64,000 nt of DNA from Candidatus Latescibacterota bacterium (GTDB lineage Bacteria; Latescibacterota; UBA2968; GCA-2709665): positions 3,392,001 through 3,456,000 of the forward strand of contig OZ244744.1 in the NCBI GenBank assembly GCA_965219455.1, read 5' to 3'. Numbering within the stretch: position 1 is the stretch's first letter; every line of letters starts with the position of its first letter. The notes under the pieces were generated by a model. The model searched no databases, was not told the DNA's origin, and saw nothing but the letters and a program-made list of their open reading frames with translations. A program made the translations under genes and the position numbers. Positions 1 to 64,000 of the stretch are shown here, piece after piece.

Positions 1-2
1 TG

Positions 3-800
3 GTCGGCGCCGTCACCTTGGCCGCCGCGGCATCGGGTACGGCATCCAGCGGTCTGGCGCTATTTGCCCGAAACACACGGTCTTCCGCGCGGCCCCTGAT
101 GCGGCTTCTCAAGAACGTCTCGAATATCGACGATCTGGTGGGCCTCACCGCCTTCGGTCTCATATCCTGTCTGGCCGTTCTGCATCCCGGCACATCCACC
201 GTCATCTGGATCGGCATCTCCGTGGGGCTCGGACTCACCGTTGGTCTGCTGGTCGTCGTCCTCACCACCTATCGCCTCAAGGACGAGGAGATGCTTCTGG
301 TCGTCATGGGCGCCATAACCTTCTCCGGGGGGCTGGCACTGTATCTCAGCCTATCTCCTCTCCTCGTCAACCTCATCGCCGGCGTCATTGTCGCGAACAT
401 GGCAAGGGGCCGTGCGAGAGCCGGCATTCGCAACGTGCTCTTGAGGGGCGAACACTCCATCTACATCCTCTTTCTCATCCTGGTGGGCGCGGGATGGCTC
501 ATCGACTCGGTCTGGCTTCTGGCACTGGTGCCCGTCTACGTCCTCGTCCGAACCCTTGGCAAGACCCTTGGCGGCTTCGTTTCCGTTCGCCTCTTTCTGC
601 GGGAGTCGCGAGCGGTGAGCGGATTGGGCCTCGGCCTGCTGTCTCACGGTGGAATGGCCGTGGCCATCGTGGTCAATCTGCACCAGATCCACCGCTCTGA
701 GCTTACCGATGCCGTGATTTCAGTCGTGCTGCCGGGCATCCTCGTCAGCGAACTCATCGCTCCGGCCTCGACCCGCCGCCTGCTGGAAAAAATCTCGTGA
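3..800 (+). CDS. Cation:proton antiporter (CPA2-like), 5'-partial
   Basis: Polytopic hydrophobic ORF open from the window edge; NIDD motif, R..GK..GG and GLGLLSHGG-type motifs of Na+/H+ exchanger family; stop overlaps next start (GTGA). Confidence 0.75.
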   Translation, partial: VGAVTLAAAASGTASSGLALFARNTRSSARPLMRLLKNVSNIDDLVGLTAFGLISCLAVLHPGTSTVIWIGISVGLGLTVGLLVVVLTTYRLKDEEMLLVVMGAITFSGGLALYLSLSPLLVNLIAGVIVANMARGRARAGIRNVLLRGEHSIYILFLILVGAGWLIDSVWLLALVPVYVLVRTLGKTLGGFVSVRLFLRESRAVSGLGLGLLSHGGMAVAIVVNLHQIHRSELTDAVISVVLPGILVSELIAPASTRRLLEKIS

Positions 801-2113
801 GGCTAATTCTCGTTTTTGCGGCCCTGAGTTTGCTCATGGCTTGGGCCGGAGCAACCCCTTCCGGCGACGCTCCCGGGGCTTACACTACCCTTGTTGTGGG
901 GCTGCTTCTGCTCTCTGGCCATGTGGCTGGCCATGTCCTTTCCAGGCTGCGCCTGCCACGGATCACCGGATACCTCTGCGTGGGCATGCTCACGGGACCG
1001 TATCTTTTGGGTTTCCTCACGAGAGAAGCCGTCGGCCAACTCGGCTTTCTGAACGAACTGGCGGTTACCTTCATCGCACTGGCGGCAGGCGGCGAACTGC
1101 GGGTTGCCGATCTGAAGGACCGGATGAAAGTCATCCTCCTTACGATACTTTCGCTCACAGCCATCGTCTTTTCCATTGTCACCGTGTTCGTTTGGTTTAC
1201 GCGATCACTGCTTCCGTTCACCGCCGCCTTTTCGAGTCTCCAGGTGCTGGCGGTGGGCATGCTCTTCGGGGTACTTGCCGTAGCGCGGTCGCCGTCCAGC
1301 GCTATCGCCATTATCAACGAAACCCGGGCACTGGGTCCCTTCACGGAGACCGCACTCGGCGTCACCGTGGCGCTGGATGTCCTCGTGATCGTACTCTTTG
1401 GCGCAGCGATTTCCTTCTGTGAGGTCGTGATGACTCCCGCGGCCGCCCTGGATCCCGGATTCATCGCCGGCCTGAGTGTCGAAGTCCTCCTGGGTATCGG
1501 TGCGGGCGTGGTCGTGGGCCTGGCGCTGGGTTATTATATTGATCGGGTGCGGGCGAATCTCCCGCTTCTGCTGCTGGGCACGGCCCTGATGGTAACCAGC
1601 ATCTCCCACGGCGTTCCCGCATATCTGAAAGAGTCTTTTAACCTCACGATTCACCTGGAACCCCTGCTGATCTGCGTTACCGCGGGCTTCACCGTGCAGA
1701 ACGTCTCCCGACAGGGTCCTCATTTCATAGAAGCGATCGAGTCCGTGAGCCTTCCCGTGTACGTGCTCTTTTTCACGCTGGCGGGAGCGGGCCTGAACCT
1801 GGACGCGCTGATGCAGACCTGGACCATCGCGCTTCTGCTCGTCGGCGTCAGAGCCGCCGCCATCTACGTGAGCGCGTACGCCGGCGGGCGCCTCGGCGGC
1901 GCCCCGCCGCGCTTCAACCGTATTGCGGGTATGGCCTATCTGACGCAGGCCGGCGTCAGCCTGGGACTGGCCCTGGAGGTCACCCGGCGCTTTCCGGGCT
2001 GGGGAGAGGCTTTCGTGACCGTGATCGTCGCGGTTATCGCCGTGAATCAGATGATCGGCCCCATCGCGATGAAACAGGCGCTGACCCGCGCCGGTGAGAC
2101 CCGTGAAATCTGA
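797..2113 (+). CDS. Cation:proton antiporter (CPA2-like)
   Basis: 438 aa polytopic; LPRITGYL..G...GP, IAL.AGGEL, ARSP, LDV, TQAGV motifs typical of Na_H_Exchanger; paired with upstream antiporter. Confidence 0.8.
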   Translation: MRLILVFAALSLLMAWAGATPSGDAPGAYTTLVVGLLLLSGHVAGHVLSRLRLPRITGYLCVGMLTGPYLLGFLTREAVGQLGFLNELAVTFIALAAGGELRVADLKDRMKVILLTILSLTAIVFSIVTVFVWFTRSLLPFTAAFSSLQVLAVGMLFGVLAVARSPSSAIAIINETRALGPFTETALGVTVALDVLVIVLFGAAISFCEVVMTPAAALDPGFIAGLSVEVLLGIGAGVVVGLALGYYIDRVRANLPLLLLGTALMVTSISHGVPAYLKESFNLTIHLEPLLICVTAGFTVQNVSRQGPHFIEAIESVSLPVYVLFFTLAGAGLNLDALMQTWTIALLLVGVRAAAIYVSAYAGGRLGGAPPRFNRIAGMAYLTQAGVSLGLALEVTRRFPGWGEAFVTVIVAVIAVNQMIGPIAMKQALTRAGETREI

Positions 2114-2399
2114 TCATCAATGATGTTCGACAACGCTGCTCGCCATCACTGGCGAGAGCCGGAGTGCGCGGGTTCCCGTTGTGAGACCAGCCTTACACCG
2201 CGCGGGACCGACTAACCATTTCCAACGTTAGATAATTCCTCATCATTTAACTTGCCGTACTCCCGTAATGGTTTACATTGACGTATAATGGTTGATGTTA
2301 AAATAATGAAGGCTTTCGCGACGAATTGGCGCGATTTTTCCGGAAAGGCATCTCCCGGAGAAAATTAGCGCTGTAAGGAAATGGAAGGAAAATTACCGC

Positions 2400-3970
2400 A
2401 TGTCTGAAGAGGGAAAACAGCAGCCGCCGGCGGATGTCCGGCAATACCGCAGGCTGTTCGGGCTGGAAATCTATCTGACGCCAGTGTTTGTGATTTCCAG
2501 TATTACCATTGTCGCCTTTGTTTTCGTGGCTCTTGTTTTCCAGGAAGCCGCGACGGAAGTTTTCAAGGCGGCCCGCGTATGGCTTACCACGAGTCTGGAT
2601 TGGTTTTTCATTATCTCCGCCAACCTCATCCTGTTGTTCTGCCTCTATGTCGCCATATGCTTGGAAGGGTGCGTCTGGGAGGGGCTCACGCGAAACCGGA
2701 ATACTCGAATTCGACCTGGCTTGCCATGCTCTTCGCGGCGGGCGTGGGCATCGGACTGTTGTTTTTCGGGGTGGCGGAGCCGGTCTACTACTTCAAGAAC
2801 CCTCCGCTGGGCATCGCTCCGGGAACAGACGAGGCCGCCATCACCGGTATCGCCGCCACGGCGTTTCACTGGGGCCTCCACGGCTGGGCGATCTACGGCG
2901 TCGTGGGACTCGCGCTCGGCTACTTCGCGTACAACCGCGGGTTGCCGTTCACGATCCGCTCGGCTTTCTATCCCCTTTTGGGCGACCGCGTCTGGGGCTG
3001 GCCGGGACACGTCATCGACACCTTTGCCATATTTGCGGGGTTGTTCGGGCTTGCCACCTCCCTCGGCCTGGGGGTTCGGCAGGTAACGTCAGGGTTCAAC
3101 TATCTGTTCGATATTCCCGCGAACAACACGACCATGGTGGTCTTGATCGTCGTCATCACGTCCATCGCGCTGACATCGGTGCTGACCGGTATCGACGTGG
3201 GTATCAAGCGTCTGAGCCAGTTCAACGTCATTCTCGCGCTTCTGTTGCTGCTGGCCGTGATTCTGCTTGGCCCGACCGGTTACACATTCCGCTGTATCGT
3301 TGCCGGACTTGGCAGCTACGTGGTGAACTTAGGCCCCCTCAGCAACTGGATCGGGCGCGAGGATACCGGTTTCGTTCAGGACTGGACCACCTTCTATTTT
3401 GCGTGGTGGTTTGCATGGGCGCCGTTCGTGGGAACGTTTATCGCCCGCGTTTCAAAGGGGCGCACGGTTCGCGAATTCGTTGTCGTCGTGTTGCTTGTGC
3501 CCACACTGCTGTGTCTGTTGTGGTTCGGCGCCTTTGGCGGTACCGCGTTCCACCAGCACATTGTAGATGGATATGAGGGTGTCACCGGGAATGTCGAGGC
3601 ATGGAAGCTCGAAATCGCACTGTTTAAAATGCTTGACAAATTGCCGATGTCGACGCTGCTTTCGTCCGTCGCGATACTTCTGACCATCGTCTTTTTCGTG
3701 ACGTCGTCGGACTCCGGGTCGCTCATTATCGACACCATTGCGGCCGGCGGCCGGGTTGACGCGCCGGTGGCACAGCGCGTTTTCTGGTGTACAATCGAGG
3801 GGTTGGTGGCGATCGCGCTCCTGCTTGGCGGAGGATTGGAGGCGTTGCAGGCCGCCTCCCTGGCAACCGGTTTGCCGTTCGCCATTGTCCTGGTGGCAAT
3901 GGCGGTCTGCCTCTGGAAAGGACTCCGGGACGAAACGCACCGAGAAAAAATCGCCAATGGGCGGATGTGA
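2400..3970 (+). pseudogene. BCCT family (betaine/carnitine/choline) transporter, frameshifted near 2655-2662
   Basis: N-terminus (PVFVISS...LDWFF) in the 2400 frame; remainder (LGRVRLGG..KPEYS..W.AMLF.AG.GIG, FHWGLHGW, WWFAWAPFVG.FIARVSKGRT.REF) in the 2579 frame. May be a sequencing indel. Confidence 0.85.
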
Positions 3971-4040
3971 ATGCCGTGCCCGAGGTAAGAGAAACAGGCC
4001 GATATCAAGGTGCGCCTGAATCGACAAAGGAGAAAATCCT

Positions 4041-7000
4041 ATGAGTTTCCGAGGTACGTACATTTCGTTTCTGATATGCGCGGCAACGCTTCTCCACGCG
4101 CATACGGTAGTGGGACAGACGAAGGGTACCGTTGCGGGCACCGTGGTCGACATGGAGAGCGGGGACCCGTTGGAAGGCGCAAACGTTTCTATCGCAATCC
4201 TGAACCTCGGCACCGCGTCGGACGCGCAGGGCCGGTTTACCATCCTCAACGTGCCGCCCGGCGCCCACGAACTTAGGGTGGACCTGATCGGCTACCCGCC
4301 GGTAACGCGCGCGATCACCGTGACCGCCGGAGCGACGCTGACCGTCACGTTGCAGATGGAACTTACCATGCTCTACATGGACGAACTGGTGGTGACCGGC
4401 ACGGCCTTCAAGGAATCCCCCATCAACCTGCCCTACGCGGTTGCCGTGGTCGGGCGGGTAAAAATGGCCGAGCAGGGCTCTCCGCAGGCCGTGGATTTTT
4501 TCAAAAACCTGGGCGCGAGCCACGGCGTGATCGGCGAGCGGAGCAGCTGGTACAACGCCGGCCAGGCCGCCACCCTTACGGAGAGCATCGCTAACGTCAA
4601 CCTGCGGGGGCTCGGGGCTTCGCGCACCCTGGTGCTGATCAACAGCCGCCGCCAGACCTACGTCCCCGCGCGCCTGATCGGCGGTCGCTTTGTGGATGTC
4701 AATGTGATCCCCTCCATCGCCATTGACCGGGTCGAAGTGCTCAAGGAGGGGGCCTCCGCCATTTACGGGTCGGATGCGGTGGCCGGCGTGGCCAATTTCC
4801 TTACGCGCAGCGACTTCGAGGGCTTTGAAGTCTCCGCCGCGCACGAATATTTCCCGGGCGCCGGCGATACCAACGGCGGTGCGATATGGGGTGGGAAACT
4901 CGGCGAAGCCCATGCGGTTGTTTCCGCGGAATGGCGTGGACGGCAAGCGTTGCCGGCCTCCGAAAGGGACTACCTGCTGCAGCCGTGGCACGGCGGCGGG
5001 CAGCGCCTGGGATGGTCGAGCCTGGGGAATCCCGGTACCTTCGCCATCGGGGCTCCCGCCCCGTGGACCGCCGCGATCCACGCGCCGCGCTGCGAGGAAT
5101 TCGGGGGCTTCCGGGAGTCCTGGACGTGCCGTTTCCGCTATCAGCAGTATGAGAATCTGATCGAGGACATGAGCCATACCCGCGCTTTCGCCGAGATCAA
5201 CGGTTCGCTGGACAATGGTACGGAGTATCACATCGAGGGCCTGTGGGCCATGGCCGAAATTGCCGATTGGTACACCACGCCCTCCTATCCCCCGTTCCCC
5301 CTGACGGACACGAGTATCCAGGAAGTCGCGCCCGACCACCCGGGCCGGGGGGCATTCTGCCACGACTACGGCGCCGATCCGTCCGACCCATACTACGAGG
5401 CGTGCCAGGGCGGCGAGAACTGGTATTTCAACGGTCGTCCGTTCGGAAACTCGGGCCCCGGGCGCACACTGGACCGCGACTCCCGCACGTTGCGATTGGC
5501 GGTCTCCGCGAATGGCGACTTCGAGGCATTCGGCGGGCGGGACGCGCAATTCGACGTGGGCCTGACCTATTCCCGCACCGAGGGCAACTACAACCTGCCG
5601 GGTGTGTACATCGAGCGGCTTTTCCTCGGCTTCCGGGGCTTCGGGGGGCCGCGTTGCGGCGTCGGCGTGGAGGCGGATCGCAGTTCCCTCGCCGGGATGC
5701 GGCTGGGCTCGCTCAGCGGCCAGGTGGCGGGTCAGGGTGACTGCCAGTACTACAATCCCTTCGGCAACGCCATCGAGTTCGCGGATCAACATGGTTCGCA
5801 ATATACAACGCAGGCGAATCCCGACTACCGCGCCGCCCTTGCCAACAGCCCCGAATTGCGGCAGTGGCTCAACCAGGAAGTCGATCTGCAAAGCGCAGCC
5901 GACCTGCTGGTCGCCGACGCGACGCTGACCGGAACCTGGGTCGAGGACGTCGTCAGTTACGCGGCGGGCTACCAGTTCCGTCAGTTCAATGCCAGCGGCG
6001 ATCCGAACGACGCCGGTGACGTGACCATCAACCCCTGTCCGGTTGTGGGCGACAATAACTGTTCAGCAGAGGACAGGTTCGGGCCCTACGCGTTCACCAA
6101 CGTGAATCGGCCTTATGATGAATCTCAGACGGTGCATCGCCTCTTTGCCGAGATTCCCCTGAGCCTGCAAGAGCGTTTTGACGTGCAACTCGCCGCCAAC
6201 TACGAGTTCCACGACGTGGCGAGCAGTTTCGATCCCAAGTTCGGGTGGCGCTATCAGCTGGTGGAATCCCCGGCCCAGTCCCTGTTCCTGCGCGGTTCGG
6301 TACAGACGACGTTCCGCACGCCGGCACTTGACGACGTGAATGAAAGCCCGCTTTCGACGCTCGAGTGGATCAATGAGACGGGCGCCTACCAGACGGTGGA
6401 CAGAATCGGGAGCAAGGATCTCAAACCCGAACGGGCGTTTACCTATAACGCGGGCCTCGCCCTGATCACGGAGGCGGGATTTGAAGCGACACTCGACTAC
6501 TGGAGTTACAATTTCAGCGATGTGATCGGTTCCATGCCCCACGGCGCCATTACCGCCTTGTACGCCGATGAAGCGAACAAGAACGCCCTGAAGCAATTCA
6601 TCGTCTGCCCGGACGGAATAGGTACCGGCACGTGCGCGGCCTCGGAACTCGAGCGGGTGCAAGTCGACGTCGTCAATTGGCCGGGGGTCAAGACCTCGGG
6701 GCTCGATTTGCATCTGGGCACGCGGACGCAGGCGGGAACGGGGAAATTTGCGGCGAGCCTGGACGGCACCTATACGCTGGCGTACGAGACAAAGGCCCTG
6801 ATGCACGGCAGCCTGGTGCTCCAGGAGGAGGCGGACGTCGCCGGCTACCTGAACTTCGGAAATCCGATCGCGACGTCGCTTCCCAAGTTCAAAGCCCGGA
6901 TATCGGGCACCTATTACTGGCAGGACTACAGTGTCGCGAGCTATCTGAACTACATATCGTCATACGAGGACCGGGGTTCGATGGGCTCCGATAATTCGCA

Positions 7001-7217
7001 GATCAAGAGTCTGTTCGGTACCATTGAATCGTTTGTCACCTGGGACGTGACTTTCCTGTGGAACATGCCCAACGGGATGAACATCGCGTTTTCCGGGATG
7101 AATCTGCTCGACACAATGCCTCCACTCGTGAACATCGAGCAGGCCTACGACGGCTTCACCCACGATCCCAAGGGACGGCGTCTAAAGCTGGCGGTAACCT
7201 ATACCCTCGGACAGTGA
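4041..7217 (+). CDS. TonB-dependent outer-membrane receptor with N-terminal carboxypeptidase-regulatory-like domain
   Basis: Signal peptide; G.V.G.V.D...G.PL.GANV domain; plug motifs NLRGLG..RTLVLIN and IDRVEVLKEGASAIYGSDAVAGV.NF; beta-barrel-like C-terminus. Confidence 0.92.
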   Translation: MSFRGTYISFLICAATLLHAHTVVGQTKGTVAGTVVDMESGDPLEGANVSIAILNLGTASDAQGRFTILNVPPGAHELRVDLIGYPPVTRAITVTAGATLTVTLQMELTMLYMDELVVTGTAFKESPINLPYAVAVVGRVKMAEQGSPQAVDFFKNLGASHGVIGERSSWYNAGQAATLTESIANVNLRGLGASRTLVLINSRRQTYVPARLIGGRFVDVNVIPSIAIDRVEVLKEGASAIYGSDAVAGVANFLTRSDFEGFEVSAAHEYFPGAGDTNGGAIWGGKLGEAHAVVSAEWRGRQALPASERDYLLQPWHGGGQRLGWSSLGNPGTFAIGAPAPWTAAIHAPRCEEFGGFRESWTCRFRYQQYENLIEDMSHTRAFAEINGSLDNGTEYHIEGLWAMAEIADWYTTPSYPPFPLTDTSIQEVAPDHPGRGAFCHDYGADPSDPYYEACQGGENWYFNGRPFGNSGPGRTLDRDSRTLRLAVSANGDFEAFGGRDAQFDVGLTYSRTEGNYNLPGVYIERLFLGFRGFGGPRCGVGVEADRSSLAGMRLGSLSGQVAGQGDCQYYNPFGNAIEFADQHGSQYTTQANPDYRAALANSPELRQWLNQEVDLQSAADLLVADATLTGTWVEDVVSYAAGYQFRQFNASGDPNDAGDVTINPCPVVGDNNCSAEDRFGPYAFTNVNRPYDESQTVHRLFAEIPLSLQERFDVQLAANYEFHDVASSFDPKFGWRYQLVESPAQSLFLRGSVQTTFRTPALDDVNESPLSTLEWINETGAYQTVDRIGSKDLKPERAFTYNAGLALITEAGFEATLDYWSYNFSDVIGSMPHGAITALYADEANKNALKQFIVCPDGIGTGTCAASELERVQVDVVNWPGVKTSGLDLHLGTRTQAGTGKFAASLDGTYTLAYETKALMHGSLVLQEEADVAGYLNFGNPIATSLPKFKARISGTYYWQDYSVASYLNYISSYEDRGSMGSDNSQIKSLFGTIESFVTWDVTFLWNMPNGMNIAFSGMNLLDTMPPLVNIEQAYDGFTHDPKGRRLKLAVTYTLGQ

Positions 7218-7245
7218 CAGCCCGTTTTTGAAAACGAATTTGAAG

Positions 7246-7276
7246 AAGGCATCCGTGAGTCTGGCGGATGCCTTTT
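7246..7276 (+). terminator. Rho-independent terminator after TonB receptor
   Basis: AAGGCATCCG-N9-CGGATGCCTT hairpin followed by T residues about 30 nt after the stop codon. Confidence 0.7.
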
Positions 7277-7474
7277 CCATTGTGGTTGCGCAGCCAATGA
7301 ACCCATACTGCCGCGGCCCAGGAAAGCGTTGCAATCTCAATTCTCGAACGGCATATTAACGACGTTCGCGCGGCGCCGCGAAACAATTCGAGGACCGGGA
7401 CCCCGGATTCTCTCCGGCCCGGGAACAGGCGGCCCGCCTCCGCCGCGTCCGTTTCCACGTCACCGGAAAATTAC

Positions 7475-7969
7475 ATGAACAAACGCGAAGACTATCTCTC
7501 GTGGGACGAGTATTTCATGGGCGTTGCGCTGCTTTCCGCCCTGAGAAGCAAGGACCCCAACACCCGCGTGGGCGCGTGCATCATCAACGAAAAAAAGAAA
7601 ATCGTGGGCATCGGCTACAACGGCCTGCCCATCGGTTGCTCGGACGACGAGTATCCGTGGGCAAGAGAGGGCGACTTTCTCAATACCAAGTACCCGTACA
7701 TCTGCCACGCCGAACTCAACGCGATCCTGAACAAGATCGACACGAACCTCTACAACTGCACGATCTACGTCACCCACTTTCCCTGCAACGAATGCGCCAA
7801 AGTCATCATTCAATCGGGCATACGGGAAGTCATCTACCTGGCGGACAAATACGCCGAGACCGACGCCGTCCGAGCCTCCAAACGCATGTTCAACAGCGCC
7901 GGCGTGGACTACCGCCAACTCACCGGGTACCGCGAACACCTGCACATCGAATTCAGAGACCTGGCCTGA
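7475..7969 (+). CDS. dCMP deaminase (ComEB/dCMP deaminase family)
   Basis: SWDEYFM..A.L.A.RSKDP.T.VGACI, HAE.NAI and PC..C zinc motifs. Confidence 0.93.
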   Translation: MNKREDYLSWDEYFMGVALLSALRSKDPNTRVGACIINEKKKIVGIGYNGLPIGCSDDEYPWAREGDFLNTKYPYICHAELNAILNKIDTNLYNCTIYVTHFPCNECAKVIIQSGIREVIYLADKYAETDAVRASKRMFNSAGVDYRQLTGYREHLHIEFRDLA

Positions 7970-7981
7970 AAGGAATCCGTT

Positions 7982-8818
7982 ATGACCGCCGGCGAAACCT
8001 GGCTGCCCGAGGGATCGGACCTTAAAACCGTCACCTCAAGGTACGGCAATCCGCTCAGCGCCCTGTCAAGGGCCGAGATACCGGCCATTCTTCTGCAGCA
8101 GGCCTACAACCCTGACCACTGCGCGGGCCTCATCCGCCGTTTCATAGATCGGGGCCTGATGCGGGATCCGGCGGACACGGAATCCGACGACACGCGCACC
8201 CGTATCGACATCGGCACCAGCCTGGGCAACCGGGGCAACGACCAGGAAGATTTTCTTCAACACGCCGCCCTGACACGGGACCTTTTTGGACATCTCTTCG
8301 ACGGTTTCGACAACCCCGTCGATGTCATTTATGACAGCCTCGCTGCCCTCGCCGGGCGCAAACGGGTCGTCACGGCGCGCGAACCGGACGGGCGCGTCTA
8401 CGGACCCGCCATCTTCCGCATCCACTACACCCATCACACCTACCAGCCGCACATTGACCACGTCAGCTTGCGTGAAAAGCGGTTCAATTACGCGGTCTCC
8501 CGGTTCGAGCACCAGTTCGCCGGCGTGCTCTGCTTTCAGAACGCGGCCCAGGCCGGCCCCGCAACCCAGGCCATCCTGCATCGCTGCCTGTGGACGGAAG
8601 ACGTCGAATCCCACGTCGCCGCAAATGCCTTTCACGAATACGCCCGGCAGAACCACATTGAAAACTACCGCGTCGACCTCGAGCCGGGCGACCTCTACTT
8701 CTTCAACACCCGCTGCATCCACGAGGTCCACGCGGTCGAGGGAACCGACCCCAGAATCGTGCTGGCCGTCTTCATCGGCTATTCCGAAGATGACGGCGAG
8801 GTCTACGTCTGGTCGTAG
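7982..8818 (+). CDS. Putative 2OG-Fe(II) oxygenase-fold protein
   Basis: H.D (PHID), distal H (IHEV), PGDLYFFN and R.VL motif typical of the DSBH facial triad. Confidence 0.65.
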   Translation: MTAGETWLPEGSDLKTVTSRYGNPLSALSRAEIPAILLQQAYNPDHCAGLIRRFIDRGLMRDPADTESDDTRTRIDIGTSLGNRGNDQEDFLQHAALTRDLFGHLFDGFDNPVDVIYDSLAALAGRKRVVTAREPDGRVYGPAIFRIHYTHHTYQPHIDHVSLREKRFNYAVSRFEHQFAGVLCFQNAAQAGPATQAILHRCLWTEDVESHVAANAFHEYARQNHIENYRVDLEPGDLYFFNTRCIHEVHAVEGTDPRIVLAVFIGYSEDDGEVYVWS

Positions 8819-8884
8819 TGCTCTGTCGCGTCCACTCGCTGTTGCCTGATACGAAACCGAGGTCGGATCCCAGGAGTCGCCGAC

Positions 8885-10270
8885 ATGCCGGAATCCGTGT
8901 ACCAGGGAACGCTCCTGCCTGAACTTCCTGCGCTCGACGACGTCCGGTCCGTCCTGCCCGACTACCGCGCCATGCTGCTCGCGGTGATGGCCGCCATCGC
9001 CGATCGGTACGATCGCAATCCCGACTACCCCTTCATCGACACCAAGCTGGATCTCATTACCGGAGAGGACTTCGCCGCGGACGATCCCCTGAAGGGCCCG
9101 AACGCGGTCTATGGCTGGATTCAGGGGCGCGGTCTCGAATCCCTGGCCGGTCACTGCCTCTGGATGCGTCGCCACAACCTGGAGGCGGATCTCCGGCGCC
9201 GCCTGGAACGCATCGCGGCCGACGTGCTCGCGAAGCTGCTTGAAATCCGCGCCCGAAACGCCGGCCGCCTTGCCTTTTTCATGTCCCCGCAGGGGAACCC
9301 GTTCACACTTGACGAGGAAGGCAAGACCCGGCCGTTGACGCTCACGAAGAAATCGAGCTACGGATTCAGCGACCTGTTCAGCGCCAAGGGCATGGTTGCG
9401 GCGGCACGATACCTTGCGTTGCGGGATGCCGAAACCGAAGCCATGGACTACTGCCGCCGCGTGGACGCAGCCATTCACGAGGGCCGTTTCACCACCGACC
9501 AGATTTCGCTGGATCCCAGGAATCCCGCGGGACCCCGACCGGGCCGCCACCCCCATGGAGCATTCATGATTCAGATCGGCGCCGCGGCCCTGTTGGCAGA
9601 ATACGGCATTCCCGAAAGCGTGGAGATGGGTCTGCGCCTCATCCGTCACGAATTGGAGACCTACGTCAACCTGAACGGGCGGGTGTCCGGACTCCCGGAG
9701 TACGACTTCTGGGAAGCCGTGGACGACGACGGCCGGCCCTACGAGGAGAACGGAAATATTCTCTCCGATCCGGGCCACGTCCTCGAATTTATCGGCCTGA
9801 CGCTGAAATTCATCTCGGCCGTCAGGGAAAAAGCGCTGGCAGGTACCGAACAACGGAAGGAAATCGCCGGCGTCGAAGCCCATATGCCCGCTCTGCTCGA
9901 ACATACCTTTGCCGGGGGTTTCCAACCCGGCCCCGGCGGCATCTGCAAGGTATTCGACCTGGTCTCCCGCACGCCCTCCAATACCGACATGCCGTGGTGG
10001 AACCTCCCCGAGACGTTACGCGCCGCCGCGTATTGCGTTTCGATAGCCCGTTCCGCCGCACACCGGCAGAAAGCCCTTGGCATATTCAGCGCCTGCCACA
10101 ACGCTTTTACACGGCACTTTGTCCGCCCGGACCTCCATTTGATGGCGTATCAGACCCGCGCTGAGACCGGGCGGGTCATACCGGTCATTCCCGCCACCGC
10201 GGATGCCGATCCCGGATACCACACCGGTCTGAGCATCATCGACGTGCTCGAAGTCTTCGAAAACGCGTAA
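8885..10270 (+). CDS. AGE (N-acylglucosamine 2-epimerase)-like protein
   Basis: W.QGR, FSDLF, HPH..M, DPGH.LEF, WW..PE.L and terminal GYH motifs of the AGE (alpha/alpha)6 barrel family. Confidence 0.7.
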   Translation: MPESVYQGTLLPELPALDDVRSVLPDYRAMLLAVMAAIADRYDRNPDYPFIDTKLDLITGEDFAADDPLKGPNAVYGWIQGRGLESLAGHCLWMRRHNLEADLRRRLERIAADVLAKLLEIRARNAGRLAFFMSPQGNPFTLDEEGKTRPLTLTKKSSYGFSDLFSAKGMVAAARYLALRDAETEAMDYCRRVDAAIHEGRFTTDQISLDPRNPAGPRPGRHPHGAFMIQIGAAALLAEYGIPESVEMGLRLIRHELETYVNLNGRVSGLPEYDFWEAVDDDGRPYEENGNILSDPGHVLEFIGLTLKFISAVREKALAGTEQRKEIAGVEAHMPALLEHTFAGGFQPGPGGICKVFDLVSRTPSNTDMPWWNLPETLRAAAYCVSIARSAAHRQKALGIFSACHNAFTRHFVRPDLHLMAYQTRAETGRVIPVIPATADADPGYHTGLSIIDVLEVFENA

Positions 10271-10293
10271 CCGTCCGTGTGTTTCAGGTAGCC

Positions 10294-10956
10294 ATGCGCC
10301 TCGAGATCAAAAAACTTTCACTCCGGTACGGCACAAAAAAACCGCTGTTTCAACGGGTGGACCTTACCGTTGACAGCGGTGATTTCATCCTTATCCACGG
10401 CCCGTCGGGAAGCGGCAAATCCAGCCTTCTCCGGCTGCCCAACCGGCTACAGGAACCGTCCTCGGGCGACATCATCCTGGACGGCATACCGGTGGCGCTC
10501 CATAACGTCACCGAACTGCGGAGAACGGTCGGTTACGTCCAGCAAACGCCAGCAATGGTCGGCGGGGCCGTGCGTAACAACCTGACCCTGTCGTTCGCGT
10601 TCAAAGCCGGACGGGACAGGCAATTGCCGGACGATGACCGGCTCCGAGTCCTTCTGGACGATTTCCTGCTTCAGGACATGGACCTCGACGACGACGCGGA
10701 AACCCTTTCCGTGGGCCAGAAACAGCGGATAGCCCTCATCCGTACGCTGCTGTCCGAACCCCGCTTCCTCCTCTGCGACGAACCCACCTCCGCCCTCGAT
10801 CCCGAGTCCAAATCCGTCGTCGAAACCTGGCTGGAACGCCTCGCGCTGGAACAGAACATCGGCATTGTCCAGGTCACGCATGGGGACTTCACGCCAGATC
10901 GGGTCAGCCCCCGGCGCTACCGGCTCGACGGCGATCTTCAGGAGGTCTCCGCTTGA
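10294..10956 (+). CDS. fetA: ABC transporter ATP-binding protein (FetA/YbbL-like)
   Basis: Walker A GPSGSGKS, signature LSVGQKQR, Walker B LCDEPTSALD; coupled to a FetB-like permease. Confidence 0.75.
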   Translation: MRLEIKKLSLRYGTKKPLFQRVDLTVDSGDFILIHGPSGSGKSSLLRLPNRLQEPSSGDIILDGIPVALHNVTELRRTVGYVQQTPAMVGGAVRNNLTLSFAFKAGRDRQLPDDDRLRVLLDDFLLQDMDLDDDAETLSVGQKQRIALIRTLLSEPRFLLCDEPTSALDPESKSVVETWLERLALEQNIGIVQVTHGDFTPDRVSPRRYRLDGDLQEVSA

Positions 10957-11726
10957 ACCTGATCGAGATCTCTCCCCTTCAGTTGCTCCTGTGTCTCGTC
11001 TTTGTCCTTATCGCGGGCACCGGCTCGGTTATCTTCCGCCTCAAACTGGAAAAGGACCTCGCGTGGGGCACGGTGCGCACCTTCGCGCAACTCTTCCTGG
11101 TCGGCTACGTTCTGAAGTACATCTTCCAGATCAACAACCCGTACCTGATTCTCATCCTCTTCATCTGGATGGTCTTCTGGGCCGCCCACGCCATCCGCGG
11201 CCGGGTAAAGGAAAAGAAGGTCGCCTACTTCCTACCCACGTTCATTTCCATGGTCGCCAGTTACACCATAGTGTCCATCCTGGTCACCGCCGTAGTCGTC
11301 CAGGTCAAACCCTGGTACACCCCGCAGTATTTCATTCCCCTGGGCGGAATGATTATCGGCAATTCCATGAACGCCGTCACAATCGCCCTGGAACGACTCT
11401 TCGCCGACCTGCGCAAACAGCGAGACCAGATCGAACTCGCCCTGTGCCTGGGCGCCACCTACCAGGAGGCCACCGCCATCATTCTGCGCGACGTGGTGAA
11501 AGCCGGTATGATTCCATCCATCAACGCCCTCATGACCGTTGGCCTCGTCTCTCTTCCCGGTATGATGACCGGACAGATTCTGGCCGGCTCGGATCCGATG
11601 ACCGCTATCAAATATCAGATTATCGTGATGCTGATGATTGTCGCCGCCACCGCCATTGGCTCCATCGTCGTCGTACACGTCGTCCGCCGCCGATGCTTCA
11701 CGCGGGCGCATCAACTGGCCATATAA
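10953..11726 (+). CDS. fetB: ABC permease FetB/YbbM (UPF0014) family
   Basis: R...QL..VGY.L, IP..GMIIGNSM, LGAT, P.IN....GLV.LPGMMTGQIL.G..P..A..YQ signature. Confidence 0.88.
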   Translation: MNLIEISPLQLLLCLVFVLIAGTGSVIFRLKLEKDLAWGTVRTFAQLFLVGYVLKYIFQINNPYLILILFIWMVFWAAHAIRGRVKEKKVAYFLPTFISMVASYTIVSILVTAVVVQVKPWYTPQYFIPLGGMIIGNSMNAVTIALERLFADLRKQRDQIELALCLGATYQEATAIILRDVVKAGMIPSINALMTVGLVSLPGMMTGQILAGSDPMTAIKYQIIVMLMIVAATAIGSIVVVHVVRRRCFTRAHQLAI

Positions 11727-11731
11727 GCTGC

Positions 11732-12517
11732 CTAAACCGTCTCCCCGGAACCACCGTCCAGATTAATTGCCGCGCCCGTGATGAACGCGCCCCGGTCGGA
11801 GACCAGAAACGCGACCAGATCGGCCACCTCACCGGGTTCGCCCATCCGCCCCAGCGGGACGTCCTTACCGAGTTCATCGCACCAGGCTTCGTAATCCAGA
11901 TCCCTGCCGGACGCCTTCCACGCCCGCTCCGCCTGCGCGGACCTGATATTGGTCAGACAGACCGTGTTCACCCGAATCCGGTGCTGAGCCAGATCCTTGG
12001 ACATCGCCTTGCTCAGCGCGATACCCGCGGCCCGGCTCACCGACGTGGGCACCGAATCCGGTCCCGGCGCCTTGCCGCCCGGGTGCGTGATATTCACAAT
12101 GCTGCCCCCGCCCCGGGCCTTCATATGGGGAACAGCCATCCTTGAACCCCGAACCGCGGCCCAGAATTTCAAATCGAAATCCTCCTGCCACATGGCTTCA
12201 GTCGCATTCTCGAAGTAATGGGCCGCGGAACGACCCGCGTTGTTCACCAGAATATCAATACCGCCGAATTCGGACACCGCTTCGTTCACGAACCGCTCCA
12301 CGTCCGCGGCGAGCGTGACGTCGGCCGCCACCGCAAGCACCCGGGCGCCCGCTTCCGAGCTGATGGCTTCCGCCGCGTCTGCCAGAACGTCCTGCCGCCG
12401 CGCGCACATCGCAACCCTGCACCCCTCCGCGGCCAACTTCCGGGCGATCCCGTTTCCAATGCCCTCGCTGCCCCCTGTCACCAGCGCCACCTTCCCCGAC
12501 AGATTCAACTCCAGCAT
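11732..12517 (-). CDS. Short-chain dehydrogenase/reductase
   Basis: TGGSEGIG Rossmann motif, NNAG, GAAINLDGG; AAGGAGG RBS before ATG at 12517; catalytic Tyr position appears as T (TSVSRAA), an atypical subgroup. Confidence 0.88.
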   Translation of the reverse strand: MLELNLSGKVALVTGGSEGIGNGIARKLAAEGCRVAMCARRQDVLADAAEAISSEAGARVLAVAADVTLAADVERFVNEAVSEFGGIDILVNNAGRSAAHYFENATEAMWQEDFDLKFWAAVRGSRMAVPHMKARGGGSIVNITHPGGKAPGPDSVPTSVSRAAGIALSKAMSKDLAQHRIRVNTVCLTNIRSAQAERAWKASGRDLDYEAWCDELGKDVPLGRMGEPGEVADLVAFLVSDRGAFITGAAINLDGGSGETV

Positions 12518-12730
12518 TTCAGTCCCTCCTTGTGTACCGTCCCGGAAATATGTCACCATTCTTCCGCCTGCCTCGCATGCTTCAGCAGGCAGGCCGGTTC
12601 ATCCCGTCTCGCTACGTTCCCCTCGCTCGCCGACCTTGCCTTCGGAGACAGGACGCAATCGTGGTCGAGCCCATACGACGTCAAACGGGCTTTCCGCGTC
12701 TCCCCTGGTGATGTTTTCAGCCCCTGACTA

Positions 12731-13369
12731 TCAACCTGCGGCCCAGCGCACGCCCTGGCAGAGCATCGCCTGCACCGGCGGCCTGGCGAACGTCCCCGGG
12801 CCGTGGCCAAGCGCCGTGTAGAATACCCGTCCCGATCCGTACGCTTTCACCCACGCAACCGGAAACGTCCCACCATGCCATTGCGCGGACGCGAGAATCC
12901 GCAATTGAGGTTCGTACGCCGAAATATAGATTTCGTCGTCCACCTCAAAGTCCTCGATGCCTTCCATCACGGGGTGGCCCGCATCTTCCACCTTTACGGT
13001 GAACGTCAGCCCGGGCGGGTGCCAATTGGCATGCCCGCCCAGCATGTCCACCGCCCGGCCGCCGATCCACCATCCCGATCCGTGAACCCCCACCAGGCCT
13101 TTGCCTCCCGTTACGAACCCGAAGAGGCCATCCTCCTGGGCGCGCGTCAGGTCCGATTCACGGGCAATCGAACCGTCCTCCCGTTTTACGGTGCGGGTGA
13201 ACCCCGTTCCGAAAACGCAAACATCATAATGGTTCATCCCCGACGCCAGCAGGTCCTTGTCCGCGCTCAGGTTCACCGACAGATCGGGCTGTGCGTCCAG
13301 AAACCCGCGGATCATCCCGGCGCTCTGATCAAATCCGTGATTCGCACCCGACAGGATCAACACGTTCAT
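12731..13369 (-). CDS. ThuA-like domain protein
   Basis: GKGLVGVH, HP, DEIY, P.AW.K.YG.GRVFYTALGH motifs. Confidence 0.85.
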   Translation of the reverse strand: MNVLILSGANHGFDQSAGMIRGFLDAQPDLSVNLSADKDLLASGMNHYDVCVFGTGFTRTVKREDGSIARESDLTRAQEDGLFGFVTGGKGLVGVHGSGWWIGGRAVDMLGGHANWHPPGLTFTVKVEDAGHPVMEGIEDFEVDDEIYISAYEPQLRILASAQWHGGTFPVAWVKAYGSGRVFYTALGHGPGTFARPPVQAMLCQGVRWAAG

Positions 13370-13986
13370 CGCAATGCCTCCTCTGGAAAACCGTTGCCCT
13401 TCGAATACCGTGGCCGCGTGCGGCCCCGTCTTTTATCCGGTGGCGCCGGTCGTACGTTAAGGTTTCCGTCGTCTCCGGCCTTCGACGGCGGTTCTTGATC
13501 GGATCGCCGCGGGCGGCCGCCGCGCCATCGCGACTGTGCACCCACGCCTCGTGGCGTTCACCGTCAACGGAACTTGTCGAATTCCTTATCTAATTGATTT
13601 TATTCATCTTCAAACCTGCTTCCGCAGGGCGGAACCAAACATGCGGCCCGGGAGGAACGAAGTCAACGGTTTTTCGCGGCGTCGGGCGCGGCGGAACGCG
13701 CCTCTTGATTCGGGTTCTCTTATCCACTAAATTCTACGGGGCGGCGCTTCCGCTCCCCGGCGCAGGAAACCCGACAGCCCTTTGCGCGATTCGACTTCCG
13801 GCCGCGTCCGCAACCTGGCGTTCAGTGGAACCCGACGCCACGACGACGGCGAGATTCAGGATTGGCACGCCTCGGCGGCCCTTCGGGGAACGCAGGCGCG
13901 CATCGCGCTATACGAGAGAGAACAGGTGACCGACTGTCTCACGCGTTTTGTCGACGCCGGTTCTCTTCCCCAATTGGAGCGGCGTT

Positions 13987-15006
13987 ATGGCCGCCGTGCC
14001 GCTTAGCGAATCCATCCTGAACCACATGGTCTCCTGGACCACGGCGGACTGGCCGCCGGATTGGGGGGCGATCTTCGGCCGCTCCGGTCTCCTTGTCGTG
14101 GAAATCGGCTTCGGCACCGGCGAGTTTCTGGTGGATCGGGCCCGTGCGAATCCGGACATGAATTTCGTAGGCGTCGAACGATCATGGGTGTCCGTTCAGA
14201 GGCTGTTCAGGCGGTTGGGCCGGGGCGGTCCAACGAACGTGCGGGTGGTTCATGGCGGGGCGGATTTTGTGTTCGAGCGCCTCTTTTCGGTGGATAGCGT
14301 CGCACAGGTTTATATCAACTTTCCGGATCCCTGGCCCAAGGAGCGGCATCGCGGCAGGCGGCTGATCCAGCCGGAATTCGTCGGGGCGCTGGCCGAGCGG
14401 CTGGCGCCGGGCGGCACGGTGACCGTGGCGACGGACCACGGGGGATACGCGTCGTGGATTTCAGATGTGCTGGAAGCACAGCCGCTTCTGCGATCCGGCT
14501 TCACGTCCGCGTCGGTGCCGGGGTTGCCCGGGCGGAAGCCCACCAAGTACGAACGGAAGGCACTGGACGCCGGCGTGCCCGTCCGTTATTTCGTCTGGCG
14601 ACGGGATCTCCGCGTCTCCCTCCCGAAACCCGTTGAAAAGGTCGGACCGATGCCGAATATGTTGCTGGAAGGGAAGTACGACCGCACTCGAATGACTGCG
14701 GGTTTTGAGCCCTTTTCGTGGCGGACGGACCACCGCGGGGTGACGGTGGTGATCAAGCTCGTGGACATGTACACCGACCGAAACGGGGACTATCTGGTGG
14801 AAACGATGGTGAAGGAGGGCGCATTCTCCCAGCACTTTGGCGTTCTGGTCCTGGCCCGACCAGGAAACCGGGTGCTGGTAAAATTGTCTCCTATCGGGCA
14901 GCCGCGGCCCACATGGGGGGTGAAGCAGGCGGTGGGAAGGGTGGGACAGATGGTCCTGGCGCAGTGTCCCGGGCTCCACGTGGCGGAAAGCGCAGTGGGT
15001 CGATAG
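13987..15006 (+). CDS. trmB: tRNA (guanine-N7)-methyltransferase, long form with C-terminal domain
   Basis: EIGFGTGEF, NFPDPWPK.RH..RRL, ATDH..Y, T.YE.K motifs; about 130 aa C-terminal extension. Confidence 0.9.
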   Translation: MAAVPLSESILNHMVSWTTADWPPDWGAIFGRSGLLVVEIGFGTGEFLVDRARANPDMNFVGVERSWVSVQRLFRRLGRGGPTNVRVVHGGADFVFERLFSVDSVAQVYINFPDPWPKERHRGRRLIQPEFVGALAERLAPGGTVTVATDHGGYASWISDVLEAQPLLRSGFTSASVPGLPGRKPTKYERKALDAGVPVRYFVWRRDLRVSLPKPVEKVGPMPNMLLEGKYDRTRMTAGFEPFSWRTDHRGVTVVIKLVDMYTDRNGDYLVETMVKEGAFSQHFGVLVLARPGNRVLVKLSPIGQPRPTWGVKQAVGRVGQMVLAQCPGLHVAESAVGR

Positions 15007-15068
15007 GCGCCGCGCCGGCGGGCACATCGGTGTTCGCGGCCTGCGGGCGCGCCGGCGAGACGCTTCGC

Positions 15069-16127
15069 CTATGCAAAGATGATTTGCGCGTTGTCATCCA
15101 GCGGGCTCACGGATCCGATAATGCGCGCGCGGCCCTCGCCGGTGTCGTGCAGCGCGGCCAGAAGACTGTGGCCCTGATCGGGAGGGACCGAGACCAGGAG
15201 GCCGCCGCTGGTCTGGGGATCGACGAATATCTCTTCGTGTCGTTCAGGCAGGGCCGCGTCGAAACGGGCTGCGTCTCGAATGAGTTCCCGGTTGGCGGCA
15301 TTGACGCCGGTGCCCACCCCTCTTTCGTACATGTCCAGGGCCTCTGACATCACGGGGACGTCGGCGCAGGAGATCTCCAGGGTGCAGCCGGAAGCCCTGG
15401 CGATTTCCAGGGCGTGGCCTGCCAGGCCGAAGCCGGTGACGTCGGTGGCGGCGTGTATGTCAAACCCGGCCATGACGTCTGCCGCGTTTTTGTTGAGGGC
15501 GGCTGTGGTGTTCAGGCACTCCTCCAGCGCCGCGTCCGAGACCCATCCTTTGAGGTTGGCGTTGAACAGCACGCCGCTGCCGATGGGTTTGGTCAGGATG
15601 AGCAGATCGCCCGGACGGGCCCCGGCGTTGTGCCAGTATTTTTCGGGGTGCACGACCCCGGTTACGGACAGGCCGAATTTGGGTTCCTCGTCGTCGGTGG
15701 TGTGCCCGCCCGCCAGGACGGCCCCGGCCTCAGTGATTTTGTTAAGGGCGCCTTCGACGATGCCCTCCAGGACCTCCGATCCGAGCTGCCGGGATGGAAA
15801 TCCGATAAGGTTCAGGCACGCGATGGGCCGTCCGCCCATGGCGTAGACGTCGCTGAGGGCGTTGGCCGCGCCAATTTGACCGAAGACGTACGGATCGTCC
15901 ACCGGCGGCGTGATGAAGTCCGCCGTGAGTACGAGGGCGGTCTCATCGTCCATTCTGTAGACGCCGGCGTCGTCGCTGGACTGAAATCCCACCATCAGGT
16001 TCGGATCGACGTTTTTAGGCAGGCGGTCCAGGAGTTTCTTGAGTCCGACCGGACTGACTTTGGCCGCTCACCCGCAGGTCCGCGCCAGGCCCGTGAGGGT
16101 ATGTTTTTTTCTGAAGAAAGAGAACAA
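15069..16127 (-). CDS. selD: Selenide, water dikinase; selenoprotein with Sec at codon 20
   Basis: AGGAGG RBS then TTG at 16127; MFSFFRKKHTLTGLARTCG-TGA(16070-16068)-AAKVSP continues in frame into DDAGVY, DFITP.VDDPY.FG...AANALSDVYAMGG, DVTGFGL.GH, DPQTSGGLL. Confidence 0.95.
16042..16055 (-). promoter_or_regulatory. Bacterial SECIS hairpin in selD mRNA
   Basis: 12 nt after the UGA the mRNA reads AGUCC-GGUC-GGACU (5-bp stem, G-containing apical loop 17 nt from UGA). Confidence 0.75.
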
Positions 16128-16272
16128 CGGGACGCCTCCTGAAGTTGACGCGCATCTCGCTCGGTGCTGAAATAGATACGGGAAAACGACCCCGATCGCA
16201 ACCCCAATCCATCGGCGCCGGCGATTCTTCGCGCTTTTCCGAGGTTCGGTCTTGATGAACGGTGAATTCGAC

Positions 16273-16971
16273 ATGGCGCCTGGGCTCTCGTTTGAAAGGG
16301 TTACCAAAGCTTACGATGCAGGCAGCGGCGTGCGATATGCACTGCGCGACGTGTCTTTTGTCGTCGACGCGGGCCGAAGGGTGGCGGTGGTGGGGCGCAG
16401 CGGAAGCGGAAAGTCCACCCTGTTGCATCTGGCGGCGGGCATCGACGTCCCCACCGCCGGGGTGGTGAGGGTGGGCCAACGGGACCTGGGCGCGCTGTCG
16501 GAAGAAGCGCGAACGATGCTGAGACGGGACGAGGTCGGGCTCATTTTTCAATTTTTCTATCTGATGCCGCACCTGCCGGTTGCGGATAACGTCGCGCTGC
16601 CGGCGATGATCGCGGGGGAGAAGCCGCGGATTTATCGCCCGCGGGTCCGGGAGTTGCTGGAGCGCGTGGAACTGGCCGATCGTGCGGGGGATCCGGTGCA
16701 GAAGCTGTCGGGCGGCGAACAGCAGCGGGTGGCAATATGCCGGGCGCTATTGCGCCGGCCCGGTTTGTTGCTGGCGGATGAACCGACGGGTAACCTGGAC
16801 GACGAGAACGGGCGGCGGGTGATGAACCTGATGATGGACCTGGTTGAGAATGAGGGGGCGACGCTGGTATATGTGACCCACAGCCGGGAATTCGCCTCGT
16901 TGGCCGACGAGGTCTGGGAACTGCACAGCGGAGAGATGAGCCTTCCGCCCGTGCCTGACGCCCGCGCGTGA
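16273..16971 (+). CDS. ABC transporter ATP-binding protein (LolD/MacB-like)
   Basis: GRSGSGKST, LSGGEQQRVAI, LADEPTGNLD, VTHS. Confidence 0.92.
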   Translation: MAPGLSFERVTKAYDAGSGVRYALRDVSFVVDAGRRVAVVGRSGSGKSTLLHLAAGIDVPTAGVVRVGQRDLGALSEEARTMLRRDEVGLIFQFFYLMPHLPVADNVALPAMIAGEKPRIYRPRVRELLERVELADRAGDPVQKLSGGEQQRVAICRALLRRPGLLLADEPTGNLDDENGRRVMNLMMDLVENEGATLVYVTHSREFASLADEVWELHSGEMSLPPVPDARA

Positions 16972-17038
16972 CCCGCTCCGGGCCGCGGGAGTCGGGTACG
17001 GCGGCCATTTTTTTCCACAGGAGATCGGGGCAGGTCTT

Positions 17039-19570
17039 TTGGTCCGCTACTTCGCAAATTCGCTGGGCGCCCAACTTCGCGCGGGGGGCAGCCTTTATTT
17101 TCTGACGGTATTCGGCGTGGCGCTGGGCGTTGCGTCGGTACTCTCCATTCAGATTGTCAATTACAACGCGCTGGCCGCGTTCGAGGGGACGGTGCGGGCG
17201 GTGAGCGGGGAGGCGGATTTAAGCGTGCTGGGAAGAACGCCGGCGTTCCCGGAGCATTTGTATGCCGACGTGTTGGCCGTAGAGGGGGTGGCGGCGGCCT
17301 GGCCCCTCTATCGGGTGGACGTGGCGCTGGCAGATCGGGACCGGTTTTTTCTGGAGGTGTTGGGGGTCGACTTTTTCACGCCGATGCGGATCCCGTGGCG
17401 GGGCGACCCAGGGGATGTTTCGGCGGCGCTTAAGGGAGACGGATGGAGCGCGGTCACGCCGGCTCTGGCGGCGCGGTTCGGTTGGGCCGTGGGCGATACG
17501 TTCGAAGTCCACAGCGGGGTTCGACGGGTACGGTTGCGCGTCGGGGCGCTGGTGGACTTCCAGGAGTTAAGCCCGCTGGCCAGCCGGAAACTGGTGGTGA
17601 TGGACATCGCGCAGGCGCAGGCGTTGCTGGGGCGGAGGGGTGAGCTTCACCAGATTGACGTACGTACGGCCGGCGGCGCGGACGCAGACGGGGTCCGGAG
17701 TCGACTGCAAGCACGGCTCGGGCCCCGAGTGCGCGTGGCGACGCCGGGGCAGCGGTCCGAGCAGGCGGAGGGGCTGCTTTCGGCGTTCCGGCTGAATCTG
17801 ACGGCGATGAGCCTCATCAGCCTGTTCGTGGGGCTCTTCCTGGTCTACAGCAGCACGCAGGCGGGGCTGGTTCGGCGGCGGGCGGAGTTCGGACTCCTGC
17901 GCTCTCTGGGCGCCACGCGGGCCCAGGTCCTCGCGTTGATACTGGGGGAGGTGGCGCTTCTGGGCGTGCTGGGCGTGCTGCTTGGGCTGCCGTTAGGGTA
18001 CTGGGCCGCTGAGGCGAACCTCGAGGTCGTGAGCGCAACGCTCACGAATCTCTACCTGCTGGAGGAGATTTCATCCCTGTCGCTGCCGCGATGGTTGTAC
18101 GGGCTGGGTGTGGCGATCGGGATGGGCGGCGCCCTGGCGGGCGCGCTGGCGCCCGCGCTGGATATGAGCCGGCGGGATACGCGCGCACTGCTTTCGGCAT
18201 TTCCGCTTCAGGAGCGGACGGGTTCGCTGGTGTTGCGGCTCTTTTCAGCGGGTACGGGCATTCTTGCGGCGGCGGGCATCTGGTACCTCGGGTGGGGTAG
18301 GGAATGGAAACACGCGGGGTTCGTGCTTTGCGTGGCGCTTTTGATCGGGCTGCCGTTATGCGCGCCGTTCACAATCCGCCAGGTTTGCGGACGGGTGCGT
18401 GTGAGTGGGTTTGGACTGGGGTACAGTTTGAAGGGTCTGGGCGTTCGGATCCGGACGACGTCGTTCGCGGTGGCGTCGTTGGCAATTGCCGTCAGCATGC
18501 TGGTGGGCATCACGCTGATGATCGGAAGTTTCCGGCGGACGCTGGAGGTGTGGGTCAACGCGTCGATCCGGGCGGACGTGTATATCTCGCCCGCGTCATG
18601 GCGGGGGCGTGGAACCGAGGGCATTCTGGAGGATGATCTGGTCGAGGCGCTGTCAGGTCATCCGGGCGTGGCGGCAGTGGACCGCCTCCGAGGTTTCCCC
18701 GCCTGGTCCGGCGACCGCCAGATCGGACTGGCGGGCGTGGACATGGCGCTTCCCGGTGGCGAGGCGCGCTTTCCACTGCTGGATGGGGACGTGGATGAGG
18801 CGTATCGGATGGTGCGGGAGGAGGGCGCGGTCTTTGTCGGAGAAACGCTGGCCCGCGCGGTTGACAAATGGACCGGTGATGAAATCGCGGTTTCCGGGCC
18901 GGACGGGGAGATGCGGTTTCCCGTGGCAGGCGTGTACTACGACTACCATACCGGCGGCGGCGCGGTCGTCATGGATCTGAAAACGCTGGAGACCTTCTTC
19001 GGCCCGGGACCGGTCAACGGCGCGGCGCTTTTTTTGAAGCCGGGTTGGGACGGAGACACGGTCATAGACAGTTTGAAGGCGCGGTTTTCGGACGCCCCCC
19101 TTCTAATACGCAGCAATCGCCGGCTCAGAGACGAGGTGTTCCGGATTTTCGATCAGACATTTCTGGTAACACGGATTCTGCAGGGGATGAGTCTGCTGAT
19201 TGCGGTATGCGGGATCATGTTGATGCTTCTGGTTCTCGTGCGGGAGCAGGTTTCCGAATTGGCGCTGTATCGCGCCGTCGGCGCCAGGCGCAGGCAGGTC
19301 TTCTGGGTGTTTTTGGGTCAGGGCATGGGTTTCGGATTGCTGGGCCTGGGCTTGGGACTCGTTGGGGGCGTGCTGCTGGCGGGCATCCTGGTTTTCGAGA
19401 TCAACCGGGCGTATTTCGGATGGACCATACAGGTCCACTGGCCATGGGGACCGGTCCTTCAGCAGGTGGCCGCGATCCTGGCCGCGGCCGTGTTGGCAAG
19501 TCTCTATCCGGCGGCGCGAGCCAGCCGGACACCGGCGACGGAGTTGGGCAGGGACGACCTGTTGGCGTGA
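17039..19570 (+). CDS. FtsX/MacB-like ABC permease (duplicated, about 840 aa)
   Basis: GVALGVA, two periplasmic domains, RR.E.GLLR.LGA and E.ALYRAVGA repeats, IN..YFGWT C-terminal motif of the AttG-like class. Confidence 0.88.
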   Translation: MVRYFANSLGAQLRAGGSLYFLTVFGVALGVASVLSIQIVNYNALAAFEGTVRAVSGEADLSVLGRTPAFPEHLYADVLAVEGVAAAWPLYRVDVALADRDRFFLEVLGVDFFTPMRIPWRGDPGDVSAALKGDGWSAVTPALAARFGWAVGDTFEVHSGVRRVRLRVGALVDFQELSPLASRKLVVMDIAQAQALLGRRGELHQIDVRTAGGADADGVRSRLQARLGPRVRVATPGQRSEQAEGLLSAFRLNLTAMSLISLFVGLFLVYSSTQAGLVRRRAEFGLLRSLGATRAQVLALILGEVALLGVLGVLLGLPLGYWAAEANLEVVSATLTNLYLLEEISSLSLPRWLYGLGVAIGMGGALAGALAPALDMSRRDTRALLSAFPLQERTGSLVLRLFSAGTGILAAAGIWYLGWGREWKHAGFVLCVALLIGLPLCAPFTIRQVCGRVRVSGFGLGYSLKGLGVRIRTTSFAVASLAIAVSMLVGITLMIGSFRRTLEVWVNASIRADVYISPASWRGRGTEGILEDDLVEALSGHPGVAAVDRLRGFPAWSGDRQIGLAGVDMALPGGEARFPLLDGDVDEAYRMVREEGAVFVGETLARAVDKWTGDEIAVSGPDGEMRFPVAGVYYDYHTGGGAVVMDLKTLETFFGPGPVNGAALFLKPGWDGDTVIDSLKARFSDAPLLIRSNRRLRDEVFRIFDQTFLVTRILQGMSLLIAVCGIMLMLLVLVREQVSELALYRAVGARRRQVFWVFLGQGMGFGLLGLGLGLVGGVLLAGILVFEINRAYFGWTIQVHWPWGPVLQQVAAILAAAVLASLYPAARASRTPATELGRDDLLA

Positions 19571-19753
19571 AATCACACGTCGCGGGCCGGGGAAGCCCGG
19601 TGGCGCGAATTTTGTTGCCAAAGGCAAGATGGGGCGGGATATTTCAGCCTGTACGTTCCAGCCGACGCGCTGCCCCGCCTGCCCGAATAATGACTGCGCT
19701 GGAAGACCATTGAATTCTGGTTGCAATTATTGACACCAAGACCGGAGGACCCG

Positions 19754-20986
19754 ATGAATCTCTTCTTGATCTTGCAGACTGTACTTATCGCCCTGCTCGT
19801 CCTGGCGTTCCTCGCCCTCCTGTTTGTCTCGGTCGCCGGGCTGAATATATCCGCGCTTCTGGGTCTATCCCAGAAATCCGAAGCAATTAAATTCCTCGGA
19901 ATCGGCGCTGCCGGTATCCTGGTTGCCCTGAACGCCCTGATGTCCTACAAGCGCGCCAGAGAAATGGAGCGGGTTGCGAAAGCGCAGGCCGACGCGGCGG
20001 GCGAGCAGGCGCGAGCCAGCCGCGACGCCGAACTGGGGCGGCGGCATGAACGCCTGCATAACGGCGTTGAACACCTTGGACACGACTCGGTGGCCGTGCG
20101 CCTGGGCGGAGCCTACGAACTCTTCCACCTTGCGCAGGATACCGAAGCGTTGCGCCAGCCGGTGCTGGACATTCTCTGCGCGCATATCCGCCGCACCACG
20201 GGGCAGGACACGTATCGGAGAAGGCACAGGTCGAAACCGTCCGAAGAAGTCCAGAGCCTGCTGAACCTGCTGTTCACCTCGCCACACGGGATCTGCAAGG
20301 GCCTACGCATCGATTTGCAGGGAAGCTGGTTGAATGGGGCCACGCTATGTGCCGCGTACCTGTGCGGCGCCAATCTTGCGGAGGCGAAGCTGCAAGGCGC
20401 GGATCTTGTCGGGGCGCAACTCCAGGGGACCGACATGTCCTGGGCGCACCTGCAGGTGGCCGGTCTTTCATGGGCGCGGCTGCAGGGCGCCGATCTTGTC
20501 GGCGCGCGGCTCGATGCCGCGAGCATTTCCAGGGCGAATCTTCAGGGGGCAGATCTTGCCCGTTCGATGTTGCGCGGCGCCGCACTTTCCCGAACGCATC
20601 TGCAAGGTGCTTTTATTGTTGGAGCGAATCTGCAGGGCGCGGACCTCACCGAGGCGCAGCTTCACGGCGTGAGGAGTTACGTGGATTACCCCGATTCCTT
20701 CGCCCAGCGCGTGACGCAGTCAATCGGGGAAGAGAGCGACTTGAGCGGGGCGATCTTCGCGGGCGGATTGACGCTGGAGGAAGTGGAGTCCGTTCTGGAT
20801 GGAATGTACCACGAAATGGCAACCGTGTTACGAGAAAAGTTGACGCCGCACATCGGCAAGAGGACGTCCTACGAACTTCCGGAACACAGCGGCGCGGTCA
20901 TCGGAACCTACACCGACGAAGAGGCCGAAAAATGGATCGCGGAATACGAGGAAGCCATGTCGGGGGTGGGAGAGGAAGACGGCTAA
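19754..20986 (+). CDS. Membrane-anchored pentapeptide-repeat protein
   Basis: GGAGG RBS; two N-terminal TM segments; VRLGGAYEL motif; A(D/N)L.GA.L pentapeptide run. Confidence 0.85.
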   Translation: MNLFLILQTVLIALLVLAFLALLFVSVAGLNISALLGLSQKSEAIKFLGIGAAGILVALNALMSYKRAREMERVAKAQADAAGEQARASRDAELGRRHERLHNGVEHLGHDSVAVRLGGAYELFHLAQDTEALRQPVLDILCAHIRRTTGQDTYRRRHRSKPSEEVQSLLNLLFTSPHGICKGLRIDLQGSWLNGATLCAAYLCGANLAEAKLQGADLVGAQLQGTDMSWAHLQVAGLSWARLQGADLVGARLDAASISRANLQGADLARSMLRGAALSRTHLQGAFIVGANLQGADLTEAQLHGVRSYVDYPDSFAQRVTQSIGEESDLSGAIFAGGLTLEEVESVLDGMYHEMATVLREKLTPHIGKRTSYELPEHSGAVIGTYTDEEAEKWIAEYEEAMSGVGEEDG

Positions 20987-21237
20987 GGCCGAAAACAGAC
21001 TGGTTGGCAGGCCGGAGGCGGTGTCGTCGCTGAACGAGCCTGACAGGGAGGTCGTTGGCTTCAGACGGACTCCTCATGTAGGGAGATTAGGCGGCTGCTC
21101 ACAACCGCGAACGCCTGGATGGATGAACGATGATTTGGCGTTGATTCAAATTTCTCGCCGGCAGCAACAGGTCGATAACAGGCAATTTTACCGAAAAACC
21201 ATTTGAATTACGTGCGGCAATGCCGCATATTTATTTC

Positions 21238-21570
21238 ATGCGAATATTCGCAACCCGGACCTACGACCGGGCTATCCGCAGGTTGCTTTCAGATGAAAGC
21301 CGCATGGAGATGGAAGCTGCTATTGCAGCCGACCCCACGGGAGCGTCGGTCATTCCGGGTACCGGTGGCATTCGAAAGATGCGCTGGCGCGGGTTCGGGC
21401 GGGGCAAACGGGGCGGCATTCGGACCATTTACTTCCTTAACACAGAGTCAGTTGCCATCTATTTGTTAACAGCCTATGCAAAGGCTGCACGCAATGACCT
21501 GAGTCCGGCAGACAAGAAAGCGCTCAAGAGTCAGGTTGCAGCAATCAAGGAACAGGAGAAAGCACAATGA
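21238..21570 (+). CDS. RelE/HigB-like toxin
   Basis: IPGTGGIRKMRW...GRGKRGGIRTIY..IYLLTAYAK; overlaps antitoxin start (ATGA). Confidence 0.9.
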   Translation: MRIFATRTYDRAIRRLLSDESRMEMEAAIAADPTGASVIPGTGGIRKMRWRGFGRGKRGGIRTIYFLNTESVAIYLLTAYAKAARNDLSPADKKALKSQVAAIKEQEKAQ

Positions 21571-21872
21571 CCGTAGAACGAACTCAATTAGGCCAGGAAA
21601 TCGAGACCGCACTTGGGGAAGTACTCGCCCACGTGCGCGGCGAAATGGATCTTCCGTGCCGAATCGTGGATGACCCTACTGCGGAGAGGATTCGCGCCCT
21701 TCGCCACGGCATGAAGTTAAGCCGTGAGAAGTTCGCAAAGCGATTCGGTTTAGACGTGCGCGCAGTGCAGGATTGGGAACAAGGTCGTCGCGTTCCGGAT
21801 CGGGCAGCCCGCGTCCTGCTGACTGTCATCGACTGCGAACCGGAAGCTGTCGTTCGCGCGCTTGCCAGGTAA
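21567..21872 (+). CDS. HigA-like HTH antitoxin
   Basis: IRALR..M.LS...FA..FG.....QDWEQGRR.PD.AARVLL Xre HTH, toxin-first arrangement. Confidence 0.9.
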   Translation: MTVERTQLGQEIETALGEVLAHVRGEMDLPCRIVDDPTAERIRALRHGMKLSREKFAKRFGLDVRAVQDWEQGRRVPDRAARVLLTVIDCEPEAVVRALAR

Positions 21873-21967
21873 ACGTGTCAGCATAGAATTTCCGACTGCA
21901 TCCTACGGAATGTTTGATCCCGAATAAGATGTCTGAGCATTTGGACATCCTCGCCGGGAGATTGCTA

Positions 21968-22032
21968 TCTATGGGCAGCCTGCGAGGGCATATTGTTGAC
22001 GGCGCGACGGGCGAGCAGTCGCGCCGTCAACA
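21968..22032 (+). repeat. Degenerate copy 1 of the 5' end of the 30014 gene, ending in a 15-bp perfect inverted repeat
   Basis: tctatgggcagcctgcgagggcatattgttgacggcgcgacgggcgagcag vs tctatgggcatcttgcgagggcatataatcgacggcgcgaccggcgagcag (30011); IR TGTTGACGGCGCGAC (21994-22008)/GTCGCGCCGTCAACA (22018-22032). Confidence 0.85.
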
Positions 22033-22171
22033 CTCGACCGTGAGGGCATCGTCTTCAAGCAGGCACCCTACGACGTGAAGACAAGGAACTAAGTGGGGAT
22101 CATGTGCTTGGGCGTGGTTCATAATCGTCGTCATACCGTCGAAAATATGAGAGCGTTCAAGCGGAGGCTTC

Positions 22172-23524
22172 ATGAACGATAGAAATACATGGCGCATCCG
22201 CGACCCGGTCCATGGGCTGATTGTGTTCGGGGATGGAAACGACAAAGCCCAAAATGAGACGGACCAGATCGCGTGGCGTTTGCTCAATACACCCGAGTTC
22301 CAACGCCTGCGCCGAATCCGTCATTTGGGTTTCTCCGACCTGGTATATCCCGGCGCGACACATAGCCGTTTTGCACACGCTGTCGGCGTCTATCACACTG
22401 CGCGTCGAATCGTTGACGTAATCAGACGCCGTCTAAAGAACCAGGAGTTTGACGAGAACAGAACAAGGGTGGCGCTGTTGGCCGCACTACTGCACGATAT
22501 CGGGCATGGGCCTTTGAGTCACGTCTTCGAACATGCGGCTCAGGCCACGGGCTTGAGTAAACGCCATGAGGATTGGAGTGCGGAGATCCTCCTGGGCGAT
22601 ACGGAGGTCAAGAGCATATTGCAAGAGGTGGACACGGTGCTGCCGGGGGACATCAGCGCGCTAATTAAGGAGGAAGAGCCGAAGGACATCTACGCCACCA
22701 TTGTCTCCAGTCAGTTCGACGCCGACCGGCTCGACTACCTGCAGCGGGATCGCCTGATGACTGGAGTCGAGTTCGCGCATCTCGATTGTAGCTGGTTGCT
22801 TGATTGCCTTGAGGCCGGACCGGTTACTATTGAAATGGATGGACCGGTCGAAGTGGAGTGTCTGTATCTCAATTTCAAGGGTGTGCAGGTCGCGGAGGAG
22901 TACTTGCAAGCCCGTTTCCGCCTCTACAAGGCGGTCTATATGCACAAGACTACGAGGGGCGCTGAGAAAATGTTCGAGGCTTTGCTGAGGATCTGCATGA
23001 AGGATCTAAGAGAGGATAAATGGGTGCAACAGGATCCAGTGTTGAATTTTTTTATGTCCGAATCGTCTTCGTTGAGTTCGTATCTCAAGCTCGACGATGC
23101 CTCAGTTTGGGCCACCGTGGCGGCTCTTGCTTCTTCATCTCAAACTAACATTGCTGAGTTGGCAAGCCGTCTGCGTGACCGACGGCTTTACAAGTGTTTC
23201 GATATCGGCATTCGGGACAAGCCACAGGGCGATCTGTACACTCGCTCCCGGCGTAAATTGAGAGCTGATTACAAGGAATATGACAGCCTTCTATTAGACG
23301 ACGCGGAGGTCGTGTTCTACAGATGGTACGATTTTGACGATTCGTCGGCACTCAATAAAGTTTTGGTGAAAACACGCGCCGAGGATCAAGAACCGAAGGA
23401 CATTGCCAATGTGTCCCCCATCGTCCCTGCGCTTCGTGACGCGGAGCGTATTCAGCGGGTTTACGCACCGGATCAAAGCCAGATAGAGGAAATCAGTCAG
23501 ATTTTGAAGGAGGTCAATCCATGA
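22172..23524 (+). CDS. HD-domain phosphohydrolase, SAMHD1/YwfO-like dNTPase family
   Basis: RDPVHG, EFQRLRRI..LG, YPGATHSRF.H, LLHDIGHGP.SH.FE, DADRLDYL.RD, VY.HK. Confidence 0.9.
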   Translation: MNDRNTWRIRDPVHGLIVFGDGNDKAQNETDQIAWRLLNTPEFQRLRRIRHLGFSDLVYPGATHSRFAHAVGVYHTARRIVDVIRRRLKNQEFDENRTRVALLAALLHDIGHGPLSHVFEHAAQATGLSKRHEDWSAEILLGDTEVKSILQEVDTVLPGDISALIKEEEPKDIYATIVSSQFDADRLDYLQRDRLMTGVEFAHLDCSWLLDCLEAGPVTIEMDGPVEVECLYLNFKGVQVAEEYLQARFRLYKAVYMHKTTRGAEKMFEALLRICMKDLREDKWVQQDPVLNFFMSESSSLSSYLKLDDASVWATVAALASSSQTNIAELASRLRDRRLYKCFDIGIRDKPQGDLYTRSRRKLRADYKEYDSLLLDDAEVVFYRWYDFDDSSALNKVLVKTRAEDQEPKDIANVSPIVPALRDAERIQRVYAPDQSQIEEISQILKEVNP

Positions 23525-24054
23525 ATGCCAGAGACGTCGTGGTCAATTTGGTTAAACTGAACGGACGGGAACTGAACGGCCAGACACGGCTGCAGAGAGA
23601 AGCCTACCTTCTGGATCGTTGCGGGGCGAAATTTGAGCTCTCGTTTGCGTATCACTATAGCGGTCCTTACTCCTTTGAGCTTGCCAATGGATGGGAGGAC
23701 GCAAAGGCCGAAGGTCGGATTGAAGTCGAGGAAAAGCTCGGCCGGTACGATGTCTCGTATTTGAGTTTTAAACAGAAAGAGTCTGATGACGATCCGGACA
23801 ACCTGGGTGAGCTGTCGGCTGCCGATGCCCGTGAACGATTACAGAAGATGGCGGAGGCATCGGATACCGTTTTGGAGCTCGCGGCTGCCATTGTCTATCT
23901 GAGGAGAGAGGGATACGCTGAACGGGCCATCGAAGAGTTGAAAATGCGCAAGCCTCTCAAAGCGACGGGTGGACGGATCGACAAAGCCAGGGCTCTGCTG
24001 CGCGACCTCGGCCTCGAAGAAGACGCCACGCTTTCAGACTCGCCGTTGTCATAA
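23521..24054 (+). CDS. YwgA/SocA-like winged-helix partner protein
   Basis: G.TRLQ..AYL...F.YHY.GPYS.EL motif and LELAA; translationally coupled (ATGA) to the HD gene. Confidence 0.6.
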   Translation: MNARDVVVNLVKLNGRELNGQTRLQREAYLLDRCGAKFELSFAYHYSGPYSFELANGWEDAKAEGRIEVEEKLGRYDVSYLSFKQKESDDDPDNLGELSAADARERLQKMAEASDTVLELAAAIVYLRREGYAERAIEELKMRKPLKATGGRIDKARALLRDLGLEEDATLSDSPLS

Positions 24055-24076
24055 AGGGAGTTAACGGACCTGATCC

Positions 24077-24781
24077 ATGCAGCTGAAACGATATCAAGCC
24101 GACACGCTCTCCGTTCTGCGCCGATTTTTTGAGGAGGCGCGAGTCGCCGGACCCAAGAACGCCTACGAGGCGATAACAAGAGAACCGGAACAGGCCGGGC
24201 GGCTTGGGGGCTACGCCGGAGCTTATGTGCCGTTAATAGAATTGCCGGAGGTTCCCTACGTCTGCCTGCGCCTGCCCACCGGCGGGGGCAAGACGATCCT
24301 CGCCGCTCATGCCGTATCCGTTGTGCGCAATGCGTGGGTTGAGAAGGACTATCCACTGGTGCTTTGGCTGGTACCGACGAATACCATTCGGAGGCAGACG
24401 GTCGACGCGCTGAAAAGCCCCCGCCATGCTTATCGACAGGTGTTGGACGAGGCCTTTGAAGGTAGGGTGCGTATATTTGACATTGCGGATTTCACGCACA
24501 TCCGACCGCACGATATCCGCGATCAGTGCTGCATTGTTATTGGCACGATCCAGACGCTGAGGGTGAAGAGCACCGAGGGACGCAAGGTCTACGCGCACAA
24601 CGAGGAAATGGAACCGCATTTCTCTGCCGTGCGACGGACCTCAACGGGCCTGGAGATGTTGGAAAACGGGGCCGTAGCCGCCCGCGCCGCGTTGTCAAAA
24701 AAGGCGCGGGATGACGTCGAGTACATCCGTCCCATCGTTCTGTTTCAGGTACTGGTTCAGTGTCGAGGGGTGAGTTCCTGA
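24077..24781 (+). pseudogene. Type III restriction (Res)-like SF2 helicase, internally deleted and truncated
   Basis: LK.YQ Q-motif, PYVCLRLPTGGGKT Walker A, LWLVP; no DEAH Walker B; jumps to YIRPIVLFQ and stops at 234 aa. Confidence 0.8.
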
Positions 24782-25083
24782 CCGGAGAGCGAGAGTGTGA
24801 CGAGAGAAGCAGTAGACGCCGGCGAGAATAGAAATCGGAGACATTAGTAGACGGTAGACTTTGGACTTGGAGGAATCGACAGGGAACAGGATCGGGTTAG
24901 GCCCTGTTCAGAATCTGTCAAAGCGGGCGGCGTGCCGTCGCAGAAATATCCATCCAGTCAGTGAAAGGAACTCTACCAGTCTGAGAATAACATATATGGC
25001 ACCCGGCCGCGTGGAACATTTTTTCGAATTTTTCTCTGGAAGCCTGTGGACTGGATCGACCCTCCTGAGGGCATCTTCGGCGT

Positions 25084-27933
25084 TTACTGAGGCGCGAGAT
25101 ATCGGTCTCCGTTGAAATGAATTAGATGGTCCGGTATTTCTGATAGCCAAACTTCCGTCTCCCATGCAATTTCGACGATGAAATTCTTGAATACCGTGAA
25201 GTCAGGAAACGCACTGACGTATACTCGCTTCGCAGTGCAAGTTTTGAACGTCTCCTCCAATTCGATATGGCGTTTTGGAGACACTGGACCGTGAGAAGTG
25301 ACGGCTTCAATTAAATACAGCCGGTTCCGCTTTTCTTCAAATAAAACTATATCTGGTAGCTTGTCGTGGCTTGGAATAGGTAAACCAAGCTCCTCGAAGG
25401 TCTCCTGATTTACAATCAACGCCTTATCCTCTGCATCGCCAAGGTAGAGAAGTTGGGCTCCCGGGGCGAATCGTGGTCCGAATTCCTCAACAACGGCAGC
25501 TTGTAATTCGTTGTGTGGACCGGGCGATAGATGAAACGCTTCGCCGCTTGGCAATTGCAAAGGCACCCGGTGCTGATCTCGACGTTTCTGATAAATCTCG
25601 AATAGTGAGCCCTTTGCTTCATTGAATGATGCAATCGCTTGTTGCCACATTTCGGTACGATACGCTATAATAGTCCGGATCGCGGATTCAGATAACGCAT
25701 AATGGGTGCGCGGACTGTTTGTCGGTAGGGTAGGGTCATCAGGGTTTCGAACGACAAGGCCTGCCTGTTCAAATTGATGAATGACCTGACGACGAATCGT
25801 CTCTCGGGTATTCTCCGCATATTCGCGATTGTATCTGTCCTTGATGTTTTCTAATATATCGTGTATGCGCAAACTATGGCATTTCGCGTCAGTCCAGGGC
25901 GTTTCTTCAGAAAGTTGTGCCAACACAAGCAATGTCAGAGCCGCTATTTCGTTTTGTTGTGCGGGAGGTAGACCTAAAGATTTCAATACCTCCTGAGCCT
26001 CCTGTATTTTTCCGTTCGCCATGCGGGTTTCCTTTATTGTCGGGAAATCTCTCGGAATACATCCAGTTTCTCTCAAGGTGGGAAAAACCAGGCGGTCTAT
26101 ATCCACGCCTGTTTCTGATATATCAGTTGACCGAACCTGTTCTCCAATTCGCCTGATGACTGTTCGAGGCGGAAGTGGCAATGCGCGTAATTCCATTGCG
26201 TTTACCTGGGTATTTCCATTTGAAATGCGGAAGTACCGATCCAATAGCGCACTGTTGAAGATAGCTGATAGTCCAAGCGTCTCCTCATCATCGAGTTCCT
26301 CGTTCTTTTTGTAAATGTAATTGAGATGATTCTCCAGCCCAATCCTTTTGTGTGTAAATTGGTCTCTCAGAAAGGGCGCGGCAATTAGACGACGCGGTTC
26401 TTCCTTTGCGCTAAACCTGCGAAGCAGGACGTAGTTGGAAACCGGAACGGACAGATCGTGAGTGGCTTCACCGAGACGGATGCTCTGCGGCTTGTTACCT
26501 TTCGTCGCCGGCCATTCAACTTTTCGGTGTCGGATGTTGCGCATCCATAGAAGCGGGATTGCTTCGTTCTGTTCAACTGCACCTTCATCCGCGAGATATT
26601 GTCGAGCGCGGAAGGCAACGACCGGACCTGTTGAGACTTCCAGACCGTATTCCTGCAACGTGGCTGGCCAGCTATCCACGATATCAATGACCTGTTCGTC
26701 AAATTCGCTCGTCGGTAATCTGAAGTTCAGCTTGTTCTTGTACTCCCGAATGAAATGCTTCATCGATACCATACGGGATTTTGTTTCGCCTAAATCCAGC
26801 GCATTTTTGGATGATGATATCTTAATAAATATAGGTTCGGGTAACTTCCTGTCCTGCAATCTTCGGTAAGTAATAATAACATTTTCCTGAAGGACAGAAT
26901 CTTTACTAAACGTCTCGTGGCGCGACTCAAATAAGTGAAGTGACAGAGGGAGCGTTTGGCTGATAAACTCCCGCCTGAATGAGGAAAAGTAAGCGCCGGA
27001 ACAGAAGCTTCGTGGGACGATAAAACATGCGCACCCCAGGGGCGCAAGCATTCTTGCTGAGAGTGCCATGAACAGGGTGTAGATATTCGAATGTCCTTTA
27101 ATTTGGCCGGCCACTGCTTTCACGCGAGGGTCGTCGCTATTGAGTTTGAAATAGGGTGGATTCGCGATAATCTTGTCGTATAGTAATCGTTTTCTCGGTT
27201 CACCGGTTTTGTCAGCTTCGAAGAGTGAAGGCTGAGAAGAAGGGATGCAATCGAAGATGAAATCGCGATTATGTACCTGTGCGTGAACCGTAATGCCCTT
27301 TTCTTGAGCACGTCTTGTTGCCTTTTCAAGTGCCTCGCGAGCTACTTCAACTAAGTCTTTGTCGATTTCATATCCGTCGATCCATAGCTCTATTGGGCGT
27401 CCTTCAATTATGGTGCGCTCAATAAGGGCACATGCGAGAACGCCGGAACCAATGGATGGATCGAGCAACCGTTCCCCGTTTCGCACCGGTCCGAGTTGCC
27501 TGGCCATAAAACGGCCGACCAGATCGGGCGTAAGGAATTGTCCGTTTCGCTTTCGGTATGCTTCAGGCCTTTCTGATAGCGTGTTTTCGCCCATCTTAAG
27601 ACTGAAATCTACTAAGTCCGGCAAACCATAGGGTGCGACCGTCTCTGCAACGGACATGGTAGATACACGATGCAGGACGGATGTGGCATATTCAGGATCC
27701 TTTCTTATAAACGCCTTCATCGCTTTCGTTAGCCTACCCGAACGAAGCAACAGTTCGTCAGGATCGCATTCCAAAACCCGGGTCAGCCGTACGATTAACG
27801 ATTCAGATGGCAGGATTTTTCCTGCCTCGATTCGTGAGAAGTGAGCAGGATCAACTCCTACAGCAGATGAGAGTGAACGTAAGCTTATATTATTCTTCAT
27901 TCTAAGCGAACGCATGTATTCGCCAAATTCCAT
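25084..27933 (-). CDS. Fused Xre-HTH + N6-adenine methyltransferase + BsuBI/PstI-family restriction endonuclease
   Basis: N-terminal HTH (LR..LS...GVDPAHFSRIE.G); MTase GQFLTP, LDPSIGSG, ANPPY, FIVPRSFCSG.YF, STGPVV, GLENHLNY, GNTQVNA; REase from aa 638: YAENTRETIRRQ..HQF, NSP.T.Y, LSPG.HN.LQ, K.PD, IEAVTSHGP, IAWETEVW, H.IHFNG. Confidence 0.92.
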   Translation of the reverse strand: MEFGEYMRSLRMKNNISLRSLSSAVGVDPAHFSRIEAGKILPSESLIVRLTRVLECDPDELLLRSGRLTKAMKAFIRKDPEYATSVLHRVSTMSVAETVAPYGLPDLVDFSLKMGENTLSERPEAYRKRNGQFLTPDLVGRFMARQLGPVRNGERLLDPSIGSGVLACALIERTIIEGRPIELWIDGYEIDKDLVEVAREALEKATRRAQEKGITVHAQVHNRDFIFDCIPSSQPSLFEADKTGEPRKRLLYDKIIANPPYFKLNSDDPRVKAVAGQIKGHSNIYTLFMALSARMLAPLGCACFIVPRSFCSGAYFSSFRREFISQTLPLSLHLFESRHETFSKDSVLQENVIITYRRLQDRKLPEPIFIKISSSKNALDLGETKSRMVSMKHFIREYKNKLNFRLPTSEFDEQVIDIVDSWPATLQEYGLEVSTGPVVAFRARQYLADEGAVEQNEAIPLLWMRNIRHRKVEWPATKGNKPQSIRLGEATHDLSVPVSNYVLLRRFSAKEEPRRLIAAPFLRDQFTHKRIGLENHLNYIYKKNEELDDEETLGLSAIFNSALLDRYFRISNGNTQVNAMELRALPLPPRTVIRRIGEQVRSTDISETGVDIDRLVFPTLRETGCIPRDFPTIKETRMANGKIQEAQEVLKSLGLPPAQQNEIAALTLLVLAQLSEETPWTDAKCHSLRIHDILENIKDRYNREYAENTRETIRRQVIHQFEQAGLVVRNPDDPTLPTNSPRTHYALSESAIRTIIAYRTEMWQQAIASFNEAKGSLFEIYQKRRDQHRVPLQLPSGEAFHLSPGPHNELQAAVVEEFGPRFAPGAQLLYLGDAEDKALIVNQETFEELGLPIPSHDKLPDIVLFEEKRNRLYLIEAVTSHGPVSPKRHIELEETFKTCTAKRVYVSAFPDFTVFKNFIVEIAWETEVWLSEIPDHLIHFNGDRYLAPQ

Positions 27934-27993
27934 TTTTTCCCTTCGTTAATAAAATTCGCACCGAAATATGATTTATTCGTCACGGCCTCTGCT

Positions 27994-28026
27994 AATATAT
28001 TCGCCGTTGATCGATTTGTCAACGGC
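27994..28026 (-). promoter_or_regulatory. Sigma70 promoter of the RM fusion overlapped by an inverted repeat (candidate operator)
   Basis: Minus strand TTGACA(28022-28017)-N17-TATATT(27999-27994); IR GCCGTTGA-N8-TCAACGGC at 28003-28026. Confidence 0.7.
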
Positions 28027-28201
28027 ATATGTACGGTTCGTTCGGATATTAGGCCGCCTTGAAACTTAGCTTGAAAAATCGGATTTGTTCGAGTTTCTTG
28101 AATTGGAATATGTATGTATATTTCAAGCCAAGTGTGGTCTATTCCACAACTTGAACCGCCCCTCTCACCAAGTAGTCATTCCGAACGTGTGCGCACAGCC
28201 G

Positions 28202-28331
28202 CCCGGGGTTCTTTATGGTCATCTTGCGAGGGCCTATTGTTGACGGCGGGGCGGGCGAGCAGATCGACGCCAGGACCCACGTCCTGACATCCGATGGCCG
28301 TCTTACGCATCCACGCGAGACCATGCTCAAG
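28202..28331 (+). pseudogene. Degenerate copy 2 of the 5' end (39 codons) of the 30014 gene
   Basis: MVILRGPIVDGGAGEQIDARTHVLTSDGRLTHPRETMLK vs MGILRGHIIDGATGEQISAKVHVLSSDGRFTHPREAVLK, including upstream RBS region. Confidence 0.9.
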
Positions 28332-28349
28332 GAATACCTCGTCCACAAT

Positions 28350-28521
28350 CTTGAAAAGGTGGAGCAGACATTCCTGTCTGCTCAAAGACATCAAATCGAA
28401 ACATCAGAATCCTGCGTCCGGGCACGCCGCGAATCGCCGCCATCTTCCCAAACTCACGGGCGCTTCCGGGACTTTCCGGCTCGATAAGCCACAGTGCGGG
28501 GATGGCGTTGATTGATTCGCG
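28350..28521. mobile_element. Short REP/RAYT-derived element (related to 48072-48443)
   Basis: REP-like palindrome aaggtggagcagacattcctgtctgctc (28356-28383), about 100 bp similar to 48072-48172, and shared tail ggctcga.aagcca..gtgc...tgattgattcgcg. Confidence 0.7.
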
Positions 28522-28607
28522 AAAAAAGCAGCCAACGGTGACGATTTATGTATTAATCAGGCTGGTAAGCCGATGGGTCCACATTCAGCGAATGAACGAG
28601 GTGTCCG

Positions 28608-29771
28608 ATGAAAAAACGCTATACGTTTCATTTTACCCTCTCGTTTGTTTGTGTCCTGTTGGTGCAGAACAGCGTCGCTCAAGACAATAACCCCGTCAGT
28701 TTTCCCGAAGGCGGCACTACACTGCGTGGGCATGCGGGGGGTGTATTATCCGTGTCGTTTTCGCCGGACGGAAGGACCTTGGCCAGCGGGAGTATCGACG
28801 CGACGATTCGGTTGTGGGATGTGTCCAGCGGCCGGGAGAGGGCCATACTCACCGGGCATACGTGGCGGGTCCGTTCCGTTGCGTTCTCACCGGATGGGAG
28901 AACCCTGGCCAGTGGGAGCTATGACGCTACGGTTCGATTGTGGGACGTGGAAAGCGGTCTGGAGAAGATCAGGTTCACGGCGCATACGTGGCATGTCAAT
29001 TCCGTCGCGTTCTCGCCGAATGGGAGTACTCTCGCCAGTGGGAGTTCTGACCTTCGACTGTGGGATGTGTCCAGCGGACAGGAGAAGGCGGCGCTTCAGG
29101 GTAATATGTGGCCTGCTTTCTGCTTGTCGTTCTCGCCGGACGGCAGAATTCTCATCGGTTACATGGTTGACATCATCTTGTGGGACGTGGCCAGCGGTCT
29201 GCAGAAGGCGAGATGGCATGCGCCCAGTGGCAGATCCATCAGTTCGTTGTCGTTCTCGCCGGACGGGGGCACTCTCGCAAGCGGGGGCCATGATGCTACG
29301 GTTCGATTGTGGGATGTGGAAAGCGGCCAACAAAAAGCCACGTTCCGAAGGTATTCGGGTGCTATACTTTCCGTGTCGTTCTCACCGGATGGGAGTATTC
29401 TCGCCAGCGGAGGTGAAGACCATACGGTTCGATTGTGGGACGTGGAAAGCGGTCAGGAGAAGGCTACATTGCAAGGGCATTTGGCGCCTGTCCGTACCGT
29501 TCAGTTCTCGCAGAACGGGAGGATTCTGGCCAGTGGGAGTGACGACGCCACGATTCTGCTGTGGGATATGTCACCGTACATTACACCACAAACCGCCAAT
29601 GCGGACTTCGATGGCAATGGCACCGTTGACTTCGCCGACTTTTTGGAGTTTGCCGCGAGCTTCGGGTTGAATCACGGCGATGCGGGGTATGATACGGCGT
29701 TTGATCTGGACGGGGATGGCGCCATTGGATTCGGCGATTTTCTGATCTTTGCCAGGGCCTTCGGCGGTTAG
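28608..29771 (+). CDS. Secreted 7-blade WD40 protein with C-terminal paired EF-hand/dockerin-like module
   Basis: Signal peptide; seven GH..V.SV.FSPDG.TLASG..D...LWD repeats; DFDGNGTVDFADFL and DLDGDGAIGFGDFL. Confidence 0.92.
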   Translation: MKKRYTFHFTLSFVCVLLVQNSVAQDNNPVSFPEGGTTLRGHAGGVLSVSFSPDGRTLASGSIDATIRLWDVSSGRERAILTGHTWRVRSVAFSPDGRTLASGSYDATVRLWDVESGLEKIRFTAHTWHVNSVAFSPNGSTLASGSSDLRLWDVSSGQEKAALQGNMWPAFCLSFSPDGRILIGYMVDIILWDVASGLQKARWHAPSGRSISSLSFSPDGGTLASGGHDATVRLWDVESGQQKATFRRYSGAILSVSFSPDGSILASGGEDHTVRLWDVESGQEKATLQGHLAPVRTVQFSQNGRILASGSDDATILLWDMSPYITPQTANADFDGNGTVDFADFLEFAASFGLNHGDAGYDTAFDLDGDGAIGFGDFLIFARAFGG

Positions 29772-30013
29772 GCGGGCATGCGGGAAACAAACTCAACCAG
29801 GTACGCATTTCTCGGCGGACGACGGCTGCATCGCAATTTTCGCGAAGACAATTGACTCCATTTGTGTGCGAATTGCTTGAAGGGGAGGAAATCCGTCATA
29901 CGTCAATACGGAAGTTTGGCCTATCTTGTCTCGTGACGTAACCATCCGGCGTATCGCCTGACACGAGAAAAATCACTCTGAGATCAACCACATACCACCA
30001 CCCGGAGTTCTCT

Positions 30014-31471
30014 ATGGGCATCTTGCGAGGGCATATAATCGACGGCGCGACCGGCGAGCAGATCAGCGCCAAGGTTCACGTCCTGTCGTCGGACGGACGT
30101 TTTACACACCCACGCGAGGCCGTGCTCAAGCGGGGCCCCGGCACGCCGTTTTTCTTCAGCGACGGAATGTTCGAGGTTCGCGGCGGTCGTGGACGCACCG
30201 ACGTTCTGGTGGAGCGCGGTACGGAATACGAGCCCCTGCGGACGGTGGTGGACATGCCCGAACACGGCAGCAGAGACGTCGAAATTACGCTCAACCGATG
30301 GTACGTACCGCAGGAAAACAACTGGTATCCGGGCAACACCCACATTCACTACGACGAAAAGGAAACGCGCCCCGACGACCGGCTGGCCATCGACTGCAGC
30401 GTGGAAGGCTACAACGTAACCGTAGTCAGCGTTCTGGACAGAAGACAACTTCCGTACGCCAGCAACAAATATCCCATTGGTGTGATGAACGAGTTCACCA
30501 CCGCGCATCACGTTCTGGACATCGGCGAAGAGAACCGCCACTACGGCGAGAACTCGCCCTGGGGTTTCGGATATGGACACGTAATGTTTCTCAACATCCG
30601 CAACCTGGTCCAGCCCGTCAGCCGCGGCCACATCCTCACCGCGCAGTTCGACCCGGACTATCCACCCCTGTGCTTCTGTTGCGACGAAGCCCGCGACCAG
30701 GGCGGCATTGTCATCTGGTGCCACAACGGCCGCGGGATGGAGGCCCCGGTTGCCGCGGTGCTGGGGAAACTGGACGCCTTCAATCTCTTCGATCCCTTCT
30801 GGATGGACCCCGAGTACGATCTCTGGTACAAGCTGCTCAATTGCGGTATCGCCCTCCCCGCATCCACCGGCACGGATTGGTTCGTCTGCTCAAACAACCG
30901 CGTGTACGTGAACACCAGTGACACGTTCTCCTACGAAAACTGGATCGCCGGCATGAAGGCGGGCAATACCTTCATCACCAATGGTCCCGCCATCGATCTG
31001 AGCGTCAACGATCAGCCGATGGGATCAACGGTTCAATTGCCCAGCGGGGGATCGCTCGATATCGAATCCAGGTTCACCTCCTTCTATCCCGTTCACCGCG
31101 CGGAAATCGTGATGAACGGCCGCGTGATTCACAGCGAGGGCGATGCCGAAGGCAAACGCGAAGGCGCCATCCGTCACCGGGTGGAGGTCGACCGCGATGG
31201 CTGGATCGCCGCGCGGCTTTGGGGCGACAGGCGCGACAGCTTCGACCAGTCCATCTACGCCCACAGCAGCCCGGTTTATTTTTCGTGCGGACGCCCTCCC
31301 GCCGAAAGGGACGAATCCGCCCGTTATTTCCTGAACGGAATCGAGGATTCGCTGAAGTGGATCGACACGTGGGGCCGTTACAACACCGACCGGCAGCGCG
31401 ACGACGTCAGGGAGCTCTTCCGCCGCGGGAGAGAAGGCTTCGCGGGGCTGGTAAGGGAAAGATCAAAATGA
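30014..31471 (+). CDS. CehA/McbA family (PHP-like) metallohydrolase
   Basis: ERG.EY, WY.GNTHIH, GEE.R, GH, CH, WY..LNCG.....GTD, RVYV, TFITNGP, AHSSPVY. Confidence 0.85.
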   Translation: MGILRGHIIDGATGEQISAKVHVLSSDGRFTHPREAVLKRGPGTPFFFSDGMFEVRGGRGRTDVLVERGTEYEPLRTVVDMPEHGSRDVEITLNRWYVPQENNWYPGNTHIHYDEKETRPDDRLAIDCSVEGYNVTVVSVLDRRQLPYASNKYPIGVMNEFTTAHHVLDIGEENRHYGENSPWGFGYGHVMFLNIRNLVQPVSRGHILTAQFDPDYPPLCFCCDEARDQGGIVIWCHNGRGMEAPVAAVLGKLDAFNLFDPFWMDPEYDLWYKLLNCGIALPASTGTDWFVCSNNRVYVNTSDTFSYENWIAGMKAGNTFITNGPAIDLSVNDQPMGSTVQLPSGGSLDIESRFTSFYPVHRAEIVMNGRVIHSEGDAEGKREGAIRHRVEVDRDGWIAARLWGDRRDSFDQSIYAHSSPVYFSCGRPPAERDESARYFLNGIEDSLKWIDTWGRYNTDRQRDDVRELFRRGREGFAGLVRERSK

Positions 31472-31689
31472 ACTGTATCCACTGTCGTGGGAAGATGCAA
31501 CGCTCGAAAGCGCCTTTCCACGTTGACCGCAACGGGTATCACCTTGTACTCGACACAGTCCCTGCCAGGGTCTGCGACCAATGCGGTGAGGCATACTTCG
31601 AGGAGCGCGAGGTCAATGCGATTCAGGCCGCTATTACGGGGCTCGACAACCGGCTCAACAGGTTGTTGGAGACAGTTGAGACCGATTGA
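31468..31689 (+). CDS. YgiT-type zinc-finger protein (orphan antitoxin-like), 73 aa
   Basis: MNCIHCRG...VPARVCDQCGEAYF; ATGA overlap with upstream stop; C-terminal part of listed ORF 31219..31689. Confidence 0.85.
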   Translation: MNCIHCRGKMQRSKAPFHVDRNGYHLVLDTVPARVCDQCGEAYFEEREVNAIQAAITGLDNRLNRLLETVETD

Positions 31690-31902
31690 AAGGGGGCTGT
31701 GGCAAATGGTCGTCCCAGCCCCTGTTTCCAACGATTTTACCTTTAGACCGTGGATTCAATCTATACTTCCCGAATGTAGGGCGACCGAAGTCGTCTCCAT
31801 TCTCACCAACGACAAACGCCGGGCCATCCACGACTTTATCGCGGGAACGGTCGTCGTCCGGACAAATCTCGAAGAACCGTAGGAGGACCGATCACTCGAA
31901 TC

Positions 31903-33060
31903 GTGAAATCTATCGCGAAATTGAAGCGCGGCCCATTGTGTCATGACAGCATAAGGGTTGCGCTTGCTTTTTGCCTTCTCGCTATCGCCCCTGGGATCCA
32001 CGCAGAGGAGTGGAAGACCGCGCGACCGGATTACGTGTGGTCGTTCCCGCGCGATCATTGGGCGCGGGACGGGTACAAAACGGAGTGGTGGTACTTTACC
32101 GGGCATCTGACGGCGGAGGACGGCCGGCGTTTCGGGTACCAGTTCACCTTCTTCAGGGTCGGCCTGTTGCCGCAGCGCCCCTCGCTGGCGTCGGAATGGG
32201 CGACCGGTAATCTGATCATGGGCCACGCGGCCATCAGCGATCCGGGTTCGGGGCGACACCTTTTCAGCGAGGTGATCTACCGCGTGACGCCGCTGCTGGG
32301 CGGGTTTGGCGAGTACCCCGATACGTCGATCGCCTGGAGCCGGTCACCGGCAGGCACGGACGGTCTGTGGACGCTGCGCTGGAACGGCTCCGGATTCAAT
32401 TTTTCGATGACAGACAGCCGACATCAAATGGGATTCTCACTGTCGTCCCGACCGGCGAAGCCTTTGGTGTTTCAGGGGCCGGGGGGTTACAGCAGGAAAG
32501 GGAAGGGCGAGGCGGCGGCCAGCCAGTACTACAGCTTTACTCGGCTTGCGACATCCGGCGAGATCAGGCTGGGCGACGAGCGGGTGGCCGTAACGGGCCA
32601 GAGCTGGATGGACAAGGAGTTCGGGTCGAACCAACTCGAAGCCCACCAGGTCGGTTGGGACTGGTTCAGCCTGCAGCTTGACGACGGACGCGAAGCGATG
32701 CTGTACGTGCTGCGGGATTCCACGGGCGCCGTGGACTTTTCCCGGGGGACGATGGTCGCGGCTTCTGGGGAGGCGCGCTATCTGGCGCCTGAGGATTTTT
32801 CTGTTCGGTCCACGGATACCTGGAGGAGTCCGGAGACGGATGCGGTCTATCCCTCGCGCTGGGAAGTCGCGTTGCCGGGCGACGGGTTGCGGATGCTGGT
32901 CCGGCCCGTGATGGCGGACCAGGAGAATCGCAGCGCGTTGATGAAATCACTGTTTTACTGGGAGGGCGCCGTGGAAATCACCGGCCTGGATGGTAAGCCG
33001 ATGGGGCGGGGATACGTGGAACTCGTGGGGTACGGGACGGGCAGCCGGCCGGGGATATAG
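31903..33060 (+). CDS. Lipocalin-like/AttH (CrtC-like) secreted hydrolase
   Basis: FPRDH....EWWY.TG.L, FGYQ.TFFR, S.YYS..RL, WMD.EF, GWDWFSLQLDDG, YP..W, YWEGAV..G.GY.EL.GY. Confidence 0.9.
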   Translation: MKSIAKLKRGPLCHDSIRVALAFCLLAIAPGIHAEEWKTARPDYVWSFPRDHWARDGYKTEWWYFTGHLTAEDGRRFGYQFTFFRVGLLPQRPSLASEWATGNLIMGHAAISDPGSGRHLFSEVIYRVTPLLGGFGEYPDTSIAWSRSPAGTDGLWTLRWNGSGFNFSMTDSRHQMGFSLSSRPAKPLVFQGPGGYSRKGKGEAAASQYYSFTRLATSGEIRLGDERVAVTGQSWMDKEFGSNQLEAHQVGWDWFSLQLDDGREAMLYVLRDSTGAVDFSRGTMVAASGEARYLAPEDFSVRSTDTWRSPETDAVYPSRWEVALPGDGLRMLVRPVMADQENRSALMKSLFYWEGAVEITGLDGKPMGRGYVELVGYGTGSRPGI

Positions 33061-33137
33061 AGTTTCGACAATTGAAAACGCGAACAACCTGGGGATTCCT
33101 CCGAATGGTTCGGAACGGGATCCCCATTTTACATGCC

Positions 33138-34379
33138 TTACCGAATTGACGTCGTTTCCTCCGGGAGTTCGCCAACGTACCGCGCGCGCGGGCGGATGAT
33201 CCGTCCGATCCGGTACTGTTCGATGGCGTGGCCGATCCAGCCCACGGTCCTGCCCAGGGCGAACAGCGTCATTGCGCCCCCTGGCGGCAGGTTGAGGACG
33301 CGGGCGAGCGTGGCCAGCGCCAGGTCGACATTATACGGGAGGCTGGTGACCTCGGCCGCGGCCTGGATCGTCGCGAGCGCGAGGCGCACGTCGGGGTGCT
33401 CCCCGCGGGATTCCTGGAGCAGCCGGAGCAGCAGTTTGCCCCTGGGGTCGTCGTCCCGGTAGATAACGTGACCGAACCCCGGGAGGCCCTCGCCCCGCTT
33501 GAGCCTGTCCAGCATGGCCTGCCGGATGTCGGCTTGGCTCTCCATCTCGCGAAAGAAGGCCTCGACCTGTTCGCTGGCCCCGCCGTGCTTGTAGCCCTGA
33601 ACGGCACTGAGGGCGGCCGTCACCACGGCATAGAGCGTCGCGCCGGTGGATGCCACGCATCGCGCTGTGAAAGCCGACGCGTTGAGTTCGTGATCGGCGC
33701 ACAGAATGAGCGCTGCATTGATGAGGAACGCGGCGTGATCGTCTTCCGGGGCCCATGCCCGCTGGAGCGTCCGGGCGATGCCGTCGACCGGGTTCGCCCC
33801 GCCGGCCGCGAGGGCCGAGAGCAGGCGGAGAATGCGGCTCCCGGTCCGGACCGTGGACTGTGTTTGCAGGTCATGAGCGGCGAGGTCTTCGGTTGCGGCC
33901 AGGGGTAACAGAACCTGGAAGGCTTCGACGGGTTTCAGGTCCTCCAGGTGATGCAATCTGCGTTGAAGTCTTACGGAGACGGCCTCGCCATCCGGAGAAA
34001 CAAGCGCGGGAATTTCCATTTCGGGATTCCCTGTCCAGATAAGCGCCGCCACCTGCTCGATGCTGCGATGCCTGGCAAGGTCCAGGGCGTTGCGGCCCCG
34101 GTAGTAGACACAGTCGTCGGTAATGAGCGTGATTGCCGATTCGAGCACAGGCGCCCCCGCACGCAGGGCGTCTTCCGCGATCGTCTCCGGATCCCGTCGG
34201 CCTTTTTTCCGCGCCTGGAGTTTCCTGACGTCGGCGGCGTAGTACCGGCGTGCGCGGCGGTTGTGTCCCACCGCCTCGGAGCGGATCAGACCGCGGCTCA
34301 CGTAGGCATAAAGGCTCTCCACGGCGATGTTCAACTCGCCGGCAGCCTCCCTGGCTGTGAGATATCGAGCGTGTTTCAT
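33138..34379 (-). CDS. HTH-citrate synthase fusion (putative regulator)
   Basis: N-terminal YLTAREAA..L.I....LYAYVSRGLI HTH; citrate-synthase fold motifs ADHELNAS.F.AR, HGG, GFGH..Y...DPR, NVD, IRPRA.Y.G. Confidence 0.88.
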   Translation of the reverse strand: MKHARYLTAREAAGELNIAVESLYAYVSRGLIRSEAVGHNRRARRYYAADVRKLQARKKGRRDPETIAEDALRAGAPVLESAITLITDDCVYYRGRNALDLARHRSIEQVAALIWTGNPEMEIPALVSPDGEAVSVRLQRRLHHLEDLKPVEAFQVLLPLAATEDLAAHDLQTQSTVRTGSRILRLLSALAAGGANPVDGIARTLQRAWAPEDDHAAFLINAALILCADHELNASAFTARCVASTGATLYAVVTAALSAVQGYKHGGASEQVEAFFREMESQADIRQAMLDRLKRGEGLPGFGHVIYRDDDPRGKLLLRLLQESRGEHPDVRLALATIQAAAEVTSLPYNVDLALATLARVLNLPPGGAMTLFALGRTVGWIGHAIEQYRIGRIIRPRARYVGELPEETTSIR

Positions 34380-34520
34380 GGCGCCCCTCCATTCTGAAGT
34401 CGCGATACAATATAATATATCAGACCTGTCCAAGAAAGGATGTGAAGCGCAATAGAATAACTCCTCCGAGTATGCGGGATCAGATGACAAATATAAAAAC
34501 AGCTCTGGCATCACCTGCGA

Positions 34521-34653
34521 GACCTACCCCCTAACCCCCTTCCTGAGAGGAAAGGGGGAACTGCTTATTCAGAGTTTATGCGAGATAGTGTTTACGCAAC
34601 GCTTCGCTCTACTCCCCCTCTCCTCGCAGGAGAGGGTGCCGGGGGGAGAGGTC
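34521..34653. repeat. REP/REPIN-like inverted doublet in the divergent intergenic region
   Basis: gacctaccccctaacccccttcctgagaggaaaggggga (34521-34559) and an inverted similar copy (34612-34653), each internally palindromic. Confidence 0.65.
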
Positions 34654-34688
34654 CCTCTTTCCGCAATCATGAGTCAATTTATGATATA

Positions 34689-34735
34689 TTGATTTTAGAA
34701 TCAAGATTGACAATATATTTTTCTTTGTATAGAAT
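34689..34735 (+). promoter_or_regulatory. Sigma70 promoter of citrate synthase with upstream palindromic operator
   Basis: TTGACA(34707-34712)-N17-TAGAAT(34730-34735); TTGATT-N4-AATCAA at 34689-34704. Confidence 0.75.
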
Positions 34736-34825
34736 TCCATAAATCGACAAGTGTACACCGATGACGATCCGGAGGAATAAATCCGGCCCGTAAGGGACCG
34801 AATTTCAAATCCAGGAGGAGTGCAG

Positions 34826-35962
34826 ATGGCGAAAAAGGGTTTTGCGCCCGGCCTGAAGGGCGTCGTCGCCGCGCGGACCTGCCTGAGCAGGATCGATGGC
34901 GAAGCGGGCGAGTTGATCGTTGGGGGGTTTCCATTGGAATCGCTGGCGCACAACGCGTCGTTTGAAGAGATGCTCTACCTGTTATGGCACGATCGGCTCC
35001 CGGATGCGGCGCAGTTGAAGGCGATAACGGAGGCGCTGGCAATGCGCCGTGGGCTTCCCGAGGCGACTGTGGCGTTGCTCCGGGCAGCGGCGGCGGAGGG
35101 TGCGCTGGTGATCGACGCGTTGCGAATGGGCGTGGCCTCGTTGAGCCTCGGGTCCGTGGCGTCGCCGGACGAACGGACGGACGCGTTGACTGTTGTGGCG
35201 CGGTTTCCCACGCTGGTCGCGGCGTACTGGCGGATGTTGAATGCCGCAAAGCCGGTTGCGCCGCGCGACGACCTGGGGCATGCGGCGAATTATCTCTACA
35301 TGCTGACCGGCGAGGAATCCGGCCATGCGCGAACCAGGGCGATGGAGACGTATCTGAATACGGTAATGGATCACGGGCTGAACGCATCCACGTTCACGGC
35401 GCGGGTCATCGTCTCCACGCGATCGGACATGATCTCGGCGGTGACGGGCGCTCTGGGCGCTTTGAAGGGACCGCTTCACGGGGGTGCGCCCGGTCCGGCG
35501 CTGGATATGGTGTTCGAGATCGGGAGCATCGAAAACGTCGAGCCGTATCTGCGGGCGAAGCTGGAGCGCGGGGAACGGCTGATGGGGTTCGGCCACGCGG
35601 TCTACCGGGTGCGGGATCCGCGCGCGTCCGTGCTCGCGGCCGAGGCGGCCCGTTTCTTTGGGGCCGACGGCGATCGGCAGCTGTACGACCTCGCCCGCGA
35701 GGTGGAGCGGACCGCCGTGCGCCTGCTGGCCGAATACAAACCGGGGCGCAATCTGGACACGAACGTGGAGTTCTATACGGCGCTGCTGCTGCACGGGCTG
35801 GGTCTGCCGGCCGAGTTGTTCACGCCCACGTTTGCCGTGGGACGCGTCGCAGGGTGGACCGCTCACGGTTTTGAGCAAAAGGCGGATGACCGGATCATTC
35901 GGCCGCGGGCGGAATACGTTGGTGCGACGGGCCGGCGATGGAAACCCGTTAACGAGAGATGA
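34826..35962 (+). CDS. Citrate/methylcitrate synthase
   Basis: GL.GVV, DHGLNASTF.AR, ALKGPLHGGA, MGFGH.VY...DPR, NVEFY, R..GW.AH, IRP...Y.G; AGGAGG RBS. Confidence 0.92.
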   Translation: MAKKGFAPGLKGVVAARTCLSRIDGEAGELIVGGFPLESLAHNASFEEMLYLLWHDRLPDAAQLKAITEALAMRRGLPEATVALLRAAAAEGALVIDALRMGVASLSLGSVASPDERTDALTVVARFPTLVAAYWRMLNAAKPVAPRDDLGHAANYLYMLTGEESGHARTRAMETYLNTVMDHGLNASTFTARVIVSTRSDMISAVTGALGALKGPLHGGAPGPALDMVFEIGSIENVEPYLRAKLERGERLMGFGHAVYRVRDPRASVLAAEAARFFGADGDRQLYDLAREVERTAVRLLAEYKPGRNLDTNVEFYTALLLHGLGLPAELFTPTFAVGRVAGWTAHGFEQKADDRIIRPRAEYVGATGRRWKPVNER

Positions 35963-36030
35963 CGTCGCCCCGGGGCTGCCGGGGAGTCCGTTTGCGCGGA
36001 ATCGCCTGACCGGTTTCCAATGAAGTGCAA

Positions 36031-36062
36031 GGGCGGCCCTTGTGGTCGCCCGCTTTCGTTTT
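36031..36062 (+). repeat. 32-bp direct repeat, left copy (REP-like)
   Basis: gggcggcccttgtggtcgcccgctttcgtttt, identical to 42072-42103. Confidence 0.9.
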
Positions 36063-36249
36063 TCGCTAGGCCCGCAAGCCGGATTAGGGTGAATCCGCGT
36101 CGGGTTGAGAAAAATCGAACCGGCGAATATGGGAATAGACGTCAAAAGTCCTTTCAGAGTGCATCCTGAACGGTGTAAGTGCGGAGGATAAATCGAATGC
36201 GCGCGCAATCCCCGAAACAGTTGAATTTAACGATGGATGACGAAGAAGA

Positions 36250-37998
36250 GTGATGAAAAAGCCAGGCAGCCAATATCGGAGCATACTTGTCCGCTACCTC
36301 CAACCGCAGTGGCCGAGGGTACTGTGGATGGCGCTGCTGTTGTTGGGAGGTATCGGCCTGCAGCTTTTCAACCCGTTGATCATGCGTTATTTCATCGATA
36401 CCGCAAGGGAGGGTGGATCACTACAGCAACTTACCCTGGCGGGCTTGTTGTTCATGGGTGTTGGGATGGTTCATCAGACTGTGTCTGCCTTCGCAAGCTA
36501 CGTTAGCAGCGATGTGAGTTGGCGCGCAACAAACCGTCTTCGGTCTGATTTGACGGGTCATATCCTGAGCCTGGATATGGCTTTTCACAACCGGCGCACC
36601 CCTGGTGAACTGATTGAACGCGTTGACGGCGACGTGGGTCGACTTGCCGCCTTTTTCTCGGATTTTGTGATTGAACTGATTGGCGGCGTCCTGCTGACGC
36701 TTGGTGTCCTGTTCGTCCTGCTGTGCGAAGATTGGCGACTGGGCGCAATACTTGCCGCCTTTGTGGCGGTCTATCTGACGGTTCACATTCGCGCTCAAAC
36801 CATGTCCGTGTCATTCTGGCATGCCGAACGGCAGGCCAGTGCTGAGCTGTCCGGTTTTCTGGAGGAGCGTCTGTCCGGTCTCCGGGACATCCGGGCAAAC
36901 GGCGCAATCGCCTATATGATGCGGCGCTTCCACGAGGTTGCGAGGCGGGCGTTCGCAACGGCGTTCAAAGCCGACCTGATCACCGACGTGGGTTGGACAA
37001 TATCGAACATCGTGTTCGCGACAGGCTTTGCGGTAGCAATGGCGTATGGTGCATACCTGTTCCAGGTCAATGCCGTTACCATCGGGACCGTCTATCTCGT
37101 GCTCCATTATCTTCAGATGCTACATACGCCGCTGAACAGAATTCAAAGACAGGTAGAAGTCTTTCAGAGCATCCGGGTTGGCATCCAGCGCGTTGGAGAA
37201 CTCAGGATGACCGAACCGGAAATTCCTGACGGCCATGGAGCGGTCCTTCCGTCGGGCCCGCTTTCTGTGGCGTGCCGAAACGTCTGCTTTTCCTACCAGC
37301 CGGAACAAACGGTACTGCAAGATCTCACGTTTCAACTGGATTCGGGCAAAGTGCTCGGTTTGCTGGGACGGACCGGGAGCGGAAAGACCACCCTTTCCCG
37401 TCTTCTCTTCCGCCTCTACGACGCCGATGATGGTTCGATTTGCCTGAGCGGCACAGACATTCGCAAACCGCGGCTGTCTGATCTACGGGCGCACGTTGGA
37501 TTGGTCACACAGGACGTACAGCTGTTTCAGGCAACCGTTCGGGATAACTTGACCTTGTTCGATCCATCCATCCACGATGATCGCGTTCTGGCCGGGCTTC
37601 ACGCTTTGGGGTTGGATGTCTGGTTCGAATCGCTTCCTGCGGGTCTCGATACGCAAATGCCGCCGGGCGGGGGTGGACTTTCGGCTGGCGAGGCGCAACT
37701 GGTGGCGTTTGCGAGGGCTTTTCTGAAGGATCCCGGATTGCTGATTCTGGACGAAGCCTCGTCGCGTCTGGACGCGGCGACTGAGAGACGCCTTGAACGG
37801 GCAATGGACGTACTCCTCCGGAATCGTACCGCGATTATCATCGCACACCGTCTTTCAACCGTGCATCGTGCAGATGAAATCATGATTCTCGAAGCAGGAC
37901 GGATAAAAGAATATGGGACATACGCGAAATTAGCGGAGAACCCCGATTCCGTCTTTTCCGGTCTGTTGCGAACCGGGTTGGAGGGTGGATTGTCTTGA
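36250..37998 (+). CDS. ABC exporter, fused permease/ATPase (heterodimer subunit 1)
   Basis: TM domain plus [30 protein letters not shown]. Confidence 0.92.
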
Positions 37999-39824
37999 CA
38001 TCCATTGCCCAAAAGACAGGGGGAAAATGGCGATGTTTCCGGGCGCTGATGCGATTTAGCCCCTTGTTGTTTTTCCTCGGCGTCATCCTTTCTTTGGGTT
38101 ATTACGGGTTCCCGCTGATCGTTGGGCTAATCTTGCGCGCCTTCCTGGACACCTTAACAGGCGAGACGGAAATCCGCTTTGGCATCGGGACGTTGGTGAT
38201 TCTCTTTCTGGCCACAAGATTGACCATACAGGGAGCCGAGCAGGGATACGCCGCGACCTACGCATATTTCGAAGGCAAACTGAAGACACTTATCCGCGGA
38301 AATCTGTTCAAGTGTCTCCTGCATGGCGTTGATGTCCCTGTTGCTCTGGTGGCGGGCGAGATCGCCAACCGCCTGGATGACGATATCGATGGAGCGATTG
38401 CCCCCATAACGATTTTCCTCGCCCTGATCGGGCAAGCAATGGCTGCCGTCTTTGCGTTAGCTGTGCTGGTGAATGTCAACCCTTATATCACGCTTCTGGC
38501 ATTCATACCGATGATAGCAATAGTACTTCTTGCAAACGGAATGGGCAGGCGCATTCAAACTTTTCGGCAGGCGAGCCGGGAAACCACGGGCCGCGTCACC
38601 GGTTTCCTTGGCGACCTCTTCGGGGCGGCCCAGGCAGTCAAGGTTGCAAACAGCGAGGCAGACACCGTCCTCCATTTCGATAGACTCAACGAGGCGAGGC
38701 GCAAAGCGGTTATCAGGGACCGCCTCTTCAACCGGTTGCTGGCTTCGATGAATTCGACGACAATCAATCTGGCGACCGGCGTAATTTTGATATTTGCCGC
38801 GGAACTGATGAGACGCGGGGACTTTAGTGTGGGCGACTTCGCGCTGTTTGTCAGTTACATCGCCCTGGGCGAATTTACCGTATTGGCATTTGCGGATCGT
38901 TTGGGAGGTTTGATGGCCGCGCTCAAGCAGGCAGACGTTTCCATAGAGCGACTCGGTGAACTTTTGCCAAGCATCGCTCAAGAAGCGATAGTCCGTCGCC
39001 GTCCGGTTTACCTGCGGGGTGATTTTCCTTCCGTGCCATTCATCAAAAAAAAGAGCACCCATTGTCTACGACACCTTCGAGCGGAAGGCTTGAGCTATCG
39101 TCATTCGGAGACCGGACGGGGAATTGACGGGATAGACCTTCATCTGGCTGCCGGGACCGTAACCGTGATCACCGGTCGGATTGGTTCCGGCAAGACGACG
39201 TTTCTGGATACCCTGTTGGGGCACCTGCCCAGGGATGCCGGGGAAGTTTACTGGAACGGCAAAAACGTGCCGGATGCGGCATCGTTCCTCGTGCCACCGC
39301 GCTGCGCATATACGCCTCAGGTCCCGCGACTCTTCAGCGACACGGTGCGAGACAATATCCTCCTGGGTCTACCGGAAGAACGCGTCGACCTCAATGCGGC
39401 GATTCGGAAAGCGGTAATGGAAGACGATCTGGAGACGCTGGAAAACGGACTGGATACGTTGATCGGTCCGAGGGGCGCAAGACTCTCAGGCGGGCAGGTA
39501 CTACGGACAGCAGCGGCGCGGATGTTTGTGCGTGAGCCTGAATTGGTCGTGTTCGATGATCTTTCCAGCGCCCTTGATGTAGATACGGAGCGGATATTGT
39601 GGGATCGTGTATTTGAACAACCGGAGATGACCCGGTCGGGTCGGAACGTCAACACGTATCTCGTGGTATCGCATCGTCGAGCCGCCTTGCGGCGCGCCGA
39701 CAATATAATCGTACTTAAGGATGGAAGAATGGACGCGGAGGGCACATTGGACGCGCTTCTGGAAGGCTGCGACGAGATGCAGAGGTTGTGGCAAGGGGAT
39801 TTGGGTGCGTCAGAAAGGGGATGA
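37995..39824 (+). CDS. ABC exporter, fused permease/ATPase (heterodimer subunit 2)
   Basis: TM domain plus [14 protein letters not shown], degenerate Walker [14 protein letters not shown]. Confidence 0.92.
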
Positions 39825-41932
39825 GGTTTTATTCATTCGTCGAATGGAGGGCAAATTTGATTGAGTTGGTTCGCAGGCTGAATCCGTGGGTAAACTTTTG
39901 GGGCCTCGTTCTGACGTTGCTGATGCCGGTAACGACGTGGGCAGATGCTCAGGACCGGATCCGGGTCGTCCAAGCCGTGAAAGTAGATACCCCACCGGTT
40001 ATAGATGGCGACCTATCGGACGCCGTTTGGCAACAGGCCCGGATCGCGACCGATTTCTTCCGCGCAAAGGAGGGGAACATCCGTCCGGCGCGTCTCAATA
40101 CCGAAGTCAGGATATTGTACGATGAGAACGCGCTCTATATCGGCGTGTACTGTGAAGAACCGGATATGAATCGTCTGCGTGAAACAAAAACGCGCCGTGA
40201 TTCCCACGTCTGGCACAATGACTGTATAGAGGTTCTGCTGGATACCTATCGCGACCGTCGCAACTGCTACGTTTTTGCAACCAATACACTTGGCACACAG
40301 ATGGACGAACGAATAAGTAACGAGAGCGTTTTCGATATGAGTTGGGATGCCGGATGGGAATCAAGTGTAAGTAAACATCGTCATGGCTGGACAGCCGAAT
40401 TCGCGATTCCGTTTCGAGTCCTCCGTTTTAATCCGCGCAATACGACGTGGGGAATCAATTTTTGGAGGACCCATCCGATAAATGGTCAATCTTATTCCTG
40501 GGCGCGGACTGCATTTTTCGGCCGTGTGTCCGAGTTCGGCGATCTGACCGGATTGAATCTTGGAGAGATCCGTATGGAGCCGAAGATCGGCATACTCCCC
40601 TACGGGACCTATCGTGCAATAGACGACCGTCCGGATGATTTTAACGGAGGGTTGGACTTCATTGTACCGATCTCGACGCATCTTACCTCGAATGTGACAT
40701 TCAATCCGGATTTCTCGCAGTTGGAAAGTGACCCGACCCAAATCAACATAATAAGCGACCGGGAGTTGTCTCTCCCGGAGAAGCGGCCATTTTTCCGGGA
40801 GGGCGCCGAACTGTTCAAGTTGCCCCTGAACCTGTTCTATACCCGTCGCGTACAGGAAATCGATATCGGAACAAAAGTGGCGGGTAAATTTCGCGGCGCC
40901 AATTTTTCGGTGATCAACACTTACGGCAAGATGATCGATCGATACGATGGGGATCGGAAAAAGCAGGCGAATCTCCTGGCGGGGCGTATTAACTTCGACA
41001 TTGGTGAGCGTACAGTCATCGGCTTTATGGGAGTCCAGAAACACCAGGCGGATAGGGATGTGGCGCCTCTATCTCTCAACGGTCGATTCGGATTTCATAG
41101 AGACTGGACTGCAACGTCGCAGTATGCGATTAATTCCGTTGAGGGTCAAACGCATTGGGCGTACCATAACGCGCTTGAATGGCTTCACGAGGGTTGGCTG
41201 GCCCAAATCGGGGTTGAAGAGATTCAAGACGGCTTTCGGCCGAACGAGATGGGACTTGAAGATGATGCATTCCGCCGCACGCGTGTTCGCACGAGGTACA
41301 GTTACGGGTTGCCCGAGACGAGTCTCGGGCATTCGTTGGGGGTTGAGATGCACCACTTATACCAGACCGACGCACACCAATTGTTACGGGAACGGCGGAG
41401 CGAGTTCCGGTCCGATATCGAAATTGGCCGGATTGATATTTCCGCCTTCGGCGGCCTCGGGGTCCTGCGCGAAGTCGGTCAACTCTTCGATACCAGGTTT
41501 GTTGGCTCCGAGATAAATTACGAAGCACAACACTGGCACCTGAACGCCTTTAGTCGTTTCGGACTTCGTCGCGTTGAAATCAGCCGATATACGAACTTTT
41601 CCGCGGGTCTCAACCTCCTGGGCAAACTTACTGCGGATGTCGATCTCGGCTACCTTTACTGGCGTTCACATCGCAACACGCTGATATTCCGGCTCCGCAG
41701 CAACTATCAATTCTCCCGAAAGGTCGGATGGCGCGTTTTTGTCGAACGCGTCGATGAACGGCTGGGACACGAAACGCTCCATAGTTTCAATGCGATCTTC
41801 GACTGCGAATTCACTCCTGAAAGCCACTTCTTCTTCGTATTTGTGGATAGCCGACCAGGTAAGCGGGCTGTGTTCGCGAAACTTGCGTATCTTTTCGAAT
41901 CCGGTTTTCCGGCTTTTGGTCGAACCAATTGA
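39821..41932 (+). CDS. CBM9-like + DUF5916 outer-membrane protein
   Basis: P.IDG.L...W, LYD...LYI, W.AEF.IPF..LRF, NPDFSQ.E.D, EKRPFF.EG, LFYTRR. Confidence 0.85.
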
Positions 41933-42071
41933 GCGGTATCGACGACAGTGGAAAATTCCTTGCTGGGGCTAACGTACCCGGCACGCGTGTTGATTTGCGA
42001 AATAGTAAAGGTTTAATGGGTCTCGCGATCCTTTCTGGCAAAGCCATCCTGCGGTTATGCAATGATTGTAG

Positions 42072-42103
42072 GGGCGGCCCTTGTGGTCGCCCGCTTTCGT
42101 TTT
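42072..42103 (+). repeat. 32-bp direct repeat, right copy (REP-like, GTAGGGGCG-type)
   Basis: Identical to 36031-36062; preceded by gtag. Confidence 0.9.
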
Positions 42104-42228
42104 ACCCGTGAACAGAAAGGAATTGATCGGCAGATACAAGAAAGCTATCTTGTCGGCGTCATCAGCGGCGAAGGGAGCCGCCGATTTTTCAGTTTCCGCA
42201 CGAATCATTCGCCAAATAAGAGGTGTGT

Positions 42229-43362
42229 ATGGACAGCGGAAGAGGACGCCGGATCTACGAAGACCTGGGGGTGAACCCTGTGATCAATGCGATGGGAAGC
42301 CAGACCGTTCTGGGGGGTTCGCGCCTGTCTCCCGGGGTGCGGCAGGCCATGCAGGATGCGAACCGGTACTTTGTGGATATGAAAGAACTGCTGAAGCGTT
42401 CGGGCGAGGTGATTGCCGGGATGCTGGGGGCGGAGGCGGCGCTGGTCACGCCCGGTTGCGCCTCGGTGCTGGCGCTCGGATCGGCAGCGTGCATGACGGG
42501 AGACGATCCCGGCAAGATGGAGCGGTTGCCCGACACCACGGGGATGCGGGACGAGTTTCTGATTCAGGCCGGTCAGCGTTACAAGTACGAACGCTGCGTA
42601 ACGATTTTTGGCGGAAAACTGGTGGAAGTGGGAGACGCGAAGGGCACGACGGCGCGGCAACTCGATGCGGCGATGACCGAGCGCACGGCCGGGTTGCTCT
42701 ATGTCGCGCCCGGTGGCGGAGCGGGCGTTGTCCCGCTGGAGGATGCCATGGTCATTGCGAGGGACCGTGGCGTTCCGGTGATCGTGGATGCGGCTTCCCA
42801 GGTGTTTCCGCTGGACGCCATGTGTCGGTACCCCAGGATGGGCGCGGACCTGGTGGGGTACGGCGCGAAATATTTCGGCGCGTGCAACTCAACCGGGATT
42901 ATGTGCGGACGGAAAGACCTGGTGGATGCGGCTTTCGTGCACGGTTTTATCGGATTTGAAACCGAGGAACCGCGCACGGTGGGCCGCCCCTTGAAGGTGG
43001 ACCGCCAGGAGGTGATTGCCGTTACGGCCGCGTTGAAGGAATGGTTCGAAATGGACCACGACGCGCGGTTTGCCGACCACCGGCGCAAGGCCGACGAGAT
43101 CCTGCGCGCGCTGGAGGGAGTCCCTCACGTCGAGGTGGAACATGTAACGGAAAAACGGGGGCTCAGCAACGGGCTGCTGATCCGGTTCGACGAAGAGGCC
43201 CTGGGAAAATCCCTATCGCAGATCCTGGCCGAATTGCAGGAGGGCCGGCCGAGTATCGTGCTGGGGGAAAGCGGGAACGCGCTCCATGTGTCGGTGCCCA
43301 CGTTGACGGATGAGGACCTGGGCGTGGTTAGCGGGCGCTTGAGGGCGGTTTTGGGCGCGTAG
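42229..43362 (+). CDS. PLP-dependent enzyme, SelA-like/DgaE family
   Basis: IY..LGV.P.INA.G..T.LGGS, VDAA, GAKY PLP lysine, GR..KV..EE-like motif. Confidence 0.8.
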   Translation: MDSGRGRRIYEDLGVNPVINAMGSQTVLGGSRLSPGVRQAMQDANRYFVDMKELLKRSGEVIAGMLGAEAALVTPGCASVLALGSAACMTGDDPGKMERLPDTTGMRDEFLIQAGQRYKYERCVTIFGGKLVEVGDAKGTTARQLDAAMTERTAGLLYVAPGGGAGVVPLEDAMVIARDRGVPVIVDAASQVFPLDAMCRYPRMGADLVGYGAKYFGACNSTGIMCGRKDLVDAAFVHGFIGFETEEPRTVGRPLKVDRQEVIAVTAALKEWFEMDHDARFADHRRKADEILRALEGVPHVEVEHVTEKRGLSNGLLIRFDEEALGKSLSQILAELQEGRPSIVLGESGNALHVSVPTLTDEDLGVVSGRLRAVLGA

Positions 43363-43450
43363 CGTGCGGTGACTTGTCGGGAGGGCCGTAAGGGAAGCGC
43401 TTTTCAATGGATCGGACGTTTGATTTCACGATGAGGGTACAAATTCGAGC

Positions 43451-44218
43451 ATGGCATCGAGTGAAGCCGGGGAGCAGTTCGACCGCCAGGCGGCGAAGTA
43501 TGCGGTGAGCGAAGCGCATTCGTCCGGAGAGAGTTTGCGCATCCTCACTGAGTGGGCATCCCTCGAACGCTACCCGTTGGGTCTGGATATGGCCACCGGT
43601 CCCGGCTTTACGGCGTTCGCGATTGCGGAGTTCTGCGACACAATCGTGGCTTCTGACATCGCGCAAGGCATGCTGGACCAGGCCCGCAAAATTGCCGCCA
43701 GGCGGGGCATCGCAAACGTCCGTTTCGAAATAATCGATGCGAGCGATATTCCGTATCCGGACGCATCCATTGACCTGGTCACCTGTCGTACAGCCCCGCA
43801 CCATTTTCAGGACATCGGGAAGTTTCTTTCAGAAGTCCACCGCGTGTTGAGGCCCGGGGGCGTCTTTCTGCTGTGCGACACCACGACGTCGGAAGACCCC
43901 GTCATCGCGGCGTGGCATCATCAGGTGGAAGTGGCGCGAGATCCTTCGCATGCATCGGCGCCGACACCGTCTAAGTGGCGCAGGTACGTGACGGACACCG
44001 GTTTCGAAATAACCCATACTGCCGCGACGCAGGTGGACATGACGTTCTGGGATTGGGTCAAAAGGTCGGGTACACCTGAGGCGGCCTCGGAAAGCGTGTA
44101 TCGGGACTTTGAGGTGGCATCTCAGGATGTCAGAAGCGAGTTCGGGATACGACGCCTGGGCGAACACGATTTCGAGTTCTACTGGCCGGTTTTCTGTTGT
44201 AGAGTCGTGAAGATCTGA
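43451..44218 (+). CDS. Class I SAM-dependent methyltransferase
   Basis: LD.ATG.GFTA, D.VTCR.A.HHF.D, RDPSH. Confidence 0.9.
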   Translation: MASSEAGEQFDRQAAKYAVSEAHSSGESLRILTEWASLERYPLGLDMATGPGFTAFAIAEFCDTIVASDIAQGMLDQARKIAARRGIANVRFEIIDASDIPYPDASIDLVTCRTAPHHFQDIGKFLSEVHRVLRPGGVFLLCDTTTSEDPVIAAWHHQVEVARDPSHASAPTPSKWRRYVTDTGFEITHTAATQVDMTFWDWVKRSGTPEAASESVYRDFEVASQDVRSEFGIRRLGEHDFEFYWPVFCCRVVKI

Positions 44219-44287
44219 AACCCGCGATAACGCGGGGCCCGCCGTGTATTGATTCGACCTTGTCGCCAAATCCGGAAGAGAGGAACG

Positions 44288-44701
44288 ATGTCGTCGCCAA
44301 CTACTCAAGCGTGCAAGTTAATTCGCTCCCAGGCAGTCTACACCGGCAAGCAGGCCTTTACGTATCGAACCGGCGTCGCGGCCGAAAACACGGGCGCGCG
44401 CGGGATCTGCATGCACCTGCTGAAAATACCTCCGGGCGAACGCGCCAGGGCGCATCTGCACGAAGGCCACGAGACCGCCGTCTACGTCATCAGCGGCAGG
44501 TCCGGAATGTGGTACGGTGACAGCCTGGAGGAGCACATGTGCGTCGACAGCGGCGATTTCGTCTATATCCCACCCGGCGTGCCCCACCTTCCCTACAATC
44601 CCAGCGAGACCGAAACCTGCACCGTCGTCATCGCCCGCACGGACCCCAACGAGCAGGAGAGCGTCCGGCTACTGCCAGAGTTGGATGGAATACATGGCTG
44701 A
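44288..44701 (+). CDS. Cupin domain protein (RmlC-like)
   Basis: AHLH..HETA.Y, GDF.YIP.GVPH.P.N, ARTDPNEQES. Confidence 0.88.
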   Translation: MSSPTTQACKLIRSQAVYTGKQAFTYRTGVAAENTGARGICMHLLKIPPGERARAHLHEGHETAVYVISGRSGMWYGDSLEEHMCVDSGDFVYIPPGVPHLPYNPSETETCTVVIARTDPNEQESVRLLPELDGIHG

Positions 44702-45138
44702 TAAATCCGCTGTGCGTCGGGCGCCACCCCAGGGAGCCGTTACACACTGTGTAGTTTTGTAAACCTCGCCATCCTGATTGATCCAGCCTCCGCTGTCACA
44801 CCTCACGGCATCCCCTCGTCACGATTCGAAGTCGCCTACCCTGCTGTCTTTTTCGTCTCCGCAATCCAAAAACCCGGTTTCGCGGATGCATAGTCAATCC
44901 ATGCTCGGCTTGAGCGTATCCTGGCGCCCCTGAATACGTCGGTCCGGCAACATGCGCAAGCCATCAGGGGGGCCATCGCAACCTATGGGGTTTTTTCGAC
45001 GGAAACTCACAATCCGGTTTTGGCGAATACACATCCGTTTGAGCGTTAGATCTGCACGGAATCGCCAGGCTTCTGTCCATATGTCCGGGAGAAAATCCGT
45101 TTACGGCTGGCGGGAGAGGGGGCAACAAGGGTGGGTAT

Positions 45139-47220
45139 CTACTGGGGGAGCGGTAAGCCGGATCTGGGGCTCTTTGGACCAGGCGGATTGACGCGTTTGA
45201 AGTCGATCCTGTATTGGTCGAGGGCTTTGAGCGCCTTGTTATGGGGATGAGGATATATATCCCGGGACTTTCTCAATGACACGACGGCGGCGTTCGCCTT
45301 GCCCAGATTCTGTAGAAGCCTGCCCTTGTGGTAGTATAGGTCCGCGAGGGTTTTCTTTTTAAGTGCTTCATGCTTGAGGGTCTCAGCCCTGGTCAACCAC
45401 GACGCGACCTGTTCCCAGTTTGAACTGTTACCATTATCCAGTAAGACTGTGGCCATACCAAGCAGGCTTGCATAACTTCCATGTGCGAGTTGGAACAGTT
45501 GCTGTACGTGATCGCGTAGTGGGTGGCCCGTAAAATGGATCAATCCCAGGTATTGACCATATTGAAACAGCAGTTCGTTACGCCGGACGCGTTCCCAGCG
45601 ATCGATGGGCTTCCAGTTGATGAGGTATACGAAGAACTCCTCGCCGCGTGGGTGGCGCTTCAGCTTTATCGTCCCCGGCTTGCCGTCTCGTGCGGTCTGT
45701 AGCAGGAAGCCGTAGATCCACTTTTGGCGTTCGGGATAGATATCGACGTCAAGTGGGAAAAAGAGTGCGCGTTCGGTCGAGTCGACGAATTTTTCCAGGG
45801 TCTCTTTCCGTGCCGCAGCGGACATAAACGGACTGACGAGGCGCGTGCCAAATACGAGTCCCTGCAGATTGTACAGCGTGACATCGGGACGTCGGTTTTC
45901 GACAAATCGATCGTAGCCGATGTGGCCGGTTGGATCTCCGAATACGAACAGGACCCCATCTTCCAGCACAAGGTCCAACACCATTTCATTGTAACGCTCG
46001 GCAAAGTCGTTATCGGCCCTATCGTTTGCCTGCCAGTGCGAATTCACGGACCAACAGGCTAAGGCGAGGCCGGCCAGCGCTGCCGCACCGATTCTGACTT
46101 TCGGTTGCCGGACCGTCCTGGAGGAGAAGCTCCTTGCCAGCCAGCTATAGACAACCTGCAAACCAATTCCCAGCCACAATGCCTGAATGCCGTAACACGT
46201 CAGGGAATAGGGCCGAAAAACCGCCACCTGGAAATCGTCAAAATCGAAGCGCAGCAGGACAATAAGCACAATGCTGTTCGCGAGAAAGACCAAGACTCCG
46301 GACCAGGCGATTGCGACCTGCCGCCTCCGAAACAGGATGACCAGGCCGAAGACCGCCAGCGCAAATCCCGGCAGCGTCAATTGCCACAAAAACTCGTTGC
46401 CAAGCCACCGCATGAACTTGAACCGGTCGACCCATCCCGCGCTGGGGCTGAGATCGACGTCGACATATCCCTGCCGGCTGACGTAGAACCAGACTTCCTT
46501 AAGTGTGTCGATAGGGCCGTAGAAATTAATCAGTATTTCCTGGTGCGACCTCCAGATCATCCAGATATAAGGAAAAGCCGCGCAGCACCCGAGAATGGCC
46601 AGGAGCAGAGGGAGTTTCCTATATACTGTGCGCCGAACGGTAAAGGCCAGTACCACCAATCCCGGCGTTGACAGCACTGTCAGGGGAAGGTGATTGGCGA
46701 GGCTCAATCCGTAGGCCGCAGCGGCGACTATCCAGATACCGGTACGGTGAGGCTGGCGGATGCCGAACAAGAGCAGTGTGTATAGGCCGAAGAAAAACAG
46801 CGCATTGAGGGTATAGACCTCGGTGACAATGGCCTGGGACCAGAAATGCTCGGAGGCGGCGAACAGCCAGGCGGCGGTCAGAGCCGGAATCGACGAGGCC
46901 CCGATCAGGCGTCCGCACAAATAAACGCAACCGCACGCGAGCGCGCCCAGTACCGCGCTGGACAAATGGCCGAGGAAGGCGGCGCTGCCAAAGGGCAATT
47001 GCGTGAAGAGATATACAATGAACGTATAGAGCGGATATCCCGGCGGATGGGCCACGCCCAGGTGCGCCCCGGCCATCAGAAACAACCCATCGTCTTCCAG
47101 GACAACGGTGCGCGGCATCGTCAACACATAGAGCACGAGCGGGGCCACAACGGACGCAGCCAATGCGGCCACGTCGCGGGCCGGTTCAAACGCTTCATTC
47201 ATGGCGTGCGCGCGATTCAT
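45139..47220 (-). CDS. DUF2723 (TMEM260-like GT-C glycosyltransferase) membrane protein with C-terminal TPR-like region
   Basis: ED.G.F......LGVAHPPGYPLY, WSQA...EVY.LN, GL..ANH motifs; ATGA-coupled to GtrA. Confidence 0.85.
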   Translation of the reverse strand: MNRAHAMNEAFEPARDVAALAASVVAPLVLYVLTMPRTVVLEDDGLFLMAGAHLGVAHPPGYPLYTFIVYLFTQLPFGSAAFLGHLSSAVLGALACGCVYLCGRLIGASSIPALTAAWLFAASEHFWSQAIVTEVYTLNALFFFGLYTLLLFGIRQPHRTGIWIVAAAAYGLSLANHLPLTVLSTPGLVVLAFTVRRTVYRKLPLLLAILGCCAAFPYIWMIWRSHQEILINFYGPIDTLKEVWFYVSRQGYVDVDLSPSAGWVDRFKFMRWLGNEFLWQLTLPGFALAVFGLVILFRRRQVAIAWSGVLVFLANSIVLIVLLRFDFDDFQVAVFRPYSLTCYGIQALWLGIGLQVVYSWLARSFSSRTVRQPKVRIGAAALAGLALACWSVNSHWQANDRADNDFAERYNEMVLDLVLEDGVLFVFGDPTGHIGYDRFVENRRPDVTLYNLQGLVFGTRLVSPFMSAAARKETLEKFVDSTERALFFPLDVDIYPERQKWIYGFLLQTARDGKPGTIKLKRHPRGEEFFVYLINWKPIDRWERVRRNELLFQYGQYLGLIHFTGHPLRDHVQQLFQLAHGSYASLLGMATVLLDNGNSSNWEQVASWLTRAETLKHEALKKKTLADLYYHKGRLLQNLGKANAAVVSLRKSRDIYPHPHNKALKALDQYRIDFKRVNPPGPKSPRSGLPLPQ

Positions 47221-47660
47221 TGGGCGCCGTCCTCGCTGTTTCCCGCCCGATCGAGGGTCCCGTCGCGAAACGTCCATAGGGAATTGACGGAATAGTTGAA
47301 TAAACCGGCCGGGGCAATCGCGCAGCCCTGCCAAATCACCAATGCCACAGCCGGGAATAGAAAGGAAAGCAGCACGAAAGTTCCGTAACTCAGCATCAGC
47401 GTCACAAACGAAACGAGGTGATACTTCAACCCCCGAATCCGCCTCTTTCCGGACAGGGTACGGTCGCTGAAGGTCCAGTAGTTGTTGAGCAGAAAATTCG
47501 AGACAATCGACAGCTCAATCGCAATCGGCGACGCCAGCAATTCGTGCACGCCTAGACCGAGCAACAGCTGAAACGAACCGAGATTGACGAATACTCCGGA
47601 GAGACCGGTCAGCACGAATTTGACGAATGTCGGAGACGGTAATTTTCTGTTTCGTTGCAT
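47217..47660 (-). CDS. GtrA family protein
   Basis: F.KF...G.SG..VN, NF.LN..WTF, NY..N..WTF; four TM segments. Confidence 0.88.
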   Translation of the reverse strand: MQRNRKLPSPTFVKFVLTGLSGVFVNLGSFQLLLGLGVHELLASPIAIELSIVSNFLLNNYWTFSDRTLSGKRRIRGLKYHLVSFVTLMLSYGTFVLLSFLFPAVALVIWQGCAIAPAGLFNYSVNSLWTFRDGTLDRAGNSEDGAQ

Positions 47661-48071
47661 GGATATCGAGTGATTGCGGGTGGTGGATGGACGCGGTCCC
47701 GTCTTACGCTACGGGGCCCTATCGCTTTGTTAACCTCATTCCATTGGCGTTCCGCGGAACGTTCAACGACGACGTTACCAAGTTTAACGATATCTCGGAA
47801 CCTCGGCAACTGTAACGGGACGTCTTTCGTGGAACTATGTCCGCGCGAGCGGCGGCATTCGATGGCGTTATCGGAACGATAGAGCCAGGCGCCGTCGCTT
47901 CGCGGATGCCAGCGGTTTCCCGCTCGCATTTGACGGTGACGACCGGTCTGCCTTTGCGTCACCGCACGCACACATGAGACAGTGGCGCCTTGCTGTTTCG
48001 GGAGGGGGAAGCAAGTACAGGGTGTTTTGTCTCGGACGGTTGATGCGCTCAAGCGATACTTCGAACAAAAG

Positions 48072-48443
48072 CTTGAAAAGGTGGAGAAGACATTCTTGTC
48101 TGCTCATATACAGCAAACCGAAATCTCAGAATGCTGTGTCCGGGAACGCCAAAACTCGCCGCCGTCTTCCCCACTGGAAGAAGGACGGCGCTGTCTATTG
48201 GATCACCTTTCGCCTGGCTGACGCGATCCCCCATGGACAAACGCCGTGCCTTCCAAGAAGCGCGTAAGGTGTGGCTCAAGCGCCATCCCGAGTATTGGTT
48301 CTATAGTGGCGGCGCAAGCCTTTCTTCTGTCTGCATTCCGGCAAAAGGACAATGAGAAGGGCAGACAGGAATGTCTGCCCCACCTTCACGATTCCTCAAG
48401 GGCTCGACAAGCCATTGTGCGCGGGGAAGATGATTGATTCGCG
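48072..48443. mobile_element. Remnant of REP-associated tyrosine transposase (RAYT/IS200-like) flanked by inverted REPs
   Basis: Inverted 28-bp REPs at 48078-48105 and 48359-48386 (gcagacaggaatgtctgc core); internal frameshifted fragment RRRLPHWKKDGAVYWITFRLADAIP / WLKRHPE from 48157. Confidence 0.75.
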
Positions 48444-48741
48444 TATAAAGCAGCTTTGTTGACCAAATACCCTTCGCGTGTTTGCCCGCCGAGCGCGGGC
48501 TGAAATTACCCATCTGAAGTTTCTTGTTGGATCGAACATCGGTGGCTCTTGTCACCGGTGTTTTCTTGTTACAACGATTCCCTGTGCGTTCGGCGCGGCG
48601 TAAGATGCAACAACGTTTCATCCGAGTGAGGCAGAATGGAACACGTTTTTCAAGTACCGGCCGTGGTACGGCGACCTCCGGACCGTTCAAAAATAAAGTC
48701 GCATATGCAAGCCAGACAGTTATGCCCCTGGGTATTGAGAG

Positions 48742-48756
48742 TGGCACAATCCTTGC
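48742..48756 (+). promoter_or_regulatory. Sigma54 (-24/-12) promoter candidate upstream of peptide precursors
   Basis: TGGCAC-AATCC-TTGC exact consensus spacing, about 230 bp before the first precursor ATG. Confidence 0.65.
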
Positions 48757-48985
48757 GAGTCCAATGCGTCGACGGAGTCACCGGCAACGGGTGTCGGGTG
48801 ACAGGTTATCACGGTTGATTCGCAGCCGAAGCCGCCCCGGCGGGGCGTGTGCCGAGATCGGAAAAAAGGCATACAAAACGCTTCGGAAATCATGGCATCT
48901 CAGCGATGCGCATCCGGCTCCCTGATTTACAACAGAGGAGATTGTCAGGATATCGCGGGGATGTTGACGAAAGGAGGTGATAGAC

Positions 48986-49189
48986 ATGAACAGGCGAACT
49001 GTATCAAGCCCTGTGGACTCGTCCGGAATTCCGGCTCGGCTTCCCATCCGGACGGAGGACTTGACCCACGGGCAGATTGCAGGCATCTCCGGTGGCGACG
49101 CCGGGTTTGGACGCCTCATCAGAGAATTAGTCGCTGAGATTTTTGGCGTGAGATTACCTGCACCAGAGGTTCCGTCCATAACATTGTAG
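48986..49189 (+). CDS. Double-glycine-leader peptide precursor 1 (37-aa leader + 30-aa core)
   Basis: AAGGAGGTGA RBS; leader ends EDLTHGQIAGISGG; core DAGFGRLIRELVAEIFGVRLPAPEVPSITL; C39-PCAT downstream. Confidence 0.78.
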   Translation: MNRRTVSSPVDSSGIPARLPIRTEDLTHGQIAGISGGDAGFGRLIRELVAEIFGVRLPAPEVPSITL

Positions 49190-49338
49190 CCATCAAGTAA
49201 TACCGCATCCGGAAGTGGCCTTTGATGGTCCAAATGTGTCCGTCTATTCATTCGCGCAGAGGTATATGGACTCATTATATCGGCGCAAACGGATACATCT
49301 GAGTATCGCTGAGACCCAAAGAGGAAGGAGGTGACGAA

Positions 49339-49542
49339 ATGACCGATCGAATCCTTACAGTGCCAACCCAGGCCACCGTGACCTGCGCTCAGCTCCCTGG
49401 CCGTGAGATCGAACTGGCGCATCGTGAGATGTTGAATTCATCGGGAGGTATCTGGCTACCTACAGGTCCGATCTTTATGGTCCGGTTTATTGCGGAGAGA
49501 ATTGCAGAGGTCATTGACGATTACTTCGACGACGGGAGTTAA
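49339..49542 (+). CDS. Double-glycine-leader peptide precursor 2 (37-aa leader + 30-aa core)
   Basis: AAGGAGGTGA RBS; leader ends ELAHREMLNSSGG; core IWLPTGPIFMVRFIAERIAEVIDDYFDDGS. Confidence 0.78.
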   Translation: MTDRILTVPTQATVTCAQLPGREIELAHREMLNSSGGIWLPTGPIFMVRFIAERIAEVIDDYFDDGS

Positions 49543-49779
49543 TCTTGTGTCCGGTCACGTGGAAGGCCGTAATTCCTGGCGACCTCCACAGGCGACAGTT
49601 CGAGTTGAATTTTCAATATGCGCGTTTTTTTTTGTGGCATCGCCGATGACGGAACCAAACCCTCAGGATATCGTCCGCAATCCAGCTGATCGGCGGGTTG
49701 CTGAAGACACCGTGGTCACTGCGAGACGCAGCATCGTAATCGTAGACACTAATCCTAAACAAATCTTCAGGAGGACATC

Positions 49780-50046
49780 ATGACTCACGCGTTGGCTAAT
49801 CCGATGGCGACCGATGCCGGTCACAAGGTTGTAGCCTGTAATCCACTTCGGTGGCGGGAAGAATTACTCGACACTGGACAGATGGGAGAAACACATGGTG
49901 GGTTCATTTTTATACCAGCCCTGGTCGCGGCTGCCCAAGCTGCCGCACCCTGGATATTGGGTACTGCGAGTGGTATCGTTGCTGGATACATTGTCGCTGA
50001 GTTAACGTCCAATAACGGGGGTGGAAGCTGTTGCTGCAAAAAGTGA
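49780..50046 (+). CDS. Double-glycine-leader peptide precursor 3 (41-aa leader + 47-aa class II bacteriocin-like core)
   Basis: AGGAGG RBS; leader ends ELLDTGQMGETHGG; hydrophobic core FIFIPALVAAAQAAAPWILGTASGIVAGYIVAELTSNNGGGSCCCKK. Confidence 0.85.
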   Translation: MTHALANPMATDAGHKVVACNPLRWREELLDTGQMGETHGGFIFIPALVAAAQAAAPWILGTASGIVAGYIVAELTSNNGGGSCCCKK

Positions 50047-50075
50047 GTAGTATGCACAGATAGTCTGTTTGTTTA

Positions 50076-50121
50076 TTTCTGGGATAGGTGCAGTTCAGGG
50101 CTTCTGCACCTATCCCAGAAA
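50076..50121 (+). terminator. 18-bp perfect stem-loop after precursor genes (attenuator/mRNA stabiliser)
   Basis: TTTCTGGGATAGGTGCAG-N10-CTGCACCTATCCCAGAAA. Confidence 0.7.
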
Positions 50122-50152
50122 AGGTCGATTGACACAAGAGTGGAGGTTTTGG

Positions 50153-50953
50153 ATGAAGGACGCCCTACTCGGGGGAACGTGGAGACGTTTTTTTCTCACG
50201 GCCTTTTTGTATGCGTGTTTGTCCGTTGCGCCGGCCGTTCTATTTGTTAAGTATGTCCTTAATCTGGACAATTCTATACTGTTAGCTGTTTTCGTTGGTC
50301 AGGCATTTTCGTTTATAATCCTGCGAAGAACGCTCTCTGCGTCTGCTGAGCGAATGCTGCGCGCAGTCTGCGGGCTGATTAAGTCGAGTCCCGAAGAAAT
50401 AAAAGGCGTCGAAGACCGAAAATCCGGTCAAGTAGCTATTGACAAAGATGAAGTGTACCAATTGTCCGCATTGATGTTCTGGCTCTCCGCGATGATTGTC
50501 GTGATCGTCAGATTCTCGCTTTCGTGGGAAGTCGATTTACGTCTATCGTTCGGGGGTTTGTTTAAATTCGCAGGATACCTCATCGTTGTTTATGTTTTTC
50601 ACGAAGCACTTCACGGTATTGCCGCGATAGCCTGGGCAAAGATTCCATTTCAATCACTGCACTTTGGTATCAACAGGCGATTGATGGCCCTGTACTGTCA
50701 TGCCGACAGACCGATGACGGTAAGCGCTTACCGGGCATTCGTGCTCTTGCCCATAATTGTGACAACACCGGCTGCGGCCCTGGTATTGTGGTTGGACCCT
50801 GCGATCTGGTCGCTCTTGCTCTTCAGTGGGACAGTTGCCGGGTGCGCCGGAGATGTCATGGTTTATTTCCAAGTCCGCCGACTTGACAATGACAGATGGG
50901 TAAAGGATCACCCGTCGGATATCGGCTTTCGCATTTTGCCTGAAGGGGAATAA
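50153..50953 (+). CDS. DUF3267-like membrane zincin metallopeptidase (candidate immunity/processing)
   Basis: GGAGG RBS; TM segments; HEALHG (HExxH), YCH, LLP, G..GD, DHP...GF. Confidence 0.8.
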   Translation: MKDALLGGTWRRFFLTAFLYACLSVAPAVLFVKYVLNLDNSILLAVFVGQAFSFIILRRTLSASAERMLRAVCGLIKSSPEEIKGVEDRKSGQVAIDKDEVYQLSALMFWLSAMIVVIVRFSLSWEVDLRLSFGGLFKFAGYLIVVYVFHEALHGIAAIAWAKIPFQSLHFGINRRLMALYCHADRPMTVSAYRAFVLLPIIVTTPAAALVLWLDPAIWSLLLFSGTVAGCAGDVMVYFQVRRLDNDRWVKDHPSDIGFRILPEGE

Positions 50954-51033
50954 CGATAACCTGAGGCGACGAATCCCGAATACGAAAACCGCACGACCCC
51001 ATTTCTCTATCCACCACATATGAAGGTATCTCA

Positions 51034-51876
51034 ATGACGTATCCGAATCTGAAGCAGGCCATTTGGTTGTTGGTTTTATTTGCACTCATTCAAGTCATTC
51101 TGGTCGTGCTTGCGGCCGCTGCAGGCCGGTGGCTGTTCGAGAGTGAATTCTTGTCGGTCATTCTGTTAGTTGTGAGTTTCATTGTCATTCTGCTTTATGT
51201 GCACTACCGCGCAGATCTGACGTGGGAGGATATATCCCGGAGTTTCAACGTGGATTTTGATTGGCGGGTTTGGCCCTGCGTCACAATATCCATTGTCGGT
51301 ATGGCGATGGTTCTTTTCGAATTGGACAAAGCCTTGGTCCGTATAATGCCTATGCCAGAGTGGGTACAGGATACCCTTCATTCGGCGTTCGGGCGCGAAA
51401 CATCTTTCTCGTCTGCCTTACTCTATGCAGTTATTGTCGGACCTTTGGTCGAAGAGGTGCTTCATAGAAGGATAATATTGAGTGGTCTTCTGGCAAACTA
51501 TAACGCGATTAATGCGTTTGTCTGGTCAGCAGTTCTGTTTGGCGTGTTTCATCTGATTCCGTGGCAAATCCCCGGCGCGTTCCTCGGGGGATTGTTACTT
51601 GCCTGGTGGGTTATCCGAACGGGGTCTTTGTTGCCCGCTCTGTTCGGGCACGTGTTGAACAATATTATCGGCGTTGCATCTCTGCACTTTGAAATTCCAT
51701 ATCTGGCGGTTTCGGATGACCTTAATGTTGTGGTTTTCAATCCTTGGTGGTGGATTGTTTCCGGGGCGGCGTTGGCCGCTCTCGGACTATGGTGGTTTTC
51801 ACGGGTTTCGAAACCCGTTCAGCCCGGTTCCCACGACCATGTTCTTCCTGCAAATGCCGAGACAAATACAGGTTAG
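51034..51876 (+). CDS. CPBP (CAAX/Abi) intramembrane protease 1
   Basis: EEVLHR, FGVFH, GSL.P....H..NN motifs. Confidence 0.9.
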   Translation: MTYPNLKQAIWLLVLFALIQVILVVLAAAAGRWLFESEFLSVILLVVSFIVILLYVHYRADLTWEDISRSFNVDFDWRVWPCVTISIVGMAMVLFELDKALVRIMPMPEWVQDTLHSAFGRETSFSSALLYAVIVGPLVEEVLHRRIILSGLLANYNAINAFVWSAVLFGVFHLIPWQIPGAFLGGLLLAWWVIRTGSLLPALFGHVLNNIIGVASLHFEIPYLAVSDDLNVVVFNPWWWIVSGAALAALGLWWFSRVSKPVQPGSHDHVLPANAETNTG

Positions 51877-52170
51877 GGACTGACAGGGCGTTCCTGGTTT
51901 CGTTAGTACCCACATCGGCTACTGGGCGCTCTCCGGGGACGCAATCGGTCGTTGTTACACATATTATATATAATATATCCTGGAGAGAATGGGTCGACTT
52001 CAAATCTCCGCAAATTAAAATTGAGAGCCGCGTGCAGGATCTCTCGTCAGCGACGGCAAGTCCCGGGTATCCAGCCGGAAGTCTAGTCCGCAACCAACGA
52101 GCCGCGTCCCACCGGACATCGGTATACATCCGGACGTTCGAATAGTTCTGCCATTTACGGGAAGGAAACA

Positions 52171-55100
52171 ATGGACGTCTTGTCCCTCTTTTCCCAACAT
52201 GAGATTCAGTCAGAATCCGTCCGGTTTCCCTTCGGGGCGGTCATCTTTGATCAAGGCGGAACTGGCGCCGCATTTTACGTCGTTCAATCCGGTCGGTTGC
52301 GGGTCATCAAACAGGCTGCGGACGCCCGTTCGGAGACGCTGGGATATTTGTACGCCGGCGATCATTTTGGCGAAGGGGCGCTGTTGACGGGGCGCGGGCA
52401 TCGGGCAACGGTGCGAGCGGTTGAGGATTCCCTGGTGTTGCGGGTACCGCGGGATGAATTCTTCAGGGTGTTGAAGAAAGAACCGGAAATCGAAGCCCAT
52501 CTTCAGGACCAGGTTGCGGATATCGCATACCGGGATTTCACCCGGTATCTAAAGGGTAATGTCCAAGGTGAGGCGATCCGGGAACTGTTCCGGCGATTGA
52601 CGCGCGAAGAGGTCGCGGAGGGAACGACAGTTTCGGAACCCGGTCGTTCGCGCGGGCGGTTCTGCCTGGTGGGCATCGGCGGGTTGGAAGTGATCTCAGA
52701 GGATGGCAGTGCGCTGAATTTAGTCGCGGGCGATTTTTTCGAGGATACGGATTCTTCAGATGGCGAGCAACGGACGATCCGCAGCCAGCAAGATTGCGTT
52801 ATCTATTATTTGGATAAACACGAACTCGATAGCCTCAACTATGCAATTCCTGAATTAGCGTCCTTACCGGAGATAGCCCGGCGATTACACCTGGATCAGG
52901 GAACGGACGGGTCGCTGTCTCCCGAGCCGCAACCGGGGGGATTTCGTGTGCCGGCGGGAGGGACGGACGGGAACAACGACGCGGAGATGAATGGACCGGC
53001 ATCCAGTACCGGGGATAGCGATACGGATGGGGGTGGACAAGGCGCGCCCACGTCGTTTCGTTTTCCATTCCTGAAGCAGCACGACCAGTCCGATTGCGGC
53101 GCCGCGTGTCTGGGGATGATCTGCAAGTACTACAAGTTGCCGTTGGGGTTGAACAGGTTGCGCGATATGTGCAACGTGTCGAAGGACGGCACGTCGATGG
53201 CGGCAGTGGCCGAGGCGGCGGAGACGCTGGGGTTTGTTACGCGGGGCGTGCGTACGGGCTATGAAGAGCTGATGCGGACCGGACTGCCGGCGATTCTGCA
53301 CTGGGAGGGCAACCATTTCGTGGTGTTGTATGAGATCACCAAAAAGGATGTGAAAATCGCGGATCCCGGTTTGGGCCTTCGCAGGTTGAAGCGACCGGAA
53401 TTCGAGAAAAGCTGGACCAACATGGCGTTGCTGCTGGAGTACACGGATCAGGTGGCCGAGAATGAACCCTCCAGGTCCTCCTTCAAACGTTTCTTGCCAT
53501 TGATAAGGCCCTATACGGCAATTCTGATCGAGGTGCTGCTGGCGTCCCTCGTGCTCAGTTTATTGGGCCTTGCCTCGCCTATTTTCACACAGACAATCGT
53601 CGACCAGGTGCTGGTTCATCACGATAAGGATCTCCTGAACCTGATGCTGGCGGGCATGGTGGTCGTGGCACTGTTTCAAATGGGTACCTCGACGTTGCGC
53701 GCGTATTTAATAGGGTATATGAGCGCCCGGTTGAGTCTGACCATGCTGTCCCGCTTCTACCGGCATCTGCTGGGCCTGTCCATGCGGTTTTTTGCGCTTC
53801 GCCGCACCGGCGATCTGACCACGCGGTTCAAGGAAAATGCCACGATTCAGCGTCTCTTTACCGACACGACCATCTCGGCGATACTCGACTTTATCATGTT
53901 GTTCGTCTATCTGGGGCTGATGTTCTACTACAACTGGGAATTGACGCTCGTGATGTTGATATTCGTGCCGCTGTCCGTGGGTTTGACGCTGATCTATACC
54001 CCGATTCTGAAGTCCTTCAGCCAGCGCGCATTTCTTGCCCGCGCGGAACAGTCGTCCGTCCTGATCGACTCGCTGCATGGCATTGACGTGGTGAAAGCCG
54101 AAGCCGTCGAGCGGGTTACGAGATGGCAGTGGGAGGGCAAGTTTACGAGGGAAGTTCAGATCGGGTTTCGACGACTGAAAATGGAGATGCTGTTCGGCGC
54201 GGGCGGAAGTATGATTAATCTCTTGAGTTCCACGGTGATATTGTGGTATGGCGCCTCCCTGGTTATCGACGGGGAGTTGTCGGTGGGCCAGTTGATGGCT
54301 TTCAACGCCCTCATCGGCAATGTAATGGGACCCATTATGGGACTGATCGGCGTGTGGCCGGAGGTCCAGGAAGCCCGGGTCGCGTTGGACAGGCTGAATG
54401 ACGTCTACGAATCGAAGATGGAGGATGCGCGCCAACGCGGACACGGCCTGAGACTGAAGCGGGTCGAGGGCCGCCTGGTGTTTGAAGGTGTGTTTTTCAG
54501 GTACGGCGTCGGTTCCGACGAGCCCTACGTGTTGAACAACATCGAGCTGGAACTGGAACCGGGTCGAAAGGTCGCCATTGTCGGCCGTAGCGGCGCGGGA
54601 AAGACCACGCTCGTAAAGCTGGTGCCCCGTCTGTTCGATCCCTCGGAAGGGCGTGTGCTCGTGGACGGGATGGATGTGCGCGATTTCGACCCTCACTGGC
54701 TGCGCCGCCAGGTGGGCATGGTTATGCAGGACTCGTTTCTGTTCAGCGGCACCATTGCGGAGAACATCGCGGTCGGAGAATCTGACGCGGATATGGACCG
54801 TCTCCTGGAAGTTGCAAGATTGGCCTGCGTCCAGGATTTCGTAAACGATATGCCTTTGGGATACGAGACCAAGGTGGGCGAACAGGGAATTGGATTGTCC
54901 GGCGGGCAGCGGCAACGGATCGCGATCGCCCGGGCGCTGTATCGCGATCCGAAGATACTGATTTTCGACGAGGCGACAAATGCGCTTGATACGGACTCGG
55001 AAGGTGCGATTCAGTCCAATCTGGAGCTATTCCTTGAGAATCGTACGGCTCTCGTCATCGCCCATCGGTTGAGCACCGTGAGGGATGCCGACACGATTGT

Positions 55101-55206
55101 TGTACTGGAAAAGGGCCATATCGTCGACATGGGCACGCACGAAGAACTGATGGTTCGTCGCGGTCTCTACTATCACATGTGCAGCCAGCAGTTGCAGGTG
55201 GTCTGA
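52171..55206 (+). CDS. Peptidase-containing ABC transporter with N-terminal cNMP-binding domains (cNMP-C39-TM-ATPase)
   Basis: GDHFGEGALL....RATVRA cNMP cassette plus second degenerate copy; C39 QHDQSDCGAACL, HW.GNHFVV, DP; GRSGAGKTT, LSGGQRQR, FDEAT..LD, IAHRLST. Confidence 0.95.
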   Translation: MDVLSLFSQHEIQSESVRFPFGAVIFDQGGTGAAFYVVQSGRLRVIKQAADARSETLGYLYAGDHFGEGALLTGRGHRATVRAVEDSLVLRVPRDEFFRVLKKEPEIEAHLQDQVADIAYRDFTRYLKGNVQGEAIRELFRRLTREEVAEGTTVSEPGRSRGRFCLVGIGGLEVISEDGSALNLVAGDFFEDTDSSDGEQRTIRSQQDCVIYYLDKHELDSLNYAIPELASLPEIARRLHLDQGTDGSLSPEPQPGGFRVPAGGTDGNNDAEMNGPASSTGDSDTDGGGQGAPTSFRFPFLKQHDQSDCGAACLGMICKYYKLPLGLNRLRDMCNVSKDGTSMAAVAEAAETLGFVTRGVRTGYEELMRTGLPAILHWEGNHFVVLYEITKKDVKIADPGLGLRRLKRPEFEKSWTNMALLLEYTDQVAENEPSRSSFKRFLPLIRPYTAILIEVLLASLVLSLLGLASPIFTQTIVDQVLVHHDKDLLNLMLAGMVVVALFQMGTSTLRAYLIGYMSARLSLTMLSRFYRHLLGLSMRFFALRRTGDLTTRFKENATIQRLFTDTTISAILDFIMLFVYLGLMFYYNWELTLVMLIFVPLSVGLTLIYTPILKSFSQRAFLARAEQSSVLIDSLHGIDVVKAEAVERVTRWQWEGKFTREVQIGFRRLKMEMLFGAGGSMINLLSSTVILWYGASLVIDGELSVGQLMAFNALIGNVMGPIMGLIGVWPEVQEARVALDRLNDVYESKMEDARQRGHGLRLKRVEGRLVFEGVFFRYGVGSDEPYVLNNIELELEPGRKVAIVGRSGAGKTTLVKLVPRLFDPSEGRVLVDGMDVRDFDPHWLRRQVGMVMQDSFLFSGTIAENIAVGESDADMDRLLEVARLACVQDFVNDMPLGYETKVGEQGIGLSGGQRQRIAIARALYRDPKILIFDEATNALDTDSEGAIQSNLELFLENRTALVIAHRLSTVRDADTIVVLEKGHIVDMGTHEELMVRRGLYYHMCSQQLQVV

Positions 55207-55233
55207 ACCTCCGGCAGACCAGGAGCCGATCTG

Positions 55234-56634
55234 ATGGCGGAACCCGGACTAACAAAGCCGTCGGCAGCAGCGACGCCGGTCATTCTCCCGGGACGGTACG
55301 ACGGTACGGAAGAGATGCAGGCGTTCGTGGGGTCTCTGAGGCCGTTCTGGGGTCGAGCGTTGCTCTATCTCGTTCTGCTCTTTGTAGGAATCGCGGTGGC
55401 TTGGGCGTGGTGGGGCAAGGTGGACGTGGTGGCATCGGCGCCCTTCCGATTGGTGCCTCTGGGCAAGGTGAAGACGCTTCAGGCCCGTCGAGGCGGAGAA
55501 ATCGAGCATATCGGCGTCAGCGAAGGCGATCGGATCGAAGAAGGCCAATTGCTGTTCAAACTGAAGTCATGGGAAACCTGGGGAGACCTTCGAGAACTGG
55601 AACAGGCGGAAATGGCGTTTCAAAAGGCCGAGTACGATCTTCAACGGGTATTGCCCCAGAGGACGGAATTGAACCGGAAAACCATCGCGTCAATGGAAAA
55701 AAGACTGTCTGTTCTGGAGCGGTTCATGGTGGCCCATCAGAACGCCTTGCAGGATTACCACGCGGACGTGGGTGACGACGCGGTCGCGGGAAGGAGCGCT
55801 TCGGACGCTGAGTTGCAGGCACAAATCGGCTTTCGCCAGGCTGAGATCGACCATTTGAAACAGGATTACCTGCAGCAGAAATTGCTGTTTGAGCGCAAGC
55901 TGATCAGCCGCGTGGAAATTAACCGCGCGCGCGTTCGGTACCTCAGCGCCCTGGCGGCGCTTCCGGGACGCATGTCGGAAATCTACAAGAACGAAACGGC
56001 TGTCCAGGATCTCCAACGGCAGATTCTCGAGGCTCGCATCGCCCACGGGCGTGAGGCCTCGCAGATGAAACACGCGTATGAAACCGCGCGATTGAGATTG
56101 GAACAGGCGCGTAAACGCGTCGATCGACAGTTGGAAGCCGAATCGGACCTGATTCTGGCGCCGGAGCCGGGCATCGTAACGCAGGTGATGGTGAACACCC
56201 TGGGACAGGTGATCAGCAAGGGTCAGGCGCTGGTTTCGGTGGCGCCGGCCTCTGCTCCCATGGTTGCCGAACTCACGGTATTGAACAGGGACGTGGGCCT
56301 GCTTAAACCCGGACAGATAGTCAAACTGAAATACGACGCGTTTGCATTTCAGGACTTTGGCATCAAACGCGGCTGGCTCAAACAACTCTCCCCCGATGCC
56401 GTCATCGACGAGAGTGTCGGGCCGATCTTCAGGGCCGTTGTTGAATTGGAAAAAACCACCATGGCCGTGAAGGGACAGCAAAAGCCGCTGCTGTTCGGAA
56501 TGAAGGGGACGGCGGAAATCATGACGGACCGCCAATCGGTCTTGCTGATGTTACTCAGTCCTTTGAGAAAGCTGTACGAGTCCGCAACGTACGATGCCGC
56601 GGAAACGTCAATTGCGCGGCAGGGGGATTCGTAA
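55234..56634 (+). CDS. HlyD family secretion membrane-fusion protein
   Basis: Single TM, V.EGD...GQ.L lipoyl half, coiled coil, AP..G.V, D.G....GQ...LK.DAF.FQ.FG, GM.GTAEI. Confidence 0.93.
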   Translation: MAEPGLTKPSAAATPVILPGRYDGTEEMQAFVGSLRPFWGRALLYLVLLFVGIAVAWAWWGKVDVVASAPFRLVPLGKVKTLQARRGGEIEHIGVSEGDRIEEGQLLFKLKSWETWGDLRELEQAEMAFQKAEYDLQRVLPQRTELNRKTIASMEKRLSVLERFMVAHQNALQDYHADVGDDAVAGRSASDAELQAQIGFRQAEIDHLKQDYLQQKLLFERKLISRVEINRARVRYLSALAALPGRMSEIYKNETAVQDLQRQILEARIAHGREASQMKHAYETARLRLEQARKRVDRQLEAESDLILAPEPGIVTQVMVNTLGQVISKGQALVSVAPASAPMVAELTVLNRDVGLLKPGQIVKLKYDAFAFQDFGIKRGWLKQLSPDAVIDESVGPIFRAVVELEKTTMAVKGQQKPLLFGMKGTAEIMTDRQSVLLMLLSPLRKLYESATYDAAETSIARQGDS

Positions 56635-57449
56635 TGCGGCGTCCGGCGGAAGACGAAACCGTAGCCTCGGCCCTTGAAATAACGCTGGTTCAGGTCAATG
56701 GCATCGATGTGTCGCTGAATCAGGTCGCATGTCAGCTGGGCGTTGCCGACAAACTCGATTTTTTCGGTGAATTCGCACGCAGGGAACTGGTCCGGCAGCT
56801 TGCCGTCCGGGAAGGTATTCACACGACGTCCGAAGACATCCAGCGCGACGTGGACGATTGGCGTTACCGACATCGCCTGGAAAGGGTGGAAGACACGGAA
56901 GCCTGGCTGGTATCGCGAGGCATTACTCTCGGAGACGTTGCGGCGGAAGCCGAAGACAGGCTGTTGGAGCGCCTGCTGTGTGAAAAAATAGCGGAAGGAG
57001 AAATCGAACGCTATTTCGCGCAAAACACGCTGGATTTCGACGAGGCGGAGGTCTGCTGGGTCTTCCACCCGGACAGAGGTACCATCGAGGAGATTGCGCT
57101 TCAGACGCGGGAAGACGGCACCGATTTTTGCGCGATGGCCCGCGGATTTTCGCAAGATGAGCGGACGCGCCCGGCAGGCGGGTTTATGGGGCGCGTGCGG
57201 CGCAAGCTGTTGCCGAAGGGAATCGCGGCGCGGGTTTTCGCCGCCTCGCCGGGGGAAATCTTCGGACCCGAAAAGGCGTCGGGCGGGTTCGCGCTGTTTA
57301 TGCTTCAGCAGAACCATCCTGCAACGCTTGACGACCGCGTCACAGGCGAGATTCGCGACACATTGTTCAACCAGTGGCTTCAAAGGGAGTTGCAACGGGC
57401 GGACATACGCTATCCGATCTGGGAGGCCGGGAAGCAGGAGCGGCAATAA
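56634..57449 (+). CDS. PpiC-type peptidyl-prolyl isomerase (peptide-export associated)
   Basis: SurA-like N-terminal helices; F...AR.FS.D......GG.MG, F....GEI.GP; TAATG overlap with hlyD. Confidence 0.85.
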   Translation: MRRPAEDETVASALEITLVQVNGIDVSLNQVACQLGVADKLDFFGEFARRELVRQLAVREGIHTTSEDIQRDVDDWRYRHRLERVEDTEAWLVSRGITLGDVAAEAEDRLLERLLCEKIAEGEIERYFAQNTLDFDEAEVCWVFHPDRGTIEEIALQTREDGTDFCAMARGFSQDERTRPAGGFMGRVRRKLLPKGIAARVFAASPGEIFGPEKASGGFALFMLQQNHPATLDDRVTGEIRDTLFNQWLQRELQRADIRYPIWEAGKQERQ

Positions 57450-58066
57450 ATGCCCGGCAGAGGCCGGTGACTGCGTGCTTCACCGATGGCAGCAAAATAG
57501 ACCTCGAGGTATACCTTCGGTTTACCGGTGGTTGGGCTCAATCATAGCGAACCGTCAACGCAGCGGCTGGCTTCAGGTAAGCATACGCCCTCGCTGCTGA
57601 CTGATCGCCTTTATCATACTTAATCTGAATTAGCACTTGTCATTCTCATTCGCGGAAACTATATTTCGGTTGTCACCACTCAGGCAGTACCCGTATGTCG
57701 GGTAGCCTACCGAATACAATAGCCGACTTTCAGGGGCAAGGGTAGCTCCCATGTCCCCGGCGAATACGTAGGACCTTCCCGCATCCTCAAAGCTGCGTGA
57801 GTGGTGACACTGCCCGGCACCCTTTAATCGGGGTGCCGCCGGAAAGTTCATCACTGAATGGCGAGGGGATGGAGCGGGATTTTTTTGTGCCCTTTTCGGC
57901 ACGTACGGTCAACCGATGCGGCGGCGCGGTCTATAATATCACGTGTGCGGTCAGCAGTTGCAGGTGGTGTGTACACATAATTAAGAAACGGTACTCAGAC
58001 TGAGCCGCGTCCCCACTGGTTTGCGGTCGTTGGATGTGCTGACATCTGTCAAATGGGAGGAAATAC

Positions 58067-58894
58067 ATGGCGTATCCGAACCTGAAGCAATCCGTGTGGC
58101 TCCTGATATTGTGTTTCCTGATCAGCGTGGTACTGGGGGTGCCGATCGCAATCCTGGGTCTCATCTTCGACCGGTCTTTACATCACAGCCCACACGAAAT
58201 CCAGCTCTTGACATTGGCCGGTTTCGTTTTGACGGTAATCTACGCAAAGCGTAGAGCAGATCGGACCTGGCGCGAGATCCTGCTTTTTGAGCGGGTTTCG
58301 TGGCAATTCTACATGCCGCTCGGCGTGTCCATTGTTGGACTGGCAATCGTTGGCTCGGACCTGGGAAACCTGTTGCGGCACCTGATACCGGTGCCCGAAA
58401 TAATGCTCAACGTATTCGGGGATCTGGCAGGGAAGGAGAAGTCCTACCCGTTCACATTTTATGTCATGGTGGTTCAGGCGCCATTGATTAAGGAAGTCCT
58501 CTTCAGAAGCGTTATACTGGGTGGCTTGTTGGCCCACCGAACGCGGAATCAGGCCATTGTCTGGTCGGCGTTGCTGTTCGCTGTATTTCATATGAACCCA
58601 TGGCAATTTCCCACGGCCTTGATATTGGGACTCGTATTCGCATGGTGGGTCGTCCAAACTGGCTCTCTGCTGCCCGCGATCGTGGGACACGCGCTGAACA
58701 ATTTTCTGATAGTGACGGTTGCGCATCTGGAAATTTTCGGTCCCATGGATAATGTCAATGCCGTGATGTTGCTTCCCGGGTGGCTGCACGTATGTGGCGT
58801 TATCCTGGCTCTGATCGGATTGTGGTGGTTCAATGAGATGGCAAAAAGCAAAGGCGAGCAGGTCGAAACGCTAGCAGACCGGGAGCATGTCTGA
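58067..58894 (+). CDS. CPBP intramembrane protease 2 (first catalytic Glu replaced: KEVLFR)
   Basis: MAYPNLKQS N-terminus shared with paralogues; FAVFH, GSLLP....HALNN. Confidence 0.88.
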   Translation: MAYPNLKQSVWLLILCFLISVVLGVPIAILGLIFDRSLHHSPHEIQLLTLAGFVLTVIYAKRRADRTWREILLFERVSWQFYMPLGVSIVGLAIVGSDLGNLLRHLIPVPEIMLNVFGDLAGKEKSYPFTFYVMVVQAPLIKEVLFRSVILGGLLAHRTRNQAIVWSALLFAVFHMNPWQFPTALILGLVFAWWVVQTGSLLPAIVGHALNNFLIVTVAHLEIFGPMDNVNAVMLLPGWLHVCGVILALIGLWWFNEMAKSKGEQVETLADREHV

Positions 58895-58978
58895 TGGCGG
58901 AACCCCTCAAACGACCCTCGCCGGGGATCCGGATCGATTGATGTACGGACAGCTGATCGTTTAAATGGGAGGCCATAC

Positions 58979-59834
58979 ATGGCGTATCCGAATCTGAAGC
59001 AATCCGTCCTGTTGGTGGTCCTGTTGTACCTGATTATGTTAGGACTGTTTTTGCCCCTTGTCCTCCTGAGCGGGATTCTTGACCAGGATTTGATCTCGAA
59101 TCCCTATGTCAATACCTTCGTGACATTGGTCAGTTTCTTCCTGGTGATTGTGTACGCCCGGCGGCGGACCGACCGGACCTGGCCCGATATCCTGCTATTC
59201 AGAACGGTACCCTGGGGATTGTACCTGCCCCTTGCGGTTTCTATTGTTGGACTGTCGATCGCAATCTCCATCGTGGAAGACGGGGTACATTACCTGATTC
59301 CGATGCCCGAAATGATAGTCAAGATATTTCGAGATCTGGTGTCGAAAGAAACGCCCTATGCTTACGCTTTTTATAACCTTGCGGTCCAGCCGCCGTTTAC
59401 GGAAGAAGTGCTATTCAGGGGTGTCATTCTGATTGGCTTGCTGGCCCACCAGACCCGGAAACGGGCTATTTTCTGGTCGGCATTCCTGTTCGCTCTATTT
59501 CATTTGAATCCGTGGCAGATTCCCGCCGCCCTTGTATTGGGAATTGTATTTGCCTGGTGGGTCATTCAGACCGGTTCGCTGCTGCCCGCGATTGCGGGCC
59601 ATGCGCTGAATAATTTCCTTTTCCTCAATGGTTGCGCGCTACGAAATATTCGGGCCTTTGGATGATTTCAATAATCTGGCATGCCTTCCGTGGTGGCTGA
59701 ACGTGTGCGGCATCATCCTCGCAGTAGTCGGTTTGTGGTGGTTCAACCAGATGGTAAACCGCGGCAAGACGCAGGTAGAAATGTCGACCAACCATGCGCC
59801 GGTCGAAGCGCCCGCTGATCGGGATCCTGTCTGA
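58979..59834 (+). pseudogene. CPBP intramembrane protease 3, frameshift near 59615-59625
   Basis: EEVLFRG, FALFH, HALNN in 58979..59665; paralogue-matching C-terminus (MVARYEIFGP..LPWWLNVCG..GLWWFNQM) continues in ORF 59628..59834. Confidence 0.85.
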
Positions 59835-60185
59835 TGGTGCAACCCGAATGAGTGGACTCGTCGGGAACACCGTCTCCAATGGCCCTCCCGAAGCGGAAGA
59901 GGACGGAATAGCGATGCGCGTCTGCGCGCCAGGCATCTGGTTCGGCAATGGCGCCCTTCGGCACCCCAACATCGCAATATCGAAGTCAATTAATGTGTTG
60001 CAGTTTGCAACAGGATATGGGTATTATGGAGGGAATCCGGATGTAAATTCGCACACATCGAGGATGTAGATTTCCCGCGGCAGGAAGATCAGGCACAACC
60101 CGACAAGGCGTTTGCCCCATGCGGAGTGGGTTCCCCCTTAGCGCCCCATCGTACCCGCCTGCGCCGGCGAATGAGTGAATCGCCC

Positions 60186-61382
60186 ATGATTCCTCGAAAA
60201 AGACTGGATATCGGCTGGCGCGATCTCCTTTTCGGCATGAACCAATGCCTGGCGCGGGACAGACGCGCGGAAGCCCATACTGCGTGCCGGGAGAGCACCG
60301 GCGATCCCGACGATGCTCTGTTTTTTCTCTCGCTTCGCAGCGGCTTCGATGCCTATCTCCAGGCCGCCCGATTTCCGAGCGGGTCGCACATTCTGGTGTC
60401 CGCCATCACCATTCCCGACATGCTCGAGATCATCCGGAGCCATGGCCTGGTGCCCGTACCGGTCGATCTGGATCCACTCACGCTTGCGCCCGATCCGGAG
60501 AGCCTGGAAAGCGGGGTCACGCCCAGGGCCGTTGCGCTGCTGGCGACCCATTTGTTCGGCGCCCGCATCCCCATGGATCCCCTCGTAAGCTTCGCAAGGC
60601 GTCACGGCCTGGTGCTGTTGGAAGACTGCGCCCAGGCGTTCTGGGGTGACGGCTTTACAGGCCACCCGGGCAGTCACGTGCGGATGTTCAGTTTCGGCCC
60701 TATCAAGTACAATACCGCTTTGGGTGGCGGCCTTCTTTTTGTGGGCGATCCCGTCCTGCGAGACAGAGTTCGGCGGCTGCATAACGACTATCCGGTACAG
60801 AGCAAAGGCCGGTTCTTCGTGCGCCTGGCGAAATACGGCGTCGTTCTCCTGCTCAACAGGCCTGGACCCTATACCCTTCTGTGCGCCGCGTGCCGCCTGT
60901 TGGGCAGGTCCCACGATACGGTGAGTTACCGCGCCATACGCGGTTTCCGGGGAGTGGAACTGCTCGAAAAAATCCGCCGTCAGCCCTGCGGCGCCCTTCT
61001 GTCCTTATTGTCGAGGCGTCTGCGCTCCAACGCTCTGGAGCGGACCGGCAGCCGGCCTGAGGCCATGGCGTTTCACCGCAGCGTTCCGGACCTCTGCTAC
61101 CCGGGCAACGGGGCGGAACACACCTATTGGCTCTTCGTCGTCCGTGTGGGCAATGCCGCGGACCTGTGCAGGCGGCTCTGGGATGCCGGCCTGGACGGAC
61201 ATCTGTGGCCGCCGTCGCTTTGCGTGGTTCGGCCCGATCGGGATCTGCCGGGCAAGTTGCCACTCTGCGTGGACGTCCTGCAACGGCAACTGCTGTTCCT
61301 TCCGGTGTATCCGCAGGCAGGGCGGGTTCGCCTTCAGCAGTTGAGCCGCGTCGTGCGCCGATGGGCGCAGCAGCATGGGTGA
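60186..61382 (+). CDS. DegT/DnrJ/EryC1/StrS-like PLP aminotransferase
   Basis: SAITIPDM, PVPVD, THLFG, EDCAQA, FSFG.IK..TALGGG. Confidence 0.85.
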   Translation: MIPRKRLDIGWRDLLFGMNQCLARDRRAEAHTACRESTGDPDDALFFLSLRSGFDAYLQAARFPSGSHILVSAITIPDMLEIIRSHGLVPVPVDLDPLTLAPDPESLESGVTPRAVALLATHLFGARIPMDPLVSFARRHGLVLLEDCAQAFWGDGFTGHPGSHVRMFSFGPIKYNTALGGGLLFVGDPVLRDRVRRLHNDYPVQSKGRFFVRLAKYGVVLLLNRPGPYTLLCAACRLLGRSHDTVSYRAIRGFRGVELLEKIRRQPCGALLSLLSRRLRSNALERTGSRPEAMAFHRSVPDLCYPGNGAEHTYWLFVVRVGNAADLCRRLWDAGLDGHLWPPSLCVVRPDRDLPGKLPLCVDVLQRQLLFLPVYPQAGRVRLQQLSRVVRRWAQQHG

Positions 61383-61433
61383 AGCACCCGTCTTAGCGCC
61401 AACCTGACTTCCTGGAGAGAGACTGAATGCGCG

Positions 61434-61883
61434 ATGCAGTCCAGTGAATCGAGAACATTGATTACAGGCGTGATTGGATCGGATTGCCAAATCGTGGGCA
61501 CCCGTATTCTCAGCATGGCCCTGGAGAAGGCGGGATTCAACGTCGTGTCGCTTGGGGTTCTCACGCCGCCGGTTGAGTTCGTCAACGCGGCCGTGGAAAC
61601 AGATGCCGACGCCATCATGGTTTCTTCGTTGTACGGGCAGGGCGAACTCGACTGCCGCGGTTTCCGCGAAATCTGTATCGAGGCTGGTATCGGAGAGATT
61701 CTGATTTACGTCGGCGGCAACCTGGTTGTCGGCAAACAGGACTGGCGCGACGTGGAAAGCCGGTTTCTGGACATGGGCTTCGACCGGGCTTTCCCTCCCG
61801 GAACGCGTACGAATGAAGTGATATCCGCGCTCGAACGCGACTTTGAGGCACCCGCCGGCGGATATCTCAAGGACCATCCATGA
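61434..61883 (+). CDS. mamA: Glutamate (methylaspartate) mutase sigma subunit, B12-binding
   Basis: GVIGSDCQ.VG, V..LGV, A.ET.ADAI.VSSLYG.GE.DC, YVGGNLVVGK..W..VE..F..MGFDR..PP. Confidence 0.88.
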   Translation: MQSSESRTLITGVIGSDCQIVGTRILSMALEKAGFNVVSLGVLTPPVEFVNAAVETDADAIMVSSLYGQGELDCRGFREICIEAGIGEILIYVGGNLVVGKQDWRDVESRFLDMGFDRAFPPGTRTNEVISALERDFEAPAGGYLKDHP

Positions 61884-63292
61884 GCGAGGCGGTGGCACTG
61901 CTCATCGATTTCGGAAGTACCTATACCAAGCTGAGAGCCGTCGATTTGAGCAACGGCCGACTCCTGGGATCCGGCCAGGCGCCCTCCACGGTCGAGACCG
62001 ACGTAACAGAGGGATTCACCGAGGCCCTCAAGGTTCTGGAACGGCACATGAGCAAACCGCCGCGTTTCCGCTACAGGTTGGCCTGCAGCAGCGCGGCCGG
62101 CGGTCTCCGCCTGGTGACGGTGGGCCTGGTACGCGAGTTGACCGCCGAGGCGGCGCGCCAGGCAGCACTGGGGGCGGGCGCGAAATTGATCGAGGCGTTC
62201 GCGCATGAATTGACCCGCGAAGATGCCGATAAAATCGCCCGCCTCGAGCCGGACATCATCCTGCTGGTCGGCGGCACTGACGGCGGCAACGGCGAGGTCA
62301 TCGTCGCCAATGCACGGACACTGGCGAATCTTCCGATTCGATGCCCGGTGGTAGTCGCGGGAAACCGGTCCGCCGCCGCCGGCATAAACGACGTGTTTAC
62401 AGCCGCCGGTACGCCCGTTGCGTTAACCGAAAACGTAATGCCGTCGTACGGCGTACTGAATATAGAGCCCGCCCGCGATGAAATCCGACGAATTTTCATC
62501 AAGCGCATCGTTCATGCAAAAGGAATCGATCGCGCCAAGGGAATGTTCGATCTGGTTCTGATGCCCACGCCGGCCGCCGTCCTGGAAGGCGCCCGGCTGC
62601 TCGCGGACGGCGACGGCCAGCGCCCGGGGCTGGGTACACTGGTGGCGGTCGACGTCGGAGGCGCGACGACCGATGTCCATTCCATTTGTTCGGGGGAGTC
62701 CACCCTGGGCAGCATTTCGGCGGACCTCCTTCCTGAGCCCCACGCCAAGCGTACGGTCGAGGGCGACCTGGGAATGCGTTACAGTGCGTTATCGGTGCTG
62801 GAAGCCGCGGGTCTGGAAGCCGTCGCCTGCGACGCCAGGCTGCCGGCCATCCGGGTGGAATCAATCGTCCGAGCCGTTAACAAGTGCGTCTCACGGTTGC
62901 CGGGTGATATCGAGGACCAGATGGTCGACCGTGCCCTTGCCCGTGCCGCGGTACGCATTGCCGTGAGCCGGCATGCCGGTACGGTCGAAACCGTCCATAC
63001 GGCTAGCGGACCGGTCGTCGTCCAGCGCGGCAAAGACCTGACAGACGTCAGTGCCGTCGTGGGTACGGGCGGGGTGCTGGCCGCGTCCGGACAGGCGGAT
63101 GAAATCCTGGAGATGGCCCTCGCGGAATCAGGCGATCCATTCTCGCTGAAACCCTGTAAGCCACGGTTGCTGCAGGACCGGAATCACGTCCTTTACGCCT
63201 GCGGGCTCCTGGCGGCGGCCGATCCTGAAGCCGCGCTTACGCTCGCGCTCACACAAATCCGAGCCACCGGACGGGAACCTCAGCAGGTGTAA
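61880..63292 (+). CDS. glmL: Glutamate mutase accessory protein GlmL
   Basis: LIDFGSTYTK, ACSSAAGGL, AALGAGA, GGTDGGN, MPTP.AV, DVGGATTDVHS, KRTVEGDLGMR, GTGG. Confidence 0.92.
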   Translation: MSEAVALLIDFGSTYTKLRAVDLSNGRLLGSGQAPSTVETDVTEGFTEALKVLERHMSKPPRFRYRLACSSAAGGLRLVTVGLVRELTAEAARQAALGAGAKLIEAFAHELTREDADKIARLEPDIILLVGGTDGGNGEVIVANARTLANLPIRCPVVVAGNRSAAAGINDVFTAAGTPVALTENVMPSYGVLNIEPARDEIRRIFIKRIVHAKGIDRAKGMFDLVLMPTPAAVLEGARLLADGDGQRPGLGTLVAVDVGGATTDVHSICSGESTLGSISADLLPEPHAKRTVEGDLGMRYSALSVLEAAGLEAVACDARLPAIRVESIVRAVNKCVSRLPGDIEDQMVDRALARAAVRIAVSRHAGTVETVHTASGPVVVQRGKDLTDVSAVVGTGGVLAASGQADEILEMALAESGDPFSLKPCKPRLLQDRNHVLYACGLLAAADPEAALTLALTQIRATGREPQQV

Positions 63293-63516
63293 CATGCCGC
63301 TCGACAGCGTCTACGAGATCTCCGAGCCGCTCTCACTCCTCATGCCCCCCAGGTAGCCCGACCCCTGAATCCGGAAGCGGCGCCTGGACCTGTTTTTCAG
63401 GACTTCAGTGATCGTCGTGCAAAATTAGTTTTTCTGTCGGTATCCAGATATTATATTAGTTCCGATCGATCAACCCGCTCCCGAATCCCTGACGGAAACC
63501 CAACGGAGGCAATCCC

Positions 63517-64000
63517 ATGTCTGGTTCCAATACCGAAGCGATGGGCAACGGCTTTTTCCACCACGGCGTAGCGACACCCATCAGCAACCATCGGGGCACC
63601 GCCGTTACCGTGGACGGTACGGGCCGCAACGTTGTCCTTATCTGGCTTTATGACAACCGGGGCGGGTACGCCCTCCTGATGATCGATGCGGAAACCGGTA
63701 ACAGCGAAGAATTCCCCATGCCCTATCCGCCGGGCGGCGACGGTCCGTTTGCGGCCATCCTGTCCAGCCGAAACAGATATTACACCCACTTCAACAGCCA
63801 CTTTGTGGAATTCGACCCCGAAAAGCGCGCATTCACCTTCCACCACCAAACCGTGCCGCAGATGGCCATGAGCATGACCGAGGACGACGACGGCCGCATC
63901 TGGTCTGGCACGTATCCGAACAGCGCGGTGGCTTCCTACAACCCCCTCACCGGGGAATTCCGCGACTATGGGAACCTCTATGACCAGAACTGGCGGCAGT
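63517..64000 (+). CDS. Hypothetical beta-propeller-like protein, 3'-truncated by window edge
   Basis: GGAGG RBS, ATG at 63517, open to the end: MSGNTEAMGNGF-like start ...TEDDDGRIWSGTYPNS..SYNP.TGEFRDYG. Absent from the ORF track because it has no stop. Confidence 0.75.
   Translation, partial: MSGSNTEAMGNGFFHHGVATPISNHRGTAVTVDGTGRNVVLIWLYDNRGGYALLMIDAETGNSEEFPMPYPPGGDGPFAAILSSRNRYYTHFNSHFVEFDPEKRAFTFHHQTVPQMAMSMTEDDDGRIWSGTYPNSAVASYNPLTGEFRDYGNLYDQNWRQ

What the first reader, a model, noticed from the sequence alone, without database searches (positions are those of the whole stretch)
48742..59834. Putative new bacteriocin/peptide-signalling system: three double-Gly precursors, cNMP-C39 PCAT, HlyD, rotamase and four membrane metalloproteases
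Seen: three small co-oriented ORFs, each with a strong RBS and a leader ending in E(L/D)-x-GG. They are followed by a DUF3267-like zincin, a CPBP, a C39 peptidase ABC transporter with intact Cys/His/Asp, HlyD, a PpiC protein and two more CPBPs. Established: C39 PCATs cleave after GG leaders and export via HlyD/TolC; CPBPs act as bacteriocin immunity proteins; the cNMP-C39-ABC + HlyD + PPIase arrangement is best known from cyanobacteria (HetC-like). Inference: a complete, enzyme-light secreted-peptide system in a non-cyanobacterial host. No LanM, YcaO or radical SAM is present, so products would be unmodified or modified only by proteolysis and isomerisation. The precursors would probably be missed by routine annotation.
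Basis: partly seen in the sequence, partly recalled or inferred. Interest (0 to 1): 0.9.

Follow-up and report, generated by a model that had tools for sequence, protein, structure and literature searches.

The report
Latescibacterial double-glycine peptide export locus
An uncultured Latescibacterota bacterium carries a conserved gene cluster that most likely cuts and secretes a family of small, fast-evolving peptides with a previously unmodelled leader, flanked by variable membrane proteases that may protect the producer or process the peptides.

Summary
Three small + strand ORFs (48986-49189, 49339-49542, 49780-50046) with strong ribosome-binding sites precede a DUF3267 zincin, a CPBP, a cNMP-C39-ABC transporter (PCAT), HlyD, a PpiC-like protein and two more CPBPs, the last frameshifted.

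The ORFs are real genes. Their 37-41-residue leaders form one family ending in Gly-Gly. A leader profile hits only these three ORFs in the 5.84 Mb genome. It hits same-strand ORFs upstream of the PCAT in 39 of 53 related loci. Leaders are conserved, cores are not, and codon differences are mostly synonymous only in the called frame.

The host lineage is Candidatus Latescibacterota. PCAT-HlyD-PpiC-like is the conserved core (52 of 53 loci). DUF3267 and CPBP genes are variable accessories.

The core matches the cyanobacterial "group I" bacteriocin-type cluster, so this is a new variant of a known kind. "Bacteriocin" is unproven: 56 of 74 cores are net anionic, and cyanobacterial analogues act in biofilm formation or differentiation. 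DUF3267 was recently shown to be a leader-removing intramembrane protease for transmembrane bacteriocins (TMcins). The third precursor, which is hydrophobic and ends SCCCKK, may therefore be processed in the membrane.

The parts
48868..48985 (+). Conserved non-coding block and 5' leader upstream of the first precursor. It is a candidate structure pairing CGCUUC with the Shine-Dalgarno GGAGGU.
   Evidence: The block is conserved in both families (A3). In the consensus structure 96.7% of cells pair, against 34-54% when the partner is slid. Three pairs change on both sides, but 93 of 500 shuffles reach that number. The single-sequence z-score is only -1.42. No Rfam family reaches its gathering score.
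48986..49189 (+). pre1: type A precursor of 67 aa, with a 37-aa leader ending ISGG and a 30-aa amphipathic core.
   Evidence: SD AAAGGAGGTG. The leader profile hits it at E 6e-18. Orthologues are 54-75% identical in same-genus loci. Synonymous/nonsynonymous ratio is 1.22 in frame against 0.19-0.31 in shifted frames.
49339..49542 (+). pre2: type B precursor of 67 aa, with a 37-aa leader ending SSGG and a 30-aa core with an acidic tail.
   Evidence: SD GGAGGTGA. Hit by the A, B and C leader profiles. Synonymous/nonsynonymous ratio is 1.27 in frame against 0.11-0.22 shifted.
49780..50046 (+). pre3: type C precursor of 88 aa, with a 41-aa leader ending THGG and a 47-aa hydrophobic Gly/Ala-rich core ending SCCCKK.
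   Evidence: SD AGGAGG. Profile E 6e-16. Core GRAVY is 0.94 with 3 Cys. Nearest ESM Atlas clusters are class IIb bacteriocin-like at 0.88, which is a lead only.
50153..50953 (+). DUF3267 (PF11667) putative S2P-clan intramembrane zincin. This is the form of about six TM helices, with an N-terminal two-helix module.
   Evidence: Pfam 56.8 bits against a cut-off of 27.1. HExxH is kept in 28 of 28 homologues. The N-terminal module is homologous to free-standing 95-101-aa two-TM proteins in L025, L022 and L047. GGAGG lies before the ATG at 50153.
51034..51876 (+). CPBP1: Rce1-like intramembrane protease with EExxxR, FxxxH and HxxxN intact.
   Evidence: PF02517, E 1.3e-16; motifs. It is only 49-50% identical to its counterpart in the nearest genome, where the PCAT is 95% identical.
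52171..55206 (+). PCAT: an N-terminal cNMP-binding domain, a C39 peptidase domain, an ABC membrane domain and an ATPase.
   Evidence: Pfam. The C39 domain matches LahT150 6mpz at 2e-22 and PCAT1 4ry2, with Q303, C309, H382 and D398 aligned. No NCBIfam model reaches its cut-off.
55234..56634 (+). HlyD-family periplasmic adaptor of type I secretion.
   Evidence: TIGR01843, 211.7 bits against a cut-off of 208.65.
56634..57449 (+). PpiC-like protein: a SurA/PrsA-type chaperone with an inserted parvulin domain and no N-terminal hydrophobic signal, so probably cytoplasmic.
   Evidence: PF00639 E 2.3e-10. TIGR04500 scores 80.2 bits, below its cut-off of 180, over model positions 84-336. The model has pLDDT 82. 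Foldseek matches SurA 2pv3, PrsA and PEB4/Cj1289.
57895..57969 (+). Relic of a PCAT C-terminus: 25 codons, 64% identical to PCAT residues 987-1011, with an internal stop.
   Evidence: tblastn, E 1.9e-6. The same relic is in L011 and L012.
58067..58894 (+). CPBP2: the conserved CPBP copy, with KExxxR in place of EExxxR.
   Evidence: PF02517 E 1e-18. It is 95-97% identical in L011 and L012. Nine CPBP ORFs, the window's CPBP2 among them, share the changed first motif.
58979..59834 (+). CPBP3: split by a one-base frameshift at about 59627-59629, after all three catalytic motifs.
   Evidence: The two ORFs 58979-59665 and 59628-59834 align end to end with intact 275-aa copies in L032.

Best explanation
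This is a lineage-specific peptide maturation and export locus of Candidatus Latescibacterota.

Proposed steps:
1. The three small genes encode precursors with a shared 37-41-residue leader. Its consensus is MxxRxxSxPxxxxxxCxxLPxxxxxLxxxEMAxxSGG.
2. The C39 domain of the cNMP-gated ABC transporter cuts after the Gly-Gly (inferred).
3. The cores are pumped out through HlyD and a TolC-type channel encoded elsewhere (inferred).
4. The PpiC-like protein is a cytoplasmic SurA/PrsA-type chaperone. It probably holds precursors, or the transporter, in an export-competent state (inferred).

The products are unmodified or only proteolytically trimmed peptides of three kinds. A and B are about 30 residues. 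C is a longer hydrophobic peptide with a Cys-rich basic tail. Their cores turn over quickly and are swapped at the cleavage site.

I think they most likely act in competition between close relatives, that is, as bacteriocin-like peptides. On that reading the variable DUF3267-CPBP cassettes protect the producer, perhaps by cutting membrane-inserted peptide.

Confidence by step: export system about 0.85, antagonistic function about 0.45, immunity role of the proteases about 0.4.
For: Genes and domains.

The precursors are real genes:
- Profiles iterated from the three leaders converge on one family. A and C share 63 hits, A and B share 36.
- They hit only the 3 window ORFs among 133,346 six-frame segments, a set that includes the whole 5.84 Mb genome.
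- In 39 of 53 oriented related loci every hit is on the PCAT strand and upstream of the PCAT.
- L23 and G40 are invariant. Mean pairwise identity is 0.35 in leaders and 0.16 in cores.
- Codon differences are mostly synonymous only in the called frame.

The protease is competent: the C39 Q/C/H/D residues align with LahT150 and PCAT1.

The core is conserved:
- PCAT-HlyD-PpiC-like is present in 20 of 20 and 52 of 53 loci.
- The PpiC-like protein scores E < 1e-50 in 33 of 41 related genomes.

An outer-membrane channel is available: five TolC-type OEP genes lie elsewhere in the genome.

The PpiC-like protein looks like a chaperone: SurA/PrsA-like fold. MirC (TIGR04500) is a required cytoplasmic chaperone partner in a RiPP pathway that also has a PCAT (PMC13097080, section 9 read).

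The evolutionary pattern resembles toxin and immunity genes:
- Against the nearest genome, PCAT is 95%, HlyD 96%, PpiC 91% and CPBP2 95% identical.
- pre1 is 72%, pre2 69%, pre3 40%, CPBP1 49-50% and DUF3267 55% identical.
- An almost identical type A leader carries an unrelated core in L011. A contig of metagenome run X9 diverges from the window just after the pre1 Gly-Gly codons; by my own translation it reads the same other core allele as L011.
- DUF3267 and CPBP genes number 0-3 and 0-5 per locus and recur as DUF3267-CPBP pairs that outnumber type C precursors, as in L014.

A weak lead: the nearest ESM Atlas clusters to pre3 are class IIb bacteriocins at 0.88.
Against: - No cleavage, export or activity has been measured.
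- 56 of 74 cores are net anionic, 6 neutral and 12 cationic. This is unlike typical class II bacteriocins.
- The studied analogues of the same architecture are not antibiotics. EbfG1-4/PteB enable biofilm formation. HetC drives heterocyst differentiation and its cNMP domain binds ppGpp.
- CPBP and DUF3267 genes are missing within 10 kb from loci that have precursors: L048-L051, L053, L060 and L068.
- The only characterised DUF3267 protein is a leader protease, not an immunity protein.
- CPBP2, the one conserved CPBP, has a changed first catalytic motif.
- No Pfam or NCBIfam bacteriocin or leader model matches.
- No TolC gene lies in the window.
- Evidence for transcription is one metatranscriptome's contigs from a 90-95% alike relative. 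This does not exclude DNA carry-over.
Confidence: 0.6

Rival explanations
1. The export machinery works as above, but the peptides are not weapons. They are signals or extracellular matrix or adhesion components, as with EbfG1-4 of Synechococcus elongatus or the unknown HetC substrate. The cNMP domain ties release to a nucleotide second messenger. CPBP and DUF3267 would then mature the peptides, as the CPBP MroQ is annotated for staphylococcal peptide signalling.
For: - The architecture is the same as PteB and HetC clusters.
- Most cores are acidic (56 of 74) and many are Trp/Pro-rich.
- The cNMP-binding domain is intact.
- A candidate SD-sequestering 5' leader suggests regulated translation.
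- CPBP2 and CPBP3 give weak, below-cut-off NCBIfam matches to the MroQ and myxosortase-type models.
Against: - Core swapping under a constant leader and hypervariable neighbouring membrane proteins are more typical of conflict systems.
- I looked for no receptor or two-component sensor next to the locus. The Pfam scan of the larger window ORFs lists no histidine kinase or response regulator family.
- Several unrelated cores per locus is unusual for a signal.
Confidence: 0.3
2. Type C peptides follow a hybrid, TMcin-like membrane pathway. pre3 inserts into the producer's membrane through its hydrophobic core. The adjacent six-helix DUF3267 protein is an S2P-clan protease with a fused escort-like two-helix module. 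It, and perhaps CPBP1, trims or escorts pre3 in the membrane before the PCAT extracts it. On this reading DUF3267 and CPBP are biosynthetic, not immunity, proteins.
For: - TmcP (DUF3267) removes the 45-residue leader of the membrane-embedded TmcA. The two-TM TmcE is required and resembles part of six-TM DUF3267 proteins (PMC13252029, Results and Discussion read).
- In the window the DUF3267 gene directly follows pre3.
- The pre3 core is a 34-residue hydrophobic stretch followed by Cys residues.
- HExxH is kept in 28 of 28 DUF3267 copies.
- Free-standing 95-101-aa two-TM proteins are homologous to the N-terminal module of the six-TM form: E 1e-19 for L025, 4e-4 for L022 and 6e-4 for L047. A 92-93-aa two-TM ORF that looks alike lies just downstream of the type C' precursor in L013 and L017; it did not reach the threshold.
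Against: - The leader already ends in Gly-Gly and a competent C39 domain is present.
- No TmcBC-type transporter lies in the locus.
- pre3 lacks the 28-residue beta-hairpin loop of TMcins.
- There are several divergent DUF3267-CPBP pairs per single type C precursor, for example L014 with 1 precursor, 2 DUF3267 and 4 CPBP.
- Type C precursors occur without any DUF3267 in L026-L029 and other loci.
- Homology of the two-helix module to TmcE was not tested.
Confidence: 0.2
3. The small ORFs are not translated, and the PCAT exports some other, larger substrate encoded elsewhere.
For: There are no expression data of quality. A 214-aa minus-strand ORF at 48778-49422 overlaps pre1 and pre2.
Against: - The leader family is specific to one frame and one strand and always lies upstream of the PCAT.
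- The synonymous excess appears only in the called frame.
- All three starts have strong SD sites.
- The minus-strand ORF has no Pfam family.
Confidence: 0.03

Closest known systems
Cyanobacterial 'group I' bacteriocin-type gene clusters (Wang, Fewer & Sivonen 2011, PMC3140520), which include the PteB/EbfG1-4 cluster of Synechococcus elongatus and relate to the HetC transporter
   Same: Both have a long-type transporter with an N-terminal CAP_ED/cNMP domain plus C39 plus ABC, a HlyD adaptor, a SurA-like rotamase protein, and several small double-glycine precursors next to them. Neither has dedicated modification enzymes.
   Different: - The host phylum is Latescibacterota.
- The leader family is different and unmodelled, and about 40 residues long.
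- There are arrays of DUF3267 and CPBP intramembrane proteases.
- Some cores have poly-Cys tails.
- Direct homology of this PCAT or PpiC-like protein to the cyanobacterial ones was not tested. TIGR04500 did not ring in the control genome Synechococcus elongatus at E <= 1e-10.
TIGR04500 / MirC, the SurA-like partner protein of the rosaritide graspetide pathway (Carter et al. 2026, PMC13097080)
   Same: Both are cytoplasmic SurA-like chaperone-type proteins encoded beside a PCAT in a ribosomal peptide pathway. The window protein matches the model at E 1.6e-22.
   Different: - The score of 80 bits is far below the cut-off of 180.
- The N-terminal domain of MirC, residues 1-90, is absent.
- No ATP-grasp synthetase was found in the window ORFs scanned.
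- The window protein keeps a recognisable parvulin domain (PF00639). The authors found no similarity between MirC's C-domain and a PPIase domain.
TMcin biosynthetic clusters (TmcA/TmcP/TmcE/TmcBC) of Bacillota and Actinomycetota (PMC12328743, PMC13252029)
   Same: Both have a DUF3267 (PF11667) HExxH intramembrane protease next to a precursor with a leader of about 40-45 residues, a transmembrane-type hydrophobic core and C-terminal cysteines. Both have a two-TM module that is either fused or free-standing.
   Different: - Here the leader is of Gly-Gly type and export is by PCAT/HlyD, not TmcBC.
- There is no beta-hairpin loop.
- I saw no sequence match of pre3 to a bacteriocin model.
- The host is a Gram-negative-type candidate phylum.
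Class II (IIb) double-glycine bacteriocin loci with Abi/CPBP immunity genes of lactic acid bacteria
   Same: Both have Gly-Gly leaders, a C39 ABC transporter with an accessory protein, adjacent pairs of about 30-residue peptides, and CPBP genes alongside. The immunity role of Abi proteins is recalled from Kjos et al. 2010, which I did not read here.
   Different: - PF10439, TIGR01847 and TIGR03949 do not match at E <= 0.01.
- The leaders are twice as long.
- The cores are mostly anionic.
- The system has a Gram-negative-type HlyD, a cNMP domain and a PpiC-like protein.

Membership tests
PCAT (peptidase-containing ABC transporter, C39) | C39 domain with catalytic Gln, Cys, His and Asp | tested here: met
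   Q303, C309, H382 and D398 align with LahT150 6mpz and PCAT1 4ry2.
PCAT (peptidase-containing ABC transporter, C39) | ABC transmembrane domain and ATPase on the same chain | tested here: met
   PF00664 E 2.6e-54 and PF00005 E 7e-34.
PCAT (peptidase-containing ABC transporter, C39) | Substrates with a double-glycine-type leader encoded nearby | tested here: met
   Three precursors lie in the window. The leader family lies upstream of the PCAT in 39 of 53 related loci.
PCAT (peptidase-containing ABC transporter, C39) | Cleavage after Gly-Gly coupled to export | not testable with these tools
   This needs biochemistry.
Cyanobacterial group I bacteriocin-type cluster (Wang et al. 2011) | Long-type transporter with an N-terminal CAP_ED/cNMP domain | tested here: met
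   PF00027 E 1.3e-25 over residues 17-103.
Cyanobacterial group I bacteriocin-type cluster (Wang et al. 2011) | HlyD and a rotamase-domain (SurA) gene in the cluster | tested here: met
   TIGR01843 over its cut-off, and PF00639.
Cyanobacterial group I bacteriocin-type cluster (Wang et al. 2011) | Cyanobacterial host, or orthology to the cyanobacterial transporters | tested here: not met
   The related records are titled Latescibacterota or Latescibacteria, with three Gemmatimonadota and one 'uncultured bacterium'. Orthology to cyanobacterial PCATs was not tested.
TIGR04500 (PpiC_rel_mature; MirC-type) | Score at or above the curated cut-off of 180 bits | tested here: not met
   80.2 bits in the window. 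0 of 151 Latescibacterota genomes are over the cut-off, and 39 of 151 match at E <= 1e-10.
TIGR04500 (PpiC_rel_mature; MirC-type) | N-terminal domain (model positions 1 to about 85) and a partner ATP-grasp synthetase | tested here: not met
   The match covers model positions 84-336 only. No ATP-grasp family was found in the locus genes or the larger window ORFs.
TMcin biosynthetic cluster | DUF3267 (TmcP-type) HExxH intramembrane protease | tested here: met
   PF11667 at 56.8 bits against 27.1. HExxH is kept in 28 of 28 copies.
TMcin biosynthetic cluster | TmcA-type precursor: a transmembrane helix plus a C-terminal beta-hairpin loop pinned by two conserved Cys | tested here: inconclusive
   pre3 has a hydrophobic core and three terminal Cys, but only 13 residues follow the hydrophobic stretch. 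It was not compared with a TmcA sequence.
TMcin biosynthetic cluster | TmcE two-TM escort and a TmcBC ABC exporter | tested here: inconclusive
   A two-TM module is fused to DUF3267 and is free-standing in relatives. Its homology to TmcE was not tested. No TmcBC-like genes lie in the locus, which has a PCAT instead.
Known double-glycine leader or bacteriocin models (PF10439, TIGR01847, class IIb) | Match to the family model | tested here: not met
   None of the three precursors matches any Pfam or NCBIfam family at E <= 0.01. ESM Atlas likeness is 0.88, which is a lead only.
CPBP/Abi bacteriocin immunity proteins | PF02517 domain with the EExxxR, FxxxH and HxxxN/D motifs | tested here: met
   PF02517 is present in all three window copies. 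Of 61 CPBP ORFs of 200 aa or more, 50 keep all three motifs, 9 including CPBP2 lack the first, and 2 lack all.
CPBP/Abi bacteriocin immunity proteins | Confers protection against the cognate peptide | not testable with these tools
   This needs expression and challenge assays.

The most novel reading that the evidence does not exclude
The type C peptides would be the first transmembrane-helix bacteriocin-like peptides of a Gram-negative-type candidate phylum. They would be made by a hybrid route that joins a Gly-Gly leader and PCAT-HlyD export to intramembrane processing. A six-helix DUF3267 protease carrying its own escort module would do part of that processing, and CPBP (Rce1-like) proteases the rest. 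The poly-Cys basic C-terminal tails (SCCCKK, CCSCCCCKR, CKCDCACCN) would serve as a CAAX-like recognition, acylation or metal-binding signal for the CPBPs. The surplus DUF3267-CPBP cassettes would then give immunity by cutting foreign transmembrane peptides inside the membrane.
Probability: 0.15. Interest if true: 0.8.

Novelty: new variant of a known kind. Interest (0 to 1): 0.55.

Why it matters
Latescibacterota have no cultured member that I know of, and little is known of how they interact with neighbours. I did not check either point here.

This locus offers three things:
- A testable set of natural substrates. There are at least 95 precursor clusters sharing one leader. They could be used to study a cNMP-gated PCAT, a class whose best-studied member, HetC, still lacks a known substrate.
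- A place to ask what the SurA-like partner does when no modifying enzyme is present.
- A link between DUF3267 and CPBP intramembrane proteases and Gly-Gly peptides outside the Gram-positives. This could extend the newly described membrane-embedded RiPP biology.

If the peptides prove to be ordinary class II-like bacteriocins, the finding is a useful but incremental extension of a known system to a new phylum.

Tried and rejected
- Complex prediction of the PpiC-like protein (A1) with the leader (A2, residues 1-50) gave no verdict: 0.25 against a mark of 0.32. It says nothing either way.
- The Rfam scan of 47600-60200 gave only three sub-threshold hits, E 0.2-0.39.
- The sigma-70 promoter and terminator scan found no more sites than shuffles: 7 against 7.7, and 13 against 14.3.
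- I considered a sigma-54 promoter in the conserved upstream block and dropped it on reading the sequence. The GG/GC spacing is off by two, and the TGGCA is not kept in the second family.
- The PpiC-like alignment search of the 5.8-billion-protein set returned only close relatives in its top 120, so it said nothing on distant taxa. The exhaustive search found 308 clusters at E <= 1e-30. A sample of 10 had 5 with names, among them Bacillota and Planctomycetota MAGs and one 'putative peptide maturation system protein'. No cyanobacterial member was seen in that small sample.
- The metatranscriptome run X21 held only contigs of a 90-95% alike relative over parts of 49912-51036, and had no cover of pre1 or pre2. 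This is not evidence of absence and is only a weak hint of transcription.
- Literature searches for Latescibacter plus bacteriocin found 16 papers, 14 of them listed. From the titles and abstract openings shown, none deals with this system. This is a search listing only.
- The search of earlier findings of this scan returned nothing.

Full report
**What is there.**
The + strand between 48.9 and 59.9 kb carries, in order:
- three small ORFs;
- a DUF3267 protein (50153-50953; PF11667, 56.8 bits against a cut-off of 27.1);
- a CPBP (51034-51876);
- a 1011-residue transporter with cNMP_binding, Peptidase_C39, ABC_membrane and ABC_tran domains (52171-55206);
- a HlyD adaptor (55234-56634; TIGR01843 over its cut-off);
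- a PpiC-type protein (56634-57449);
- two more CPBPs (58067-58894 and 58979-59834).

The small ORFs start at ATG 48986, 49339 and 49780. Each start lies 5-7 nt after a strong Shine-Dalgarno site (AAAGGAGGTG, GGAGGTGA, AGGAGG). The last CPBP is split by one extra base at about 59627-59629, downstream of its catalytic motifs.

The flanks are unrelated genes. A TMEM260-like glycosyltransferase and GtrA lie on the minus strand upstream, and a DegT aminotransferase lies downstream. No TolC gene is in the window, but five OEP-family genes lie elsewhere in the genome.

G+C is 0.49-0.53 over 48-52 kb, against 0.56-0.62 in the 44-48 kb and 60-64 kb windows on either side.

**The small ORFs are genes and form one leader family.**
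I iterated HMMs from the three leaders over 133,346 stop-to-stop segments. These were the six frames of 73 fetched related loci plus the whole 5.84 Mb genome.
- The three profiles converge. A and C share 63 hits, and A and B share 36.
- In the window's own genome they hit only the three ORFs.
- In the 53 oriented loci from the genome collection, 39 have at least one hit. Every hit is on the PCAT strand and upstream of the PCAT. The 14 loci without hits are L041, L045, L054, L070 and L074-L083.
- An alignment of 74 precursors gives the leader consensus MxxRxxSxPxxxxxxCxxLPxxxxxLxxxEMAxxSGG. L23 and G40 (pre3 numbering) are invariant. After the Gly-Gly the alignment collapses. Mean pairwise identity is 0.35 in leaders and 0.16 in cores.
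- Single-base codon differences between leaders are mostly synonymous in the called frame (ratios 1.22 and 1.27). They are not in the two shifted frames (0.11-0.31).
- One subtype ends ...EEMAGIDG, with Asp at position -2.
- No Pfam or NCBIfam model matches any of the three precursors at E <= 0.01, so PF10439 and TIGR01847 do not apply.
- The profile finds 95 protein clusters among 5.8 billion public proteins. None has a Pfam domain. The few that are named are 'hypothetical protein' of Latescibacteria or Gemmatimonadota MAGs. Gene callers do find them, but nobody has named them.

**Host and spread.**
Records holding related loci are titled Candidatus Latescibacterota or Latescibacteria. Three are labelled Gemmatimonadota and one 'uncultured bacterium'.
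- The PpiC-like protein has matches at E < 1e-50 in 33 of 41 related genomes, spanning two families of one order. Some genomes have several paralogous loci.
- Across a phylum sample, TIGR04500 matches at E <= 1e-10 occur in 39 of 151 genomes. These are almost all in those two families (16 of 18 and 21 of 30, against 0 of 64 in the largest other family). None is over the model's cut-off.
- PCAT, HlyD and the PpiC-like gene sit together in 20 of 20 and 52 of 53 loci. The exception is cut by a contig end.
- CPBP and DUF3267 genes vary from 0 to 5 and 0 to 3 per locus. They are absent from the more distant paralogue classes, and from several loci that do have precursors (L048-L051, L053, L060, L068).
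- The core system is therefore precursors + cNMP-PCAT + HlyD + PpiC-like. The membrane proteases are accessories.

**How it probably works.**
The C39 domain is nearest to the double-glycine protease LahT150 (6mpz, 2e-22) and to PCAT1 (4ry2). Gln303, Cys309, His382 and Asp398 are in place. Cleavage after Gly-Gly and export through HlyD and a distal TolC is the straightforward inference.

The PpiC-like protein has no N-terminal hydrophobic segment (sequence). It folds with pLDDT 82 into the SurA/PrsA/PEB4 architecture, a helical chaperone domain with an inserted parvulin domain.

Its nearest curated family is TIGR04500, at 80 bits against a cut-off of 180 over model positions 84-336 only. That family now has a studied member. 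MirC of the rosaritide pathway is a cytoplasmic SurA-like partner that is required for modification and co-purifies with the ATP-grasp enzyme. That cluster also encodes a PCAT (PMC13097080, section 9 read).

The window holds no ATP-grasp gene among the ORFs scanned, and the window protein lacks MirC's N-domain. I therefore read it as a precursor or transporter chaperone. A fold of it with the leader gave no verdict.

The cNMP domain suggests ligand-gated export. In HetC the same domain binds ppGpp in vitro (PMC10986499, passages read).

**What the peptides are for.**
*For antagonism.* Compared with the nearest genome, the export core is 91-96% identical. The precursors (72, 69 and 40%), CPBP1 (49-50%) and DUF3267 (55%) are far more diverged. 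An almost identical type A leader carries an unrelated core in L011. A contig of metagenome run X9 leaves the window sequence a few bases after the pre1 Gly-Gly codons; translated by eye, its loose end reads the same second core allele as L011. DUF3267-CPBP pairs recur and outnumber type C precursors. All 28 DUF3267 copies keep HExxH, and 50 of 61 CPBPs keep all three motifs. The nearest ESM Atlas clusters to pre3 are class IIb bacteriocins at 0.88, which is only a lead.

*Against.* 56 of 74 cores are net anionic. The studied systems of this architecture enable biofilm formation (EbfG/PteB, PMC4997328, passages read) or differentiation (HetC). I put antagonism at about 0.45 and signalling or matrix roles at about 0.3.

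**A second reading of DUF3267.**
A 2026 preprint (PMC13252029, Results and Discussion read) builds on the TMcin discovery paper (PMC12328743, passages read). It reports three things:
- DUF3267 is the TmcP family, an S2P-clan intramembrane protease that removes the 45-residue leader of a membrane-embedded bacteriocin.
- A two-TM 'escort', TmcE, is needed.
- A subset of six-TM DUF3267 proteins resembles a TmcE-TmcP fusion.

In the window the DUF3267 gene directly follows pre3. The pre3 core is a 34-residue hydrophobic stretch followed by SCCCKK. The window protein is the form of about six helices. Its N-terminal two-helix module is homologous to free-standing 95-101-residue two-TM proteins in three related loci, at E 1e-19, 4e-4 and 6e-4. 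In L013 and L017 a 92-93-residue two-TM ORF that looks alike lies just after the type C' precursor, though it did not reach the threshold.

This makes a hybrid, membrane-level processing route for type C peptides a live rival, at about 0.2. Against it:
- a competent Gly-Gly/C39 route is already present;
- there is no TmcBC;
- there is no beta-hairpin loop;
- type C precursors occur without DUF3267 in several loci.

**Comparison and novelty.**
The core is the 'group I' cluster that Wang et al. described in 42 of 43 cluster-bearing cyanobacteria. That cluster has a long-type transporter with CAP_ED, HlyD, a SurA-type rotamase and Gly-Gly precursors.

Four things are new here:
- the phylum;
- the leader family;
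- the coupling to DUF3267 and CPBP arrays;
- the poly-Cys tails, in 8 of 74 precursors.

I searched the paper library for Latescibacter with bacteriocin and with peptidase C39, and for TIGR04500. From the listings, nothing deals with this system.

I did not see the supplements of Wang et al. (Table S2) or of the bioRxiv preprint. They might list related clusters outside the phyla named in the main texts.

I rate it a new variant of a known kind.

**Limits.**
- Nothing here shows cleavage, export or activity.
- Transcription rests on contigs of one metatranscriptome from a 90-95% alike relative. One of them bridges the pre3 core and the DUF3267 start, which does not exclude DNA carry-over.
- Related genomes are kin, so the locus counts are not independent.
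- Orthology to the cyanobacterial transporters and homology to TmcE were not tested.

Noticed in passing
window 48868-48992 (+): A conserved non-coding block lies 60-130 nt upstream of the first precursor in both families. In the consensus fold an invariant CGCUUC pairs with the Shine-Dalgarno GGAGGU. An inner 9-bp helix has three pairs changed on both sides. Paired cells are 96.7% against 34-54% when the partner is slid, but the single-sequence z-score is only -1.42 and there is no Rfam match. It may be a translational control leader.
   Followed up: partly
window 57895-57969 (+): A 25-codon relic of a PCAT C-terminus lies in the spacer between the PpiC-like gene and CPBP2. It is 64% identical to PCAT residues 987-1011 and has an internal stop. 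It is also present in L011 and L012. This suggests that the downstream CPBP array once followed a second transporter gene.
   Followed up: partly
window 58067-58894 (CPBP2) and eight further CPBP ORFs in related loci: The most conserved CPBP (95-97% identical in L011 and L012) has KExxxR instead of EExxxR. So do eight other CPBP ORFs, mostly at the same position downstream of the PpiC-like gene, making 9 of 61 ORFs in all. From memory of Rce1, the first Glu is catalytic. If so, this copy may be a non-catalytic or altered protease.
   Followed up: partly
window 59627-59629: One extra base (ctcAatg) splits CPBP3 into 58979-59665 and 59628-59834. It may be a true pseudogene or a long-read assembly error. 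The homologues in L032 are intact.
   Followed up: yes
pre3 C-terminus, window 50020-50043; relatives L031, L032, L035, L039, L046, L052, L058: Eight of 74 precursors end in a run of at least 3 Cys within the last 12 residues, often followed by basic or acidic residues (SCCCKK, CCSCCCCKR, CKCDCACCN, CCCCCCCDD). I know of no described sorting or modification signal of this form.
   Followed up: partly
loci L074-L083 (PpiC-like 34-39% identical) and L062-L072, L082 (47-53%): Some genomes of the sister family carry several paralogous PCAT-HlyD-PpiC-like loci; G028 and G039 each gave six matches, which are not copy numbers. The most distant class has no member of this leader family and no CPBP or DUF3267 within 10 kb. 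One locus (L030) has an acidic, Trp-containing small ORF upstream. Their substrates are unknown.
   Followed up: partly
window 49095, in metagenome run X9: A contig from a public metagenome follows the window through the pre1 leader and then diverges a few bases after the Gly-Gly codons. Translated by eye, it reads the other core allele (IRWRDILR...). If so, strains with the same leader and different cores coexist.
   Followed up: partly
window 22172-27933: This is a low-G+C stretch (0.48-0.54). It holds an HD-domain protein, a ResIII helicase fragment and, on the minus strand, a 949-aa fusion of an HTH, an Eco57I/N6 methylase and a BsuBI/PstI restriction endonuclease. It is probably a restriction-modification or defence islet.
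   Followed up: no
window 48001-52000: G+C is lower (0.49-0.53) over the precursor, DUF3267 and CPBP1 part than in the export core (0.56-0.58) and the flanks. This fits cassette exchange in the variable part.
   Followed up: no
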